In this document: piece by piece, positions 1 through 64,000 of the stretch
Position numbering within the stretch: the first letter of the stretch is position 1
How the letters are laid out: each line of letters begins with the position of its first letter
DNA from: Zootoca vivipara
Lineage: Eukaryota
Direction: 5' to 3'
DNA: 64,000 bases
NCBI RefSeq assembly: GCF_963506605.1
Contig: NC_083286.1
Coordinates: 35,588,001 to 35,652,000 of the forward strand
The notes under the pieces: model-generated
The model's database searches: none
Told to the model about the DNA's origin: nothing
What the model saw: the letters and a program-made list of their open reading frames with translations, nothing else
Program-made: the position numbers and the translations under genes

Positions 1-420
1 GTATCATCTGCATACTGATGAACACCCAGCCCAAACCCCCTGATGATCTCTCCAAACGGCTGCATGTATATGTTGAAAAGCATGGGAGAGAGGATAGAAC
101 CCTGAGGCACCCCACAAGTGAGAGCCCAGGGGTCTGAACACTCATCCCCCACAACCACTTTCTAAACACAGCCCAGGAGGAAGGAGCAGAACCACTGTAT
201 AACAGTGCCCCCAGTTGCCAACCCCTCTAGACGGTCCAAAAAGATGTTATGGTTGATGGTGTCAAAAGCCGCTGAGAGATCCAGCAGGACTAGGAAACAG
301 CTCTCACCTTTGTCCCTAGCCCACCAGAGATCATCAACCAGTGCAACCAAGGCAGTTTCAGTCTCATGATGAGGCCTGAATACCGACTGGAAGGGATGCA
401 AATGGTCCGCTTCTTCCAAG
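1..420 (-). mobile_element. L2-clade LINE reverse transcriptase fragment (degenerate)
   Basis: Minus-strand translation has PFQSxFRPHHxTETAL, LLDLSAAFDT, GVPQGS and HQYADDT RT motifs; near-identical copy at 18744-19180. Confidence 0.85.
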
Positions 421-603
421 CAGGAGCGTAGGAAGAAGGGGGCGATAGAGGCGCTCCGCCCCGGGCAGCGCAATCCTGAGGGTGCCATCGTGGCTGTCCG
501 TCCCGCCCGCGCTGGGCGCCACGCCCCCATGGGCAGCACACCACACACCCCGCCCCCGTGAGCAGCACGCCCCCCCAGAACATGCGCCCTGCCCCCGCCT
601 GCT
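421..603. mobile_element. GC-rich non-autonomous hAT-like element fragment
   Basis: Starts CAGGAGCGTAGGAAG, matching the reverse complement of the end of the TSD-flanked element at 54377-54825; truncates the L2 fragment. Confidence 0.6.
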
Positions 604-1025
604 CAAGTTTGGGTGTATGCGCAGAAGGGCACAGAGTTAAATTAACAGAAGGAGCTGATAGTTATATAATTGTAATTCAATAATGATCTGTAATCAGAGA
701 GAAATAATCTTCAGCTGCCTGCAAATAGACTTTGCAGCTTGAGGATTACGATTCCAACTACTAGGCAACACAACACTATTTGACTTATACTGGCTCTCTT
801 ACCTCATGCCTTGGTCTTCTGCTGGTGAATTGAGACCCACCACCAGGTAAGGGCCTAAATCAAGATGTGTTGAAGAAGCAACACTACCACCATGCAAATG
901 CAGTATATGGGGGATTAAGAAACTGCCACACAAATGCAATGGTAAGCTTAAAAGCAGTACAAAAGGGGTAGGAAATGTTAACAGGTGTCTCTTTGAAACA
1001 CAAACAGCTAGAGCAACTGAGAGAG

Positions 1026-1156
1026 NNNNNNNNNNNNNNNNNNNNNNNNNNNNNNNNNNNNNNNNNNNNNNNNNNNNNNNNNNNNNNNNNNNNNNNNNNN
1101 NNNNNNNNNNNNNNNNNNNNNNNNNNNNNNNNNNNNNNNNNNNNNNNNNNNNNNNN
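1026..1156. other. Assembly gap (N run)
   Basis: Run of N following a GA repeat. Confidence 0.99.
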
Positions 1157-3018
1157 TCCAACCAGGTAGGTGAAAATTAGTACTTAATTTGTTTGATAGA
1201 ATATGTCCCTTAGTGGCTGGATGTGGTGAATGACTCAGTCTTTCTTCTCTTATGCCTCAACCACAAAAGCTTTGTGCTGTAAGCACCACAACTCCATTCA
1301 CCTAACCAGCATCTGCAGACTTTGACATTTTCTGAAAGATGCTTCTGCACCAAATGCAGTCATGAATAGCGGTCATGGCCTTGGGTCTGTCTTCTAACAG
1401 CTGTATTTTTTTACAGCTGTTGGAACTGTTCACTTAAAATAAGTATTAAGTGACTGTTGGTGTTCTTCAAAGATATCTTTCTTGAGAGATACATCAGGAA
1501 GGTTTAATATTGGGAGTAATTGAAAGTAAATGCATTTTAAGTTACAAAATCTGCTTAGAGGGATGTGTCAATTTCTAATCTTCATTTGACTCTACATACT
1601 AGGCAGAGACTGTTGTTTATGTTGAGCACAATTAATCATGGTTTTGGAGTAACCAAGTCTGGACTGTGATCATGTGTCAAATTTGAGCATAAAGTGAAAG
1701 GGTATGTCAAATTAAGTCACAATAGTGCTTTATTTAAAATTGATTTAAGAGATATCTGTGTCGAGGTTTAAACTTCAATAGCAACATTTTTTTTTCATGC
1801 TTGTTGCACAAACAATAGATATGTGTCACTCTCTATTACGTATCTTTATCCTAACAACACTCACTTTAGTAAGCCTCATAAAATCAGTATGTTTAGGAGC
1901 ATTTGGAACAACTGATGTTTTAGGATATGAAAGCCCTATATGGAAGAAAATCCCACTCAAGTTGATGTTTCCAGCTCTTCTGTTCTTCCTTATTTGTGAA
2001 TAATGCTGAATAACCAAAGCACAGTCTACAGAATATGGAGTTTGTTTAGCAGTGCAAAAACACTTTGAGGCTGATGAGAAGTCACATGATCTTTGATCCA
2101 TTCTTTTGTACTGTGAATGCCATTCCAATCAGTAGTCTAAATGATCTTTCCTGTCATGCCTTTTCAGTAGCTTGACGGGCACTGGGTTAGTAGACAGCCT
2201 AAAGTGTACATCCCCTGGGGAACAAACTTCATCATCAGTTACTTTCCATGTGCCACGGACATTTTATAGTTCTTCACAAATGACATCTTGGATCATCTAC
2301 CACAGTAGTTCTTTTCTGAAGTCATAAATGATTGGATCCATATTAGTGATGGAGCTGTGCTCATAGTGGAAGAAAGGAGTGAGGTGATCGCTCCTTCCCC
2401 CTATAGCTCCAGGTCCCCTGAAAACTGCTCTAGGGGACCTCCTCGGACAGTGTGCAGGTGAAGGCTGTGAGCTGTGAAGGCTGTGCAGTTGGGCTCAGAA
2501 TATATCTGAAATGATTTTTAAAGGACTAGTTTCCTGTGTAATATACACTTTGTTGTTGTTATTGTTATTACTAATTATTTCTTTAAGCATGAAACTGGAC
2601 ACCAAAAACTTTAAGAGTTGTTTTGTCTAAGAAATGGGTAGGAATTAAAAGATAAGTCATTGTTGTGGGTGACACAATTAGTACCAGGTTCTCTCCAACC
2701 TGTCTGAAGAAAACCTACAGGCTCAAAGTGTTGTATACTGGAACAACATTGGGCAGTTTTAAGGGGAATATAGAAACAAAATCATTCTGAGTTCTCTTAT
2801 CATAGCACTCCAATTCTTTGATGTGATATTCAAGCAGTGAAATATGAGCAAGCCTTTCAGAATATAGCCCAATACAACATGGGCTATCAGGTAGATGTTA
2901 ACCCAGAACGAACATTCCATGTAATAAGAATTGTGCCTTATCTAAAGGAGGTTTGAAAATCCAATTGGCTATCTTTACCTTACTGAGGCAAGGGAAAGTC
3001 CATGATTTTCGGCAAAGT

Positions 3019-3228
3019 AAACATTAGGAACAACTTCCTGAAAGTAAGAGCTGTTCGGCAGTGCAATTTGCTGCCAAGGAGTGTGGTGGAGTCTCCTTCT
3101 TTGGAGGTCTTTAAGCAGAGGCTTGACAGGCATATGTCAAGAATGCTTTGATGGTGTTTCCTGCTTGGCAGGGGGTTGGATTGGATGGCCCTTGTGGTCT
3201 CTTCCAACTCTATGATTCTATGATTCTA
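3019..3228 (+). mobile_element. CR1 LINE 3' end
   Basis: Typical CR1 3' sequence ending in (ATTCTATG)n; matches the reverse complement of 40141-40345. Confidence 0.85.
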
Positions 3229-3672
3229 AAGTTTCACTTGATAATCAAGAAAAATACTTTTGGAATTTGAAAAGTATTGCATTGAAACATATATTTAAAT
3301 AGTCTGGGAAAGTATCTGATGAATATTCAGTGAATAAGAGGGTTTGTATCTGCTGTTGTTCAAATTTCAAATGTGATGAATAGGAAACCCTGTTTTATAT
3401 GTTAATGCCATCTTAATAGGTGCAGACAAGATCTATTATAAATAACAGAATGTAAATTACTTTAAAGCATCCATCATAAACACAGGGAGTGGGGAATGAA
3501 AAGGTAGTATAAAGGAAGTAACATGCTAATTGTACAAGATATTTGAAAAATGGAAAAGGCAGTGAATACGGTGTGCCTTTTTCTAGTCCCCAAAACAATT
3601 TTACTTCGGAAAAGTATTTTCTGCTAAATATGTTGCCTAATATGCTTAATAACCATGAACTTCATTTTCTAG

Positions 3673-4868
3673 GATCTTTCGCTCAGATTGGACCAAAAAC
3701 CTTTTCCTTCTATTCAGCAGAAGAAGAATTTGAAAAAATCCCATTGGGAGACGATGACACTGAAAGCAATTCAGAAATGGGATCGGGTTCTATCAATGAA
3801 AGTATATTCCGTGGAGAAACACGAATGCTGCCAACTGAACGGATCTCTGGAGATATCAAGGAGTACCTGACTAGTGGATGGCTGACCGTTTTTGTTCCAT
3901 CAGTTTATACCTTAGTTGTCATGCTGAGTCTTCCTCTGAACGTCATGGCAATTCTTGTGTTCCTGATAAAAATGAAGGTGAAAAAGCCAGCTGCGGTGTA
4001 CATGCTCAACCTGGCTTCTGCGGATGTTCTCTTCGTGAGTGTGCTTCCTTTTAAGATTGCCTACCATTTTTCTGGGAACAATTGGGCATTTGGACCTGAA
4101 ATGTGTCGTTTTGTCACTGCTACCTTCTACTGCAACATGTACTGCTCTATCCTGCTGATGATGGTGATAAGCATGGACCGTTTCCTAGCAGTGGTGTACC
4201 CAATGCAGTCTCTGTCATGGCGCACGCGAAGGCGTGCCTTTGTGGTCTGTCTTGCCATCTGGCTTGTAGCAATAGCTGGGGTGATACCTCTGCTAATCAA
4301 TGAACAAACCCAAAGAATCCCTCAGTTAAACATCACAACGTGTCATGATGTGTCAAACAATGATGATCTTAAAGGCTATTACCTTATTTTTTTCACCGTT
4401 TTCTCTTCTCTTTTCTTTTTTGTGCCATTAATTGTTTCTGCCGTTTGCTATGTGTGTATCATTCGGAGTCTCAGCTCTTCCAATGTTGCTGCAAAGCAGA
4501 GCAAGAAAACACGGGCTTTGTTATTGTCTGTAGCTGTTTTCTCCATTTTTATTATGTGCTTTGGTCCAACCAATGTCTTTTTGTTAATTCACTACATCAG
4601 CTTTTCTTACAAAAACTACTTGGGGAATATCTACTTTGCCTATCTCATCTGTGTCTGTACTAGCAGTATAAGTTGCTGCATTGATCCTTTGATCTATTAT
4701 TACACCTCTTCTGAATGTCAGCGACACCTTATCCATCTTTTTTGCTGTAAAAAGACCTCTGAATCCTGCAGTACCAGTACCAGTGGCCAATTAATGACTA
4801 GGACCAGTAGAAGGGCTACTTGCACCAGTACACTTGGTAACAGTGTCTACAGGAAGCTATTAACATAG
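3673..4868 (+). CDS. F2R: Proteinase-activated receptor 1 (thrombin receptor), coding exon 2; exon 1 not found in window
   Basis: Acceptor ttcattttctAG at 3671-3672 (phase 1); GPK/TFSFYS then hirudin-like EEEFEKIP; 7TM with DRF, TTCHDV, DPLIYY; CC palmitoylation pair; terminal NSVYRKLLT (human NSIYKKLLT); synteny with F2RL1 and S100Z. Confidence 0.95.
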
Positions 4869-4986
4869 GGTTGCAATCAGCTAAGTTTTGTTCAAAGTAG
4901 ACTAACTGAAATTAATGGAACCAAATAGTTACGTCCATGAATTTCAGTGGGTCTGTTCTTACTATGACAAACATTTGCTACAACTC
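4869..4986. repeat. Short palindromic MITE-like repeat directly after the F2R stop
   Basis: Imperfect inverted repeat AGTAGAC..GAAATTAATGGA / TCCATGAATTTC..GGGTCT; related copies near 7946-8065, 27433-27545, 32894-33010. Confidence 0.55.
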
Positions 4987-5108
4987 ATATTGTTTTGTGG
5001 ACAAAAGTACATTTTGTGCACTTATTATTTATATAGCTATATATTTAAACTATTTTACTGAAGAATAGCCATATCACATTTTTCACATGGTTAACATGTT
5101 TGTTAACA

Positions 5109-5222
5109 AAATAAAAAAATTCCTTCAGTAGCACCTTATAGACCAACTAAGTTTTCTTTAAGGTGCTACTGAAGGAATTTTTTTATTTTGTTTCGACTCG
5201 GACCAACACGGCTACCTACCTG
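5109..5222 (+). mobile_element. Tiny Penelope-like terminal fragment with inverted arm
   Basis: About 34-bp perfect inverted repeat (5105-5138 vs 5159-5192), same terminus as 51055-51126, flanked by 14-bp TSD CATGTTTGTTAACA (5095-5108, 5223-5236). Confidence 0.8.
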
Positions 5223-5342
5223 CATGTTTGTTAACAGATAACCTGTCATTAAAAAGGATGTAGGCTATGGGGAGGGAAGATAAAGACTCAAGGAGGTGTT
5301 GAAACAATTTACCCAGATATGTACTGCATCCCTGTTTATGTG

Positions 5343-5343
<1 letters not shown>

Positions 5344-5409
<66 letters not shown>
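5344..5409. repeat. (CA)n(GA)n microsatellite
   Basis: Seen directly. Confidence 0.95.
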
Positions 5410-5412
<3 letters not shown>

Positions 5413-5536
5413 ATTAATGTGATTCTACAGACAATGTTATAAATAGATCACTTATGGCTGAAAACCTCCAACAACTAAAATCTACAAACTGTTAAACAGA
5501 CTTCAAACTTTTATGCATTGTTTGCCACGTTATAGT

Positions 5537-6184
5537 CAGGCCCGTCTTAACCACATCGAGCGCTGTGGCGCAAAGGTCCCTCTGCCCCCCCACTCACCGT
5601 GGATGCAGAGGAGGGACATGGCATGGGCGGGGCGGGCACCAAGGGCGGGGTGGGCTCAGGGGCGTCGCAGCGGGTGGGCCGAGCTGCCTGGTCATCCTCC
5701 GGGGCGCCAGCACCTCCTCCTCCAGCACGGAGGCCTCTGCTGGGGGGGGAGGTGCCGCGCAGCGCCCAGCCTCTCATCCTCCTCATGCCCCCAACCCACC
5801 AAGTTGAGGCTGGGACTCGAACCCACGGCGAGCGGGCGGGAAGGAGGCAAGGAGCAGGGTGAGTGGGAGGGCGGCCGGGTGGGCAGGCGGCAGCGCCTGA
5901 GGGGCAGCCCACCGAGAGGCAAGCCGGAGACCCCATCGCGAAGGGTGACGCCGCCACGCAGCCAATCACCACACGTGGCTGGCACGGGAGGGGCAGAGCC
6001 AGGCCAGCCAGGCCGAGAGAGAGAAAGGGCACTCTGCGCAAGCTCAGGAGCCCCCTTGCCCGCCCCGCTGTGCGCCCGGCTCGCCGTCGCTGAGCCGTGG
6101 CCCCCAGACCACTTTCCTGGCGCCCTCCAGCGCCCGGCACCGTGGTGCACCGCGCCACTAGCCTCTATGGCTAGGATAGGCCTG
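5537..6184. mobile_element. GC-rich non-autonomous hAT-like DNA transposon
   Basis: Imperfect TIRs CAGGCCCGTCTTA / TAGGATAGGCCTG; perfect 8-bp TSD GTTATAGT. Confidence 0.8.
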
Positions 6185-8316
6185 GTTATAGTAGCCCTCT
6201 GAACGAAATCACTGTTTCCATTTACAAATTGGCTTTGGATGCTAAGAGACACTGATTTCATTCAAAGCTGCCTAATGACCTTATAACTAAAGATATATTT
6301 AGTTGATGATTCCTGAAATTAAATGAATCAGTGGTCTTTTTTTAACACCACTTTTCTACTTTGTAGTATATGGTTGAGCCTTCTGAAATGCATTCTGCAT
6401 ATTTCATTATTTTGCTCTACATATTTTGGCTGCCTTAGAAGCTAGAAACTGAAAGATTTCCTTAAAAGACAAATGAGTCAATATTTGCAATTTGGTGTTG
6501 TCACACAAAGTTCAAGTCATGATAAGCCTTTTTACTGTTCTGTTGAATATAAACAATGGACTTTTGACTCATGATTGAGACCTGGATATTGATTTTACAG
6601 AACAAATTGGCTTGCATCCTGACCTTTTGCTCTTTTACAAAGAGACACAGTACTTTATAAAAGGGCTATTTCCATGAACATAGTTATCCTTCCATGAGTA
6701 GAAGCAAAAAGTTATAACTAGCCAGAAATGGTTGCTAGTTGGTGTTACTGTGTACCCATCACAACTATGCATTGAATAGCCTAGTTACATTCTATTAATG
6801 TGGTTTAACATGGACTAGATCACACTGTCAACCAAGTAGTTTGGAGATGTCCAAATATTTGAAGAATCAGAGAAAAGTTATGCTGGCATATTTATTTTGA
6901 GCTGGTTCCACTGTAAGTCTTATACTGAACATGTGTTTCTACTTTTTAAAATAGAGTGAAACTCCAAGTATCCTGTTTAGAATGTATTTTCACCAGGTCT
7001 TTGCTTTTGGTGGGCACGTCTCCACAGATGATTTAGTTATTCTGTAGCTTCGTTTTTTCCTAAAATGTGTCATACCTTGATCATGTGTGTGAAACGCATT
7101 TAAAAAACAGACTGAGGCGCTGCAACATTATAGAAATCGAATTAACCCACACTCAGTAATTGAAAATTACAAGTGAGCCCTAGGACATCAAAATGAATTA
7201 AATATGACTTGTCTTTACATAAATTACTTTTACTTTCATTATCAGTTGAATTTAGGTTTTTAATTGATGCATTCATTTAACACAGAAACTGTAGTAAGTT
7301 TCTACTCTAGAATCCCATAGGGTTTCTAATGTAACAAAAAAGCAAAGTGTTGCATCTACTGAGTGCAAAAGCATTGATCCAACAGAACCATCCATTAATG
7401 GAAGAGGCAAGGGGACACTTTTTGCCCATTCTCCCTCCCTCCCTTCTATAGCCATAATTATGAAAAACCTACTCTGGATGCTCTCCCAAACCTTCAGAAC
7501 AGATTTTTGGGTAGTGCCGGAGACTGCGAAAATCAGCAAAATTTGCATGCCTTTCTCTTCCATCAACAGTTGCCTCTGCTGGAGCAACATCTAAACATTC
7601 TAAACATACATTTTGTTTAAGTGTGGATAATATAATTACCAAACGAGAGAAGTAAAACTACTACTTGTCTACTCAAAAGTAAGTCCTATTGATTTCAATT
7701 ACCGATGCTCTTAAACAAGTAGATATAGGCTTATATCCTAAAACTCATAATCTGAAGCAGCATTTTAAAACTGAGAAGAAGTGTCTGCTAATCTGTCAGC
7801 AGGTATTCACAGCATTCTAACAATTTTATTTGGGATGTATTGCATTGTTGTATTGTTTTCCATTTTTGTGTGTGAAAAGATGTAAAAGGGTATTTAGCTG
7901 GGTTTGATATAGGAGGAAATACCTGTTATAGGAAGAATATTAATGGTTGTGGCCAACTAAGTTATACTCAGAGTGTACACATTGAAAATAGTGGACCTAA
8001 GTCTTTCATGTCCATTATTTTCAATGGGTCTACTCTGAGCTGGACTGACATTGGATATGACCCAGTATTGACTTCTATTTTCTTCCTGGGTCAAATACCT
8101 ATCAAAATACATTTAATGTAAAGTAATTTAACCATACATTTTTAATTTTATTGATGTACAAACATAAGTAAAATGTGTAAATATTTCATAATTTTGGAAG
8201 TTATATTATTATATATTCATATTAACCAAATAAATTATGGTATTTGCTTTCTTAAAACTATAATGTTGATAGACATATGTTTATTATTATGTTTGAAAAT
8301 TGAGTTAACCTGCACT

Positions 8317-8322
8317 AATAAA
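8317..8322 (+). terminator. Candidate F2R polyadenylation signal
   Basis: AATAAA at the end of a long AT-rich 3'UTR-like tract, followed by GT/T-rich sequence. Confidence 0.4.
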
Positions 8323-9133
8323 AAACTTTTTATCTGCTTCATTTGTTGTGTGTCAAAACCTATGCCATGATACAAGTTTGTCATACATGACATCCAGCCT
8401 GATATATTTTCACTGCTCTGAAACATGTAAACCTTGAATATTCCAAAAGCTTCAGTCAGGTTGCTTAAAACTAATCTTCTATCCGTATCCCACAGCAACA
8501 AAGATAATATTTTTAAATGTTTGAAACAAGTAACTGTGACAGTTTGTAGGAATCAGCCATTTTGGTCTTGCATTATTGTTCGGTGACAAGAAGGCTAAAC
8601 TACAAAGAAGGGGCAATCTATGGTCTTTGTGGTGTCTATGGTAGAGGAACTGAAAAAGTACAGTTTGGCAGCGTGTCAGGCCAATCAAGGTTCTTCAGGC
8701 TGCTAGGCTCCCTTGTTTCCCCCAGGCAAAAGCTGCAATGGCCTAAGGCATGACATGGTTCATTCCTTTGCCCTGGCCTGCCCTAGCTGATATGGTTTAG
8801 GAAATAGTGGTAATGCCACCATGAATCTCCCCCTGCGGTAGGATCGCTCTGCTCCAAAATGCTGAATCCATAGGCAGCAATTATCCAATACTGCTACTTT
8901 ACGTGTGCTTTTTAAAATATCACTTCCATTGCACGCCTACTTCACAGGCTTTGTATGCATAAGCTCCCAGGTGGTTCGGTCCCAGGGCTGGAAATCTCCC
9001 CTGACTGAAACCCAGAAGAGCCATTCAGTTTAGGATCACAAACCAAGGCAGGTTCACATAGCTAGCCAGTGATAACCATGATGAAAGGTGCTGCATTGCT
9101 GTGGGGAAGAAGCCCCTCTTGAGATGACTATGC

Positions 9134-9673
9134 TGTAAGATCTAGGCTCCTTCTGTGGCGATTAGCCCCAGAGCCAGGCCCGAACAAGTAAGGGTTAAAT
9201 TTTGTGCCAGTTAGAACCCAGAGGGGCGGGCTCAGCCAGGGTATAAAAAGCCTCCTCCCTGTGGAGAGAGGGGAGAGGAGTGTGAGGAGAGAGAGGAGAG
9301 AAGAGGGAGAGTGAGGAGAGTGAGAGCTAAGAGTCCGAAGTGAGAGCTGGTCGGTGGTAGTTAGCAGACAGGATAACCAGTTATTGTGAAACCTGTTGTG
9401 TTTATTAATTAGCTGTTTATAGCGGTAGTAGGCCGGTAACTTTATAGTGGTAATAGGCCGGTATAGGTCATCTATCATAAGTTTATTGAACACTGTTTAT
9501 AAGCTTTTGTACACAATAAAGCAACTTGTTTATTCACATCGTCCTCGTCAAAATGAGTAGGTACCAGTTAGCAGTCTGGTGAGCTGCAGCTGAGGTACCA
9601 TTTGTCATTGGTGCAGTACTCATAGACTGTGAAACGTCCGGGGGTGCTGAACAGGTCTGCAGGGACCGTGACA
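9134..9673 (+). mobile_element. Solo-LTR-like element
   Basis: TG...CA ends, TATAAAA near 9242, GA-rich tract, AATAAA near 9515; no clear TSD. Confidence 0.45.
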
Positions 9674-12600
9674 CCTTCCATCTGAATTCAGGTGTAAATA
9701 TGCAAATAGTCATATTTCTTAAAGGTGCAAAGGAACCCAGACCGTGAGTGAGCACCTGGGTCCGTCCCCGTCCCCGTCCCCCCCGGAATCCTTCTACAGC
9801 TCAGCAGAGATGGCACCCAACCTCTGTAACACTGTTTCCTATTTTCTTATTCCATTGTGCCTCCATGAGTTGGGCAAGATAGTGGGTCAGGATCATAAAC
9901 TTCTTTATAACCATCCCAGATAAAACGTTCTTGTAATCTTTCAAGAGTTTTACTTAATTGCAGCCTTTGTGGAATCCTGTAAGTATCTGCAGTTTTTTTA
10001 TACCTGGACTACAAGAAGTTCCAGAATGTGTATGTGTGGCAATGTTGGGACATAGAAGTACCTCATTATATGAGTATCAATGCGGACTAAGAGAACTGCT
10101 TTATGAAACAGCCCTAACTTTTCCAAGTTTATCTGTCCCATTTGACTCATAATCTGTGTCCAAATCAGCTTTGTTAAAAAGGAAGCTCTCTTTCCCATTA
10201 TTCATTGTTATGGGGATGTGAAAATGGCTAAACCCCGCCCTCATTTTTACTGATGTGGATGAAATTTACAGGAAGAGGAGTTTCTCCAGAGTGGATTAAG
10301 CCTGCCAAATTGCAGGCAGATATCTCCCAATGCAGGAACCCTTAAGTGATACAAATATTGTTTCAATTACACGAAGTCATATGGTATGCTCTCTTCCATT
10401 ATTGTTTGTACAGTGTTTGTAAAGAAGTATGTTTGCCTTGGTAAAGTTTTTCTTTTTTACTGTTTATTTTGACTGCGTTTTCACTTAGCTGCGCGACATA
10501 TCTATCATCTATCTATCTATCATCTCTTTTTCACTGCCAGGAGATGGAACCTGCTAGATTTCAAACTGATAGTCATAGTAATTCTTCCACAGGGGCAGAA
10601 GTGAACATTTCTGTGTGAATAAAATTTGTTAATCCTTCCCTTCTATTGTTTTTTATACAGTTGGTCTGAAAATTTGCAGACATCTGAGAAGAGGAAAAGG
10701 GGATAACACTACAAAAATACACAATATCAAATGGAAATAAAGGATCCTAAAAGGAATGAAAAGGAACTCTCACTCACCAACTAAAGGGGGAAGGCAGGAA
10801 GGGGGATAAAAATGTGGCACAAACTCAAAACATAAAAATAAAAGTGGCAAGGGGTATTGTCTATAAAGTTACAACAGAAAGTGATGGGAAAGGGTGCAAA
10901 TTAGTAGGCAATGCACTACCTAAAAACAACAAAATCCACCTATTTCAAAGTAGGCTTGCCGTATGTCAGGAAAATTGGTGTCTAGGGAATTTTGCTGAAT
11001 CTGCAAAATGGCAAGGGAAACCCAGATGTATGGCAACCGGGTGGAAGAAGCAGTGGTTAGGTTTCCCCCAAAAAAGCTTAACAATTTTGGTGGGTTTCTT
11101 TTTTTAAAAAAAAGCTCAGGAATTTTACTTTTTGAAATATGGCAACCCTATTTCAGATTAATCCCACAGGACAGTATTATGAAGCTGGTTACCCTACAGA
11201 ATCCTTCCCAAAGTGGACTGTTGATGGTAGATGACCAAGGGAGCTGGGCTGGCGTTACTATGGCAAAATCATGTCCTAACATGGTCACATTGTTTTGACT
11301 TGCAGCTTTTACCATTTTCATAAACACCTGAAATCATGGGGAGGGATTCCAGTGTCCTTCAAGCAGTGTCCTTCACCAGCCAAGTGAAGAAGCAAGCATC
11401 AATTCCATTATTCTATCTATTCCCCTGGAGGTGCCACTTTCACAATGACCAAACATGATCAGAAGTTGTTTTACTTGTCTTAAATAGGGAAAAGCAATAG
11501 TAGTGTTCAAACGTTTATCTGAGCACATGGACAGGATAACAACTCCATCGCTATAGAATCCGTGCTGAAGGATTCCGCACATACTGTACAGACTTGTGCA
11601 CAGAGACCAAAATGAATCAGAGGTTTCCCAAACAATTTGGACAGAGCCAACACATAAAGATACCAGTGGCTCCAAGCAGACACACTCCTCCTCCCTTTCT
11701 GCATCTTGCTACCGCCAATATTAGCAAGAGTGCTGTCTTTGGAGATCTCAACCCTGGCCGGGCACCTAGCTTTGACTGCAATTGTGCTCTTTGACCACCA
11801 GAGGCTCCCCTAGCTTCAGTAGATCTGAGCTCTGCTCTCTGAATGCCAAATGTTGTGGTGGAACAACAGTGCGGGAGGACTTTTCCTCAATGATGTCCTG
11901 CTTCTAAGCTTCTCAGGCACTAGTTGGCCAAATGGGGAACAAGAGTCAAGACTAGATGTGCTTTTCTCCTGATCCAGCTGGGTAATGTTGTAATGCCCAA
12001 CTTCAGCAAGGTACTTGTAGTGTGTGTTCTCAGCTCAAATCATGGGACAAACTCCTAACACTTCTAAACACACATGGCCTTACCTTTTGCTTGTTCTCAC
12101 AGTGACGATGGACTCTGGAATGGTGTAATAGCATCAAAAGTGAATTGCTGTGAAATGTAGTGGATAATTTGTCGCATAGTTTCAAACGGATGCTCAGCCA
12201 TGAATTATCCTGGAAGTCACAATAACCCAGAGTTATTGTGATGGGAAAAGAGACTAATAGTAAAGCACTTCATGCACTTACAGGTACTCAAGATAGGGAA
12301 AAGGGATACATTCTGTTCATTTAATGGGGTTTAATTGTCCACCCCACCCTGAAAATGGGAACGTTCAAAACCAACCAAATGCATCAGTATCCATTACATG
12401 GGTCATAATGTGATTTTCAGAAATATTTTGTTTTTAAGAAAGCATCTTTTGAGAACAAACACGAAAGATGCCAAACCATGTAGATAATTCCTCCTATTAA
12501 TATGATGACTCTTGTTATTCTCATGAAAGCAGTCTTTTATGAAGCAGCTAGGAGGGATAAATAAAAAGCCCATTCCTCCCTCTTTCTTAGTCCTGTCTCT

Positions 12601-12810
12601 TTGAAGGTTGCTTTTCTGACAGTAGGGGGTTAGCTCTGGGTCTCCAATTGCTTTAAGTTAACATTCAAGCCCAAACTGGATGAAAAGATGAAGAGTGGAA
12701 TTTGATGTCAGAGAACTTGATAGGTCAGGAGAACATACCTTTCAGATAAATCCTTGCAGCCTTTTTTAGAAACCTGGCAGGAAAAGCTGAGGTGTGACTC
12801 TGGAGGAATA

Positions 12811-12883
12811 ATGGGCCGAACTCTGAAGATCTTTTCTCTGCTTAATATACTCTGCACCTTACATAGCACAGTAAGAGCAAACA
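12811..12883 (+). CDS. PAR1-like paralog B, exon 1 (signal peptide MGRTLKIFSLLNILCTLHSTVRAN)
   Basis: ATG, hydrophobic stretch, phase-1 donor GTAAGT at 12884; homologous to exons at 20701 and 29175. Confidence 0.8.
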
Positions 12884-13099
12884 GTAAGTACCCTTACCTT
12901 GGTTTGTGAATGATTTAACATGCTTTAATTTGTACAAGGCAAGCAGAAAGGGGGGGCAGTCTACTTATTTATGATGCCCCTTTCTACTTGGATGGCATTC
13001 CATCTTGCCTTAAGTATTGTGTGATGCCCAATTTTGTGTGACAGGAAGGGTAAGGCCCGTTCCATGAGTGGAAGTCCATTCTGCCAACATGCAGACACC

Positions 13100-13470
13100 A
13101 TTACCATTGAAAAGGGTTCAGAAAAGGGCAATCAAAATGATCCAGGGGATGGAGCAAATCCCCTATGAAGAAAGAATGGAGCATTTTGGGACCTTTCAGT
13201 TTGAAAAGGCACATGAGAGGTGACATGATAGAATTTCATTAAAAAATTATTCCCGGCATGGAGAAAGTGAATAGAGGAAAGTCTTTTGTCATCTTTACTC
13301 TAGAACTCATGGGCATCCAATGAAGTTGCACGTTGGAAGATTCAGGGCAGGCAAAAGAAAATCCTTCTTTCCACAGCGCATAGTTAAACTAGGGAACTCA
13401 CTTCCACAGGAGGCAGTACTGGCCACCAAACTAGGTGGTTTTAAAAGAAGATAAGACAAATTCATGGAGG
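13100..13470 (+). mobile_element. Old CR1 LINE fragment
   Basis: Degenerate EKVQKRAIKMI...RGHPMKL-type CR1 ORF2 C-terminal sequence. Confidence 0.6.
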
Positions 13471-13473
13471 AGA

Positions 13474-13798
13474 GTTGTGGTCTAAACCACTGAACCTCTT
13501 GGGCTTGCCAATCAGAAGGTCGGCAGTTCCAATCTGCGTGATGGGGTGAGCTCCAATTGCTCTGTCCCAGCTTCTGACAACCTAGCAGTTCAAAAGCATA
13601 CCAGTGCAAGTAGATAAATAGGTACCGCTGCAGCGGGAAGGTAAACAGTGCTTCCATGTGCTCTGGCTTCCATCAAGGTTTTCCATTGCGCCAGAAGTGG
13701 TTTAGTCTGTGGACAAACGCCTGAAAGCAAGATGAGCACCACAATCCCATAGTCGCCTTTGACTGGACTTAACCATCCAGGGATCCTTTACCTTTACC
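13474..13798 (+). mobile_element. Sauria SINE
   Basis: tRNA-like head, core AACCTAGCAGTTC...GCAAGTAGATAAATAGGTACC, (ACCTTT)n tail. Confidence 0.85.
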
Positions 13799-14871
13799 AT
13801 TTTTTAATTAGTCACTTATCACTCGAAGGTCTTCAAGCAGCTTACATTAAAGCAAAATATGTGCACATCCATACTACCACAGGATGAGGAAAGAGAGGGG
13901 AATCATATACCGGTAATACAGTAATCTTTCATATAATATACAGGTTATAGAATAACAATACAATAGCCACATAAACAGCAGCAAACAACATTAGCAGTAC
14001 TCAAACAATAAGCAAAGCAATACTCCCATCCACTAATGAGCAGATAAATCAAACCTCAACACTCTCCCTAGTCCAAAAACCATTCACATCAAACCAATGG
14101 TTCCCCCTTTAATCTCCCCACCGCACCTAGAAGTTTGCTATCAGGCCAGCTGCTGCAAATCCGCAGTGGGTGGGTGAAACTTCCTCCAGAGGTGGTCCAG
14201 CATTTCTCCCTTCTCTTCAAGGTGGGGGAAGTAGCAGCAAAGCAAAGCAGGGAGATGTTGTTACCAGCCATGATGGCTTTGCTCTGCCTCCACAGATAGA
14301 GGCAGAAATGCTTCTAAACCCAGTTGCTGAAAACAATAGGAGGGGAGAGTGCTTTGTTCTTGAATCTTGCTTATGAGTTTCCCACACACTTCTGGGTGGC
14401 CACTGTAAGAACAGGGTGCTAGGCTAGATGGCCATTCCTGATCTAGCAGACCCTTCTTATGTTCTTGTTGGATGGTAGTGCTATTTTTCTAGAAAAAGAG
14501 GTGCCGGGACTCCCCATGAACATCCCCTTGTTTTCTTCTAATGGCAATGGCATCCACCTGAGAGGTGCCGCAACTGATGTCCGGTGAGTTCCAGCTGAAA
14601 AAAAAAGCCCTGGATAGCACCCATTGTGCTTATTCTTCTATTAGGAAGACAAGCTTCGGGATTTTTTTCCAAATATATGTGAATTAAATTAGATATTTAG
14701 GTTTTGATTTAAAAGGAATTCCATTCCATCCCCAAATCAGTTAGAGTGCATCTAAATCATTTTTTGTTTTTGTATGTCCCGTCTCTGAAATTTGTGTGAT
14801 TTTGTTGTGCAGTGAAATTTGTATTGTTTTATCGTTTTTATGCTCATTTGACATTCTTTAAGCCACTAATG

Positions 14872-15008
14872 CAGGCATAGGCAAACTCTGTCCTCCAGAT
14901 GTTTTGGGACTACAACTCCCATCATCCCTGACCACTGGTCCTGTTAGCTAGGAATGATGGGAGTTGTAGTCCCCAAAACATCTGGAGGGCCGAGTTTGCC
15001 TATGCCTG
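14872..15008. mobile_element. Palindromic hAT-type MITE
   Basis: TIR CAGGCATAGGCAAACTC, 8-bp TSD CACTAATG; family members at 34919-35054 and 63299-63434. Confidence 0.85.
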
Positions 15009-15505
15009 CACTAATGCAAAATGTACCTTCTTTAAAGAGGCATAAGCTTTCTAGCAACTCCTTGGGAGTGCTTTCAACTGACCTGTGCTCTCTTGACTCT
15101 TGATAGCTTTTAACGTATAGGACACCAGTATTTGCAGCACACTCTCTTCTGTTCTGTTATAGAATAGGATCAGAAAAGGGACATACTGAGAAGGAAATAA
15201 CTGATTTGTAGTAGAGAGACCTCCAAAGTAATAGAGTGTTTCAGCATAAAATAAAAAAGTAAGGAAGGGGTTTCAACATTAATTGTATTAGCACAGACCC
15301 CTCCTGGGATCTTACAGTGAGAGGGCAGGGATCACAAATCAACAACAAAATTAACAACAACATTCCTAATAATCCAGATTGGAAAATACAAATCTGTAAT
15401 TTAGTAGTCTAAACTTGTATTCTGATGAAGAGAGTAATACTGAATGTTATGCTGGTGTTGACATAATTAATTATACATTGCTTCTCCTTTCAAATTCATC
15501 CTTAG

Positions 15506-16563
15506 ATGCGGCTAGGAGCCTCTTGCCAATTTTCATCAGCCCTTCTACACATGAGAATGAGTTGGACATCCACAATCAACACACAGAGTCCATTCACCTC
15601 TCAGAGGACATTGAAACATTCATAACTAGTCCATGGGTAACTCGGTTTGTTCCTTCAGTCCACATTATTGTTGTTATGTTCAGTCTTCCTTTAAACATTA
15701 TTGCAATCCTTGTGTTTGTGGTCAAATTAAGGCTTAAAAAGTCAGCTACAGTGTACATGCTCAACCTGGCTTTTGCCGATGTCCTCTTCGTTTGTGTGCT
15801 TCCTTTTAAGATCATCTACCACTTTTCTGGAAACAACTGGACATTTGGACCAGAAATGTGTCGTTTGGCCACATCTGCCTTTCACTGCAACATGTACTGC
15901 TCCATCCTGCTGATGGTGGCGATAAGCATTGACCGTTTCCTGGTCGTGGTGTACCCAATGCAGTCTCTGTCATGGCGCACACCAAGACGGACCACTTTGA
16001 TCTGCTTTGCCATCTGGATTATAGCCATAGCTGGAGTGATTCCTCTGCTTCTCAATGAGCAAACAGAAAGATTCCCTCGCTTAAACATTACCACCTGTCT
16101 GGACTCACTAGCTTTCTCTACAATGAAGACATTTTATCGTTACTTTTCTGCAGTGTCTATTTTGTTCTTTTATATACCATTACTAATTTCTGGTACCGGT
16201 TATGTGTGCATTATAAAGAGGCTTTCTTCACCCCATGTTGCTACAAAGCCAGGTAAAAAGAAGCGTGCCATTCTCCTGTGTGTAGCTGTCTTGTCCTCTT
16301 TTATTATTTGTTTTGGTCCAACAAATGTCGTGTTTATGCTGCAAGTCTTCAGCCTTTTGCCTGAACAGCAGGTTGCGAATCTCTTGTTTGCATGCATGCT
16401 TGCCACTTGTATCACTACCATAAGCTGTTGCATTGACCCCTTGATTTATTATTATGCCTCTTCAGAGTATCAAAGGCAGGTCTGGCGCCTCCTGTGCAAT
16501 AGAAAGCATTCTGATCTGGAAAGGAGCATTCGGTTTACAAGCAGTAATATAGAAACCTCATGA
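15506..16563 (+). CDS. PAR1-like paralog B, exon 2 (7TM GPCR; spliced product about 376 aa)
   Basis: Open frame with PAR1-type NLAFADVLF, FSGNNW, CNMYCS, DRF, CCIDPLIYY; likely acceptor cttAG at 15504-15505 keeps phase 1. Confidence 0.88.
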
Positions 16564-16590
16564 ATATAGCTTTTAATCATTTGCCCAGAG

Positions 16591-17473
16591 CAGGGGTCGG
16601 CAAACTACAGCCCAGGGGCTGGATGTGGCTCCCACCAGGCTTGCAAATCCGGCCCACGGACCCTGCCGCCCGCTCAGTCAGTCCCCGCGCACTGCGGAAG
16701 CCTCGCCATGCAGGGATTGACTTCCATGACACTGGCACAGCTTCTGGGTGGGCAGTGGCGCTGGTGTGGCTTCAGATTGCCTGCAGGAAGCTCCTGCAGT
16801 CAATCTGAAGCCACGATGTTTGGATTTGCACACAGGGGAGGCACCAGAGCAGAGCAGAGGCAGCGCTGCGGCCCCAGCACCCATGGTGACGGTGTGCGCT
16901 TGGCAAGAGCCCCTGGCTTCCCCTCGGCCTCTCCTCTGATGCCTCTTCCTCCTCCTCTGCCATTGCTGCTGCTGCTTCTCCTCCTCCCCGATGCTGTGGC
17001 AGCTGCGGCCCCTTTCTGGGTGTGTGGGATATGAGGAAGAAAGAGGCACCACTGCCATTGCAGGTAACCAGGCTTGGGCCCCGCGGCGAAGCAGAGTGTG
17101 TAAAGCAGAGGGGATTATCATTGCAAGAAGATTTGTGTGGCGCTTGCACAGGGCCAGAGATTACACACACACACAGAGACCTTGCCACAATATTGTTGTG
17201 ACCGTTGCATGGTGCGCACTTACCCAGAGTTGTTGCGGTCTGGTGGGATGTGATGTCAACTTAACTTTTACGCAGAGGGCAGGCCTGCTGGAATGAATGG
17301 ACCCAGGTTAGGCATGGCCACTCGTGTCAACAGGTGTACTCTTGAGTTAAAAACAGGGCAGCGACGTCCGCGTAAATATGCATTTTTTAAAAAACTACCG
17401 GTATAGTCTGCCCCCCCACAGTGTTTGAGGGACAGTGAACCGGCCCCCTGTTTAAAAAGTTTGAGGACCCCTT
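16591..17473. mobile_element. Non-autonomous hAT (Charlie-like) element
   Basis: TIRs CAGGGGTCGGCAAACT / AGTTTGAGGACCCCT; near-perfect 8-bp TSD GCCCAGAG/GTCCAGAG. Confidence 0.75.
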
Positions 17474-17682
17474 GTCCAGAGCATAGCATTTGATCTTATT
17501 AAAATTATTAATTGCCTTTTGTAGAAATCACAAGGTGGTTTGCAACCACACAGTTATATCTGATGTAATGTACTCATTCATAAAAATGGCTTTTGCATGT
17601 CACAGAGGTGGATACTGGTTCACAGCTGCCTTTGATGTCCATGTATTTATTTCTATAGGATAGTACCTAGAGCATTTAAACA

Positions 17683-18217
17683 TGTCTGGGGCTGATCTGC
17701 ATTGGATGCCACAGACAAGTCTGACTCTGAGGCTGAAGGGATGCAGGCACAGACAGAGCACCCTCTGACAAAGGAGGAAGGGGAGGATTGCCGCCCCCCC
17801 CCCTTTACACGTTCCCAGAATCAGAGAGACCAGCAGATTCAGAAGCTGCTCAGTCGGGGAAAGAGCTGCACAGTTCTGAGATAGTAGCTAGGCAACCAGT
17901 AGGGAGGGAGCCTTTAGGACGTTCTTCCATAGAGAGTGCTGGGGAAGTCCCTCCCTCCCCTAAAACTCGATGGACTGAAAGGGTCCAGGAACGACGGAAG
18001 CACAGGGGAGGGACAGGTGGCCGGTGGCGTGCTTCTTGCTGCAGAAGGGGAAAGGATCTTAGGGTGAGCAACTGCCATCCGTGAAGGGGGACGGTTTGAT
18101 GCTTGTTGTATGTTGTTGTAAATAAAATGGACTACAAACCTGCCAAAGGCTCGTTATTTCTCATCAGAAGCTACTGGAGAGAGGGGGAAACTCCCTTTCC
18201 TGCCAGCATACCTGACA
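17683..18217 (+). mobile_element. Solo-LTR-like element (Gypsy-type ends)
   Basis: TGTCTGG...CCTGACA ends, near 5-bp TSD AAACA/AAATA, AATAAA at 18121. Confidence 0.6.
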
Positions 18218-18743
18218 AAATACTTCTCACTTAATCACTGCCTATGGCGTTGAATAACTATTCTTATGAAATGGGGGCAAGACATTATTCCTCTCTGAAA
18301 ATGACATATTGAGAGAAACGGGAGTATTATTAGTAAGGCACCTGGTTTGAACAGTAGAAGACCCGATGGTAAGTTTACCGAGGGAATTGGAGAAGATTTA
18401 TGAATTTGGTCAAGTAGCAGGATTTCAGCTGAATAAGAGTGAAATGAAAATGCTGGTGAAAAATATGACAGAGCATCATCAAAAACAGTCTACAAAATAT
18501 TACAGAGTTGACAATGGACAACATTACAAAATACAAATATTTTAGATTTGGAGGGTCACAATGACAGATTTGGTTGGCATGCATATCTATGGTATGAAAA
18601 AGAGGATTCCTGAACCATCTAGTAAGAAAGTCACTACATGTGGTATGGGAGAAATATAAGAATTTGTTAGAGCAGAAAACACCATAGTGGTTCTCCCCAT
18701 TAGAAGCTATTTTTTGTTGGGGGGGGATTGAATATGAGAAAGG

Positions 18744-19180
18744 GCAGAACCCTGAGGCACCCCACAAGTGAAAGCCCAGGGGTCTGAACACTCATCCCCC
18801 AACACCACTTTCTGAACATGGCCCAGGAGGAAGGAGCAAAACCACTGTATAACAGTACTCCCAGCTCCTCTAGACGGTCCAGAAAGATGTTATGGTCAAT
18901 GGTATCAAAGGCTGCTGAGAGATCCACCAGAACTAGGGAACAGCTCTCACCTTTGTCCCTAGCGCGCCGGAGATCATCGACCAGTGCGACCAAGACAGTT
19001 TCAGTCCCATGATGAGGCCTGAATCTCAACTGGAAGGGATCCAAATGGTCCGCATTTTCCAGGCGTGCCTGGAGTTGTTCAGCAACCACCCACTCAATCA
19101 CCTTCCCCAAGAATGGAAGTTTTGAGACTGGCCAAGTCTAAAGATGTTTTTTAAGAAGCGGTTTTATAACTGCTTCTTAG
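18744..19180 (-). mobile_element. L2-clade LINE RT fragment
   Basis: ORF 18700-19110: DPFQLRFRPHHGTET...DLSAAFDTIDH. Confidence 0.85.
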
Positions 19181-20055
19181 TAGAAGAAGAACATCAGCCT
19201 TCCTATTTCTACTCTTCTCTCAATTACTAAACACCATTTAGTAACTTTAAATGCTTTACTTACAAAACTCCAGAGGTCAGATTCATGTGTTTTTCCACGC
19301 AACAGCAAGAAAAACACAGGTAGAAATCTTGGGATACAAAATATAGTGAAATAGCTCTAATGTCAGGAGCTGCCTGGGACTGATGGGATCAGCTACCTCC
19401 CGTTCCAATGAGAAACTGCTCTCCCTCCCTTGTGCCATGAGTGACTGTGATTCCTGAGAAAGCTGGCTTCCCTCCAGCCCGCCTCCCCTCCCCTGAGTTG
19501 ATAAGCTGCATTCCTGCCAGCTTCAGAGGGGGGGGGAGAGTTGTCAGTCCACTGGTTCCAGCTGTCTGAGAAGTCTGCAAGTCTCTCTGTTCTTCTGCCT
19601 GCCTGCCTTCTATCTCAAGGCCGTACTTCTTGGCTTTGGGCTGGAGTGTTCATGACATCTAAGCATATGGTCTGAGCTTGTAGCAAGCGATCCTATTGCA
19701 GTGAGTTCACATGGTGAAAGAGAACAAATAAGGAGGAAGCTTAACTTCCTCCCGGGTGAGGGGCATAACCTGAGTCTAGGAATGGGTTTCTGTAGTCTTA
19801 ACCCCTTCATGCATTAACAAACTCCATGCTTGCTAGTTATATTTGACTGCAATTCCCAACAAATGTCACCTCCAAATGTCACTTCTCCACAAATGTGAAG
19901 GAGTGGGCTATGTCTACTTTCCTCTTTCTGAAAGAACATCAACTACTATAGCCCACTATGTAGCCTCTGGCCGCATCCACCACTACACCAGAGAAAAAGA
20001 GTGTGTGTGACCTGTGGCTTGAAAAGGGTCCCCTATCCCTGGTTTCAGCTAACAC

Positions 20056-20192
20056 CATGGGCATAGCCAGAGGGGGGACAGCTCAAGTAAATAAATAAAG
20101 ATACTTAACTAACTGACCCATTGTGTCACAGATAGCATGGTTCTAACAAACCTCCTTTCCCCCCACCAGCAAAAATCCTGGCTACGCCCATG
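20056..20192. mobile_element. Short hAT-type MITE
   Basis: TIRs CATGGGCATAGCCAG / CTGGCTACGCCCATG, TSD GCTAACAC/GCTAACAT; absent from the paralogous site near 28725. Confidence 0.7.
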
Positions 20193-20700
20193 GCTAACAT
20201 TCATTCAGGTCTAAAATGGATTAATAGTAAAGCACTTTATCCACTGAGAAAATATATAAGAAAATGAAAAATTATCTGTTAATGTTATTTAGGAGTCCTA
20301 AATCTTCTTTCTTTGCTGAAAATGGATAAATGGAAAACCACAACAATTGCTTCTATATCAATTACTTGCCTCATAATGGGATTCCCAGAAATTATTTGCT
20401 TTTAGGAAGCATCTTTTAGAAAAGTAAAGGGAACAGAAGAGTTGCCTGAGAGTTTTCAAATAGCGCTTTGGGAATTGGGCTGAAGAGAGAGGTTTAAAAA
20501 CCTCTGCTGCTTCTAGAATGAAGCGATGTGATGACAAATGGGGTTGACTCTCACTTCTGTTGATGTATGGTAACATTCAAGCCCAAACTGGACATGGAGA
20601 TGGCAGCTAGATTTAGATCTCAGTGAAGTTTCTGTATTCTGAGGCAAAATAAGCTGATTTTCAGGGAAATCCTTGCAATTTCGTCTAGGCAGAACCAAAG

Positions 20701-20800
20701 ATGAGGTGCACCTCTGAGGGAGAAATAGGCGCTTTCCTCAAGATCTTCTTTTCTCTGTTCAGTATAGTCTCCACCGTATTTAGCACGGCAAGTGCAAACA
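20701..20800 (+). CDS. PAR1-like paralog C, exon 1 (MRCTSEGEIGAFLKIFFSLFSIVSTVFSTASAN)
   Basis: ATG, hydrophobic core, A-S-A signal cleavage motif, phase-1 donor GTGAGT at 20801. Confidence 0.8.
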
Positions 20801-21582
20801 GTGAGTACAACCCAACATCCTTTCTCCACAATTTAATATTTAAAGCAATGTGTTTATATTGTGCAATTGTTTCAGGGAACATTCACTTTCTCTTACTTTT
20901 CCAAATGATTGTGATATGGAGGAAGAACCAAGTTGAAGGGTTTTAAAAGAGGAGGGAGAATATCACTGTAACATGGGGAGAAATCTGCTTTGCAGTGGTT
21001 ATATCCAAATATTTTTAATATTCAGTTTATCAGACACTTGCACATAAAAAGTTTCCAAGTGAAATAAATCATAAAATATAATGATTGGTTTCACTGAACT
21101 GAATTCCAGTTCGTACCTTAGCTTAATCGGGGCTTCTGTTTTCAATTTGAATGGAATCTGGTTTGAGGGAATGCACATTGAATGAGAGTATTTCTCATGA
21201 AGCAATGGGACACAGATGGATTGTAGCTAACATCCTGTGTACCTGGCTTCAAACACTGATGGTGAAAGCACACTGGAGCAGGAATAAACAGCAATGTGTA
21301 CACAGCCTAAGAGCAGGAAAAGCCTAGTCAGAAGTCTAAGTCAGGGGATGCATGGCCCTCCATATGCTGTTCGGCTGTAAAGCATTAAAGGGTGATCCCC
21401 TATCCTCCAGATTACAGCAGTATCTGGATGGCCAAAGGTTCCTCAACCTTTGTTTAAAGGTTATTATCTCACATTTTCATGTAAATCCATACACTGAAGT
21501 TTATCATTTGGAATAGGGAAAGCCAGGGAGAAGGGATAGCAATGGAATTTTTGTCAACATCAGTACAGTAATTTTTAAAATA

Positions 21583-23917
21583 CAGTGGTACCTCTGGTTA
21601 CAAACTTTATTCGTTCCAGAGGTCCATTCTTAACCTGAAACCATTCTATTATTATTATTATTATTAAATATTTCATTGAGTTGCAAAAATATGTGCAACG
21701 TCTCTTGTAACATCTTTACAAATCAGTTTCATTTGTTGTGACATTGGGAAGAAAAGGGGGAAAGAGGTAGATGGGGGAGGGTGGGTGGAGGTGGGGTTGG
21801 GTGATGATGTTTCTATTTTGCTTAATATGTATGGGTTTTTTTGTCAGTGTCACTTGTGTAGGTTCTCTGCTGTTCGCTTGCGTTCCTTTGGTGGTGAGAG
21901 ATGTTGGGGTTGGCCTAGGATATGGTTGTTCATTTGGGGTTGGCTGTGGTGGTCTTTGTTTCGTGTGTGAGTGGGGTGGGTAGGTGTTTTGGGTCAGGTT
22001 AGCCATATTGATTCGTATGCTGTTGGTGGATTTTTGTTGTTGTCTTGTTGGGCTGTGTATGTGATAAAGGGGAACCATACTGGGGTGAAGCCGTCTTCTT
22101 CTATTTGTCCCCGTGTCAGTTTCAGCTAATTGGTTAATTTTTCTAGTAAGGCTGTTTCCCTTACTATTTGGTACCATTGGTCCATGTTTACTCCTGACAG
22201 GTCTCTCCAGTGTCTGGTTATGGTGTTTCTGGTTGCTGAGAGTAAGTGGGTTATGAGTTCTTTGTGATGTAGGTGGGCCTTATTGTCTTGGAAGATGTTT
22301 AGCAAGGCCAGTTCTGGGGTGATTTCTAATACTTGTTTGGTTATTTTACATATATCTCGTATGGTTGTTGTCCAGAATAGTTGGATTTTGGAGCACTCCC
22401 ACCACATGTGGAAATATGTGCCTGTTGAGGTGCACCCTCTCCAGCATTTTGGTGAGGTTCCTGGGCGTATTAGCACTAGTTTTCTTGGTGTTAGGTACCA
22501 CCTGTAGGTGAGTTTCAGAGTGAGTTCTTTCCTTTTTGTTGATATAGATTTAAAGGGGGGTTTAGACCACATTTTGGTCCACTGAGTGGGGCTAATCTCG
22601 TAGCGTATGTCATCTTCCCATTGTCTTTTGACTGTGTCTAGGGGATTTGTGGAATTTTGGAGTAGTATTTTATATATTGCAGATACCATCCCTTTGCCGT
22701 GTCCCTTTGTCGTTAGGAGGTTTTCAAAGGTTGTCAGAGGCCTAGTTGCTGCTGATTTTACCGCTGGGTTGCTTAGGAGGGCGTGTAGTTGGTGTTGTGC
22801 TAACCAAGGTATTTGGGTGTCTTCTAGTTTATCCAGTATTTCTTGTGTTGACAAAGCTTTGTTATTTTTATAAAGGTCTATTAGGCGATATAAGCCTTTG
22901 GCTTGCCAGGTTTTTATCTGGAGGTTTTGTGCTGCATGGTGGAATAATGGGTGGTAAGCCAGGGGGGTTAGTGGGGATGGGGTTGGGGATAGTTTGCCCA
23001 TTTCTGTTTTCCATGCTTTGAACATGGTTTGTGTGTACCTATTAAGTGTTGTGGGGATTTTCTTTTGTTTGGGAGGAATGGGTATGCTGTGGTGCAGATA
23101 TTTTCAATTGAGTCCCTCTGTAGGTTTATCCATTGTTTTGTCTCATCTTCCAGTATGTATGGGATTATATGTCGTATTTGATTGGCTCTGTAATACATTT
23201 CTATGTTGGGGATTCCCCATCCTCCTTGTGAGGTGGGGCTATGCAGATATTTGGTGCTTATTCTTGGTTTTTTATGTGAGAAGATGAAAGAGTGTAGTTT
23301 TCTCTGCCATCTGCGAAGTTGGGTTGGGAGAATCCAGATTGGGAGGGTTTGGAATAGGTAGGTTAGTTTTGGGAGGGTGGTCGTTTTGATCATGGCCATT
23401 TTGTCTGAGAGAGTGAAATTCATATTGTTCCATCTCTTTAGGTCTTTGTTTATTTGTCGCCATAGGGTATAATTTGTTGAGGTTTTTGGTTATTTGTAAC
23501 CCTAGGTATCTGAACTTGGTGTGACAGAGTTTTATCTTGGTGATATTAGTGGGTTCTTTCTGGGTGTGAGGAGAGGTGTTGAAGCACATGGCTTCTGATT
23601 TTGTAAAGTTTACTTGTAGGCCTGACACTGTTGCAAATGTGTTGAGTTCTCTGATTAGGGAGGTTGCTGTGTTTAAGGGGTCTGGTGTTGTGACCATTAA
23701 GTCATCTGCAAAGAGTCCTAATTTGTATGTTCTCCCTTTTTTTATTTCTACCTGAAACCATTCTTAACCTGAGGTACCACTTTAGATAATGGGGCTTCCC
23801 ACTGCTGCTGCCGCACGATTTCTATTCTCATCCTGGGGCAAAGTTCTTAACCCGAGGTACTACATCTGGGTTAGCGGAGTCTGTAAGCCGAAGTGTTTGT
23901 AACCCAAGGTACCACTG
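21583..23917. mobile_element. Tigger/pogo-type MITE interrupted by an L1
   Basis: TA-flanked TIR CAGTGGTACC; uninterrupted relative at 59270-59509. Confidence 0.85.
21648..23749 (-). mobile_element. 5'-truncated L1-clade LINE (ORF2 RT C-terminus and zinc knuckle, frameshifted)
   Basis: FADD near 23701-23712, SGLQVNFTKS, GGWGIPN, CWRGC...HMWWEC; (TAA)n tail; 15-bp TSD ACCTGAAACCATTCT (21633-21647, 23750-23764). Confidence 0.9.
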
Positions 23918-24048
23918 TACCCTATTAAGTATAGCCAAATCTATAACTTCATTTGAATTAATATTCTCATGAGTAAACCAAAGTTGTTGTATTGACTTCT
24001 GTAACATTGTTAATATGGCCATTTATATATCTGATCTACATATTGCAG

Positions 24049-25136
24049 ATTCCACATTTCCCCTTATTGCTGCTGGTTTCCCTATATATTATACTCATGA
24101 GGAAAACAACTCCAATCAATCCACAAAGCGTGCATTTATCACAGAAGATGGTGAAAAATACTTGACTTGTCCATGGCTGACACGCTTTGTTCCTTCAGTC
24201 CACACTGCTGTGGTTATTTTGAGCCTTCCTTTAAACATTATGGCAATTCTCATGTTTGTGGTCAAATTAAGGCTTAAGAAGCCAGCAGTGGTGTACATGC
24301 TCAACCTGGCTTCTGCAGATGTCCTCTTTGTGAGTGTGCTTCCTTTTAAAATCGCCTACAACTTTTCTGGAAACAACTGGATGTTTGGGCCTGAGATGTG
24401 TCGATTTGTCACTGCTGCCTTCTACTGCAACATGTACTGCTCCGTCCTGCTGATGATGGTGATAAGCATTGACCGTTTCCTGGCCGTGGTGTACCCAATC
24501 CAGTCCCTGTCCTGGCGCACAGCAAGACGGGCCTCGATGGTCTGCTTTCTCATCTGGCTTCTGGCTATAGCTGGGGTGATACCTCTGCTTGTCAATGAGC
24601 AAACAAAGAGATTATCCCGGTTAAATATTACAACCTGTCGTGATGCAGTAGATATCTCTGCTTTTATGGATATATTTCGGCATTACTTTTCTGCATTATC
24701 TATTTTGTTCTTTTTTATACCGTTATTAATCTCCACCACCTGTTATGTGTGCATTATAAGGAAACTTTCTTCGTCCAATGTTGCTGCAGAGCCTAGTAAA
24801 AGGAGACGTGCCGTTCTCCTGTCTGTAGCTGTCTTGTCTTCTTTTATTATTTGTTTTGGTCCTACAAATGTCCTATTACTAGTGCACAGCTTGTACTTCT
24901 TACCTGATCAACCCCTTGAAAGTCTGTATTTTTCCTACATCTTAGCGGTCTGCATTGGTACCATAAACTGCTGCATTGATCCCTTAATTTATTATTATGC
25001 CTCTTCAAAGTGTCAAAAGCAGGTGTGGGATCTCCTGTGCTATAAAAAGCAGTCTGGTCTCGAACAAAGCAGTCAGACAACAAGCAGTAATGCCACAAAT
25101 CATTTTAGTGGCCTGAAAAATTTGTCTCAAGCATAG
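24049..25136 (+). CDS. PAR1-like paralog C, exon 2 (spliced product about 395 aa)
   Basis: Acceptor ttgcAG at 24047-24048, phase 1; intact PAR1-type 7TM. Confidence 0.9.
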
Positions 25137-26670
25137 AATTTTACAGTGTGTGGTACAGTATTCATAAATATAGGTGTTGCATGCCAAAGCATGCATAATT
25201 TGTCCCAAGCATAGCATCTTACATTAAATATGTTTGCAGTATGTGCAGTAATACTCATTTGTAAACCTAGTGTTGCATGCCACCTATTTTACAGCCTCTG
25301 TCTTTAACGTCCACGCATTCTTGCTCTAGAATATTTATGCTTTTTTCTTATATTCCAAGAAAAAGATATCAGACCATGGTTTTTCTGCAGCTGCTGTTAA
25401 AATAACGTCTGCCTAGAGACATGTTTTGCTCCAATGGTGATTGTATAGAAATAAATATTATATTTTGTTGTCCAGTTATTTTCTCATTATCTTTTCATAA
25501 CATTAACAAATGTGAACTGTTGCCATTTTACATCTACTGTATATGCAGTAATTATGAGTTTGCGGGCAAGGGGGCATCAATATGCTGATGGCACTAAGGT
25601 CTCTTTTTCCATAACATCTGTGTTGGGGGAGGCTGGGCTGTCTCTGGACCCGTGCTTGGATGTAGTGCAAGATGGATAAGGGAAAACCAGTCTGAGTTGG
25701 ATAGAATTAGGCTACAGTTTATTGATTACAGAGCAACAGGTTTGATGAAGGTATCAGGCATGGATCACATCCATGGGATCACATAGCCCATTTGCCGCTT
25801 GATAAGCTTATTTTTTGACCATCACGGTTACTCATCCTGGCATGAACCGCTATCTAATGAGCTTCCTCTGGCCACCGGCAGGGGGTGCCATGGCCTGTCA
25901 GCCCACAAGCTGGACTTCTGGACAGAAATTGCTGCCTCCAAGATCCCTCAAGGGGACCCCCTACGAGCTGCGACAAGGTGCCCCCTCCTCTACCCCTCCC
26001 TTATCCAGGGCATTTTTAAAAGCAGGAATTCACAGGAACTCAGTTCTGGCACCTCTCAGGTAGGCACCATTGCTATTATAAGAGAACAACAGAGGTGTTC
26101 ATGGTGAGTTCTGGCACCTCTTTTTCCAGAAGAACAGCACTGCTCTTACATGACAACAGTTGTGACAATTTAAAAGTGTAGTGGAAACAAATCAACAGAA
26201 ATTATTAAAAGGATGTCTGGGTGGGGAGATCGGCTCTGAACTGCAGTGAGGAGCAGCAGCGGGGGAGGGGGTCCCCTTAAATACTTCCAGAGAGGACCAG
26301 ACTCCCAGAACCTTCTATCTTGTCTGCTCTGGAAGTCCCTCCCCTCACCCACAGCTCCCAGCCCTTCACCGCAGCTCCATGTCTCACCCAGCTCCAAAGA
26401 GCCTGACCCAACGCAGAATATTCCTGGTGCTTCTGCTTCCTCCTTGCAACTGCCCCAGGCTGCAACAACTGCCCCCAGTAATCTGGGAATGGGAGGATTC
26501 TGGCAAGAACCTTTTGAAACAGGAATATGATTTCATTCTGTTTGCAAAGAACGTGTTGGTACATTCAGAGGGACCAAACTAGATGAGATGGCAGTGATGG
26601 TAGCTTTTCCAATAGAGAAGACGGAGCTTTGGTGTACTGTATTGCATAGCTTTTTGTCAGTCTCCCTGAT

Positions 26671-27278
26671 TGCTGTTGTTTAGTCGTTTAGTCGTGTCCG
26701 ACTCTTTGTGATCCCATGGACCATAGCACGCCAGGCACTCCTGTCTTGCACTGCCTCCCGCAGTTTGGTCAAACTCATGTTCGTAGCTTCGAGAACACTG
26801 TCCAACCATCTTGTCCTCTGACGTCCCCTTCTCCTAGTGCCCTCAATCTTTCCCAACATCAGGGTCTTTTCCAAGGATTCTTCTCTTCTCATGAGGTGGC
26901 CAAAGTATTGGAGCCTCAGCTTCACGATCTGTCCTTCCAGGGAGCACTCAGGGCTGATTTCCTTAAGAATGGATAGGTTTGATCTTCTTGCAGTCCATGG
27001 GACTCTCAAGAGTCTCCTCCAGCACCACAATTCAAAAGCATCAATTCTTCGGCGATCAGCCTTCTTTATGGTCCAGCTCTCACTTCCATACATCACTACT
27101 GGGAAAACCATAGCTTTAACTATACGGACCTTTGTCGGCAAGGTGATGTCTCTGCTTTTTAAGATGCTGTCTAGGTTTGTCATTGCTTTTCTTCCAAGAA
27201 GCAGGCGTCTTTTAATTTCGTGACTGCTGTCACCATCTGCAGTGATCAAGGAGCCCAAGAAGGTGAAATCTCTCACTG
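26671..27278 (-). mobile_element. BovB/RTE LINE 3' fragment
   Basis: ORF ...SESWTIKKADRRRIDAFELWCWRR...KSRTRLND, (CAA)n tail, near-TSD GTCTCCCTGATT/GTCTACCTGATT. Confidence 0.92.
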
Positions 27279-27622
27279 TCTACCTGATTAAATGTAGCCA
27301 AACAACTTAGCAGTAATAAACATTCAGAGTTGCCTAATGTAAGCAGACCGCTGAATCCAGTTTTTGTTGTCTAAGAATCTGAATTACGCTTGGCAACATG
27401 TGTGTGTGTGTGTGTGTGTTTGTGTGCAACTATAGGTTTTATCCAACAAAATTCTGCTCAGCGTAGATCCATTGAAATTAATGGACCCAACTTAGACTTG
27501 TCCATTAACTTCAATGGGTCTACTCTGAGTAGGATGAACATTGGGGGAGCAGACCTACAGAGGACTAAGCAGGGAGGAGCTGCTTTGCACCATCTTTGCC
27601 CGGTCTGTTCCCCCAGCCATCA

Positions 27623-27625
<3 letters not shown>

Positions 27626-27692
<67 letters not shown>

Positions 27693-27693
27693 C
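27626..27693. repeat. (TG)n(CTGC)n microsatellite
   Basis: Seen directly. Confidence 0.95.
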
Positions 27694-27987
27694 ATCAGTT
27701 CATTGGGAGACACGATATCATACACCTGCACAATTGCAATAATAGTGGTTGTTCAAAGTTATCATGCTTCCAAAATGCTCATAAATGCATGATGACATCA
27801 CATAGTCCCAACACACAGACATAGTTGTATTTATTGATTTGGGGTTTTCTTTTCCCCACAGGCCTCCCTAAACGCAATACATAAATTCAAAGATTTCTGT
27901 GCTTAAAATACTGCAGATTTGCGTGTTTCTTTTCATAAATTTTGTACTTCACCAATAGGAAATGCTCAAGCAGTGATACTGATGTGG

Positions 27988-28444
27988 TGTCAGGGACTGG
28001 ACATCGGAGGAGGAATGGTGAACCTTCCCGAGAAGAGGAGGACAGTATAGATTTACAACAGTGGTTTGCAGAGGGTCACAGATCAGAGATAGAAGAGGGG
28101 GAAAGCTGGAAAATAATGGGAGAAGCAGAGCAGGAACAGCTGGCTGACATGTTATCACTAGAGAGCATTCTAGACCCCCCTTCTCCCAGGACCCGACGAG
28201 CAATGAAAGTAGGAGAGCGGAGAGCTAAGAGGCAATTGGCCCTAAGCAGCCACTGTAAGGGGTGTGTGCTGTTGATGACTGAGAAGGGAAGGGGGGAGGA
28301 GATTACTCGGAGTAATGCCATTAACCCAAGAGGCAACATTTCTGAGTCTCTCTGTGAACATTGACTAATATGCATTGGTATGAACTTATTGTATATCTAT
28401 TGCTTGCAGTCTGCCGTGAGAGGGAGGGATCAGATTCCCTGACA
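27988..28444 (+). mobile_element. Solo-LTR-like element (Gypsy-type ends)
   Basis: Terminal inverted TGTCAGGGA/TCCCTGACA and perfect 5-bp TSD TGTGG. Confidence 0.75.
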
Positions 28445-29174
28445 TGTGGATAGAATGTCCCTATATTCATCTGAGGAATGGTGAAGGGTAAGCTAAAGGT
28501 GTGCTACATAAAAGGTAATCTTAATATTTTCCCCTGAGCAGGGCAATATTTGCCACAGAGGAATGTGTGAGTGTGTGTTGAACTAGCCTACAGCACAAAG
28601 GTAACATTTACCATTGTTGATCCACTCACTTTTTAACCTCTCCCCCTCTGGCCATGTGGCCCTCCGAAAAAGGGCGGAAAGCCCTTGGGTGGGGGGGGGG
28701 AAGGTTTCCCAACCCGGATTTCATCTAATATTCATTCGGGCCTAATGTTGATTAATGGTAAAGCACTTTATCCACTGAGTTTTGCTTTTTAATGTATTCT
28801 CACCCTTATTTTTTTCTGGAAACAGATGAACTGAAAACCACAACAAATGCCTTTTAATCTATCAACGCAACATAATGGGCTTTCCAGGAATGCTTTTAGG
28901 AAGAGTCTTTTAGAAAAGTACAGAAGACTTGTCTGAGAGTGCTTTGGGGAGTAGCCAGAAAGAAGAGATCAAGAACGCTCTGCTCCCTATAGGATGAAGT
29001 GGTGTTATGGCAGTGTGGGTTGGCTCAGCTTCTTCTACGGATAAACTAACATTAAAGCCCAAAATAGGCAAGGAGATGAGAAGTGGATTTAGATCTCAGG
29101 GAGGAAACAAAGAAAGCTTTTTTTTTCAGGCAGATCCCTTCAGTTTCTTCTTAGAGACCTAGTGGAACCAAAAG

Positions 29175-29274
29175 ATGAGGTTCGCCGCTGGAGGAGAAAT
29201 GGACCCCTCTCTGAAGATCCTGTTTCCTCTGTTTAGTATGGTCTTCACCTTATTTAGCACAACAAGAGCAAAAA
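29175..29274 (+). CDS. PAR1-like paralog D, exon 1 (MRFAAGGEMDPSLKILFPLFSMVFTLFSTTRAK; second ATG at 29199)
   Basis: Hydrophobic signal peptide, phase-1 donor GTAAGT at 29275; homologous to the other two exon-1 copies. Confidence 0.82.
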
Positions 29275-29686
29275 GTAAGTACAACCCAACACAATTTCTC
29301 CACAGTTCAATATTTATAGTTAAAGCAAGGCATACGCAATGTGCAATTGTTTCAGGAAAATTTCACTCTCTCTGATCTTTCCAAATGATTGTGCTATGGA
29401 AGAAAAACCATGCTGAAGCAGCAAGAGTAAAGGAGGAGGGAGAGTATCCTTGTACTAGGGAAAAATGTACTTCTCAGTGGTAATATTTATCAGTCACTAG
29501 CACATAAAAAAATATCTAAGTGACTGCAACATTTTAAGAGCATAAGGTATAACGTAAGATCAGAAGAACAATGAATAAAGCATTTTGTAGGGGTTTTTTG
29601 CTCTAAAATTCCTACCCTATTTAGGGTGAACTCAGACTGTCTCTTCTTGCACAATCTGCCTCTGATATTTCGGCAAGGAGGTGATG

Positions 29687-30076
29687 TTGATGTTGTTGTT
29701 GTTGTTTAGTCGTTTAGTCGTGTCTGACTCTTTGTGACCCCATGGACCATAGTATGCCAGGCACTCCTGTCTTCCACTGCCTCCCGCAGTTTGGTCAAAC
29801 TCATGTTCGTAGCTTCGAGAACACTGTCCAACCATCTCGTCCTCTGTCGTCCCCTTCTCCTAGTGCCCTCCATCTTTCCCAACATCAGGGTCTTTTCCAG
29901 GGAGTCTTCTCTTCTCATGAGGTGGCCAAAGTATTGGAGCCTCAGTTTCAGGATCTGTCCTTCCAGTGAGCACTCAGGGCTGATTTCCTTCAGAATGGAT
30001 AGGTTTGATCTTCTTGCAGTCCATGGGACTCTCAAGAGTCTCCTCCAGCACCATAATTCAAAAGCATCAATTCTTC
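29687..30076 (-). mobile_element. BovB/RTE LINE 3' fragment in the paralog D intron
   Basis: Same RTE C-terminal ORF, (CAA)n tail, TSD GGTGATGT. Confidence 0.9.
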
Positions 30077-30926
30077 GGTGATGTACTTCACAGAAAATCA
30101 AGGATTTCTTTACTGCATAAGATCTTGTACTTCGCTAAAAAATAAACTTGTCTCTGTTAGATTGGGCAAAAAAGCTGGCCATAGTTCACTCCTCACAAGT
30201 TAGAGATCCAAGCACCCTTAAGATGCTACAGTTCCTATGATTCTTTGATGGAAGTTGTGTGCTTTAAATGTATGCGTGTGTACACAGGCAATGTCAGAAT
30301 ATGACTATGCCTACATTAGCAGCATGAAACACAGCGACTTGTCCCTGTCTCCCTTAGTTTCAAGTCACATTCTTAGATTGCTGCACACACCAGAGAAGGG
30401 GCAGGAGTGTCTTCACCTGGTGTCTATTACCACACTATTTCACCACACTGAACTCGCGTTCACTGAAGCTGTCAGCTGCATGTGTGCTGTCATCTGTACA
30501 TGCACAGTGGCTGTCACCCTAGCTTAATATTTGTTTCCATTTTCAAGCTGATGGAAGCTGGCTAGAGGGAAAGCACATCAAACAGGAATACTTCTTGAGA
30601 AGCTGCAAGTTGCAGGTGGATTGTGGCTAATGTCATGTGTATTTGGTTTCAAATACCAGCAGTATTGCTGGTAGACAACAATGGTCTAAAGGTTACTTTG
30701 CACATTTTCAGGATGGGGGGGGGGGAATAGCTGAAGTTTCTCATTAGCAATAGGAAATATGTAAATTTCATCTACAACAATAATTTTTAAAACCCCAAAT
30801 GTGTAATTCTATAATTTAATCTGAATTCATATTCTCATAAGTAAACTAACATGGTTGCATTGATGTTTGTAACATTAGCTATATAGGTATTCATAGATTT
30901 GATTTATATATTGCTTCATCTTTCAG

Positions 30927-32050
30927 ATTCATCCTTGGGCATCCAGCCTTTTTTTCGTAGTTTCCCTGTGATGGAAGAAAATGATAATAATATGGAAATA
31001 ATTACTAACAATACTTCGAACAACTCCAATCAATCCATAAAGCAAGTGGTTACCACAAAACAAGCTGAAAAATACTTGACTGGTCCATGGCTGACGCGCT
31101 TTGTTCCTTCAGTCCACACTGCTGTGGTTATTTTGAGCCTTCCTTTAAACATTATGGCAATTATCATGTTTGTGGTCAAAATAGGGCTTAAGAAGCCAGC
31201 AGTGGTGTACATGCTCAACCTGGCTTCTGCAGATGTCCTCTTCGTGAGTGTGCTTCCTTTTAAGATTGCCTACAACTTTTCTGGAAACAACTGGATGTTT
31301 GGGCCTGAGATGTGTCGATTTGTCACTGCTGCCTACTACTGCAACATGTACTGCTCCGTCCTGCTGATGATGGTGATAAGCATTGACCGTTTCCTGGCCG
31401 TGGTGTACCCAATGCAGTCTCTGTCCTGGCGCACAGCAAGACGGGCCTCGATGGTCTGCTTTCTCATCTGGCTTCTGGCTATAGCTGGGGTGATACCTCT
31501 GCTTGTCAATGAGCAAACAAAGAGATTATCCCGGTTAAATATTACAACCTGTCATGATGCAGTAGATATCTCTGCCATTATGGATATATTTCGGCATTAC
31601 TTTTCTGCATTATCTATTTTGTTCTTTCTTATACCGTTATTAATCTCTGTCACCTGTTATGTGTGCATTATAAGGAAACTTTCTTCGTCCAATGTTGCTG
31701 CAGAGCCTAGTAAACGGAGACGTGCCGTTCTCCTGTCTGTAGCTGTCTTGTCTTCTTTTATTATTTGTTTTGGCCCTACAAATGTCCTATTATTAGTGCA
31801 CAGCTTGCGCATCTCACCTGATCAACCCCTTGAAAGCTTGTATTTTGCCTACATCTTAGCGGTCTGCATTGGTACCATAAACTGCTGCATTGATCCCTTA
31901 ATTTATTATTATGCCTCTTCAAAGTGTCAAAAGCAGGTGTGGGATCTCCTGTGCTATAAGAAGCAGTCTGGTCTTGAACAAAGCAGTCAGACAACAAGCA
32001 GTAATGCCACTAACCTTTTTAGTGGCCTGAAAAAATTGTCTCAAGCATAG
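30927..32050 (+). CDS. PAR1-like paralog D, exon 2 (spliced product about 399-407 aa)
   Basis: Acceptor catctttcAG at 30925-30926, phase 1; PFFR/SFPVM; intact 7TM with TTCHD and DPLIYY. Confidence 0.92.
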
Positions 32051-33761
32051 AATTTTACAGTGTGTGGTACAGTATTCATAAATATAGATGTTGCATGCCA
32101 AAGATGTGAATATTTGTTTACAGTTCACATCTTTAATATCCATGCCATTCTTTCTCTAAAATATTTATGCTGTTTCTTATATTAAACGCTATATAAAATC
32201 AAAGAATCAGAGAATTTTAGAGTTCCCTTGATCAGGACACTATACTTCTGTTGATACAGCCTAGAATAGCACTTTGTTGCTGCATCATGCAAAATATTTC
32301 AAATTGGATTTATTTATTTTTGGCCGCTGTTAACATTAACATCTGAACTGATGTTTGTCCAGAGATCTGGTTTGTTCCAGTGAGGGATGTATATATAATT
32401 TGGGGGGGGGGGTCTGACAAGAGCCTTCTGAAACAGGAATGTGATTTCACCCTTTTGGAAAAGAACGCATTGGTACATTCACTCAAACTAGATAAGATTG
32501 TAGCTTTTCCAATAGAGAAGACACAGGAGGCAGAGTTTAGGTGTACTTTATAAGCGGTCATACTCCATGATTCAGTGTAACCAAACAAATTAGAAGTGAT
32601 AAACATTCAGAGTTGCCTAATGTAAACACACTATTGAATCAAATAGGTTTTTTGTGTGAGGGTGGGGGAGTTGCCTCAGAATTTGAATTACACTTGGCTG
32701 CAGATTGTGTATGTATGTGCATACAGACTATGGGTTACAGCCAGTGCTTTTTTTCCTGGGGGGACGCAGGGCTACGCATACCCCCTAAACATTTTGTGAA
32801 TCTAAGTTTGGCATCATTGAGGGGCAGTATTTCAATATGTGTAGGAAAATGAGAGTACCCTTAAACATTTAAAAAACAACAACAACACCACTGGTTACAG
32901 CAAACCAAATTCTACTCAGAGTAGACCAATTGAAATTAATGAACCTAAGGTAAACATGTACTTTAACAACACTGTGTCTACTCTGAGTAAGACTAACACT
33001 GGATGCAGCCTTAGACATTCGGACATTATGATACTAGACAAGGGAGCCGTGCAGACTGTGCAAGGGTTGGGCCTGTGCTAAGTACAAAGTGCAGTATTGG
33101 AGGTAAAACAGCAGGAGGTGGCAAGGGTGCTCATCCTGATGCACACAAAGATCTCTTCCTGCTGCCCTCTCTCTCAAAAAAAACACCCCTTTCTGATATC
33201 TCTATGCAGCTGGGCTTCCTCCAACTGCAGGAGCCTCCTGGAGAAGTTTGAAAAGGCTGGGGGGACTGACTTGTTTCTCCTCTCCCCTTTCAGCAACATG
33301 ATCAGATCTCCAGGTGCTTTATGTTGAATCTGAATGTCAGTGGGAGAAGGATGGGAGCAGGGGAAACCATGTATGAAATCACCTTGAGCAACTTAGAAAA
33401 AAGGGGGAAACAGAAATAAAATAAATAAACAATAATGGATAGACAAAGTTCCTGTTCGTTCATTCGTGGATGATGTCTTTCCTAGGGATCTGAAGAACAC
33501 TCCAAAGAGGACATTATTACCATCCGGATGGGCTGCAGTTCAGTGGCAGAGCACATGTGTTTTTTTCAGGAGGCCCCGGGTTCAGTTTCCACCATCTCCA
33601 GGTTTTGTTGGGAAAGGCTGTGTCCTGAAACCTGAACAGCCACTGCTGGTCAACATACACATCACATCACTGGTCTGATCCATCGGTTTTTCTTATGCTT
33701 TTGTTTTCATGAGCCTGCACTTGCCTAAGCTCGCTCCTTTTCCACCCCACTAATCTATTAT

Positions 33762-34084
33762 CAGGGGTCAGCAAACTTTTTCAGCAGGGGGTCGGTCCAC
33801 TCTCCCTCATACCTTGTGGGGGGCCAGACTATATTTTGGGGAAAAACATATGAACAAATTCCTATGCCCCGCAAATAACCCAGAGATGTATTTTAAATAA
33901 AAGGACACATTCTACTCATGTAAAAACACCAGACAGACCCCACAAATAACCCAGAGATGTATTTTAAATAAAAAGACACATTCTACTCATGTAAAAATAT
34001 GCTGATTCCCGGACCGTCCGCGGGCCGGATTTAGAAGGCAATTGGGCCGCTTCCGGCTCCTGGGCCTTAGTTTGGGGACCCCTG
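33762..34084. mobile_element. hAT-type MITE with internal ~60-bp tandem duplication
   Basis: TIRs CAGGGGTC/GACCCCTG, flanking CTATTAT repeat; duplicated CAAATAACCCAGAGATGTATTTTAAATAAAA block. Confidence 0.75.
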
Positions 34085-34918
34085 CTATTATGATAGGGCA
34101 ATAGAGTCATTGCTGCTGGTCACTGCAGTCTTATCAGGATTTTCAATTTCTCTAAGACTGGAATTACAGCCACAAGCCCAAAAGGAAGGTGTATAGGTCT
34201 GAAGCTTCTCATATATAGCAGCATAATTCAGCTTCATATTATTGTTAGGATCATAGAATTGTAGAGTTGTAAGGGTCTCCGAGGGTCATCTAGTCCAGCC
34301 CCCTGCAGTGCAGAAATCTCAAATAGATTTGCTGTTGTTTATTAATTTGCTGTTTGTTTGTCAAAATGGCTTCTAAGCAGTTTAAAGCCATAAAATAAAT
34401 AAGCAGTTATAATGCACAACAAATCCACTGGGACATTAAAACATTCTTAATTAAAATACACAATAAAATAAGAAATTAAAAAGCATAATAACTGAAACAT
34501 TTAAAAACAGTTAAAACAGAGAGAATGACCCCCAAGGGGTACTTGCTCTCCCTTCTGCTTAGCAATAATGGTAGTTAGAATTGAGTGTAAAGGCAGGGAA
34601 AGGACTCTCAGTGGGTGTTTACTTTTTATTATTTTCTCTCATTTTCCTCACAGCAATTCAGTGAGGTAGGTTAGGCTGAGAGATGGCGGCTTGCTCAGGC
34701 CAGTGGGCAGCATATCTGTGGAAGAAACTGAATAAAGCAGGTAGAGGGGTGAGTGGACTGCAATTTGCCACAGGCCAAGGAGAAGGCCTCATTCTGAAGA
34801 AGGATTTGAATCTGGCTGGTTTACATTTTATCCATTAGTAAAGGCTTGTTTGACAACAACATGAAATGGAGTCTTTAGTGTCATCGCCCCAGTCCCGTGG
34901 AACACCCTGTCAATAGAG

Positions 34919-35054
34919 CAGGCACCCCCAAACTCAGCCCTCCAGATGTTTTGGGACTACAACTCCCATCACCTCTAGCTAACAGGACCAGTGGTCAGGG
35001 GTGATGGGAATTGTAGTCCCAAAACATCTGGAGGGCCAAGTCTGGGGATGCCTG
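34919..35054. mobile_element. Palindromic hAT-type MITE
   Basis: TIRs and 8-bp TSD CAATAGAG. Confidence 0.8.
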
Positions 35055-35779
35055 CAATAGAGATTCAGCAGGTACCTTCTGCACTGACTTTTAAAGAGCT
35101 GCTGAAAACCTTTCTACTACTAATAATAATACTTTTATTATTTGTACCCCACCCATCTGATTGGATTGCCCCAGCATATATATAAAGATTCCGCCAGGCC
35201 TAGGTGGTACATCCTCCACAATGGTATGTTTGTTTGTTTGTTTGTTTGTTTGTTTAAACCCACTGGTTTAGTGCATTGGTCTTCAGCTGTTGAGTATGGA
35301 CCCACTGCTGGGCCGCACCTTGACTTAAGGTGGGACACCAGAGCAGCACAACCACCCTATAAATATATGATAAAAATGTGTGGGCTCAAGTCTTAGCACG
35401 AATGAATGGCTTAGCACGAATGAATGGATTGGCAGACTGAAGATCACGGCTGCTGCAGCAGGACCCCAGGAGCAACTCTCAGCTGTGATCCTCAGTCTGC
35501 GAACCCACACATTTGCTAGCTCACGTTAAGCCATGGTTTGGCCTAGCATTACATGTGAACTGGGCCTAAATGGTTAAAAGTTTATCACAAACTGTGAACC
35601 AGACATATGAGATTAAATGACAACAGTTCCAGTTAGCTGGTAACTAGGGTGAAATGGTAGGATACTGCCAAAGAAAACTAGATAGTAAGAAGGCTGGAGG
35701 ACCCACGGGAGAAGTATGGAATAACTTCAGACAAAACTGAAATAGTGATAATGGCTATACTCGGGTTTCTCTTCAGATC

Positions 35780-35780
35780 G

Positions 35781-35817
<37 letters not shown>

Positions 35818-36204
35818 GAGTCGTTTAGTCGTGTCCGACTCTTCATGACCCCATGGACCATAGCACGCCAGGCACTCCTGTCCTCCACTGCTTCCCGCAG
35901 TTTGGTCAAACTCATGTTTGTAGCTTCAAGAACACTGTCCAACCATCTCGTCCTCTGTTGTCCCCTTCTCCTTGTGCCCTCAATCTTTCCCAACATCAGG
36001 GTCTTTTCCAGGGAGTCTTCTCTTCTCATGAGGTGGCCAAAGTATTGGAGCCTTAGCTTCACGATCTGTCCTTCCAGTGAGCACTCAGGGCTGATTTCCT
36101 TCAGAATGGATAGGTTTGATCTTCTAGCAGTCCATGGGACTCTCAAGAGTCTCCTCCAGCACCAAAATTCAAAAGCATCAGCCTTCTTTATGGTCCAGCT
36201 CTCT
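35780..36204 (-). mobile_element. BovB/RTE LINE 3' fragment with long (CAA)n tail
   Basis: RTE C-terminal ORF 35727-36146. Confidence 0.9.
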
Positions 36205-36938
36205 CGTATAAATCTTTTAACTTTTATAAAGATTTCTGTGGAGAGGAACAGTTATGAGTTTACAGCTAATTCTTTGAGGCCCCACACTACTTCCTTGGTG
36301 TTAAAAACAGATTTGTATGCTTACTAACTTCCAAATAGTGATAAAGGCTGTTGTATGATAAGGGAAAAAAGCCTCCAGGCACAACTGCAGTGTACATTTT
36401 GCAAGTGGCTACATGGATATTCAAAGACCACAGTTTCCCCATTTTGTCTCAGCTAAACTAACCAGTCTATCTGGAACTCGCCCACCAAGAGCATTCTTTT
36501 AAGCTCCTCGAAATGTCATACTGTATTATCTTAAAGATGTGAAAGAATGTTCTATCTCATAACTGGTATGTGTCCAAACACTGAGTAAGATAAAACATTG
36601 CCAGAAGGAAACTTTTCCCAGAATTCTTTGTTTATTTCTAGGATGGTGGCCTTGATGGATGAACATTCAGTGGCTGTCAACAAGAACCAGATCTAAGGAG
36701 TGATATCAACTTGGAGTGTTTTCTCCTGCAGAAATTCCCTCTCCAGATATAGCTGTATTAGTCAGCAATTTCCTGGCATCACATGGAATTTGGGAGAATG
36801 ATGTAAAGAGCATAAAAAGATTGTATAGCTTATTTCAGAGGTGGACAGATTCGTATGATGCAGTTGTTGTTTTTTAACTGCAAACCTGAGACCTACAAAC
36901 TGGAGATTGGTGCAAAAGGCATACGTATAGAATTGAAG

Positions 36939-37057
36939 CTCGAAGCTACCAACGTGAGTCTGATCAAACTGCAGGAGGCAGTGGAAGACAGAAGTGCCTG
37001 GCATGCTCTGGTCCATAGGTCACGAAGAGTCGGACACGACTAAACAACAACAACAAC
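36939..37057 (+). mobile_element. Very short BovB/RTE 3' end
   Basis: Matches other copies; 10-bp TSD AGAATTGAAG. Confidence 0.85.
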
Positions 37058-38304
37058 AGAATTGAAGAATTCAGACCCTAGGAATTTGTTTTGCGTGTCA
37101 GAACTGAATGGAGCTCACAGGCCTTTCATAAAACAATCCATTCCTGATTACCTCAATCTTTCTTCATATTAGCAGTATAAATTAGGGCTGAGAGGGGCTG
37201 AAAATAGTTTTGTTGCTACTATTGTTAAAACAGTTGAAAGTATAATAACAGTAATAATAATCTTGCTGATTTAGTACAAATCACCCAGAGCTATGTCAGG
37301 AGATCCAGATCTACATTCAGCCTCATTATTGGTTTATTTGATACATAACTGTAGAAAATGTGATGTCCAATTATTGATGTTTCTGTAGGTGTGGTTGGAA
37401 AATGGATTCCTTTTATTTCACATTTACCACAGATTAGCTCTCTTAAAATAGATGAAAGCCATGATTAAGGCCATTGGGCACCTCCCATTCATTTAAGCAG
37501 GAACTGGAACTGGAAAAGCAAATATTTCTAAAACCACAGTCCTATACAGTATTATACTCAGAAGTAATCCCCATTTAACTTAATGGTGCCACCTTCTGAT
37601 TAGGTATACATGGGATTGCACAGTCAATGTGTTATGGAGCCAGAACTTGGAGAAATATGCTGCTGTTTGGGGAAGGTAGACTCAGTAGGATAAAGTGGGG
37701 AGCCTGTGGCTCTCCAAATGTTGTTGGAATACAACTTCACCCATTCCCAGCCATTGTGGTGAACTAGCCTGACTTCGTATAAGGCAGCTCTTATGCCCTT
37801 CCAGTGATGAATGATTGCTGCCAGCTGATCTTCTTTAGGGAAGTTTGTTTGGCCTCAGCCTGAGAACTAAATATCTTCTGTAAGCCACCTCTGGAGGACT
37901 TTAGCACTGAAAGGTAGTGTATAAATAGTTCAAACAAACAATAAACCTGCTACAGAACTTTTGCAGGAATCAGGGGAAGAAAAAAATCTATTTAAATAGA
38001 TTATATTGCATAGGTTCTAGAGCTACTATAGTCTGTTCCTCACCTGTCCTTCATTTCAGGGAAGAATGCAGGCCCTAATGAATGTTTTGCCTTGAAAAGT
38101 CTCCCCAGGAGGGTGAAGTTTGGTAGGAGACAGGTGGGAAGAAGGGGAACCCTTCTCCTGCCATTTGTTTACCTCCTGAATCATCACACCTATGTGTTAC
38201 TTTTATCCCCTGTGGCACTCCATCTTGATGAGTAAGCATGGAGTATTGCCAGAGACAAAAACCAGTTGGGGTATGGCAGGAAGTTTCAGGTGAGGTATTG
38301 AGTT

Positions 38305-38546
38305 CTCCTGCCAACCTAGCAGTTCCAAAGCACGTTAAAGTGCAAGTAGATAAATAGGGACTGCTACAGCAGGAAGGTAAACGGCGTTTCCGTGTGCTGC
38401 TCTGGTTCGCCAGAAGCTGCTTAGTCATGCCGGCCACATGACCTGGAAGCTGTACGCCGGCTCCCTCAGCCAATAATGCGAGATGAGTGCGCAACCCCAG
38501 AGTCGGTCACGACTGGACCTAATGGTCAGGGGCCCCTTTACCTTTA
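38305..38546 (+). mobile_element. 5'-truncated Sauria SINE
   Basis: Core AACCTAGCAGTTC...GTAGATAAATAGG and CCTTTACCTTT tail. Confidence 0.8.
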
Positions 38547-39538
38547 TCCCTCCTGATGTTTCCTGAGGCCACTTTGCAATTGAAAAGGAGCCCTTTGGTT
38601 TCCTTATAGGAGGCTGAAGTATAAAGTATAGCTTGCTCCTAGGACAGCCCATCTAAGTGAATATACTTAGATGAGTTAATAAGCCAGGAATGCAGTTTTA
38701 TTGCCAAGGGTAATCATTTACCCTTTAGTGTAAACAACAGGCTTTAATTGTGCAAAAAGGAAAAAAAGAACGGATCAGGCGGGAAAGTAGTCAAACATGA
38801 GCAGTTTAAGAAAGCTGTTTTATGTTTTCAGCATAATAGAGTAGCTTAAGGAATAAAATATAGAAAGTGGGAAAGCATATTATTGTGTAACTTTTAGATT
38901 ATGACCCTTGATATTCAAACAAAGCAAGGAATGTTGTGTTAATTCATTGTAAACAGACAAGATGAATAATGCAGACAGCTTTTGCCTATTAAGGCTTTGA
39001 ATAGATAGGATGTTGATATTAGTCATTCTGTTGATATTAGTCATTCTGAACCTTGATTAAGGAGATAAGTTGCAATTAAATACAGATGTGAACTTCAGAG
39101 GAAATTATGTCCCTGAATTTATGGCCTGCCTTTTCTGCTAAGTATCTAAACAGCAATTAAAGAGTCAGATCTTGTATCTGTGTTTGGTTACTGGTATTTG
39201 AGTTAACAGGAGGTCACCAGCTTCAGCCTGTCTAAATTAGATATATGTTAAATCCATGATGAGAGACTCCCATGTAGTTGAGCAATCCTAACAAGGGGAA
39301 GAGTGATTGAAGTGGGGACAATCTGCTACTTCCAAAGTCAGGGGAGATAACAGTTTCCCCTTCTTTTTCCCAGCATTTGTTGCAAAAAAAAAGTATTGTC
39401 GTATGACGTGCTCCTGTTCAGGTTTCCCGCAATGCCCTCATTCCAGGATATTCCATTCCCCCAGTTTCATATTCCATTCAAGAGTCAGTATTCTATGCCC
39501 ACTGAACACACTCAGAATGCATATACAGTAGACATTTA

Positions 39539-39727
39539 CAGTGGTACCTCGGTTTCCGACCGCCTCAGGGAGCGACCGCTTCAGTTTCCGACCATCGTGG
39601 ACCCGGAAGTGTTTACATCCGGGTTCCGCGGCGCTAGGATGCGCAGAAGCATGCCTTGGGGAGCGACTAACTCGGGGAGTGACCGGCTCCCCGGAACCAA
39701 TTGTGGTTACAAACCGAGGTACCACTG
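39539..39727. mobile_element. Tigger/pogo-type MITE
   Basis: TA TSD, TIR CAGTGGTACCTCGGTT. Confidence 0.85.
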
Positions 39728-39984
39728 TAAAGCACTTTCCAGTTCAAGAACCCTGGAAACTGTAGTTTACTACTTACAGAACTACAATTTGCAGTGCCCT
39801 TAACAAGCTACAGATCTCCACATTAGAGAGGCTGTGCTTTAATGTATGGTGTGTTTGCGACCTCAATCTTTATTGATTTTAGGAACAGACCCTGAACAAG
39901 ACATTTCCCCCTGAAGAGTTATGTGTGCATGCCTCCACAATCCTTGCTGTTTCCTCAAGCCTGCTGATAAATCCATTTCATACA

Positions 39985-40110
39985 TGTTGTTGTTTAGTCG
40001 TTTAGTCGTGTCCGACTCTTTGTGACCCCATGGACCATAGCACGCCAGGCACTCCTGTCTTGCACTGCCTCCTGCAGTTTGGTCAAACTCATGTTCGTAG
40101 CTTCGAGAAC
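39985..40110 (-). mobile_element. BovB/RTE 3' end
   Basis: Matches other copies; CATACATG flanks. Confidence 0.85.
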
Positions 40111-40140
40111 ATACATACATACATGGTGCAATTTTGGCCA

Positions 40141-41196
40141 CATAGAATCATAGAGTTGGAAGAGACCAGAAGGGCCATCCAGTCCAACCCCCTGCCAAGC
40201 AGGAAACACCATCAAAGCATTCTTGACATATGCCTGTGAAGCCTCTGCTTAAAGACCTCCAAAGAAGGAGACTCCACCACACTCCTTGGTAGCAAATTCC
40301 ACTGCTGAACAGTTCTTACTGTCAGGAAGTTCTTCCTAATGTTTAGGTGGAATCTCCTTTCTTGTAGTTTGAATCCATTGCTCCATGTCCGCTTCTCTGG
40401 AGTAGCAGAAAACTACCTTTCTCCGTCCTCTATGTGACATCCTTTTATATATTAGAACATGGCTATCACATCACCCCTTAACCTTCTCTTCTCCAGGCTA
40501 AACATACCCAGCTCCCTAAGCCGTTCCGCTCTTAAAATGGGGCATGTGCCAGCAGTGAGGGCTCTGCGTGTCATGTCTGACACGCGTGTCGTAGGTTCGC
40601 CATCACTGCCCTAAGTCGTTCCTCATAAGACATCGTTTCCAGGCCTTTGACCATTTTGGTTGCCCTCTTCTGGACACGTTCCAGCTTGTCAGTATCCTTC
40701 TTGAACTGTGGTGCCCAGAACTGGACACAATACTCCAGGTGAGGTCTGACCAGAGCAGAATACAGTGGTACTATTACTTCCCTTGATCTAGATGCTATAC
40801 TCCTATTGATGCAGCCCAGAATTGCATTGGCTTTTTTAGCTGCTGCATCACACTGCTGACTCTTGTCAAGTTTGTGGTCTACCAAGACTCCTAGATCTTT
40901 TTCACATGTACTGCTCTCAAGCAGGTGTCTCCCATCCTGTATTTGTGCCTTTCTCTTTTTTTGCCCAAGTGTAGTACTTTACATTTCTCCTTGTTAAAAT
41001 TCATCTTGTTTGCTTTGGCCCAGTTGTCTAATCTGCTAAGGTCATTTTGAAGTGTGATCCTGTCCTCTGGGGTATTAGCCACCCCTCCCAATTTGGTGTC
41101 ATCTGCAAACTTGATCAGGATGCCCTCAAGCCCACCATCCAAGTCATTGATAAAGATGTTGAATAAGACTGGGCCCAAGACAGAACCCTGTGGCAC
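40141..41196 (-). mobile_element. CR1 LINE 3' fragment (RT domain to tail)
   Basis: [43 protein letters not shown]; CATAGAATCATAG tail. Confidence 0.92.
40528..40608 (-). mobile_element. One-ended hAT fragment inside the CR1
   Basis: Reverse complement begins CAGTGATGGCGAACCTACGACACGCGTGTCAG; flanked by 14-bp near-duplication CCCTAAG(C/T)CGTTCC. Confidence 0.7.
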
Positions 41197-43019
41197 ATAA
41201 GGATCCACACCTGGAGAATGAGTTCTGGATTTCAGCTAGACAGTAATGTCTTCTTTCAGCATACTCCATTCCATTCCCCACCAATCCTGCCCCCCCATTT
41301 CCCACCTTTTGACTAGCCAGTCAGCATTCAATGACCCTAAGCATCCTCAGTCATCAGTTAATTGCAAGGGCTCTTCCTCGGTTAGGCTTTGGGCTTCTTG
41401 AGTACTTCTGCAAACTTTGGAGTCACTCTGAGCCTCCTGGTAGTTCTCTCTTGCACATGGATTATGTTACTTTGGTTACATAAGTCTCTAATCAGAGAAT
41501 GAGGCCACTATTTACATAGGAGAAATTATACATTAGAGTTCTGCTCCATAAAACAAAGAAGAAAAGCAAACATGGGTGTGGTTGTGATGAATGCAGACTT
41601 GTTGTGTAGCTGAATTAGATCTACTGGATCTTCGTATCTCCTTAACTCCACATTTTTCATGGCAAAAATATGATACCCCCGATTCCATTTGGGGATCAGT
41701 TAACTCTGGGTCAGAATTGTTTTATGTGCTAATACCCAAAACATGCAATAAGAGTACCCAGTTTGTTGTTTCGTTTCTCTCCTTTGGAATCAGCTTCTTT
41801 CTGAATGCCGGTGTTTTGCTTCGGGCTAAATTAATCATCACATTGCTACTGTGAGTCTACTCTTTTGAAATGTTTATTTGGGCCACTGTCGAAATGTTAC
41901 AAAACTTTCATTCTTATAAAACACTGGTAACATTTGACAACACTTGCACTGAGTCTAGGATAAGATCCTGAAATGGGTGGCTCTCATTATGCAGCTGGCA
42001 GAGCTGTGGCTATTGGGGGGGGGGCTAGCTGGGTTTTTTTGCCCTGGTGAAGCCTCCAGGGGGGTGCCATTGAGGCTGCTAGCCCCCCCCCTCTCTCTCT
42101 CTGTGTGTGTGTGTGTATGCAAAAGAGTGCGGAGGTGTATGCAAAACTGGGTCTTTGACCCAGGTGAAATAAAGCCTAGTTTTGCCTCACAAGTTCCCTT
42201 CCTTTCTTCAACCATTACTAGGACATTTTAAGTATGGGGGGGGGAGAAAGGTGGGCGGATAGATGGGCAGGACATGCAGCAACAAAGCTTTGCTGATGAA
42301 GAATAGGGGCTTTCCCAGCTTGAAAGAGTAGAGGGGATTTGAGCTTGCAGCTTCCTATTCTCACTGCTTCTTCAAAATACTTGCCCGGTTCTGAGCTGCA
42401 CCTCCAGCAAATCTAGCTACTGGCCAAGAGAAGAAAAGGCTCAAGGGAAGGGATGATTCAGTTACTATGAGTCTGCTTGCCATATTTAAAAACAGGGATG
42501 GGGAACCTAGTCTTGCAGATGCTGGGTGGGTGTAGGCTTCGAAAAGGAAGACTAGAGCTGTACCCTTGAAATCATGATACCCCAAGACGGCTCTTCATTC
42601 ACTAACTGGCTAAGGATGCAACCCTAACCCCACTTACCTGGGAATATGCCCCCCTAACCTCAGTGGGACTTCCTTCTGAGTCAGGGGTGCCAACTTCAAT
42701 AAAACATAGGAGGCAGGTAAGCCCCATAATCGCATAATCGATCACAAGACACGGCACATGCACACCATTTGAATGGCAAGGCCCATCAACTTTGGGAAAC
42801 CCAAAGGGACCTCAGCCCCTAGGAGTTGGCTCCTATCTGCAGACATGGATTGTGACGGACTAGCTTCCTGAATCCATTACTTTTACTGAAGTATCCTTTA
42901 CTGAATTCCGTAGGACTTGTTGGCAGCTAAATGAGATTAGAAGCTTAGCTGCCTACATCGAAAGCCCATTAACAACAACCCAAGCACCCTGGGAACTGTA
43001 GTTTGTTAAGGGTGCTGGG

Positions 43020-43620
43020 CCTTCTCCGGGTGAGGGTCAACTACAATTCCCAAGATTCCTGCGGGGGGCGGGGACGTGCTTTAAATGTGTGGCGCCTAAA
43101 GCCTTTTGGCGCCTGCGATTCCTGGGAACGTGTCCGGCTCTGCTCGAAGGCGCTCCGAGAGCTCGATGGCGGCGCGCGAAGGGCCTCCGCCTCCGCGCCT
43201 CGTTCCATAGCCCTGAGCTCACCTCGCCCTTCTCCCGAGGGAAGCCAAGAGCGGGGGGAGGGGGAGGGGGAGGGGAGGGCAGGACTGGGGTGATGACGTC
43301 ACGGAGGTGCTCCTTAGGCGCCGCCCCCTGCCGAGTTCTCTATCTCTCCCTTTTAGGTATCAGTGAAACTGCCCAGTCGCAGTTTACGCTCGAGGAGGAA
43401 GTTGGTGGCGGTGCCTTCGCAGCGAGGCGCGTGCCGCGGAAATGGGGCGCCTCAGCCGGGCTTGGCTGGGGTTCGTGGTGCTGGCTGGAGCTCTGATGCT
43501 CACCTCTGCTACAGGTAAGGCACGGAGAGCCCTGTGCTCGCCGAGGGGAAGAAGGTAGCGCCGCGGGGTCCTATTCTCTGCCTGCCCTCGAACCTTTCTC
43601 CTCCTGGAGATTTCGTTGGC
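43020..43620 (+). promoter_or_regulatory. CpG-island promoter of F2RL1 with GC box (43065-43073), G-tract (43253-43279) and perfect CRE TGACGTCA (43294-43301)
   Basis: CpG-rich segment spanning exon 1; motifs seen directly. Confidence 0.8.
43442..43514 (+). CDS. F2RL1: PAR2 exon 1 (signal peptide MGRLSRAWLGFVVLAGALMLTSAT)
   Basis: GAAATGG start context, hydrophobic peptide, phase-1 donor GTAAGG at 43515, inside the CpG island. Confidence 0.88.
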
Positions 43621-44502
43621 CTCTGGCTCAGGTAAAGCGAAGGTAGATTTGGTTTGCCTCTTCTTAGTCCTAGCAGCAGGATCGGATCCTTGTTTACGCA
43701 AAGTGGAAGTAAGTGCAGTGGGACTCCCAAACAAATGTGCATAGAGACCTACACCTTTGGGGATGTTCACCCCCACCCCATTTCCATTATTATTTCTCCG
43801 TGTAAGGTAAACTAAACTAGGCTTAACTTAATGCACTGCTTTGAGTGCATGGCTGTAAATTTTATACGCTGTCCCAGGCTTCCCCACTCCTCTTTTTTAA
43901 CTTCTGGGTCGCCATAAGTCTTGTTTACCTGAAGTAAAGATCTTCAGCAGTGGCTTGCCGACTGCTCAACTTTATAGAGTCTACTCCACATGGATTTACT
44001 GTATTTGCCTTTAGAAAGTGCGAACACCACTGATTTACGCTTCCTCCTTGCACCTTTTGGCTTTCAATTCAAAGCTACCAAGTGACTAATTTCAATGCCT
44101 AAAACATTTCTTTTTTGGGTGCGGGGACGACTTAGAACATTGTGTTAACATCTGATTTACTTTGAAGTCTGTGTTCTTGTGAATGGGTACTAGGTGTTAT
44201 ACTTCACCTTGATCTCTTCAGTAAGTCACCAGTAAATCTTGTAAATAACAACAACAAAAAATTGTCTCTGAGACGGAAGGTTCTTATATATACCTGATAT
44301 CTTGACACTGCTTTCCTTTGAACCATGGTTTATATTTAAAATATTTATGTAAAATAGCTTGACACAGAGAGATTTTTTTACCACATTGAAAAACCTAGTC
44401 TGAAAGAAAACTTAAAGATCTAGCACTCATTGAATCTTTAATTAAGCTCTCAGCCATCAGTTCTAAGGATCTGCTCTCCTGAAAAGATCAAAGTACTGTA
44501 TA

Positions 44503-44674
44503 CAGTGGTACCTCGGTTTATGAACACAATTGGTTCCGGAAGTCTGTTCATAAACTGAAGTGAACTTTCCCATTGAAAGTAATGGAAAGTGAATTAATCC
44601 GTTCCAGATGGGTCCGCGGCGTACGTAAACCGAAAATTCATAAACCGAGGTGTTCATAAACTGAGGTTCCACTG
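44503..44674. mobile_element. Tigger/pogo-type MITE
   Basis: TA TSD, TIR CAGTGGTACCTC. Confidence 0.8.
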
Positions 44675-46512
44675 TAATCTTTCTGACTGTAGCAAAACAG
44701 TTCTATCATGCATTAAGACAGGATTTTTGGGAGCATTGGATAACACTTCAGGCTGTGAGATTCAATATAATTTTATTAGGCTTTGGTATTACGGTAGCTT
44801 GTAGTAAATGAATAAAATGCATAATCTAAAAATTTAGGAAAGTGTGGGTAAGTTGGGGCTCTTTTCATGCCTCCTGGATATGCCTTGCAGTGCAAACATT
44901 CTCAGGACTTCGTTTTACAAACATGTACAATTGTAAAATGGCCTTATACCAGTTCCTTGAAGGCTATTCTTTGATCACTATATGGACATCCTCTTTTGCT
45001 TACTACTTTTTGTAAGAATTGACTGGGCAGTCCAAGTTTCCAAAATACTACCGTAAGATTGGATAAACAAAGTATTTACTTTGTGTCTAAACTGCTTGAT
45101 GTCAAGGAGTATTTATTTATTTAAAAAGAGATAATATAAGTTTTCTGCTTTGCAAAGGCTTCTCTGCAGCTTTTAATTTTGTGATGGTGTTAATGGTTGT
45201 TTCCGCATCTGTTAAGCTTCTGTTTGAATCTAAATGTTTTTTATGGTTCCCGCAACTTCTACCTGGGGATCACTGCTAATTAAGAACAATCCAATACTTC
45301 TTTTCTATGGCATCTGTGCATTTAGACTCTGGTTTTGTTGCTATGTTATATCAACTTGAGTGATTTTCTAGAAAAATCACTCTCGTTTTTAAAAAAGGGT
45401 TCAATATCTACAAAAGATTTTGTAATACATTTGCAGGAGTATGGCACCCACCCCTAACATCTCTTTCAGCAGAAGCCAATGAAGTGGACTAAAAAGTCTG
45501 GCAAACTAGCTACACACACAATTACTCATTTATACCACGCCATTGATGCACATGAAGCTTTCTGGCGTAAAACCAAAAAGGCAGTTCCTGTCATTTAAAG
45601 AACCTGCATTCTGAAGTTGGAAAGGGGGGGGGGAAGCAGAAGTATGTAAGAGACAAGTATATATACTTTGTTGTGGTTGGAGATAAGCTGTACTTCCTGG
45701 AGTGATAATACAGAAGGTCCCAGGTTCAATCCCCAGCATTTCCACGTAGGGCTAGGAAACACTGGAGAGCTGCTGCCAGTCAGTGTAAGACAGTATTGAG
45801 CTAGATGGACTAGTGGTCTGACTCAGGAACGTACCAAGAGAGTGGGTGGTTTTTCCTAGCCTTGTTCCTTGGAAGTGTGTTTTGCCTTCTCATACTGATC
45901 TGTCTGTTTGACTGTGCAGAAAGGGTAGCTACCACTGTTCACACATAATGTCACTGTATCTAAACCATCCACTGCAGCTCCTGCAATGTGCCTTGGTGCC
46001 ATTTTCAAATTTGACACTGGAGATTGTGATTTGCATCTTCCTACTGCAGGAGGAATGGTGGAGCAACATTCCTAGTGCTAAGGAACTATATTTGACTGTG
46101 AGAAATCAATGAGTGTTGCAAGACCTAGCTGCAGACGCCAACCTTGCTCCTGAGGATTTCACAATATGTTGTAAAAAAAAAAAAAAAAGAACGAAGAGAA
46201 AGCATTTTGTAAAATTCCATATGGCTGGCCCTACTATTGGGTAGACAGAGTTGGCTGTCATAGTCTGCAGATGCTGTAAGGTGTGGAACGATGACAAGAT
46301 GTTGGGTGATGGAGCTCTGTGGGCCTCTCCTGCACCCCGTAGGCTAGCCCCCGCCTCCAGGGCACAAATGAGGTTGCTATCCTATAATGGTTATTTGATT
46401 AAGGTCCAACCGTCCAACTGGTTGGTTCCTGTACATAGACCAATGGATATGATCTTTTCCTTTAAGCCGGGCAGGAAAATATATTGGGCTGGCTCTGCAG
46501 AGTGAGTTTAAA

Positions 46513-46963
46513 AGTAGGAGAACACTTCAATCTCCCAGGACATTCTATACAAGATCTCAAAGCAGCTGTTTTATTACAGAAAAAATTCAGGAACAGACTG
46601 GAAAGAGAAGTTGCTGAGTTGGAACTCATTACCAAGCTTAAAACCATGGAGCCACCTGGGATGAATAAAGACATTGGATTCTTATCTCATTATGCATGAT
46701 CAAGCTTTCTTTAGTGCCTCAGCCCTTGCTTTCCCCCCCAGGACCAATTGCAGCCATCAGCAGTCGTTAACAGCCATCTACAGGTTTACCACTCCCATCA
46801 GCCCATCACCCATTCCCATCACCCCCACCCCCACCCTCTGTATATACATAAGGGTTTGGTGGATTCTGTTTCAGTGTATCTGATGAAGTGTGCATGCACA
46901 CGAAAGCTCATACCAAAATAAAAACTTAGTTGGTCTTTAAGGTGCTACTGAAGGAATTTTTTT
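46513..46963 (+). mobile_element. Penelope-like element 3' fragment (GIY-YIG endonuclease C-terminus and pLTR) in the F2RL1 intron
   Basis: VGEHFNLPGHS...REVAELELITKLKT..PPGMN; near-identical to 50650-51085. Confidence 0.85.
46876..46913 (+). ncRNA. Minimal type I hammerhead ribozyme motif
   Basis: GTAT-CTGATGA-A-GTGTGCATGCACAC-GAA-AGCT-C-ATAC: stem I, core, stem II hairpin, palindromic AGCT in place of stem III. Confidence 0.8.
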
Positions 46964-47617
46964 TAAAGTGAAATTAGAGTAGACTTCACATTGTGATCTT
47001 TCTGTGGTAGGACATGGGTAATATTTCCAGGGGCTAAGAGAACACTGGAGGTAGGAGTAGGAGTCATTTTTCTTGCCGTCTCTTCTTTCCCATACCTCCT
47101 GCTCATTATTTGTGTACACTAAAAACACTTACTAACAAAGTGAAAACATAAAAGTTTCAATACTGGTTTTTCAGGTACTTTTGAGTGTGTGCTGTACAAA
47201 GCCCAATCTGTTCCAGTTTTCTCCTGCTCATAGCGCTAATGAATGAGTGAGCCTTTTAGTCAGTGGCTCCAGTTAGCATCCAGTGTTAATATCTAACTAA
47301 ATAATGGCATGAGTTGCAGCTGGGTAACAACTTTGCTATTAGTCAGGGCCAAACCCTCTTGCAGCCAAGTGCGCTGACCATGTTAGGTAGTTGGGAGCAG
47401 GCGTTGAAGAGCACTTTGGCTTAATGCTCCACCTACTATTGCATTAGTTAGGCAGAACTACGTGCTATGAATGAAACATATTGTTCCCAGTCCTGTGCTT
47501 ACTTTATATCATTGATGTAGAAGAAAGGTACTGTTAAGTATCTGGGAGATAGATAGGTGATAAATAGATACGTAGATATAGATGAGATGAGATGAGAATG
47601 AATGAAGATAATGTATT

Positions 47618-48167
47618 CAGGGCCATCTTAAGTGTATCGGGCACCGTAGCGCAATGATCCCTCCAGCGCCCGTCATGCTCTGCCGGGCACGGCCAGGTGC
47701 AGCGCGCAGCCGGAGGGTGCGGCGTGACAGGCAGGGATGCTGCCAGCTGTGCTCGGCCTCTGCCTGCTCGGCCAAAGCGGCGGAGTGGTGCTGCAGTCCA
47801 GGGAGCCCTAGCTGCCGCCCCGACAGAAGGTTTGCCGACAGAGCATTGTGGGGTAGCGCCTGCCCACACTCCTTCAAATGCATGCAAATGAGGTGCCGTG
47901 GAGCATTGTGGGGCAGCACTGTCTATGCTCGCTGTGACTTGAAGGAGTGTGGGTGGAAGGTAGCCCTGTTCCTCTTCCCTGCCGCCCCTCGATGGAGGCA
48001 GCTCCGCTGCGGCTGCTGCCGCCTCGCTTCAGCCACCACTGCTGTGAAAGGAGCGAAGTGGGTGAGGCGGAGGCACGGGCGGCTCCGTGTGCCTCCTTGA
48101 TGTGCCCCCTGCTGGGCTGGCGCCCTGGTGCGCTGCGCCAGTCAGCCCATTGGGAAGGATGGCCCTG
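47618..48167. mobile_element. GC-rich non-autonomous hAT-like element
   Basis: TIR CAGGGCCATC/GATGGCCCTG, TSD AATGTATT/AATGTGTT. Confidence 0.78.
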
Positions 48168-48883
48168 AATGTGTTTCTCTCCCTTGAGCCCAAGAGAGGG
48201 TTCGGTCCTTTTTGTTTTCAAAACTTTCATAGCAGTGCATAGCATGTCTGTCCTCACCAACTCTTCCAGACAGTGTCTGCTTGAAGTCAGCACACTCAAC
48301 TTCCACATCCTTTCCCCAATACCATTTATTCTTTGTGAAATACAATTACAATGCAAATGCAATACAAATACTCGCTGGATTGCTTGACAAACTCTTAAGA
48401 CACAAAATAATAAGCCTAATTGGCCACAAAAATGGCTGAGAACCAATGAAGTATAGTGGTTAGAGTGCCAAGCTAGTACTGGAGAGACCTGGGTTCAAAT
48501 CCCAACTCAGCCATGAAGCTCAAGGTTGAGACCTATCCTCAGGAACAATCTTATTTGCATCACAGGATGTTTGTTAGAATAAAATGAAGAGGGGGAGGCA
48601 GTCCACCTCCTTGAAAGAACGGTGGGATAAAAACATGATAGATAATAAAGTAAAATGACCTCCATAGGCTTCAGCAGGAACAATGGGCAGGCATAGGAAG
48701 GATTAAGCATGATGGATAAATAAGGTAAGAACAGCCACTGAGGGTTTTACCAGGAACAATGGACAGGCCTTCGCACTCTCTTCTTTAAAGATTCTAAATT
48801 TGTGGGTCGTCTGGCTTCATGATTATCATGTTTGGTTTTTCACCAATGGGCAGCTAACACTCTTGCTTTTATCTCCTTTTTAG

Positions 48884-49983
48884 AGAGAAATCCAACCAAC
48901 CGGACAAAAGGAAGAAGCTTCATTGGTCATAAGGTCAATGCAAGCAACGCCTCTAAAGATGCATACACTGTGGATGCTTTTGCAGCCAAAATCCTCACTG
49001 GCAAATTGACTACAGTCTTCCTGCCCACGGTCTACATTCTAGTGTTCATCATTGGCTTGCCAAGCAATGCTATGGCTCTGTGGGTCTTCTTCTTGAGAAC
49101 GAAAAAGCGGCACCCAGCAGTGGTCTATATGGCTAACCTGGCAATGGCAGATCTCCTCTTCGTTATCTGGTTCCCTCTGAAGATTGCATACCATATTAAT
49201 GGCAATAACTGGATCTATGGCGAAGGCTTGTGCAAAGTACTCGTTGGGTTCTTCTATGGAAACATGTACTGCTCTATCCTTTTTATGACATGCCTCAGCG
49301 TACAAAGGTATTGGGTGATTGTGAACCCAATATTGCACTCAAGAAAGAAGTCGGAAATTTCTGTGGGGATTTCAGCTGCAATATGGATACTCATCATCCT
49401 TGCCACGATTCCATTGTATCTTGTTGACCAAACTGTTTATGTTTCTAACCTCAACATCACCACTTGTCATGATGTCCTGCCTCATGCAGTGTTGGCTAAA
49501 GACATGTACAACTACTTTCTTTCTCTAGCAATTGGAGTCTTCTTATTCCCCGCTGTTCTCACAACTGTTTCCTATGTCCTCATGATAAAGACTCTGAACG
49601 CTTCCATTACAGATGAGAACATTGGGAAGAAACGGAAAAGAGCCATCAAGTTCATCGTTACTGTGCTTTCCATGTACTTGATCTGTTTTTTGCCCAGTAA
49701 TGTTCTGCTCGTGTTACACTACGCCCAGATCACAACCCACAACACCAGTAATGTATACGCCTTGTACATTGTAGCGTTGTGCCTTTCTTCCCTAAACAGC
49801 TGCATCGATCCATTTGTCTATTACTTCATTTCAAAGGACTTTAGGGACAACCTTAAAAACGCACTCCTCTGTCGAAGCGTGCGCACTACAAAGAGAATGC
49901 AAGTCTCTCTCTCATCAAACAGATACCCAAGGAAGTCCCCCTCTTATTCCTCCGGTTCACAGACTACGAAGTCAACCTACTAA
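48884..49983 (+). CDS. F2RL1: Proteinase-activated receptor 2, exon 2 (spliced product about 390 aa)
   Basis: Branch point CTAAC, polypyrimidine tract, AG at 48882-48883; NRTKGR/SFIGHK; LTGKLTTVFLP, PAR2-type QRY, TTCHDVLP, ALLCRSVRT, terminal TTKSTY. Confidence 0.96.
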
Positions 49984-50442
49984 ATTTATATGTGTGGATG
50001 AAAGTTTGGTCTCCTGTTGGCAATGAAAAACTGAACAGTATTTGCCTTACAGAACTTCCAAACTGCTGGATCCTTCCATCTTTCCTGTGGGATGGAAAAA
50101 CCAAAAGCAGCTGGGCTGATACTTGCGCTAAACAAATAATCAGGCTTCTGCTTCTGTAGACAAGTTAGTTGGTTTTAAAGGGAACTTTCAGTGTAAATGC
50201 TGGTAGCCACTGCTAGTTCCCAGGTTTATTGTTATGGTCTTATGTAATCACTAATCTTCAGTAATAATTAAAAGGTTTGCGTTTTGGGGGTCACAGTCCT
50301 TCATGAGATAAGTCTTGCAACACATGTAGCAGTTTGTAGAGTCGACAGATGATTTGGTTATATGTTTGCCAAACCTATCTGTTGCCAATCTCTCTCAAGG
50401 CCCTATTGTAGCACCTTAAAGACCAACTAAGTTTATATTTTG

Positions 50443-50480
50443 GTATGAGCTTTCGTGTGCATGCACACTTCTTCAGATAC
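50443..50480 (-). ncRNA. Minimal hammerhead ribozyme motif (antisense to PAR2), intact
   Basis: Reverse complement GTAT-CTGAAGA-A-GTGTGCATGCACAC-GAA-AGCT-C-ATAC. Confidence 0.78.
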
Positions 50481-50997
50481 ACTAGAAACAGAAGTGTCAG
50501 ACCCTATATATATACAGAGGGTGGGTGGGGGTGGGTGGGAATGGGTGGTGGGCTGATGGGAGTGGTAAACCTGGACAAACAGGCCAAACCCTACGCCAAA
50601 GGATAAATGGACATAAATCTGACATCAGGAACCATAAGACTGAAAAACCAGTAGGAGAACACTTCAATCTCCCAGGACATTCTATACAAGATCTCAAAGC
50701 AGCTGTTTTATTACAGAGAAATTTCAGGAACAGACTGGAAAGAGAAGTTGCTGAATTGGAAATCATTACCAAGCTTAAAACCATGGAAGCACCTGGGATG
50801 AATAGAGACATCAGATTCTTATCTCATTATGCATGATCAAGCTCTCTTTAGCACCTCAGCCCAGGACTAATTGCAGCCATCAGCAGCCATTAACAGCCAT
50901 CTCCAGGTTTACCACTCCCATCAGCCCACCACCCATTCCCACCCACCCCCACCACCCTCTGTATATATATATAGGGTCTGACACTTCTGTTTCTAGT

Positions 50998-51035
50998 GTA
51001 TCTGAAGAAGTGTGCATGCACACGAAAACTCATAC
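50998..51035 (+). ncRNA. Minimal hammerhead ribozyme motif (sense to PAR2), AGCT changed to AACT
   Basis: GTAT-CTGAAGA-A-GTGTGCATGCACAC-GAA-AACT-C-ATAC. Confidence 0.7.
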
Positions 51036-51386
51036 CAAAATATAAACTTAGTTGGTCTTTAAGGTGCTACTGAAGGAATTTTTTTATTTTGCTTCGACTC
51101 AGACCAACACGGCTACCTACCTGTAACAAGGCCCTATTGTATTACTGATGTCCAAGTGAGTATTGTTTGCACTGAGATATATACTGTATATATATAGATA
51201 TATATCTAAGGTTTTTTATATATATATAATTTATAGACAATTCTTTATATTTTAAATATGCTGTGAATATGCAATGAGACCAATAATGTAGTCTCAGTGT
51301 AGCATGCAATTATGTGCTTTTTTCAGAAATGTACTTTGCAGTAATTTTGTTTCCATATTTTAAACTTTTTATAAAGTAGTACTTTT

Positions 51387-51392
51387 AATAAA
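51387..51392 (+). terminator. Candidate F2RL1 polyadenylation signal
   Basis: AATAAA ending an AT-rich UTR-like tract, T/GT-rich downstream. Confidence 0.55.
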
Positions 51393-52038
51393 CTCCAATT
51401 TTTGTCTATTATGTTTAAGGTATTAATATTGTCTCAAACAGCATTAAAGCAGGGGTGGGGAACCTCATACCATGGAGCCCAAATGCAGCCCTCCAGACCT
51501 CTCTGGACTCTTCCCAAGCTGCACCCCTGCAACTTGCTCTGCCCACGAACTGAGCCAAGGTAGGATGCCTTGTGATATTTGTATGCTCTGCTCACAGGTA
51601 ACAAACTGACCTTTTTGTTCAGCAAGTTCTTAAATGTGGATTTATATGGGGCTAAGGGATCCACCTGCAATAAATTTGCAGATTTTTAAAAGGACTTATT
51701 GGCCACATTTGCACATAATGCTAAGCCAAACAGGCTGCCTTCTGCAAAGGTGATTGCAGCCACTTCGTTCCTCCCTGATCCTTTAGCTCTGCATAATGCA
51801 GCAGCTAAGCTCTGCCTGTTATAAAAACCAGGAGTTGTGCTTAATTTTTTCTAAGCATGATCTGTAGCCAAGGTTTTTTCTCGGGTACAGATCATGGTTA
51901 AGGAGGACTGCAGTGACTAGAATGCATGACACACACTAAGCCAAACCTGAGCTAAAAGAATTTGTCAGGAACAAAGTGAGTGTGAGCTTTGCATGAACTA
52001 ATACGTTTGCACAGTCCTGCTAAGCCATAGTTTGGTTC

Positions 52039-52340
52039 AATGAGGCCCTTCTTCATGTGCCTCCTCCATGAGAGGTTCAAAAGGTGACAACACAAAAAAG
52101 GGCCTTTTCTGCAGTGGCTCCCCATTTGTGGAATGCTCTCCCCAGGGAAGTTCAACTGGCAGCTTCATTATACAACTTTAGGCGCCAGGAAAAAACATTC
52201 CTTCAACCAGGCCTTTGGCCGATTAACATCAATACCCTTTTAAATGGGTTTATGGGAGTTATTAGTTTGTTTTTGTTCTTATTATGTATTTTGTGTTTTT
52301 TATCTTGCATTTTTATGTTGTGAACCTCCCTGAAATCTAC
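52039..52340 (+). mobile_element. L2-type LINE 3' end
   Basis: RAFSAVAPHLWNALP motif followed by T-rich 3' region. Confidence 0.65.
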
Positions 52341-52344
52341 AGAT

Positions 52345-52496
52345 NNNNNNNNNNNNNNNNNNNNNNNNNNNNNNNNNNNNNNNNNNNNNNNNNNNNNNNN
52401 NNNNNNNNNNNNNNNNNNNNNNNNNNNNNNNNNNNNNNNNNNNNNNNNNNNNNNNNNNNNNNNNNNNNNNNNNNNNNNNNNNNNNNNNNNNNNNNN
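52345..52496. other. Assembly gap (N run)
   Basis: Run of N. Confidence 0.99.
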
Positions 52497-54376
52497 ACTG
52501 TGTGTCTGAGCCATAAAACAAGAATTTGGTTGGTGCTGTGTTTTGCTTGCTTCTGCTAATAATTACAATCCCTAGCTTTTCCTTTAACTCCCAAAGTATG
52601 CCACAAGAAACGAAAGGCCATTTACTTAGGAAGCTTCCTGTTTTACCAGCTAGTGTTCTGGTTTTGTCTCCTCTGAGTCAGCTGCGGGGGAAGACTGGTC
52701 AGTGTTGCCATGTTTCTGACTCAGAAGTAACTGAATCATCATAAGGTCACTGTAGAAAGACCCACCCTCACAGGTGGCTGCTGGCTTCATTTTGGCACAA
52801 CCGGCTACTACTGGGCTGTTCTCCTAGAAGAGAATCATGTTCTGAATGACGATGATTCATGAAGAAAAACTGGAAAGAGTGGGTTCCTCCAGTTCTAACT
52901 TTCTTAATAGCTGGGGTACAAGAATGAATCGTGCTTCCAATTCAGTGCAGTACCTAAGCAGTTCAGAAAACACTATAAAAAAGAGTTGCAGAAAGTGTTG
53001 TGTGTCATCACACCCTGAATGGAAAAATTAATAGCTGGTGCATCGAAATAAAGGACCATCTAGCTCAGCATTTTCTTTCCCCTAGCAGCCCAGCCACACA
53101 TCTCCAGAAAGCCCGCAAGTGGGGCATGAAGACAATAGCCCTCTTCTATTCTGGTTGCTGCTACCAGCAGTTGGCCCTCAGAGCATATAGCTACCATGAT
53201 TTGCAGCCACTTGTCCTCCGTGATTTTTTTTTTAAAAAATGAACCTGAGTTCTCCTGTGTTATAATGTATGCTCAACCGCTGACCTATGGACGTGCCAAT
53301 TTAGTGGGCTGAAATATAAAGTCGGACGTGACCTTGGGGGTACACCAGTTGAAGCCTTTGCTCAGTGGAGGACCTGCAACTGCAGCTTCCCTTATAGATA
53401 ATGGTCCAACCTCTCCTGAAATGACTTCAGTGAAGGAGAGCCCACCATCTCCCTGTGTAGTCAGTCCCACTCCTGGGCCACATTCAAATCATGCATTTAA
53501 AGCACTATTGATACCACTCTGAACAGTCATGACCCGTCCCCTCCACAAAAAGGAGAAAAGAATTCTGGGAGCTGTAGTTTGTTAAGGGTTCTGAGAGTTC
53601 TTGGGAGACTCCTGTTCCTTTCACAGAGCCACAGTTCCCTGAGTTCCCTGTAAAGAGGTAGGGAGTGATAAACCACTCTGGGAACTATAGCTGTGGGAGG
53701 GGAATAAGGGTTGCCTGACACCCCTCAGCACCTTTAACAAACATATATATAATAAAGGGCTAATTGGAGTTTCTGGTATGCCAGCCTGAATGAGTGCTCT
53801 GGTCTACTGTATGTAGAAACAAATTGGACTCTGGCACTTGTGAGCCAGAGTGAGCCACTGCAAAGTTCATGATCCTGGGTAATACTGTATATCATTTTCA
53901 TTCCATAATCTCATGTTTTTGGATCAAGCAAGTGCTCTTGTGTGTCCAAATCGTGTTATGTAAGGAATAACAAAGCGCTTGGGGAGTTGCCTTCCCAGAG
54001 GAAGCAAAGGGAGGAATCTGAAATACACAAATGAAGCAGGTCCTGTATTCATACCTAATCAAGGCAAGAATGTTGCAGAACAAGATTATTACTGTTTCTT
54101 GTTCCAGGTTTCATGCCCTTAGGGTTAATATACCCAATCTACAGGACCATGCTTTGTGTGAATAATAAACTTGATTATGATAATTATAATGGTGATAATA
54201 CATTTCTTGGACCTGCCCAGGGTGACGAGCAACCATCAGAAAAATACAACCTGATGACCAAAATTTTCCTGATGCAGCACATATAAAAGACATTAAGGTG
54301 TCACTCCCGGTGGATGTCAGTTTCCCAAGACTCACTTCCATAAAGCAGCATGCTCAACACACAAGCCTGGTAGACC

Positions 54377-54825
54377 CAGGGGCGTTGCTAGCTGCTTTGG
54401 CACCCGGGGTGTCAAAGCGGAGGCACCCCCGGGGGCAGGGTGCCGCTCCGCAGCGCCGTGATGTCACAATGCGCGGGCGTGATGCCCCTCGCTGGCACTC
54501 CCCTTGCCTCCGTCCAGGGAGAGAGCGCGTTGGCTGAGCAAGCCCTGCAGCACCTAGCGAGGTTTTCGCTGGCCGGCTGCCGGGACCGGCTTGCTCCCTC
54601 GGCCGACGCGTGCTCTCCCTGGACGGAGGCGAGGGGCAGGCCAGTGAGGGGCATCACGCCACCCACAAGCATGATGCCACTTCGCGTGCCTTTTGGGGCA
54701 GGGCGTGCCGCGCGCAGGGGTGGGGCGCTTGTTTTGGGGGCGAGGTGGGCAGCCGTGATGGCACCCCTGGGATCGTGCTGCTTGGGGCGGCCCGCCCCCA
54801 CCGCCCCTATCTTCCTACGCCCCTG
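54377..54825. mobile_element. GC-rich non-autonomous hAT-like element
   Basis: TIR CAGGGGCGT/ACGCCCCTG, perfect 8-bp TSD GGTAGACC, internal inverted repeat. Confidence 0.85.
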
Positions 54826-55690
54826 GGTAGACCTTAATCTTGGTGTCGGACATTAGCATCACATTCTCCCATACCCTTTTTGAGAGGCCAGCCATTGGCA
54901 TTCTTGCCTTGCCAATATGCTTGTCCAGCTCAACATCACTGGAAAGGTTGCTGGTTATGGTGGAGCTCAGGTAGACAAGATAAACACATTATTCCTTCTT
55001 TTAAATTATTTAAATATGTACAATATACTGAAGAAAATCACTGAAAGATATGGGGCAGACAGGGCTGGCCCAAGGCATTTTTGCAACTGAGGTGAACAAC
55101 AAAATGGCCAAAACAAAACACAACAGAAAACTTGCTAGGGAAGAAGGGCTGAGTGAAAATCTACATCAGGAACAAGGGTAAATAAAGATTGTAATGTTTT
55201 ATTATGTTTCTATATATGTTGTAAGATGCCCAGAGTGGCTGGGGCAACCCAGTCAGATGGGTGGGGTACAAATAATAAAATAATAAAAATAATTATTATT
55301 TATCTATATCTAGAAATGCCCTAGGCATTTGCTTCACCTTGCCTCATGGGTGGGCCAGCCCTGGGGAGAGGATTCAGGAGGACTAGAAATGAGCAGCAGG
55401 AGGAGCAAAAAGGAAATGAAGCAGGAAGGTGTGAGTACTCCATAATCCCAAAACCATGATATGCCAAATGCACACCACAAGGGACAGGGAAATGTAGTTG
55501 TTTTAGAAAAAAAATTCAGACTACTATCAGCTATGCCAAAAGCAGGTTTTAACTCCAGGGAAACACATGTATCGCCTAGACAGAAGAAATAATATGCGGT
55601 ATGTGGTTCACAGCTCCAAAATGCAGGAACAAATTACTAGCCGAATTTTGAGATGGTGCAAGTAAGCCCTCATACATTAGAACAGATATA

Positions 55691-55935
55691 CAGTGGTACC
55701 TCTACTTACGAATGTTTCTACTTACGAATGTTTCTACTTACGAATGGAGCTCCGTCCGCCATCTTGGATGCGGTTTAGATAGGATATTTTCTACTCATGA
55801 ATTTTTAGATAGGGTTGCTTCGACTTACGAATTTTTTTCTCCCAATGCATTCCTATGGGATTCGACTTACTTTTTTTTTTCGACTTACAAATGTGTGTTC
55901 GGAACGCATTAAATTCGTAAGTAGAGGTACCACTG
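55691..55935. mobile_element. Tigger/pogo-type MITE
   Basis: TA TSD, TIR CAGTGGTACCTCTACTTACGAAT. Confidence 0.85.
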
Positions 55936-56082
55936 TAGTGTATTCTATATGTCATAAGAGCTCCCTCTTCTGGTTATAGCTCATATTAAAGGTCATTTTT
56001 AAAAGGTATTCCAATCCTTAGCTAATTTAAAAATTTAGGCAAATATCTTTCTTAGATTTAAATATTGTTTTTTAGTTCTCAA

Positions 56083-56176
56083 AACAAAATAAAAAAATTC
56101 CTTCCAGTAGCACCTTAGAGTCCAACTAAGTTGGTCATTGGTATGAGCTTTCGTATGCATGCACACTTCTTCAGAT
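56083..56176 (-). mobile_element. Penelope-like pLTR fragment with hammerhead core but truncated stem I
   Basis: Matches the reverse complement of the 51002-51092 terminus. Confidence 0.75.
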
Positions 56177-57732
56177 GTTTTTAGTTCTCAGGATATGATG
56201 ATTCTCACTACACCTGAGCTATGAGCATGTGTCCTTGGGATCCCTTTCACCCATCCCTCTTTGTTGAGATGTGAGCTGCGATTTGTTCACAGCTGCGTTG
56301 TGCCCTTTGCTGGCGCCCAAGGCTCACGCACACACATACACCAGGCAGGACCAGAGGATGAGCTTGAAGGCTGAACAAAACCCACTGCGCCAGGCCAACC
56401 CTCCCTGCCACAGGCACAGAGCACGGACAGCTCACGGGGCCACGCTTTGCCACCTGCCTGCCTGCCCATGAAGTGGGGAGCCAGGTCGGCCGGCCAACAG
56501 ATACAGCCCTTGGCGGATGCATCCCCCCAATGCTGGCTGGGCAGCCATTCAGCGAGGGGGCCAGGGGTGCAGCAACAAGGCCAGGCTGGGCTCCGGGGCC
56601 CAAAGACTCCCAGGGGCAGGCAGGATGGGGATCCCTGTGTGAGGCACCTGGCTCGCGCCCCCTCAAAATCATGCACTCGGGGCCCCGGCCCCCCATGCTA
56701 TGCCCCTGCTTGTTCAGCCCTTAGCTAGAACTCCTGCTTATCTCCTCTTCTTCTTCTTCTTCCTCCTTTCCTTTCAAAGGAATTCTGCTTGCTGGGTTCT
56801 GACCAGCTCTTGCTTCCCACTGACTCCTGACTTCTGGCCTAGGCAGAGTAGACTACAACTCTGATCACCACTGACCATTGGCCATGATAGTTGGGGTTGG
56901 CTGGAGGGGGTGTTCAAGGACATCTGGAGGGCACGGAAACAGATAAGAGATAAGAACAAAGCAAGGACCTGCTGGACCAGACCAACAGCCCATCCAACAT
57001 CCTGCTCTCACATCTGGCTCTCTGGTTTTACGTGGTATTTTTGTTTGACTAATACTGTTTGTTTTATATTGTACATGGCTTGGAGATTTTTAAACTATTA
57101 AGCAGCTTATCAATGGTTTTGAATGAATGAATGGATCCCATTTCGGGCTGGTATAAGCATAAAACAGAGATAGGGAACCTGCAACCAACCAGATGTCATT
57201 GGTCTGCAACTCCCAACATCCTTTACTATTGGCCAGGCTGGCTAAGCCTGATGGGAGTTGGAGTACTGTGGCCTCTGGAGGGCCGCAGGCCTAAAACAAA
57301 TTCAAAACAAATCAAGATAATACATTTTGCTTGTGTCCCTAAACTAGGTCCGTGAACCTTCACTTTCAAATGTCAAAAGTTCCCACTGCTTGAGGCACAG
57401 TTTGACTACCCATGGTCAAACTAGAACTTGAATCAAAATCTCCTTTAAAAGTGCTAAAATATAGCTGGACAGAAAGCAAGGCCAAAAACCTATAACAGCA
57501 TGTTTCATAGGAACTTATTTTGTTGCTGATCCGTACCTGGCTTCCTGTTGTTGTTGCTGCTGCTCCTCATTTGCAACTGGGGCTGGCCCTACCATTAAAG
57601 TGAGGCAGCTGCCTCAGATGGCACAGGAGTGGAGAGTGGCAACAAGGCTTCAAAGGACAGAGGCCCCCTGTATTGATGTATTGATTGATTCATTCATTCA
57701 TTCATTTATATCCCACCTGGCAGAGGTATACA

Positions 57733-58126
57733 TAGAGGCGTAGCAAGTCCAGGTGGTACCCGGTGCGGGGTTGTTGTTTTTTTGTCAACCGCCCCCCCCA
57801 CACACACACACTGCTTTGCCAGGGCGCTGGCAAAGCTGCGCCCTCTTGGGAGCCACAGCTCCCGTCCGCCCCCCTCCCTCCCTCCTCAGCTCACTGTAAA
57901 GTGGCAAAGTGGGAGCTGCTTTTGGCGAGCCGGGGAGGGAGGGAGACTTGGAGGGCCAGGATCCTCTGCTCGCGGCTGCAGCCACGAACGGAGGATCCTC
58001 TACATGGGGCTGTGGCAGCACGATGGCTGCTCGCTCCGCCATGGCAGGGCGCCGCCTTGTCACCCCTGGAGACATGCCACCGGGATTGCACAGCCTCCAC
58101 TGCCCCCCCCCATTGTGACGCCACTG
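57733..58126. mobile_element. GC-rich hAT-like element
   Basis: Imperfect TIRs, near-TSD GGTATACA/GGTATACG. Confidence 0.65.
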
Positions 58127-59269
58127 GGTATACGTACCTAGGGTCCCTTGTGCCCTTGGCAAAGAGTTCTGCTGAGGCACTCAGAGGAGCCTGTGCACTT
58201 CACTCATTCGCCTAGAGCAGGGGTCGCCAACTCCCAAGAGACTGCAATCTACTCACAGAGTTAAAAACTGGCAGGTCAAAGTTGTTGAGCTATTTTTAGG
58301 AAGGAGGAAGACCTGTATTTTAGGGGTTTAGGGCTAAAATGTTGAGCTTTCTTTAGGTGAGCAGTGGAGGAGCCGCCTGGGGGGCGAAGGGGCGGGCTTC
58401 TAGCCACTCCAAGCCAGAGTGGAGAGGCACAATTTTTGCACCTGCTGCGCCTGTGCTTTTGCAAGGACCAACCTGGCAAACGCCTAGGTACACATCTGCT
58501 GCCAGGGATGGTCACAAGTAACCAAGGTAGCTCACATCCACTCCTCCAAACTGGATATAGAGTTGGGAGGTGTGTGCATGTGGCCCCACTGAGTACTACA
58601 AACATGAGGTTCTTTGGGAGTGTTGAGGCAGCTGGTGATCAAGGTTATTCTTCTTGCTGTCCCAAATAAGTTGCAGGGATCAGAGGTGCACAAAGCTTAA
58701 CTATTATTTCCCATGATATTTTTTTGTTGATTTTGCTATCCTCACAGCTTAGAGGAATTAGCTAGTTGTTTAAGGGTTTTTTTAGGTAGGTAGATTCCAC
58801 TACTATGTGTTTGCTTCTATAGCAAGATACGGTAGCACTGTGCCAGTTAAATCTAAAGTAATCAGCACATAACTCCATTTCAGCACACAAGGGGGAGCCA
58901 CACTCCAAATAAAATTTCGACTTATAATGCACAATTTTCCCCCCACAAACAATTACATCTAAACCCTGGAATAGAAGTGTGCATTGGCTCTGTTTGCTCC
59001 CTGAATTAAGAGATGAACTTTGGTGATTCAGGTAAGGTGCTCCTGCTTCCTAGTTGGATTGCATCGTTCACAAGGCATCTCAATATGTCTCATAGTTATT
59101 GAGTGGCTCTGTGGTCTGGCTGTCCCTAACATAAACCTGCTAGTTCCACCGACTCTTAAGAAATGAAACCAGGCTTACTGGGGAAATGCTCATAGCCAAA
59201 AATCTGTGCCAGGGGGCAGAACCCCAACCACAAGCACCCTTGCGTAACAGGGGGTGACATTCCCCATTA

Positions 59270-59509
59270 CAGTGGTACCTCTAGTTACGAACTTAATTCG
59301 TTCCGGAGGTCCATTCTTAACCTGAAACTGTTCTTAACTAGAGGTGTGCTTTCGCTAATGGGGCCTCTTGCTGCCGCTGCGCTACCGGCACACGATTTCC
59401 GTTCTCATCCTGGGGCAAAGTTCTCAACTCGAGGTAACTCTTCCAGGTTAGCGGAGTTTGTAACCTGAAGCATTTGTAACCTGAGCATTTGTAACTTGAG
59501 GTACCACTG
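59270..59509. mobile_element. Tigger/pogo-type MITE
   Basis: TA TSD and TIR CAGTGGTACCTC; same family as the L1-interrupted copy. Confidence 0.85.
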
Positions 59510-60420
59510 TATTTCCTCGGGACCCATGCTCTTTTTTCCACCTCCACCCACCCCCTCAATGCAAAACATCTTGCTTCGTGTGAAGCAACCCTTGACACAC
59601 CCAAAAACGTAGCACAGGTAGGAAAGAACTTATACCTCCCAGAGCAACCTCATTACCTCCTTAGGGAGGACGACTTCATGTTTTCTGAATCATAGCCCTA
59701 TGTGCCAATTAGTAGAAATACAATTTGCTGTATTTATTTCTTAGTAGGGATTGAGAAGAAATTCGATTCAGATCACATGTAAAAGTTGAATCTATCGAAT
59801 TAGCATTTTTCAAAGCAATATGGGAACTGACACACAGCCATCTTTTGGAATTTTGTGATGCAGTTCTCCAACTAAATAAAGTTTACAAAAATGCACATAT
59901 TAGGTAAAAGTGTGCATAAATATGAATATATTCTTGAAGATGAGATATAAAAAGGCATTATGTTAAGAAAAACTACTTGCAAAAATGTGTACACAAAAAA
60001 AATGTGTGTGTTAGAAATTTGTACTCAAATGCCAAAGTTATTTTGTGAGGATTAGAAAAAAAATCAAATTGCTGTAGAAATGTGAAGAGCCAAATTTTAG
60101 ATTGGAAAAAAATGAGAAATTGGGAAATCAAAATTGATGGACCCTTCCGCTCCTACTTCTACTGAAGCAGTAAGTTGCAAAGAGCATATTCAGTAGAGTG
60201 ATTGCTTTTGCTACAGTGTTTTCTAAGTGAATTTTCCTGCCATTCTTTCATGAAGAGGGCTATCTATTAGTGGCACCACCTGTGCTTTGAACGCCTTTGC
60301 ATCTCCAGTACTCTTTTGAATTTGAAAATTATATGCTGAAGGTTCGGTTTTAATTTCTGAACTGTGACAATCCAGTCTCACACTGCACTGAACTTAGATC
60401 AATACCATATATGAAATCAG

Positions 60421-60505
60421 AATAAAAAAATCCTTCCAGTAGCACCTTAGAGACCAACTACCGTAAGTTTGTCATAGGTATGAGCTTTCGTGTGCATGCA
60501 CACTT
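60421..60505 (-). mobile_element. Penelope-like pLTR fragment (hammerhead core truncated)
   Basis: GTAGCACCTTAGAGACCAACTA...GGTATGAGCTTTCGTGTGCATGCACACTT. Confidence 0.7.
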
Positions 60506-61585
60506 AATCGGAGGCAGCCTTCCTTCACCTGGTGCCCTCCAAATGTTTTGGTCTACAACTCCCTTCGTCCTCAGTTTGGATTGGCTGTGCTGGCTCACTG
60601 GGACTGTTGGGAGCTGTAGTCCAAAACACCCAAAGGGTACCAGTGTAATGATTGGGATGTTGGAGTAGCACTGGCAGGAGACTGAGGTTCAAACCCCCCA
60701 CTCGGTCATAAAGCTCACTGAATGACCTTGGACCAATCCCTATTTCTCAGCCTTCATTACCTCACAGGGTCATTGTAAGGATGAAATGGGGGAATAGGGG
60801 GTAGGAAATGTATACTTCCCTTAGCTCCTTAGGGGAAGGATGGGATATAAATGAAATAAATCATAAGGCAAAGCACTGCATCTTCTTGTTCTGTATTTGT
60901 GGTATTCCCAGTGGTTGGCTTCCTAGCAACTAATTGGATTTCCGTCCTCATTGTTTTAATGAAGTTGCTGCTTTTATACTTTTAGCTCCTTGCTGAATGC
61001 TCAGGGAAGCCAGCCAGCCTCAAGAAAGCCACCTGGGGAAAGATACCTACACCTGTTGACGCATAACAAGCAGTCACAAATAAAGTGAAACCCAGGAAGG
61101 GGGGAGGCATTTTATCATTGGTGATTTCCCTCTAGAAACCCCAGGGGAATTTGGTAAGCTAGGGTGGAACCCTCAGAATAGAGTTGACTACAGTCTGTAC
61201 CTGCTGGAGACAATACTTTATTGGGGACCACTTCAGAACAGGTAGGAAGAAATGCTTAAATTTTGCCTTGTTGGATGTATTTTGCTTCTTTGCCCTTTCA
61301 GGGAAAACGCGTGGCCGCTTAGAGATGACTGCACACCCAATGAGCTCAATACATTAGATTTTCTTCTTGGATTCATCTGTAAAAGGGCTCTCCTAAATTA
61401 GTGTTGTAAACAACAAGTTTGTGCAGCTGGTCAAATGACAAATATTTAGCCCCACAGAAGCTCTGAATCCTGTATATTGACTTTCTGGGCAACTGTGTTT
61501 ATCTCTGTGCATATACAGAAATGCTTACATTTTAAATGGTTCATGCAAAGTTGCCATAAGTCTTCCCTTTATCTCCCTTTGTAGT

Positions 61586-61726
61586 ATGCCAACACTGCTG
61601 GAAGGTGCGATGGACACCTTAATCAAGGTCTTTCACCATTACTCAGCCAAAGAGGGGGACAAATATAAACTCAATAAAGGAGAACTCAAACAGCTCCTCA
61701 CCAGTGAACTTACTGACTTCCTTTCG
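61586..61726 (+). CDS. S100Z: S100Z first coding exon (N-terminal pseudo-EF-hand); second coding exon not seen in window
   Basis: MPTLLEGAMDTLIKVFHHYSAKEGDKYKLNKGELKQLLTSELTDFLS; acceptor AG at 61583-61584, phase-0 donor GTAAG at 61727; synteny. Confidence 0.92.
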
Positions 61727-62550
61727 GTAAGACAGAGTCATGGTTAAATCTTTTTTTTCACTGTCTGCTTGCTGGACATGGGGAGGGGGAATAGCTACTG
61801 GAGGATCCTTGACAAGTATTTCATATGCCATTTGTTCACCCAGACATGCAATTAAGTCTTTTCTGCAACAGCAGCTGTACTGTGTGCAAAAATAGTTGCT
61901 TTTTTTTGCCACATCCAAGGAAATGTGCTTTGGTGACCAAGTACTTAGGACCCTTGATTATGTTGTTATTATTAGAAAGCTTCATCTAAATCGTCAGCTA
62001 TAATGTTAAGTTTTGATATGGATGTGAAAGTCTTTGGTTCAAATCCCAGTTAACTTATAAAAGTTGCTGGCTGGCTGCGGGAAAATCTCGTGCCATAGCT
62101 CTGCTGAATATCTTGCCTAGGCATTACAGCCAATATGGTAGAACTTGGTTTGTGCGTTGTGAGCTTCCCTGCCCCCACTGACATGGATCAGTGGTGGTGG
62201 ACAAACTTGGTACATGATGGCCACGGTTTATATGGTATAGACAAGTAATGGGATGGGAAAGGTAGGAGATGCACAATAGTCATGGTGACCCCCATAGCAA
62301 ATGTAATATCTAGATGAATGGGGAGCTGATTTTATTCATTCACTGGGGAAGAGGTGGTGTTCCTTTTCAAAGTAGAAAAACTGTGTTCCACAGAACACAG
62401 CTTCAGTATTGAATTAACGACACAAGTGCACACACTCAGCTGTTCTTATCAATTAAAGCAAAACTAATTCTCAGCTGCTATGGTTTTGCTTAAGAGTTCA
62501 ACAATATTTCAAGGGCCATGTTATTTAGAACAAACTACCTATCTAGTCTA

Positions 62551-62640
62551 CATAGCTGCCAAGTTTTCCCTTTTCTCACGAGGAAGCCTATTCAGCATAA
62601 GGGAAAATCCCTTTAAAAAAGGGATAACTTGGCAGCTATG
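62551..62640. mobile_element. 90-bp hAT-type MITE
   Basis: TIR CATAGCTGCCAAGTT, perfect 8-bp TSD CTAGTCTA. Confidence 0.85.
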
Positions 62641-63298
62641 CTAGTCTAAGAATCCGGAAGGCTCACAAAAGTGCTGCAGAAGTGAATCATCTGATTTGTT
62701 TTATTTATTTATTTTCTTTATTTTCTTTTTTTTACTGGCCAGTCTTCAGCTGCGGCTCTCATAGCAGCTTACAACAAAACCACAAAAATGCAATATAGAA
62801 AAGAATCCAGCGCAACATACAAATTAGCACAGAAAGCTTAAATGTCCTCTTTGACGTACAGAACAACTCCTCTGCCGCATCCTGCCCTTCCTATAGAGTT
62901 TGTATCCAAAGATAACCTCGTCCCACTGGCTTTCTCCACTTTTACCAGGCTTCTGTTATGCCCACAATAGCTATAACTCTTCTCTAAATCCAAGCATTCC
63001 AGTTCAGGCATCTTGGCCAGTGTATTAATTGTACTACATTGTTCAGAGGTAGTAAACCTCTGGTGTCAGAAAACTGCAAATAGCAAGGGGTGGTTGTACC
63101 TTATTCACTACACTAAAGATGGGACAGACGGAAGTTGGGTTGGGGTTGTGAGATAGAGCTTCTATTTTCTTCAATGGTCGTGATAGGTTCTCTTTGGGAA
63201 TGGTTTTTTTATTTTATTTGCCCCATTCCTTGGTATGTAATGCAATGGTTGAGAAGCATGCAAATAGGTCTGATACGAGGGTGGGGATTAGTGTAATG

Positions 63299-63434
63299 CA
63301 GGCATAGGCAAACTCGGCCCTCCAGATGTTTTGAGACTACAACTCCCATCATCCCTGACCACTGGTCCTGTTAGCTAGGGATGATGGGAATTGTAGTCCC
63401 AAAACATCTGGAGGGCCGAGTTTGCCTATGCCTG
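63299..63434. mobile_element. Palindromic hAT-type MITE
   Basis: TIR CAGGCATAGGCAAACTCGGCCCTCCAGATGTTTTG, 8-bp TSD GTGTAATG. Confidence 0.88.
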
Positions 63435-64000
63435 GTGTAATGGCTGCCAATGTCTCAAAGGTACTGATGCCTCCCCAGAGCAAAGTAATAATATTCCCTT
63501 AGGCAAATTATTAGAAAGAAGAAGCATTTAGGATATTTTTATTGTGTCTGTAAGCCTCTTTGAACCATTTCCACGAGTCAAATGACTAATAAGTGATAAT
63601 ACCTAGGTGAAAGTTTACAGCAGGGGTGTGCAACATTTTGGGAGCTGCATACCATTGTGGGCAAAGGCATGAAGTAGGCAGATCAATGGCTGTAACTCGT
63701 ACCTTTGTAAAGTAGGCTACATATCACAGGTAAAGGATGAGATCCCAACTTGGCAAAATCACTCAAGGAGCTGTATGACCTGTGCTGCTGGGGAGAGGGA
63801 GCCCCAAGAATTAGATGGAGAGGCTTGGTGGTTACTCACCCCTGGTTTAAAGATATCTCAATCATAACTTGCTATCTTCTCCTCCACCTTTCTGGTGGTA
63901 TTGCTGTTGACCATGCTAGTAAGGTGGGCAGATGGGCAGAAAGATAGAATACGTAGATCAGAGTATGTAGGCTACTATAGATCAAAGTGCATGCAGATGA

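Follow-up and report, generated by a model that had tools for sequence, protein, structure and literature searches.

Three PAR1-like genes between F2R and F2RL1 of Zootoca vivipara belong to an old lepidosaur receptor branch and likely include sensors of non-thrombin proteases

The protease-activated receptor (PAR) family is usually presented as having four members. What are the additional PAR1-like genes, here called B, C and D, that lie between F2R (PAR1) and F2RL1 (PAR2) in our window, i.e., the whole 64,000-nucleotide stretch of Zootoca vivipara DNA that was analyzed? A first-pass annotation had described three complete two-exon genes in this interval, and this was confirmed in reading frames and splice sites. 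Open frames of seven-transmembrane (7TM) length were found at 15400-16563 (B), 23973-25136 (C) and 30887-32050 (D). Exon 1 is in each case a signal-peptide exon of 73-100 nt with a phase-1 GT donor (at 12883, 20800 and 29274, respectively), and AG acceptors are located directly before 15506, 24049 and 30927; the acceptor AG is the only AG in the 60 bases upstream in B and in C, and the only one within 30 bases in D. All three genes have two exons and a phase-1 intron after the signal-peptide exon, at the F2RL2-F2R-F2RL1 locus. The joined frames of B, C and D code for 376, 395 and 407 amino acids with a single terminal stop each, and the products are class A 7TM proteins with DRF, the ECL2 disulfide Cys and DPxxY. 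The following features were located.

3673..4868, + strand: canonical F2R (PAR1) exon 2, flanking; exon 1 is upstream of the window (match in L005)
12811..12883, + strand: gene B exon 1, signal peptide and phase-1 donor (frame, splice site; residues 1-24 identical to Lacerta P0013)
15506..16563, + strand: gene B exon 2, with the AAR/SLLPIF site (Ser at 15517) and a 7TM region with a degenerate tethered-ligand pocket; acceptor probably shifted
20701..20800, + strand: exon 1 of gene C, coding for the signal peptide and starting at an upstream ATG (X8 contig over 20522-20775)
24049..25136, + strand: exon 2 of gene C, which holds the cassette and the 7TM region (frame, splice site)
24057..24092, + strand: bait of gene C, FPLIAA, followed by the putative tethered ligand GFPIYY starting at 24075; two MAFFT modes align it with the PAR1 cut site
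24154..25173, + strand: C copy of the tract homogenized with D, likely by gene conversion (window identity)
29175..29274, + strand: exon 1 of gene D, coding for the signal peptide, with a further ATG at 29199 (spliced contig)
30927..32050, + strand: exon 2 of gene D, which holds the cassette and the 7TM region (frame, spliced contig, model)
30935..30976, + strand: bait of gene D, LGIQPFFR, followed by the putative tethered ligand SFPVME starting at 30959 (sequence alignment)
31068..32087, + strand: D copy of the tract homogenized with C, ends approximate (window identity)
43442..49983, + strand: F2RL1 (PAR2), flanking; exon 1 43442-43514, exon 2 48884-49983

The start of gene C was set at the upstream ATG at 20701, since C has ATA where B has its start codon, and D offers two in-frame ATGs, 29175 and 29199. 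In B, the ancestral acceptor is AA; splicing at the following AG, located 12 nt farther downstream, preserves the frame but costs B four residues compared with its Lacerta orthologue. A genome search in which 110 of 528 candidates were scored yielded only four PAR1-type genes (F2R, B, C and D), and no further PAR1-like exon-2 remnants were detected in the 64-kb window by tblastn (E 1).

It might be argued that B, C and D are an assembly artefact or unexpressed pseudogenes: the seven-helix bodies of C and D have 96.5% identity, with 34 of 984 coding bases differing, and three raw RNA runs, of which ~6% each was examined, gave almost no depth on the second exons of B, C and D. However, C and D are only ~68% alike in their flanks around exon 1, and four other lacertid assemblies, made independently, carry the same gene types, with orthologues of B, C and D all present in Lacerta and Podarcis. 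The array is therefore not an artefact. Of the three junctions predicted by the first-pass annotation, that of D (29274/30927) is spanned with no mismatch by contig 6 from the public run X8, and none was seen for B (12883/15506) or C (20800/24049) in the runs examined. The X8 contigs match D without mismatch over 28902-29274 and 30927-32194 and span the intron, which refutes this explanation for D; for the set we hold it to be exceedingly improbable. A dN/dS near 1 across the 7TM region would have spoken against functional genes; NG86 values for B, C and D were 0.20-0.45, consistent with purifying selection. As to novelty, the genes already stand in RefSeq as machine-annotated 'PAR1-like' models, but we found no description of them in the literature, and the sole family survey found gives reptiles a single PAR1 (PMC4771116).

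Phylogenetic analysis placed B, C and D in a separate PAR1 lineage which also takes in geckos, skinks, monitors, python and tuatara. This clade was recovered with 24 rows, including tuatara (support 100/97), in a tree in which the row Sphaero_F2R was trimmed to 48% of columns, and with 12 rows (100/99) in a tree with amphibian and fish outgroups in which that row was mended. It is sister to canonical sauropsid F2R (99/96) and nests inside vertebrate PAR1; in a quick tree with one mistranslated outgroup row, PAR2 and PAR3 fell outside. In this analysis the lineage turned up in no animals other than lizards, snakes and tuatara, and it dates at least to the tuatara-squamate split. It is not a recent panel confined to one species: the lineage is this old, and B, C and D have orthologues in other lacertids. 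A lepidosaur-only duplication, with the clade and squamate F2R as one group, was weakly rejected (p-AU 0.041); as this value may stem from quicker evolution of the clade, we limit the claim to tuatara plus squamates as a minimum. Tested against clades of C alone and of D alone, the AU results were borderline (p 0.060 and 0.044) and were counted against our main reading.

The N-terminal motifs proposed earlier proved correct: AAR/SLLPIF in B, IAA-GFPIYY in C and PFFR/SFPVME in D, versus GPK/TFSFYS in F2R. The hirudin-like EEEFEKIP motif was also correctly reported as missing, the acidic stretch being absent from all three genes and present in the window F2R. The Arg/Ser site of D is present in the window gene but is not conserved, the P1 residue being Ala in three orthologues from Podarcis. 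A conserved basic P1 before S/T-F was found in none of the three, since C has Ala, the Arg of D varies, and B reads Arg/Ser-Leu. In 15 of 17 intact clade N-termini, an [SGAT]F pair is located 4-10 residues past the post-signal sequon (1.75 expected from shuffles), although the motif and bait borders were picked after viewing the sequences and the rows are related. MAFFT placed these pairs at the PAR1 cut column. P1 is basic in 2/15 clade N-termini versus 19/19 of the canonical rows listed, and P2 is aromatic in 9/15 clade baits versus 0/19 of those rows. The Podarcis D proteins have two possible ligand registers.

Over the 7TM region, B, C and D share 61-68% identity with F2R. Between C and D, windows matched at 52-60 of 60 positions inside the shared tract and at 13-44 of 60 outside it, a pattern that likely reflects gene conversion sparing the N-terminal cassette. 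The F2R bait is invariant among five lacertid proteins (0/7 differences in all 10 pairs). The bait of window D differs from that of each Podarcis D at 5/8 positions plus a gap, and Hemicordylus paralogues differ at 3-4/6 positions in the bait and 2-4/25 in the spacer (Fisher p 0.006-0.04); for P0144, a fused model, only the first cassette was used, and the P0144-P0145 body comparison was left out. For window D versus P. lilfordi D, bait (5/8) and spacer (12/32) did not differ significantly (p 0.25), and relaxed drift is therefore a possible explanation here.

Our main reading, to which we give a probability of about 55%, is that an old PAR1 branch of lizards, snakes and tuatara includes B, C and D as intact genes and that C and D are switched on through cleavage by a non-thrombin protease. 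C and D are likely tuned to such proteases. Removal of the signal peptide would expose a bait of 6-9 residues; a non-thrombin protease would cut this variable bait in C or D and unmask a Ser/Gly-Phe-Pro tethered ligand. The P2-P1 pairs are Ala-Ala in C, Phe-Arg in D, and Phe-Ala, Tyr-Ser, Arg-Phe and Ala-Tyr in relatives; proteases of the elastase, chymotrypsin, kallikrein or cathepsin-L type would be suited to them. The ligand Phe would then push against the Y350/Y353 relay, which C and D retain, with signaling via intact DRF and DPxxY, and gene conversion would hold one signaling body while the bait changes. Signaling by C and D would probably have lower efficacy, or a looser choice of first residue, because Y337 is gone.

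It is possible that the clade left tethered agonism in favor of a soluble ligand or constitutive signaling, so that its N-terminus merely drifts. In human structural reports, Y337 hydrogen-bonds the first ligand residue in PAR1 and PAR2, and Y161, D256, H336, E347, Y350, Y353, R200 and DPxxY have ligand-binding or relay roles (PMC11443083, PMC12033368); the former calls D256, Y161 and Y350 invariant in the PAR family (PMC11443083). Y337 (6.59), kept in 26/26 canonical rows, was found in 1/39 clade rows (it is Ser in C and D and Val in B), and about half of these rows have H336 (16/39) and Y350 (20/39). These losses favor a departure from tethered agonism, as do the similar divergence of bait and spacer in D and the 7TM region, which is changing ~3 times faster than that of F2R (33-38/300 versus 9-12/300). 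However, the small residue-Phe pair holds the PAR1 cut register across the squamate range, recent paralogues differ mainly in the bait, and C and D retain Y161, D256, H336, E347, Y350, Y353, R200 and DPxxY. We consider such a departure unlikely, if the strongest of the competing explanations.

A somewhat less probable view is that B, C and D are all cofactors or decoys, like mouse PAR3, which modulate or trans-activate F2R or PAR2 and do not signal with their own ligand; cofactor and trans-activation modes are known for PARs (PMC4771116; PMC6440139). It would suit B best. The Arg/Ser cut site of B is conserved, its N-terminus resembles that of python P0131 (score 50, 0/2000 shuffles as high), and its pocket is wrecked, with Y183, H255, H336, Y337, E347, Y350 and Y353 all lost. 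The orthology of B and P0131 rests on the N-terminus, and the 7TM tree does not join them. Against this view for the whole set, PAR3-type cofactors use a hirudin-like site (PMC6440139), which is absent here, R200 on the G-protein side is kept in 39/39 clade rows, and the pockets of C and D are largely intact. That the genes are redundant thrombin or trypsin receptors in birth-and-death turnover, with no new specificity, is quite improbable. The Arg/Ser sites in B and D, the varying copy number of these genes among lizards and the many truncated database models would fit it, but the hirudin-like motif is missing, the cut site lacks a basic residue in C and carries Ala in D orthologues, and B, C and D are all kept in Lacerta and Podarcis with dN/dS below 1. 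In our main reading, B differs from C and D. The earlier view of B as an ordinary sensor like them is unlikely given the loss of most pocket residues; B is probably a cofactor, a ligand donor to a neighboring PAR, or a receptor with another activation route.

The cut forms of D and B, modeled with AlphaFold2, folded as complete 7TM receptors (pLDDT 80 and 84), and the B model has PAR1 as its closest structure (TM 0.83-0.85); residues 1-26 had pLDDT below 50 and the N-terminus was unplaced, in a comparison with no F2R control folded. A complex prediction of the D 7TM region with its own residues 11-42 scored 0.00, in a run in which the alignment was unused, controls were not folded and the peptides were outside the tested range of the tool, so that it was given no weight for or against docking.

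It is tempting to speculate, though the odds are against it, that lepidosaurs hold a fifth PAR lineage that serves as a bait-and-report immune panel, and that frogs reached the same design independently. In such a panel, gene conversion would preserve one signaling body, and short baits would be in a race with proteases from parasites, microbes or inflammation, many of papain/cathepsin-L type, in line with the aromatic P2 of 9/15 baits. An old, separate PAR1 branch with variable cut sites and an altered pocket would offer a natural library in which cut sites can be matched with proteases and ligands with pockets, and in which some receptors would function without Y337, a residue regarded as key in human structures; should the baits follow the proteases of parasites or of inflammation, a GPCR arm would be added to poorly known squamate immunity. 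A link to venom was also considered and was dropped, with no support found here.

The clade shares with PAR1/F2R the two-exon phase-1 gene, the locus, the fold and, in C and D, the Phe-second ligand register, and differs in the hirudin-like site, basic P1 and Y337, in addition to forming a separate clade. It also differs in the YKKLL/YRKLL tail, which has a role in internalization and was found in 0/39 clade rows versus 24/26 canonical ones. Mouse PAR3, a non-signaling cofactor, is a possible model for B, in which the cut site is kept and own signaling is doubtful; PAR3, however, recruits thrombin via a hirudin-like site (PMC6440139), and B lacks one and derives from PAR1. In birds and reptiles, TLR15 is a protease-activated innate receptor; its function in a lizard shows that protease sensing is used by reptiles (PMC6244663), but it is a Toll-like receptor, not a GPCR, and has no tethered ligand, so that it serves as an analogy only. 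Zebrafish has six PAR1 copies (PMC4771116), and its uncharacterized Par1 paralogues next to par2 differ in their N- and C-termini (PMC3408399). These resemble the lizard genes as extra PAR1-like genes by par2 but are teleost, and the lizard clade arose apart from them because it is nested inside sauropsids. Frog 'PAR1-like' expansions (RefSeq models) likewise have many copies per genome, no canonical tail and some Phe-rich cassettes, but they group with frog F2R inside amphibians (95/90), indicating an independent origin, and the frog rows with TM6 printed mostly keep His-Tyr.

Six-frame translation of the window revealed five PAR-type frames on the + strand, corresponding to F2R exon 2, three PAR1-like genes and F2RL1. 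The three genes, with exons joined by script, are:

12811-12883/15506-16563, + strand, gene B, 376 aa
20701-20800/24049-25136, + strand, gene C, 395 aa
29175-29274/30927-32050, + strand, gene D, 407 aa

Their introns are phase-1 GT-AG and the joined frames have no internal stop; translation, exon joining and open frames bear out the first-pass annotation of three intact two-exon genes, which carry the machine label PAR1-like. The N-terminal motifs it quoted for B, C and D are present in the DNA, and, as it claimed, the hirudin-like acidic stretch is found in F2R and absent from all three. In the animal's own genome, where 110 of 528 candidates were scored, the only PAR1-type genes detected were F2R, B, C and D, with a PAR3-type gene 46 kb upstream. 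Two PAR-related GPCR genes (L002 and L003), 33 kb apart on another contig (G000:C4 near 32.3 Mb), served as outgroups. In B, the ancestral splice acceptor (window 15492-15506) reads AA and the next AG is in frame; the shifted acceptor would cost four residues, including a glycosylation sequon found in the Lacerta orthologue. At 19383-19457 a short ATG-led frame corresponds to the additional N-terminal part of a P. lilfordi C model (P0007); with an AG at 20688-20689, just 5' of C's ATG, it makes a further upstream exon of C possible.

That the array is an assembly artefact is hardly credible: the C and D flanks are only about 68% alike, proteins of Lacerta agilis, Podarcis muralis, P. raffonei and P. 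lilfordi sort into B, C or D types, and a contig from public run X8 (record 6; depth 2.6, zero mismatches) joins 28902-29274 unbroken to 30927-31267, so that D is spliced as predicted. X8, a run whose kind is not on record, consists of contigs; a second one spans the C exon 1 region (20522-20775). P0136, a model labeled by its source Zootoca vivipara 'proteinase-activated receptor 1-like', includes the D exon-2 protein without a single difference. Junctions proposed for B and C were not seen in X8 contigs or in about 6% of each of three raw RNA runs, where second exons had almost no reads (top bin 0.41, B, run X16); in all, one of three junctions (D) was seen, in one of four runs. Most RNA reads in the examined runs map to repeats at 26670-27400, 29700-30080 and 35750-36250, which are 91-96% alike and represent one RTE/BovB-like repeat end.

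Protein searches, with the best 120 of 448 and the best 120 of 363 matches listed, turned up PAR1-like proteins in addition to canonical F2R; the PAR1-like ones come from geckos, skinks, a cordylid, an amphisbaenian, tegu, Komodo dragon, python and tuatara. For iguanians (Anolis included), colubroid snakes, turtles, crocodilians and birds, no clade member was among the matches listed, which does not imply absence. In a 43-row tree all 24 PAR1-like rows formed one group (100/97) with the tuatara protein inside; tree rows included no canonical tuatara F2R. A 52-row tree with amphibians and fish kept the clade (12 rows, 100/99) as sister of all canonical sauropsid F2R (98/90; the two together 99/96), and pairing of the clade with squamate F2R alone was weakly rejected (p-AU 0.041). 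The 7TM tree check proposed earlier places B, C and D inside the PAR1 lineage; they are PAR1-lineage receptors by descent and are not thrombin receptors by the defining features of that class. The first-pass interpretation is supported in part: it stands as to the genes, the hirudin-like loss, variable cut sites and purifying selection, and the panel is no recent species-specific one, the clade reaching tuatara. The many frog PAR1-like copies grouped within amphibians (95/90) and are a separate expansion. Among frog proteins P0166 and P0349-P0448, Leptodactylus fuscus has at least 8 listed PAR1-like models, and P0166 carries a Phe-rich N-terminal cassette in duplicate.

One survey, whose reptile sampling included Anolis, gives PAR1 as single-copy in reptiles and amphibians and expanded in teleosts only (PMC4771116). 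Uncharacterised zebrafish Par1 paralogues with differing termini adjoin par2, according to PMC3408399, and like B, C and D are extra PAR1 copies next to the PAR2 gene. Other sources cover a lizard TLR15 activated by protease (PMC6244663), and PAR cleavage tables and PAR3 behaviour (PMC6440139). In listings and abstract openings of the open literature, no PAR1 paralogue was described from a squamate, though gene-family tables in supplements of lizard genome papers may list copies; the database name with 'lizard' returned zero papers, subscription journals lying outside coverage.

The cassette (the bait before the predicted cut site plus the tethered ligand) was compared in 17 of 39 clade rows, leaving out 5 B-type, 1 with a duplicate N-terminus and 16 truncated or mis-modelled. 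[SGAT]F lies 4-10 residues past the post-signal sequon in 15 of 17 N-termini, against 1.75 expected from shuffles, the motif having been picked after viewing the data and the rows being kin. In MAFFT alignments most of these pairs fall in the PAR1 cut-site column; D, with a 2-3 residue insert, has two possible registers. P1 is basic in 2/15 clade rows versus 19/19 canonical rows displayed (4 further canonical rows, trimmed from the alignment, have Arg), and P2 is aromatic in 9/15 baits, a count to which D orthologues contribute four and Hemicordylus paralogues three. Across five lacertid proteins the bait of F2R does not vary, and the D bait differs from Podarcis at 5/8 positions plus a gap (1-2/9 within Podarcis). 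Five of six Hemicordylus pairs differ at 3-4/6 bait and 2-4/25 spacer positions; the sixth is identical in both. As the bait excess is significant in Hemicordylus (p 0.006-0.04) and not for D (p 0.25), positive selection on the bait is suggested at most. The window's own F2R ligand, TFSFYS, has a one-residue insert relative to Podarcis TFPYST.

In reports on human structures (PMC11443083, PMC12033368), the ligand Ser contacts H255 (main chain) and Y337, and the ligand Phe sits on Y350, with a relay through Y353, F271, Y183, F182 and M186. Y337 is retained in 26/26 canonical versus 1/39 clade rows (1 gap); the clade retains H336 in 16, Y350 in 20, Y353 in 29, D256 in 37, Y161 in 38 and R200 in all 39. 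A departure of the whole clade from tethered agonism seems unlikely. C and D lost Y337 and kept the other listed residues, with Arg at 255 in C and Ala-Val at 257-258 in both. B and three lacertid orthologues have 183 His, 255 Leu, 336 Gln, 337 Val/Ile, 347 Ala, 350 Leu and 353 Cys; B's predicted structure has the PAR1 fold (pLDDT 83.6; top match 8xos, TM 0.83) and its N-terminus is similar to a python protein. For B the best reading is that of a cofactor, a donor of ligand in trans or a receptor of non-canonical type; a decoy or cofactor role for all three seems unlikely. In the window's F2R, the ECL2 residue corresponding to L258 (about 4356) is Ser; it is Leu in the other 25 canonical rows.

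Kallikrein favours Phe-Arg, elastase a small aliphatic P1 and chymotrypsin-type enzymes an aromatic P1. At P2, cathepsin L favours Phe, Trp or Tyr (PMC9712828), a preference that D and several relatives fit. We propose, with a probability of roughly 0.55, that non-thrombin proteases would cut the baits of C and D and that the unmasked Ser/Gly-Phe-Pro peptide would activate them through the kept Y350/Y353 relay; C and D probably function like tethered-ligand PARs. The dN/dS near 1 across the 7TM that the first-pass annotation had named against itself was not found: pairwise values over 293-294 codons were 0.20-0.45 (NG86) and 0.18-0.62 (YN00), which points to purifying selection on the bodies (7TM parts). 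These evolve about three times faster than F2R. It is quite improbable that the genes are redundant copies.

C and D share 52-60/60 bases per window within 24154-25173 and 13-48/60 outside it, exon 1 included. The coding tract differs at 34/984 bases; 16 codons change synonymously and 16 with replacement, and three of the replacements cluster in ECL3. The window's C and D bodies group with each other (98/97), and each cassette matches its own Podarcis orthologue. The pattern is that of putative gene conversion stopping just before helix 1; AU tests were borderline (0.060 and 0.044). The C intron holds, on the - strand at 21700-23760, a broken piece of L1-like retrotransposon, recognized by eye from reading frames. 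P0144 of P. muralis is a fused model in which two C-type N-termini have identical signal peptides and first helices and baits differing at 6/6 positions, which suggests further C-type copies in that species.

Follow-up and report, generated by a model that had tools for sequence, protein, structure and literature searches.

A PAR1-like paralog with Ala-Ala at the canonical cleavage position in the F2R-F2RL1 cluster of Zootoca vivipara

All four known proteinase-activated receptors (PARs) open at a basic residue at the canonical site, according to tables in PMC4026716 and PMC6440139. Human PAR1 is also cleaved by PR3, after Ala36, and signals as a result (PMC4026716, in part), which provides a precedent for Ala at P1. 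Ligand recognition by the human receptor is described in parts of two papers: Tyr337 hydrogen-bonds Ser42, the first residue of the ligand (PMC11443083, PMC12033368), mutation of Tyr337 reduces agonist potency, and residues P85-S89 constitute a ligand-binding segment (PMC11443083). With respect to reptiles, the excerpted part of PMC4771116 gives a single PAR1 and confines the expansion of this receptor to teleosts, Anolis being the sole lizard considered. Genes of the subfamily described below are already annotated as 'PAR1-like' in public databases; we found no description of a lepidosaur PAR1-like subfamily in the open literature, subscription literature being outside the scope of the search.

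The window analysed here is a stretch of 64,000 nucleotides from Zootoca vivipara, with five PAR-type reading frames on its plus strand, the strand of all exons given below: A (3522-4868), B (15400-16563), C (23973-25136), D (30887-32050) and PAR2 (48823-49983). Since exon 2 of PAR2 (F2RL1; 48884..49983, reading GR/SFIG, where the slash marks the cleavage position) identifies the locus, and since the closest relatives of C are Podarcis and Lacerta models named 'proteinase-activated receptor 1-like', the window is the lacertid F2R-F2RL1 cluster, C being located between F2R and F2RL1. C is an intact two-exon gene. Its coding exon 1 (Met and signal peptide; 20701..20800), which ends in a GTGAGT donor in phase 1, was found by tblastn with the N-termini of Podarcis C proteins (74-84% identity), the database model of C (P0001) beginning inside the intron. 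Exon 2 (24049..25136), preceded by a CAG acceptor at 24046-24048, encodes the exodomain and the seven-transmembrane (7TM) body through the stop codon, and its top match among solved structures is human PAR1 (431.8 bits). The spliced frame of 395 aa has GT-AG ends and no internal stops.

Paralog D is likewise split into two exons (29175..29274 and 30927..32050), the second of which reads FR/SFP with the Arg codon at 30956-30958. For canonical PAR1 (F2R, gene A) exon 2 was identified (3673..4868; PK/TFS and a hirudin-like motif), and exon 1 was not found within the 64-kb window. P1 is Lys (GPK/) in all five lacertid canonical PAR1 proteins listed, and in A Ser replaces Leu258 of extracellular loop 2 (ECL2). 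Paralog B (exon 1, 12811..12883; exon 2, 15506..16563) keeps P1 Arg, reading AR/SLLP as in Lacerta and Podarcis. At 15488-15505 of B, ctttcaa stands in place of the homologous ctttcag acceptor of D. Splicing at the following AG (15504-15505) would preserve the phase but leave the protein four residues shorter than Lacerta B, the upstream sequon being among those lost; the database model of B (P0135) has a different, doubtful 5' end. The pocket of B is the most strongly altered one (Y183H, H255L, H336Q, Y337V, E347A, Y350L and Y353C), for which reason a decoy role or a changed ligand is more plausible for B than for C. As to repeats, the intron of C contains a high-copy element (21580-23920; one contig of sequencing run X11 joins 21616 to 23752), with minus-strand frames at 22126-23763 that resemble part of a LINE reverse transcriptase, apparently embedded in a short element of which pieces lie on either side. 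Another interspersed repeat with retrotransposon-like frames is present in three copies that are 91-96% identical (26670-27081, 29682-30082 and 35794-36203) and in shorter pieces at 36939-37059 and 39985-40111. Runs of N, representing assembly gaps, are found at 1026-1156 and 52345-52496, neither of them within a PAR exon found.

At the cleavage position C reads gct gct ggt ttc cct (24069-24083; AA/GFP) and D reads ttt cgt agt ttc cct (30953-30967; FR/SFP), as had been noticed earlier from the sequence alone. Accordingly, P2-P1 of C are Ala-Ala (24069..24074), where canonical PAR1 has Pro-Arg or Pro-Lys, and they are followed by the putative tethered ligand GFPIYY (24075..24092, with the Gly codon at 24075-24077), corresponding to residues 43-48 of the spliced protein. 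An assembly error at this site is excluded, since contig record 4 of run X11, which comes from a study other than that of run X10, covers 23896-24212 and agrees with the window base for base (0 other letters); sequence data that might have shown Arg at P1 of C thus carry Ala-Ala as well. The register of the site is sound, because three alignments agree on it: the C/D DNA alignment pairs both cleavage sites with one 6-nt gap upstream, the bird PAR1 P0094 and C align gap-free over the stretch that runs from the N-glycan sequon to R/SF in the former and A/GF in the latter, and the structural model considered below gives the same correspondence. GFP is therefore supported as the positional tethered ligand. 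In 90 of the 100 canonical PAR1 proteins examined, as in C, 7-10 residues separate the nearest sequon from the ligand; across lineages, the sequon persists, and the ligand start of a small residue followed by Phe keeps a steady distance from the exon junction. The possibility that signal peptidase itself exposes Gly43 was set aside by inference: an Ala-x-Ala site is found ahead of Asn33, and the hydrophobic stretch stops well before Gly43. Closer to the membrane, C carries Cys at 24168-24170 (YLTCPW), a position that is Gly in D and in the Podarcis copies, resulting in an extra extracellular cysteine adjoining TM1.

P1 Arg is found in none of the C orthologs. P. muralis carries two C copies, of which C2 reads AY/GFP and C1 reads RF/AFP (N-termini 78% and 70% identical to that of the window C, respectively), and C of P. 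lilfordi also reads RF/AFP; copy number varies between lacertids. GFP is thus kept in the closest Podarcis copy, C2, and Ala is not. The three Podarcis D proteins read FA/SFP, with Ala where the window D has Arg (a search with the N-terminal region of Podarcis D alone gave 2 proteins among 13 candidates). The earlier note had described the Arg as lost from C and had raised the conservation of Ala among orthologs as a check. A loss specific to C is not borne out, given the Ala of Podarcis D and the absence of Arg from 16 of 20 paralog exodomains, and nor is the conservation of Ala, P1 being Tyr or Phe in the C copies of Podarcis. Because Podarcis D has Ala, the window D is probably the outlier, its Arg being most simply a recent lineage-specific gain. 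Tyr or Phe at P1 is a chymotrypsin-type specificity, so that the Podarcis residues fit chymotrypsin-type enzymes better than elastase; since P1 is Ala, Tyr or Phe depending on the C ortholog, it does not point to any one enzyme.

The features by which thrombin recognises PAR1 were compared across 20 paralog exodomains, namely those of the 3 window genes and 17 database proteins, which are related rows and not independent events. Ligand anchors were set by hand; rule-based anchoring misplaced C2 of P. muralis (Pmur_C2) and picked SFA over SFP in two D rows. N-terminally truncated models, tegu models and three rows with a basic residue were omitted, the latter being P. muralis B (R/SLLP), a copy from the girdled lizard Hemicordylus (P0154; YR/MG) and a Varanus model (K/GLLP, 13 residues from YLT). 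P1 Arg is present in 4 of the 20 hand-anchored paralog exodomains (a basic residue in 7 of 23 if the three omitted rows are counted), compared with Arg or Lys in all 24 squamate canonical PAR1 proteins; residues at P1 across the clade are Ala, as in C, Tyr, Phe, Ser, Leu, Met, Gln, Thr or Arg. Pro at P2 was found in none of the 20, and an aromatic P2 in 11 (against a background of ∼8% aromatic residues), C not being among them. The hirudin-like motif, as defined by a regular expression of our own making, is absent from all 20 paralogs, including C, and present in 22 of the 24 squamate canonical PAR1 proteins. The best reading of these comparisons is that C no longer answers to thrombin. In three Varanus paralog models (P0036, P0341 and P0342) the exodomain is very short and no x-Phe ligand is found at the usual distance.

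Phylogenetic analysis places C in an old lepidosaur clade of PAR1-like paralogs within the tandem F2R-F2RL1 array, with members in geckos, skinks, girdled lizards, lacertids, a tegu, a monitor, an agamid and the tuatara. In a tree of 63 7TM bodies, canonical PAR1 is separated at 100/99 from 35 squamate 'PAR1-like' proteins, and the sister pair of C and D has support of 100/95. In a 46-row tree with PAR2, PAR3, PAR4, fish and frog outgroups, in which one row was skipped for lacking the end motif, the paralogs and the tuatara protein form a group of 16 rows (98/90) that includes C and nests in a 31-row amniote PAR1 clade (100/99), apart from PAR2, PAR3 and PAR4. The partial agamid protein joined the paralog clade in a quick tree. 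No snake or Anolis paralog was found among the 120 matches listed (of 962 and 887 in all) or recognised among the representatives listed. The tuatara and squamate lineages split ∼240–250 million years ago. The free tree places the paralog clade outside reptile PAR1, suggesting, and not requiring, a duplication older than the turtle/archosaur split; an origin within lepidosaurs only is not rejected (p-AU 0.086). A common origin with the PAR1-like copies of frogs was rejected, the frog expansion (P0165, P0168, P0169, P0174 and P0177) forming a separate clade at 100/97.

The residues that contact ligand Ser1 in human PAR1, His255 and Tyr337, are replaced in C by Arg and Ser. Positions 6.58-6.59 of TM6 are His-Ser (24885..24890), so that Tyr337, the contact of ligand residue 1 (PMC11443083, PMC12033368), is lost, and the Arg of ECL2 (TTCRD; 24639..24641) occurs only in the window C among the lacertid C and D proteins aligned; Val257-Leu258 of PAR1 are Ala-Val. 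All 118 canonical PAR1 proteins captured by the pattern have His-Tyr at 6.58-6.59, as against 0 of 41 paralogs captured, one of which has Tyr6.59 as Gln-Tyr, without the His; the pattern missed one of 119 canonical proteins (His-Tyr by eye) and 3 of 44 paralogs (which the alignment shows as QS, RN and QN). A contig of run X11 reads His at 24640. All five of the differences listed for this contig are of the D type, and its depth of 75 exceeds the 40–51 of C-specific pieces, so it is probably a merged C and D contig and says nothing firm on Arg255. C retains Y95, Y161, the C175-C254 bond, D256, F182, Y183, M186, F271, H336, E347, Y350, Y353, DRF and DPxxY, among which are the relay residues named in part of PMC11443083 (Asp256, Tyr350, Tyr353, Phe182/Tyr183, DRF and DPxxY). 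Asp256 and Tyr350 account for the largest potency losses quoted there (33-fold and 158-fold). The activation relay and the G-protein motifs are thus kept in C. The loss of Tyr337, the change of His255 to Arg and that of Val257/Leu258 to Ala/Val could just as well indicate that the pocket is weak or dead.

An AlphaFold2 model of C was built starting at the Gly of GFP, from an 82-sequence alignment (mean pLDDT 84.3; first ten residues 79). Residue 1 of the model coincides with Ser42 in 8XOR, 9D4Z and 8XOS, the start having been chosen by us and no shifted-start negative control being included. With this chosen start, the model superimposes on 9D4Z over 297 of 297 residues at 1.4 Å and on 8XOR over 304 of 305 residues at 1.6 Å (Z 41.6). 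In a control, a model of the canonical receptor A started at Thr also put its residue 1 at Ser42, with a lower N-terminal confidence (56).

Identity between C and D is 96% over 230 residues of the body and 46% in the N-termini, each N-terminus following its Podarcis ortholog (74–78% identity for D against Podarcis D). At the DNA level, identity between C and D steps up at ∼24155 and is ∼97% across the 7TM body (24155-25175), being far lower in the exodomain and upstream; a small divergent patch within the bodies is located at ECL3 (YFL vs RIS). Because the bodies are nearly identical while the N-termini diverge, each resembling its Podarcis ortholog, the pattern is that of a body homogenised by gene conversion. 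Among the window genes, dN/dS values obtained by Nei-Gojobori counting range from 0.23 to 0.47 (0.44 for B-C, 0.33 for C-D and 0.23 for A-C), which points to purifying, not tight, selection. No reads were found on exons 1 and 2 of C in three same-species RNA runs of unspecified tissue, ∼6% of each being covered (7.5 million records) with no control gene; the few RNA reads matching the stretch fell in the repeat part of the C intron.

On the strength of these sequence comparisons we favour, with confidence somewhat short of even, the reading that C is an intact tethered-ligand receptor, blind to thrombin, that would be opened at Ala42/Gly43 by a non-trypsin protease. After removal of the signal peptide, a glycosylated pro-piece of ∼10 residues would mask GFPIYY; a non-trypsin protease would then cut between Ala42 and Gly43, and Phe2 would press on the retained Tyr7.32 and drive the TM7 relay to the G protein. 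Candidate enzymes would be of the elastase/PR3 type for this allele, of the chymase/cathepsin-G type for the Podarcis copies with Tyr or Phe, and a P2-directed cysteine cathepsin for the clade. Cysteine cathepsins are described in part of PMC10124925 as having no strict P1 pocket and favouring a hydrophobic P2, an aromatic P2 not being the main determinant for cathepsin L; cutting of the clade by a papain-type cathepsin is a lead only, coming as it does from related rows with hand-set anchors and from a pattern that C does not fit. The earlier note had proposed elastase- or PR3-like activation, use of a KR/AF site or independence from proteases. The lack of a basic P1 and the positional ligand GFP are supported, and the PAR4-likeness, the C-specific loss, the conserved Ala and the KR/AF site are not; a non-trypsin protease or a protease-independent role for C is plausible.

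Activation of C by a trypsin-type cut at TKR/AFITED, with AFITED as the ligand, would have in its favour a dibasic site followed by a small residue and Phe, like the start of a PAR ligand. The basic site is indeed present (KR/AFITED, 24126..24149, KR codons at 24126-24131), but it is not the only basic residue left, as had been thought, a further Lys being located just before the YLT motif. However, the Arg of this site is absent from all three Podarcis C proteins with an exodomain, the stretch reading TKHANT in Podarcis C1 and being deleted in C2, and KR/AF lies 9 residues before YLT, compared with 28 for GFP and 47–60 for the canonical PAR1 ligand. Furthermore, the segment is equivalent to about 84-91 of human PAR1, AFITED aligning with AFISED (A86-D91) and overlapping the ligand-binding P85-S89; the AFITED/AFISED identity may be convergent, because the orthologs differ. 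In human PAR1 itself, plasmin cuts at K82 and elastase at A86, both in this vicinity, and at low levels plasmin keeps the receptor from being activated (PMC6440139, in part). The KR/AF site is thus too close to TM1 and unconserved, its use for activation is highly improbable, and a trypsin-type cut there would most likely remove the ligand and disarm C rather than activate it. Hardly more credible is convergence of C on PAR4, with a PAR4-type ligand and pocket, an idea fed by the match of Gly1-aromatic2-Pro3 to the human GYP (PMC4026716, in part) and by the requirement for a small residue at agonist position 1, reported in part of bioRxiv 10.1101/746693 together with the importance of Pro3-Gly4 in PAR4 agonism. 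C scores 431.8 bits against human PAR1, 221.9 against PAR2 and 188.5 against PAR4, and falls within amniote PAR1 at 100/99. PAR4 of a hyena, a gecko and a frog (three of three lineages) has Arg followed by x-(F/I/L)-P-G and the TM6 His-Tyr, and C has none of these three marks, namely P1 Arg, Gly4 (Ile instead) and His-Tyr. Nor is the ligand start itself PAR4-like, as had been supposed: xFP, the commonest start, begins 14 of 24 squamate PAR1 ligands, so GFP is only one transition (a single A-to-G change) from the usual SFP, and the canonical PAR1 P0042 also has a Gly start. The resemblance of C to PAR4 is superficial.

More weight is due to two further alternatives. C might be a protease-independent or non-signalling PAR relative, acting as a PAR3-like co-receptor, as a partner in heterodimers or as the receptor of a soluble ligand, in which case the clade-wide pocket change would reflect a new ligand and the xF motif would be a relic. 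This we regard as doubtful. It would account for the presence of Tyr6.59 in a single one of the 41 paralogs, against all 118 canonical PAR1 proteins and the PAR2 and PAR4 rows checked, for the changes of His255, His336 and Tyr350 in several sub-lineages and for the Varanus models lacking a ligand-like segment at the usual distance, and it has a precedent in PAR3, described in part of PMC6440139 as not self-activating. Against it, the ligand motif with Phe at position 2 persists across lineages, as do its spacing and the sequon ahead of it; C retains Asp256 and Tyr350; and the predicted model, built from a chosen start, puts GFP in the orthosteric site. Alternatively, the array might evolve by birth and death, with C a redundant duplicate on which selection has been relaxed, its Ala and Gly being drift and its body being kept by conversion from D. 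The contrast between bodies and N-termini, the sister relationship of C and D, the changes private to the window C (His255 to Arg and the extra extracellular Cys), the differing copy number in lacertids, with two C copies in P. muralis, and, weakly, the absence of RNA reads on the exons in ∼6% of each of three runs would all be in line with this. Yet C has an intact exon 1, an intact exodomain and two sound splice sites, though none of these was homogenised by conversion, the N-terminus of C is as similar to that of P. muralis C2 (78%) as D is to Podarcis D, dN/dS is below 0.5 and the clade is retained in many families, so that we consider relaxation unlikely.

Taken by itself, the substitution in C is ordinary and the single-gene finding modest; the interest lies in the subfamily behind it. 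It is possible, and we put it forward tentatively, that lepidosaurs carry a fifth kind of PAR, a PAR1-derived, thrombin-blind array as old as the split between tuatara and lizards, in which conversion keeps the body while the N-terminal bait diversifies. If so, its copies would sense different immune-cell or parasite proteases, and the loss of Tyr6.59 would be a co-adaptation of the pocket to ligands that need no Ser1 hydroxyl, the Gly1 of C being the clearest case. A subfamily lacking thrombin-recognition features and keeping the relay would represent a natural experiment in protease change of a tethered-ligand receptor, would test the need for the Ser1-Tyr337 contact, and would suggest that immunity or wound response in reptiles includes an unstudied means of sensing proteases.

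Among known systems, C is closest to PAR1, with which it shares the two-exon structure, the F2R-F2RL1 cluster, ∼62–64% identity over the solved part, the fold (for the predicted model, Z 41.6 and rmsd 1.6 Å over 304 aligned residues), the sequon before x-Phe and the relay. It differs from PAR1 in having no P1 Arg or Lys, no P2 Pro and no hirudin-like motif, in a linker of 28 rather than 47–60 residues, and in the changes of Tyr337 to Ser and His255 to Arg. With PAR4 (F2RL3) it shares the Gly-aromatic-Pro start and the lack of a hirudin-like domain (PMC6440139, in part); however, PAR4 forms a clade apart, has the P1 Arg, Gly4 and TM6 His-Tyr that C lacks, and is encoded on a separate chromosome (PMC4771116, in part), whereas C lies between F2R and F2RL1. 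PAR3, the thrombin cofactor, is a weakly self-activating PAR, and a gecko PAR3 row also lacks Tyr6.59 (HQ), but PAR3 keeps a thrombin site and a hirudin-like domain and C has neither. Lineage-specific extra copies of PAR1 are also known from the teleost and frog expansions (PMC4771116, in part), and the frog copy P0165 has no basic residue directly before its SF motifs; the frog copies nevertheless form an independent clade (100/97), and P0165 keeps the TM6 His-Tyr. Finally, the proposed opening of C resembles the non-canonical activation of PAR1 by elastase and PR3, in which a cut at a non-basic residue unmasks a ligand (L45/R46 and A36/T37, respectively; PMC4026716, in part), with the difference that the mammalian sites are side sites beside an intact Arg41, whereas in C the canonical position itself is non-basic.

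What the first reader, a model, noticed from the sequence alone, without database searches (positions are those of the whole stretch)
24152..32103. C and D share a near-identical 7TM core with sharp boundaries: gene conversion sparing the tethered ligand
Seen: from EKYLT (24152 vs 31066) to about 50 nt past the stop (about 25189 vs 32103) the copies are nearly identical; I count 16 aa differences over about 330 residues. The segment just upstream is barely alignable, and exon 1, introns and flanks are clearly diverged with different TE insertions. Inference: an older duplication with a recently homogenised signalling core and a variable N-terminal sensor, a constant/variable layout.
Basis: partly seen in the sequence, partly recalled or inferred. 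Interest (0 to 1): 0.8.

Follow-up and report, generated by a model that had tools for sequence, protein, structure and literature searches.

The report
Gene conversion between lizard PAR1-like genes
Two neighbouring thrombin-receptor-like genes of the common lizard had their membrane-spanning halves copied onto each other long after the genes were duplicated; this is an ordinary kind of gene conversion, and it left the outer, protease-facing ends different.

Summary
The window is Zootoca vivipara. It carries five PAR genes in a row: A (PAR1), B, C, D (PAR1-like) and E (PAR2-like).

- **Core versus flanks.** From 24152 to 25189 in C and 31066 to 32103 in D the copies differ at 35 of 1038 bases (16 of 327 codons). 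Exon 1, introns, flanks and the rest of exon 2 differ by about 25-30%.
- **Not selection alone.** Core dS is 0.074 and 4-fold sites differ at 7/143, against 261/1058 in non-coding flanks (P about 1e-10). The first 53 bases of 3'UTR differ once.
- **Age and lineage.** Exon-1 peptides show the duplication predates the Zootoca/Podarcis split. The near-complete core homogenisation is found only in Zootoca: 15 amino-acid differences, against 35-43 in four other lacertids.
- **Mosaic.** The centre looks C-to-D and the 3' end D-to-C. Two small islands keep old divergence.
- **New here.** A diverged "ghost" of C's original 3' end sits at 25190-25286, so the sharp 3' boundary is a break in collinearity, possibly an end-joined conversion junction.
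- **Assembly.** Short-read contigs from three studies bridge D's junctions.

The mechanism is supported. A selected "constant/variable design" is not shown. First readers flagged conversion-like signatures at other loci of this genome; those are unchecked.

The parts
20701..20800 (+). Gene C, exon 1 coding part (signal peptide, 33 codons plus 1 base; GT donor follows)
   Evidence: The peptide is 27-28/33 identical to Podarcis C exon 1 and only 17/33 to Zootoca D.
20801..24048 (+). Gene C intron, with a LINE-like insertion (ORFs on the minus strand, 21716-23697)
   Evidence: The alignable parts differ from D's intron by K2P 0.25-0.33.
24049..24151 (+). Gene C, unconverted start of exon 2 (N-terminal exodomain up to the codon before EKYLT)
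   Evidence: 24049-24104 is barely alignable with indels, and 24105-24151 differs at 11/47 sites.
24152..25189 (+). Gene C, homogenised tract: 7TM core, C-tail, stop (25134-25136) and 53 nt of 3'UTR
   Evidence: 35/1038 differences to D; dS 0.074; max chi-square segment.
24249..24270 (+). Island 1 inside the tract (TM1/ICL1). D keeps the D-type Ile and Gly seen in other lacertid D genes; C keeps Leu and Arg.
   Evidence: 3 differences in 22 nt; residue states.
24894..24933 (+). Island 2 inside the tract (ECL3/top of TM7). C reads Y-F-L where D reads R-I-S.
   Evidence: 7 differences in 40 nt; scan statistic 556/20000. P. lilfordi C reads H-I-L at the same place.
25190..25286 (+). Ghost of C's original 3' end (last codons ..NLSQA, stop, start of 3'UTR). 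It is diverged from the tract copy and continues collinearly into C's own downstream flank.
   Evidence: the repeat finder: 25111-25145 vs 25189-25223 at 83%, and 25174-25186 vs 25270-25282 at 100%. Alignments: ghost vs D about 70-78%, new copy vs D 97.6%.
29175..29274 (+). Gene D, exon 1 coding part
   Evidence: Matches the N-terminus of RefSeq model XP_034955924.1 (P0121).
29275..30926 (+). Gene D intron, with a high-copy repeat fragment at 29696-30082
30927..31065 (+). Gene D, unconverted start of exon 2 (exodomain with a candidate FFR/SF site and Asn-rich stretch)
31066..32103 (+). Gene D, homogenised tract (stop codon 32048-32050)
   Evidence: Contigs from three studies bridge 31066, and one bridges 32103.

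Best explanation
C and D are two intact, two-exon PAR1-like receptor genes. They arose by a tandem duplication that predates the split of Zootoca from Podarcis; Lacerta agilis also has a copy of each. In the Zootoca lineage, non-allelic (interlocus) gene conversion later overwrote about 1.04 kb of exon 2 in both copies. This stretch covers the last residues before TM1, the whole 7TM core, the C-tail and 53 nt of 3'UTR. The exodomain-coding start of exon 2, exon 1, the introns and the flanks stayed at the old divergence.

The product is a mosaic (inferred):
- The central part carries C-derived states in both genes, so the direction was C to D.
- The 3' part carries a D-derived state in both, and C still holds a diverged relic of its own 3' end just behind the tract. 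That fits a D-to-C copy that overshot and was closed by end joining instead of homologous annealing.
- Two short islands escaped conversion.

After conversion both genes stayed under purifying selection (dN/dS about 0.33).

Shown: the divergence contrast, the breakpoints, the phylogenetic incongruence and the ghost. Inferred: the number and direction of events, and the repair pathway at the 3' junction.
For: 1. **Silent sites.** 16 synonymous differences on 226 synonymous sites (dS 0.074), and 7/143 at 4-fold sites. Non-coding flanks differ at 261/1058 sites (JC 0.30). Fisher P = 2e-10 and 3e-9. The 3'UTR part differs at 1/53 sites, P = 1.6e-5.
2. **Internal control.** B-C core dS is 0.34-0.43. 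The only alignable B-C flank is 67% identical, so silent and flank divergence agree where no conversion occurred.
3. **Breakpoints.** Maximum chi-square is 217 against a permutation maximum of 18.7. Sliding identity steps from about 0.8 to 0.98 at 24150 and ends at 25189.
4. **Orthology outside the tract.** Exon-1 peptides are 27-28/33 identical for C-C, 29-32/33 for D-D and 16-18/33 for C-D.
5. **Incongruence inside the tract.**
   - Zv_C-Zv_D differ at 15 amino acids, against at least 27 to any ortholog. Paralog pairs of L. agilis, P. muralis, P. lilfordi and P. raffonei differ at 43, 39, 36 and 35.
   - The ML tree joins Zv_C and Zv_D with support 94/91.
   - Quartet site patterns with Zootoca favour species-wise over orthology: 6:2, 9:1, 18:3 and 16:2. 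All six quartets among the other species favour orthology, 11-18 against 0-4.
   - Six Zootoca-only residues are shared by C and D.
6. **Direction.** Zv_D has the C-derived ICL3 block (..NVAAEPSKRRR..) that L. agilis and P. muralis have only in C. Zv_C has the D-derived Gln at 25050.
7. **Ghost of C's old 3' end**.
8. **Assembly.** Contigs from three independent studies bridge D's 5' junction with D-specific letters, and one bridges the 3' junction. RefSeq models agree.
Against:
- AU tests do not reject orthology clades at 0.05 (p 0.084 and 0.090).
- The k-mer contigs collapse C and D, so they cannot phase the two cores. No long reads were available.
- Direction rests on a handful of polarised residues and on an assumed species tree.
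- The ghost could equally be a pre-existing small tandem duplication in C that merely set the limit of homology.
- Island 2 is only marginally significant (P about 0.03).
Confidence: 0.9

Rival explanations
1. There was no conversion. The core is simply more conserved than the flanks because it codes for a constrained 7TM domain.
For: The core is coding and under purifying selection (dN/dS 0.33). Exodomains of PARs evolve fast.
Against: Synonymous and 4-fold sites are 4-6 times less diverged than non-coding flanks. 53 nt of 3'UTR are near-identical. The B-C control shows no such gap. Four other lacertids have 35-43 amino-acid differences in the same core. Zootoca-only residues are shared by both copies.
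Confidence: 0.02
2. Assembly artefact: the shared core is a chimeric or collapsed assembly of one gene, or of two haplotypes placed in tandem.
For: No long reads could be laid. Logan contigs collapse the two cores. Two contigs leave D at 32103.
Against: The two cores differ at 35 fixed positions and sit in flanks that are 25-30% diverged with different repeats, so they are not alleles. Contigs of three studies join D's unique intron to D-specific core letters, and one joins the core to D's unique 3' flank. RefSeq models of both genes exist. Both genes have separate orthologs in four other lacertid genomes.
Confidence: 0.03
3. The homogenisation reflects a selected modular design. Conversion keeps a common signalling core, and selection removes tracts that enter the protease-sensing exodomain.
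For: The tract starts 8-9 codons before TM1 and leaves the whole exodomain untouched. Smaller patches in Podarcis also begin after EKYLT. Six of the 16 residual differences lie in ECL2, ECL3 or the top of TM7.
Against: L. agilis, P. muralis, P. lilfordi and P. raffonei keep clearly diverged cores with an orthology signal. The 5' end coincides with a jump in mismatch and indel density, and the 3' end with a collinearity break, which alone can stop a tract. There is no GC3 rise or other sign of sustained conversion.
Confidence: 0.1
4. This concerns the 3' junction only. C already carried a small tandem duplication of its 3' end. An ordinary homologous conversion then overwrote the first copy and stopped where collinearity with D ends.
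For: The structure [copy][ghost][flank] fits equally well. A collinearity break is a natural stop.
Against: This needs two events instead of one. Near-identity runs right up to the last base before the break (1 difference in the last 53 nt), whereas homologous resolution normally needs homology beyond the tract.
Confidence: 0.4

Closest known systems
Interlocus gene conversion between the tandem chemokine-receptor genes CCR2 and CCR5 (PMC8877049; PMC2720389)
   Same: Both cases involve neighbouring rhodopsin-type GPCR paralogs from an old duplication. Parts of the coding exon are homogenised independently in different lineages. Both are detected by paralogs being closer than orthologs and by recombination breakpoints.
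   Different: Here the genes are PAR1-like receptors of lizards. The tract covers the whole 7TM and C-tail and ends in the 3'UTR. Near-complete homogenisation is seen in only one of five sampled species. A relic of the overwritten 3' end is preserved.
Human PAR1 (F2R), solved structures 8XOR, 9D4Z, 3VW7
   Same: It is the best match of C (E 2e-128). Shared features are the DRF and DPLIYYY motifs, the ECL2 motif NITTC, a two-exon gene with the signal peptide in exon 1, and a position next to PAR1 and PAR2 genes.
   Different: C and D are extra lizard paralogs with short, different exodomains. They have no hirudin-like acidic box. C has no Arg at the position of D's candidate cleavage site.
[quoted passage not shown] 2016, PMC5104497)
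   Same: A copied tract that ends without homology and is rejoined to the second break end with little or no microhomology. Here 1 nt (G) is shared at 25189.
   Different: That work used reporter cells. This would be a fixed germline footprint, and the pathway is inferred from sequence only.
Published survey of vertebrate PAR genes (Jin et al. 2016, PMC4771116)
   Same: It covers the same gene family and the same cluster.
   Different: The survey reports one PAR1 copy in reptiles and lineage-specific expansion only in teleosts. This window has PAR1 plus three PAR1-like genes, and NCBI annotates such genes in many squamates.

Membership tests
Protease-activated receptor, PAR1 branch | Rhodopsin-type 7TM domain | tested here: met
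   Pfam 7tm_1, E 1.5e-56 for C and 2.4e-56 for D.
Protease-activated receptor, PAR1 branch | Closer to PAR1 than to PAR2 or PAR4 | tested here: met
   PDB search: PAR1 2e-128, PAR2 1e-64, PAR4 2e-54. In the tree, C and D fall with B and the Rhineura PAR1-like gene, apart from the PAR1 (A) rows that were set as outgroup.
Protease-activated receptor, PAR1 branch | Two-exon gene with the signal peptide in exon 1, located in the F2R-F2RL1 cluster | tested here: met
   Exon models. Gene order A (PAR1), B, C, D, E (PAR2-like) on one strand. The D model equals RefSeq XP_034955924.1.
Protease-activated receptor, PAR1 branch | N-terminal protease site (P1 Arg) followed by a tethered ligand | tested here: inconclusive
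   D has ..PFFR/SFPVME.. C has ..IAA/GFPIYY.. at the homologous place, with no Arg. Podarcis D has Ala there and P. lilfordi C has Arg. Nothing shows cleavage.
Protease-activated receptor, PAR1 branch | Activation by proteolysis and G-protein signalling | not testable with these tools
   Needs expression and protease or peptide assays. No RNA reads on D in the one RNA run sampled, of which about 6% was read.
Interlocus (non-allelic) gene conversion | Silent-site divergence in the tract far below that of collinear flanks | tested here: met
   dS 0.074 and 4-fold 0.049, against flank JC 0.30. P 2e-10 and 3e-9.
Interlocus (non-allelic) gene conversion | Discrete breakpoints | tested here: met
   Max chi-square segment 24154-25189, not reached in 200 permutations.
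Interlocus (non-allelic) gene conversion | Paralogs group by species inside the tract and by orthology outside it | tested here: met
   Protein level only. The AU test of orthology clades gives p 0.08-0.09, so this is strong but not formally decisive.
Interlocus (non-allelic) gene conversion | Both copies are real and separately placed in the genome | tested here: met
   35 fixed differences, junction-bridging contigs from three studies for D, and orthologs in four species.

The most novel reading that the evidence does not exclude
The lacertid PAR1-like genes C and D form a protease-sensor pair. Recurrent, bidirectional conversion is tolerated only in the signalling core and is kept out of the exodomain by selection. 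The ghost at 25190-25286 is a rare fixed germline footprint of a conversion that was terminated by end joining.
Probability: 0.15. Interest if true: 0.55.

Novelty: new member of a known kind. Interest (0 to 1): 0.35.

Why it matters
- **Trees from the 7TM mislead.** This is a clean, well-bounded example of concerted evolution in a receptor family for which the published survey reports no reptile expansion. Trees built from the 7TM part of these lizard PAR1-like genes will mis-date the duplication. Orthology must be read from exon 1 and the exodomain.
- **A near-natural domain swap.** Zootoca C and D have almost the same core but different exodomains. They could be used to ask what the exodomain alone contributes to protease specificity.
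- **A preserved junction.** The ghost 3' end offers a sequence-level view of how one such event may have ended.

None of this changes how gene conversion is understood.

Tried and rejected
- **Other lacertids' DNA.** Proteins were used instead.
- **Spliced models.** The joined exon 1 + exon 2 model of C was not built or searched. Exons were handled one by one by reference.
- **AU tests.** Tests of 'all C one clade' and 'all D one clade' were not significant (p 0.084, 0.090). This is partly because P. lilfordi and P. raffonei C are themselves patch-converted.
- **Polarising differences.** Using B and A nucleotides to polarise the 34 coding-core C-D differences was too noisy to use.
- **Apparent polymorphism in reads.** I first read C-type letters in contigs of X5 and X6 as polymorphic conversion. 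I rejected this because k = 31 contigs pop paralog bubbles and cannot phase across identical stretches longer than 31 nt.
- **Depth as copy number.** Rejected, because the tool gives contig-wide means.
- **Repeat ORFs.** Pfam on the repeat ORFs gave only one weak RVT_1 hit.
- **Biased gene conversion.** There is no GC3 excess in the tract.
- **Literature.** The searches found no paper on PAR gene conversion or on squamate PAR1-like expansion.
Full report
**What is there.** The window is from Zootoca vivipara. The exact ORF of C and the RefSeq models XP_034955924.1 (D) and XP_034956142.1 (C, partial) are in the protein collection.

Five PAR-type exon-2 reading frames lie on the + strand:
- A, 3543-4868
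- B, 15415-16563
- C, 24015-25136
- D, 30899-32050
- E, 48832-49983

All five hit Pfam 7tm_1. C matches human PAR1 far better than PAR2 or PAR4 (2e-128 vs 1e-64 and 2e-54). A is the PAR1 ortholog and E is PAR2-like, so B, C and D are extra PAR1-like genes between them.

Gene models come from homology and splice signals:
- C: exon 1 CDS 20701-20800, intron to 24048, exon 2 24049-25136.
- D: exon 1 CDS 29175-29274, intron to 30926, exon 2 30927-32050.

D's model equals the RefSeq protein. I treated the exons separately by reference. The joined model of C was not built or searched.

**The observation.** BLASTN of the two loci gives a single high-identity block, 24105-25193 vs 31019-32106, at 95.7% over 1089 nt. 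The collinear flanks are at 76-90%.

At base level the near-identical part is 24152-25189 vs 31066-32103: 35 differences, no indel, 16 amino-acid changes in 327 codons. Divergence elsewhere:
- The 47 coding bases upstream differ at 11 sites.
- The first 56 nt of C's exon 2 and 92 nt of D's are barely alignable.
- Exon 1 differs at 23/100 sites.
- 5' flank and intron have K2P 0.25-0.36.

A two-breakpoint maximum chi-square scan over 2299 aligned sites returns 24154-25189. Its chi2 is 217, against a maximum of 18.7 in 200 permutations.

**Selection or conversion.** It does not.
- There are 16 synonymous differences on 226 synonymous sites (dS 0.074).
- 4-fold sites differ at 7/143.
- Non-coding flanks differ at 261/1058 sites (JC 0.30).
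- Fisher P is 2e-10 and 3e-9.
- The 53 nt after the stop differ once (P 1.6e-5).

As a control, B against C shows core dS 0.34-0.43, and the only alignable flank is about 67% identical. So silent and flank divergence agree where nothing was homogenised. Purifying selection (dN/dS 0.33) acts on the core but cannot produce this pattern.

**Other lacertids.** The word search found orthologs in Podarcis lilfordi, P. muralis, P. raffonei and Lacerta agilis.

Outside the tract, exon-1 peptides sort by orthology: C-C 27-28/33, D-D 29-32/33, C-D 16-18/33. The exodomains sort the same way. The duplication is therefore older than the Zootoca/Podarcis split.

Inside the tract, over 298 shared columns:
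- Zootoca C and D differ at 15 residues.
- Each differs from every ortholog at 27 or more.
- The paralog pairs of the other four species differ at 43, 39, 36 and 35, while their D orthologs differ among themselves at 13-22.

The ML tree joins Zv_C and Zv_D with support 94/91. AU tests of the orthology clades give p 0.084 and 0.090, which is suggestive but not decisive.

Quartet site patterns are clearer:
- With Zootoca, species-wise against orthology counts are 6:2, 9:1, 18:3 and 16:2.
- Among the other four species, orthology wins in all six pairs, 11-18 against 0-4.

Six residues found only in Zootoca are present in both C and D. So the near-complete homogenisation happened in the Zootoca lineage, after its split from the other sampled genera. 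It is not a general property of the gene pair.

**Mosaic and direction.**
- L. agilis and P. muralis keep a C-type ICL3 block (..NVAAEPSKRRR..) in C and a D-type block (..SVATKTAKKRR..) in D. The D-type resembles B and the Rhineura gene, so the C-type is derived.
- Zootoca has the C-type in both genes. P. lilfordi and P. raffonei have the D-type in both. These are independent events in opposite directions.
- In Zootoca, C-derived states in D (Ala at 24660 and 24693, Glu at 24789) point to C-to-D transfer in the centre. The D-derived Gln at 25050 in C points to D-to-C transfer near the 3' end.
- Two short stretches keep old-style divergence:
  - 24249-24270 has 3 differences in 22 nt. D keeps the Ile and Gly of other D genes there.
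  - 24894-24933 has 7 differences in 40 nt. C reads Y-F-L, close to the H-I-L of P. lilfordi C. The scan statistic is P about 0.03.
- The three stretches between the islands differ by 2.1-2.7%.

I read this as at least two conversion events of similar age. The number and direction rest on few polarised sites.

**The 3' boundary.**
- Directly behind it, C carries a second, diverged copy of its own 3' end. 25189-25223 matches 25111-25145 at 83%, and 25270-25282 matches 25174-25186 exactly.
- This ghost encodes ..NLSQA plus a stop. It runs on collinearly into C's downstream flank, which aligns with D's downstream flank.
- The ghost is about 70-78% identical to D's end, which is the old divergence. 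The copy in front of it is 97.6% identical.
- D has only one copy, and its homology to C's old sequence continues straight through 32103.

So the boundary is a break in collinearity in C, not in D.
- The simplest reading is that a D-templated copy overshot by about 79 nt and was rejoined to C's second break end with 1 nt of shared sequence. This is the non-canonical, end-joined termination of recombination described in reporter cells (PMC5104497). It agrees with the D-to-C direction inferred from residues.
- The alternative is an older small tandem duplication in C that merely limited the tract. I cannot exclude it, and I put the two readings at roughly 55:40.

The 5' end has no such footprint. 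The tract ends inside a collinear stretch where mismatch density jumps, and indels begin 47 nt further up.

**Assembly check.** Only k-mer contigs of older runs and one raw RNA run were on offer, with no long reads. I laid 29100-32700 (3601 letters) on runs from three studies.
- Contigs join D's unique intron to the first 60 nt of the core, including the D-specific letters at 31082 and 31096. These are X1 30053-31126 with 0 differences, X5 30063-31126, and X6 30719-31268.
- One X6 contig spans 32058-32240 with 0 differences.
- Two contigs (X1, X5) match D at 31848-32103 and then run about 870 nt into non-D sequence. That is what C's junction would look like, but the letters are not shown.
- These contigs merge paralog bubbles, so they cannot phase the cores. 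I therefore draw no conclusion on polymorphism or copy number.
- No RNA reads fell on D's exons in the part of the RNA run that was read.

The cores have 35 fixed differences, the flanks are 25-30% diverged with different repeats, and separate orthologs exist in four genomes. An artefact is therefore very unlikely.

**Meaning.** Both genes are intact and keep the PAR1 signature motifs.
- Six of the 16 residual differences lie in ECL2, ECL3 or the top of TM7: Arg/His next to the ECL2 Cys, Phe/Ile, the Y-F-L/R-I-S triplet and Ser/Ala. This is by alignment to human PAR1, and the residue roles are from memory of the PAR1 structures.
- That would fit a pocket adapting to different N-termini, but it is untested.
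- The candidate P1 Arg is not even conserved within orthogroups, so 'tethered ligand' remains a label.
- The 'constant/variable' layout is a fair description of Zootoca. The evidence does not support it as a maintained design: other lacertids lack it, mechanical causes explain both ends, and there is no GC3 signal.

**Comparison and novelty.**
- The closest known case is lineage-specific conversion between the tandem GPCR genes CCR2 and CCR5 (PMC8877049, PMC2720389).
- The published PAR survey reports one PAR1 in reptiles and expansion only in teleosts (PMC4771116), so these lizard paralogs exist in annotation only.
- My paper searches found nothing on PAR gene conversion.
- This is a new member of a known kind, with one less common detail, the preserved ghost junction.
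- First readers flagged conversion-like signatures at other loci of this genome. Those are unchecked and did not affect this analysis.

Noticed in passing
window 15484-15516: In paralog B, the triplet homologous to the exon-2 acceptor CAG of C and D reads CAA (15491-15493). An in-frame AG lies at 15504-15505; using it would drop four codons but keep the ..AAR/SLLPIF.. motif. L. agilis B keeps the longer form.
   Followed up: partly
window 24894 (codon 24894-24896): RefSeq model XP_034956142.1 has His where the window's C has Tyr. The differing base equals D's base at the same place. It could be a SNP or a small segregating conversion patch.
   Followed up: partly
proteins P0129, P0132, P0124 (Podarcis muralis): Two P. 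muralis D models differ just before TM1: WM..SL (the Podarcis C-type) against WL..SV (the D-type). This suggests a polymorphic or assembly-specific conversion patch. P0124 fuses two C-like N-termini, hinting at an extra partial C-like copy.
   Followed up: no
window 24049-24151 and 30927-31065; P0002, P0003, P0129, P0130: The candidate P1 Arg is not conserved within orthogroups. Zootoca D has FFR/SF while Podarcis D has SFA/SF or YFA/SF. Zootoca C has AA/GF while P. lilfordi C has ILR/FA. The cleavage logic of these receptors seems to turn over quickly.
   Followed up: partly
window 29705-30188 and 32125-32366: The first stretch is a very high-copy repeat (summed word depth about 1e6 in three DNA runs, also abundant in RNA reads). 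The second is a mid-copy repeat (about 1e4) that starts 20 nt behind D's tract. A related copy of the first lies at 26670-27276 behind C.
   Followed up: partly
window 3543-49983: The gene order is PAR1, three PAR1-like genes, then a PAR2-like gene on one strand. The published vertebrate PAR survey (PMC4771116) lists one PAR1 copy for reptiles. NCBI annotates PAR1-like genes in geckos, skinks, Rhineura and lacertids.
   Followed up: partly
window 24020-24065 vs 15470-15520 and 30900-30945: Around the exon-2 acceptor and the first codons, B and D are 88% identical, while C-D is 72% and B-C is 63%. So C, not D, is the copy whose exodomain start has diverged most.
   Followed up: no
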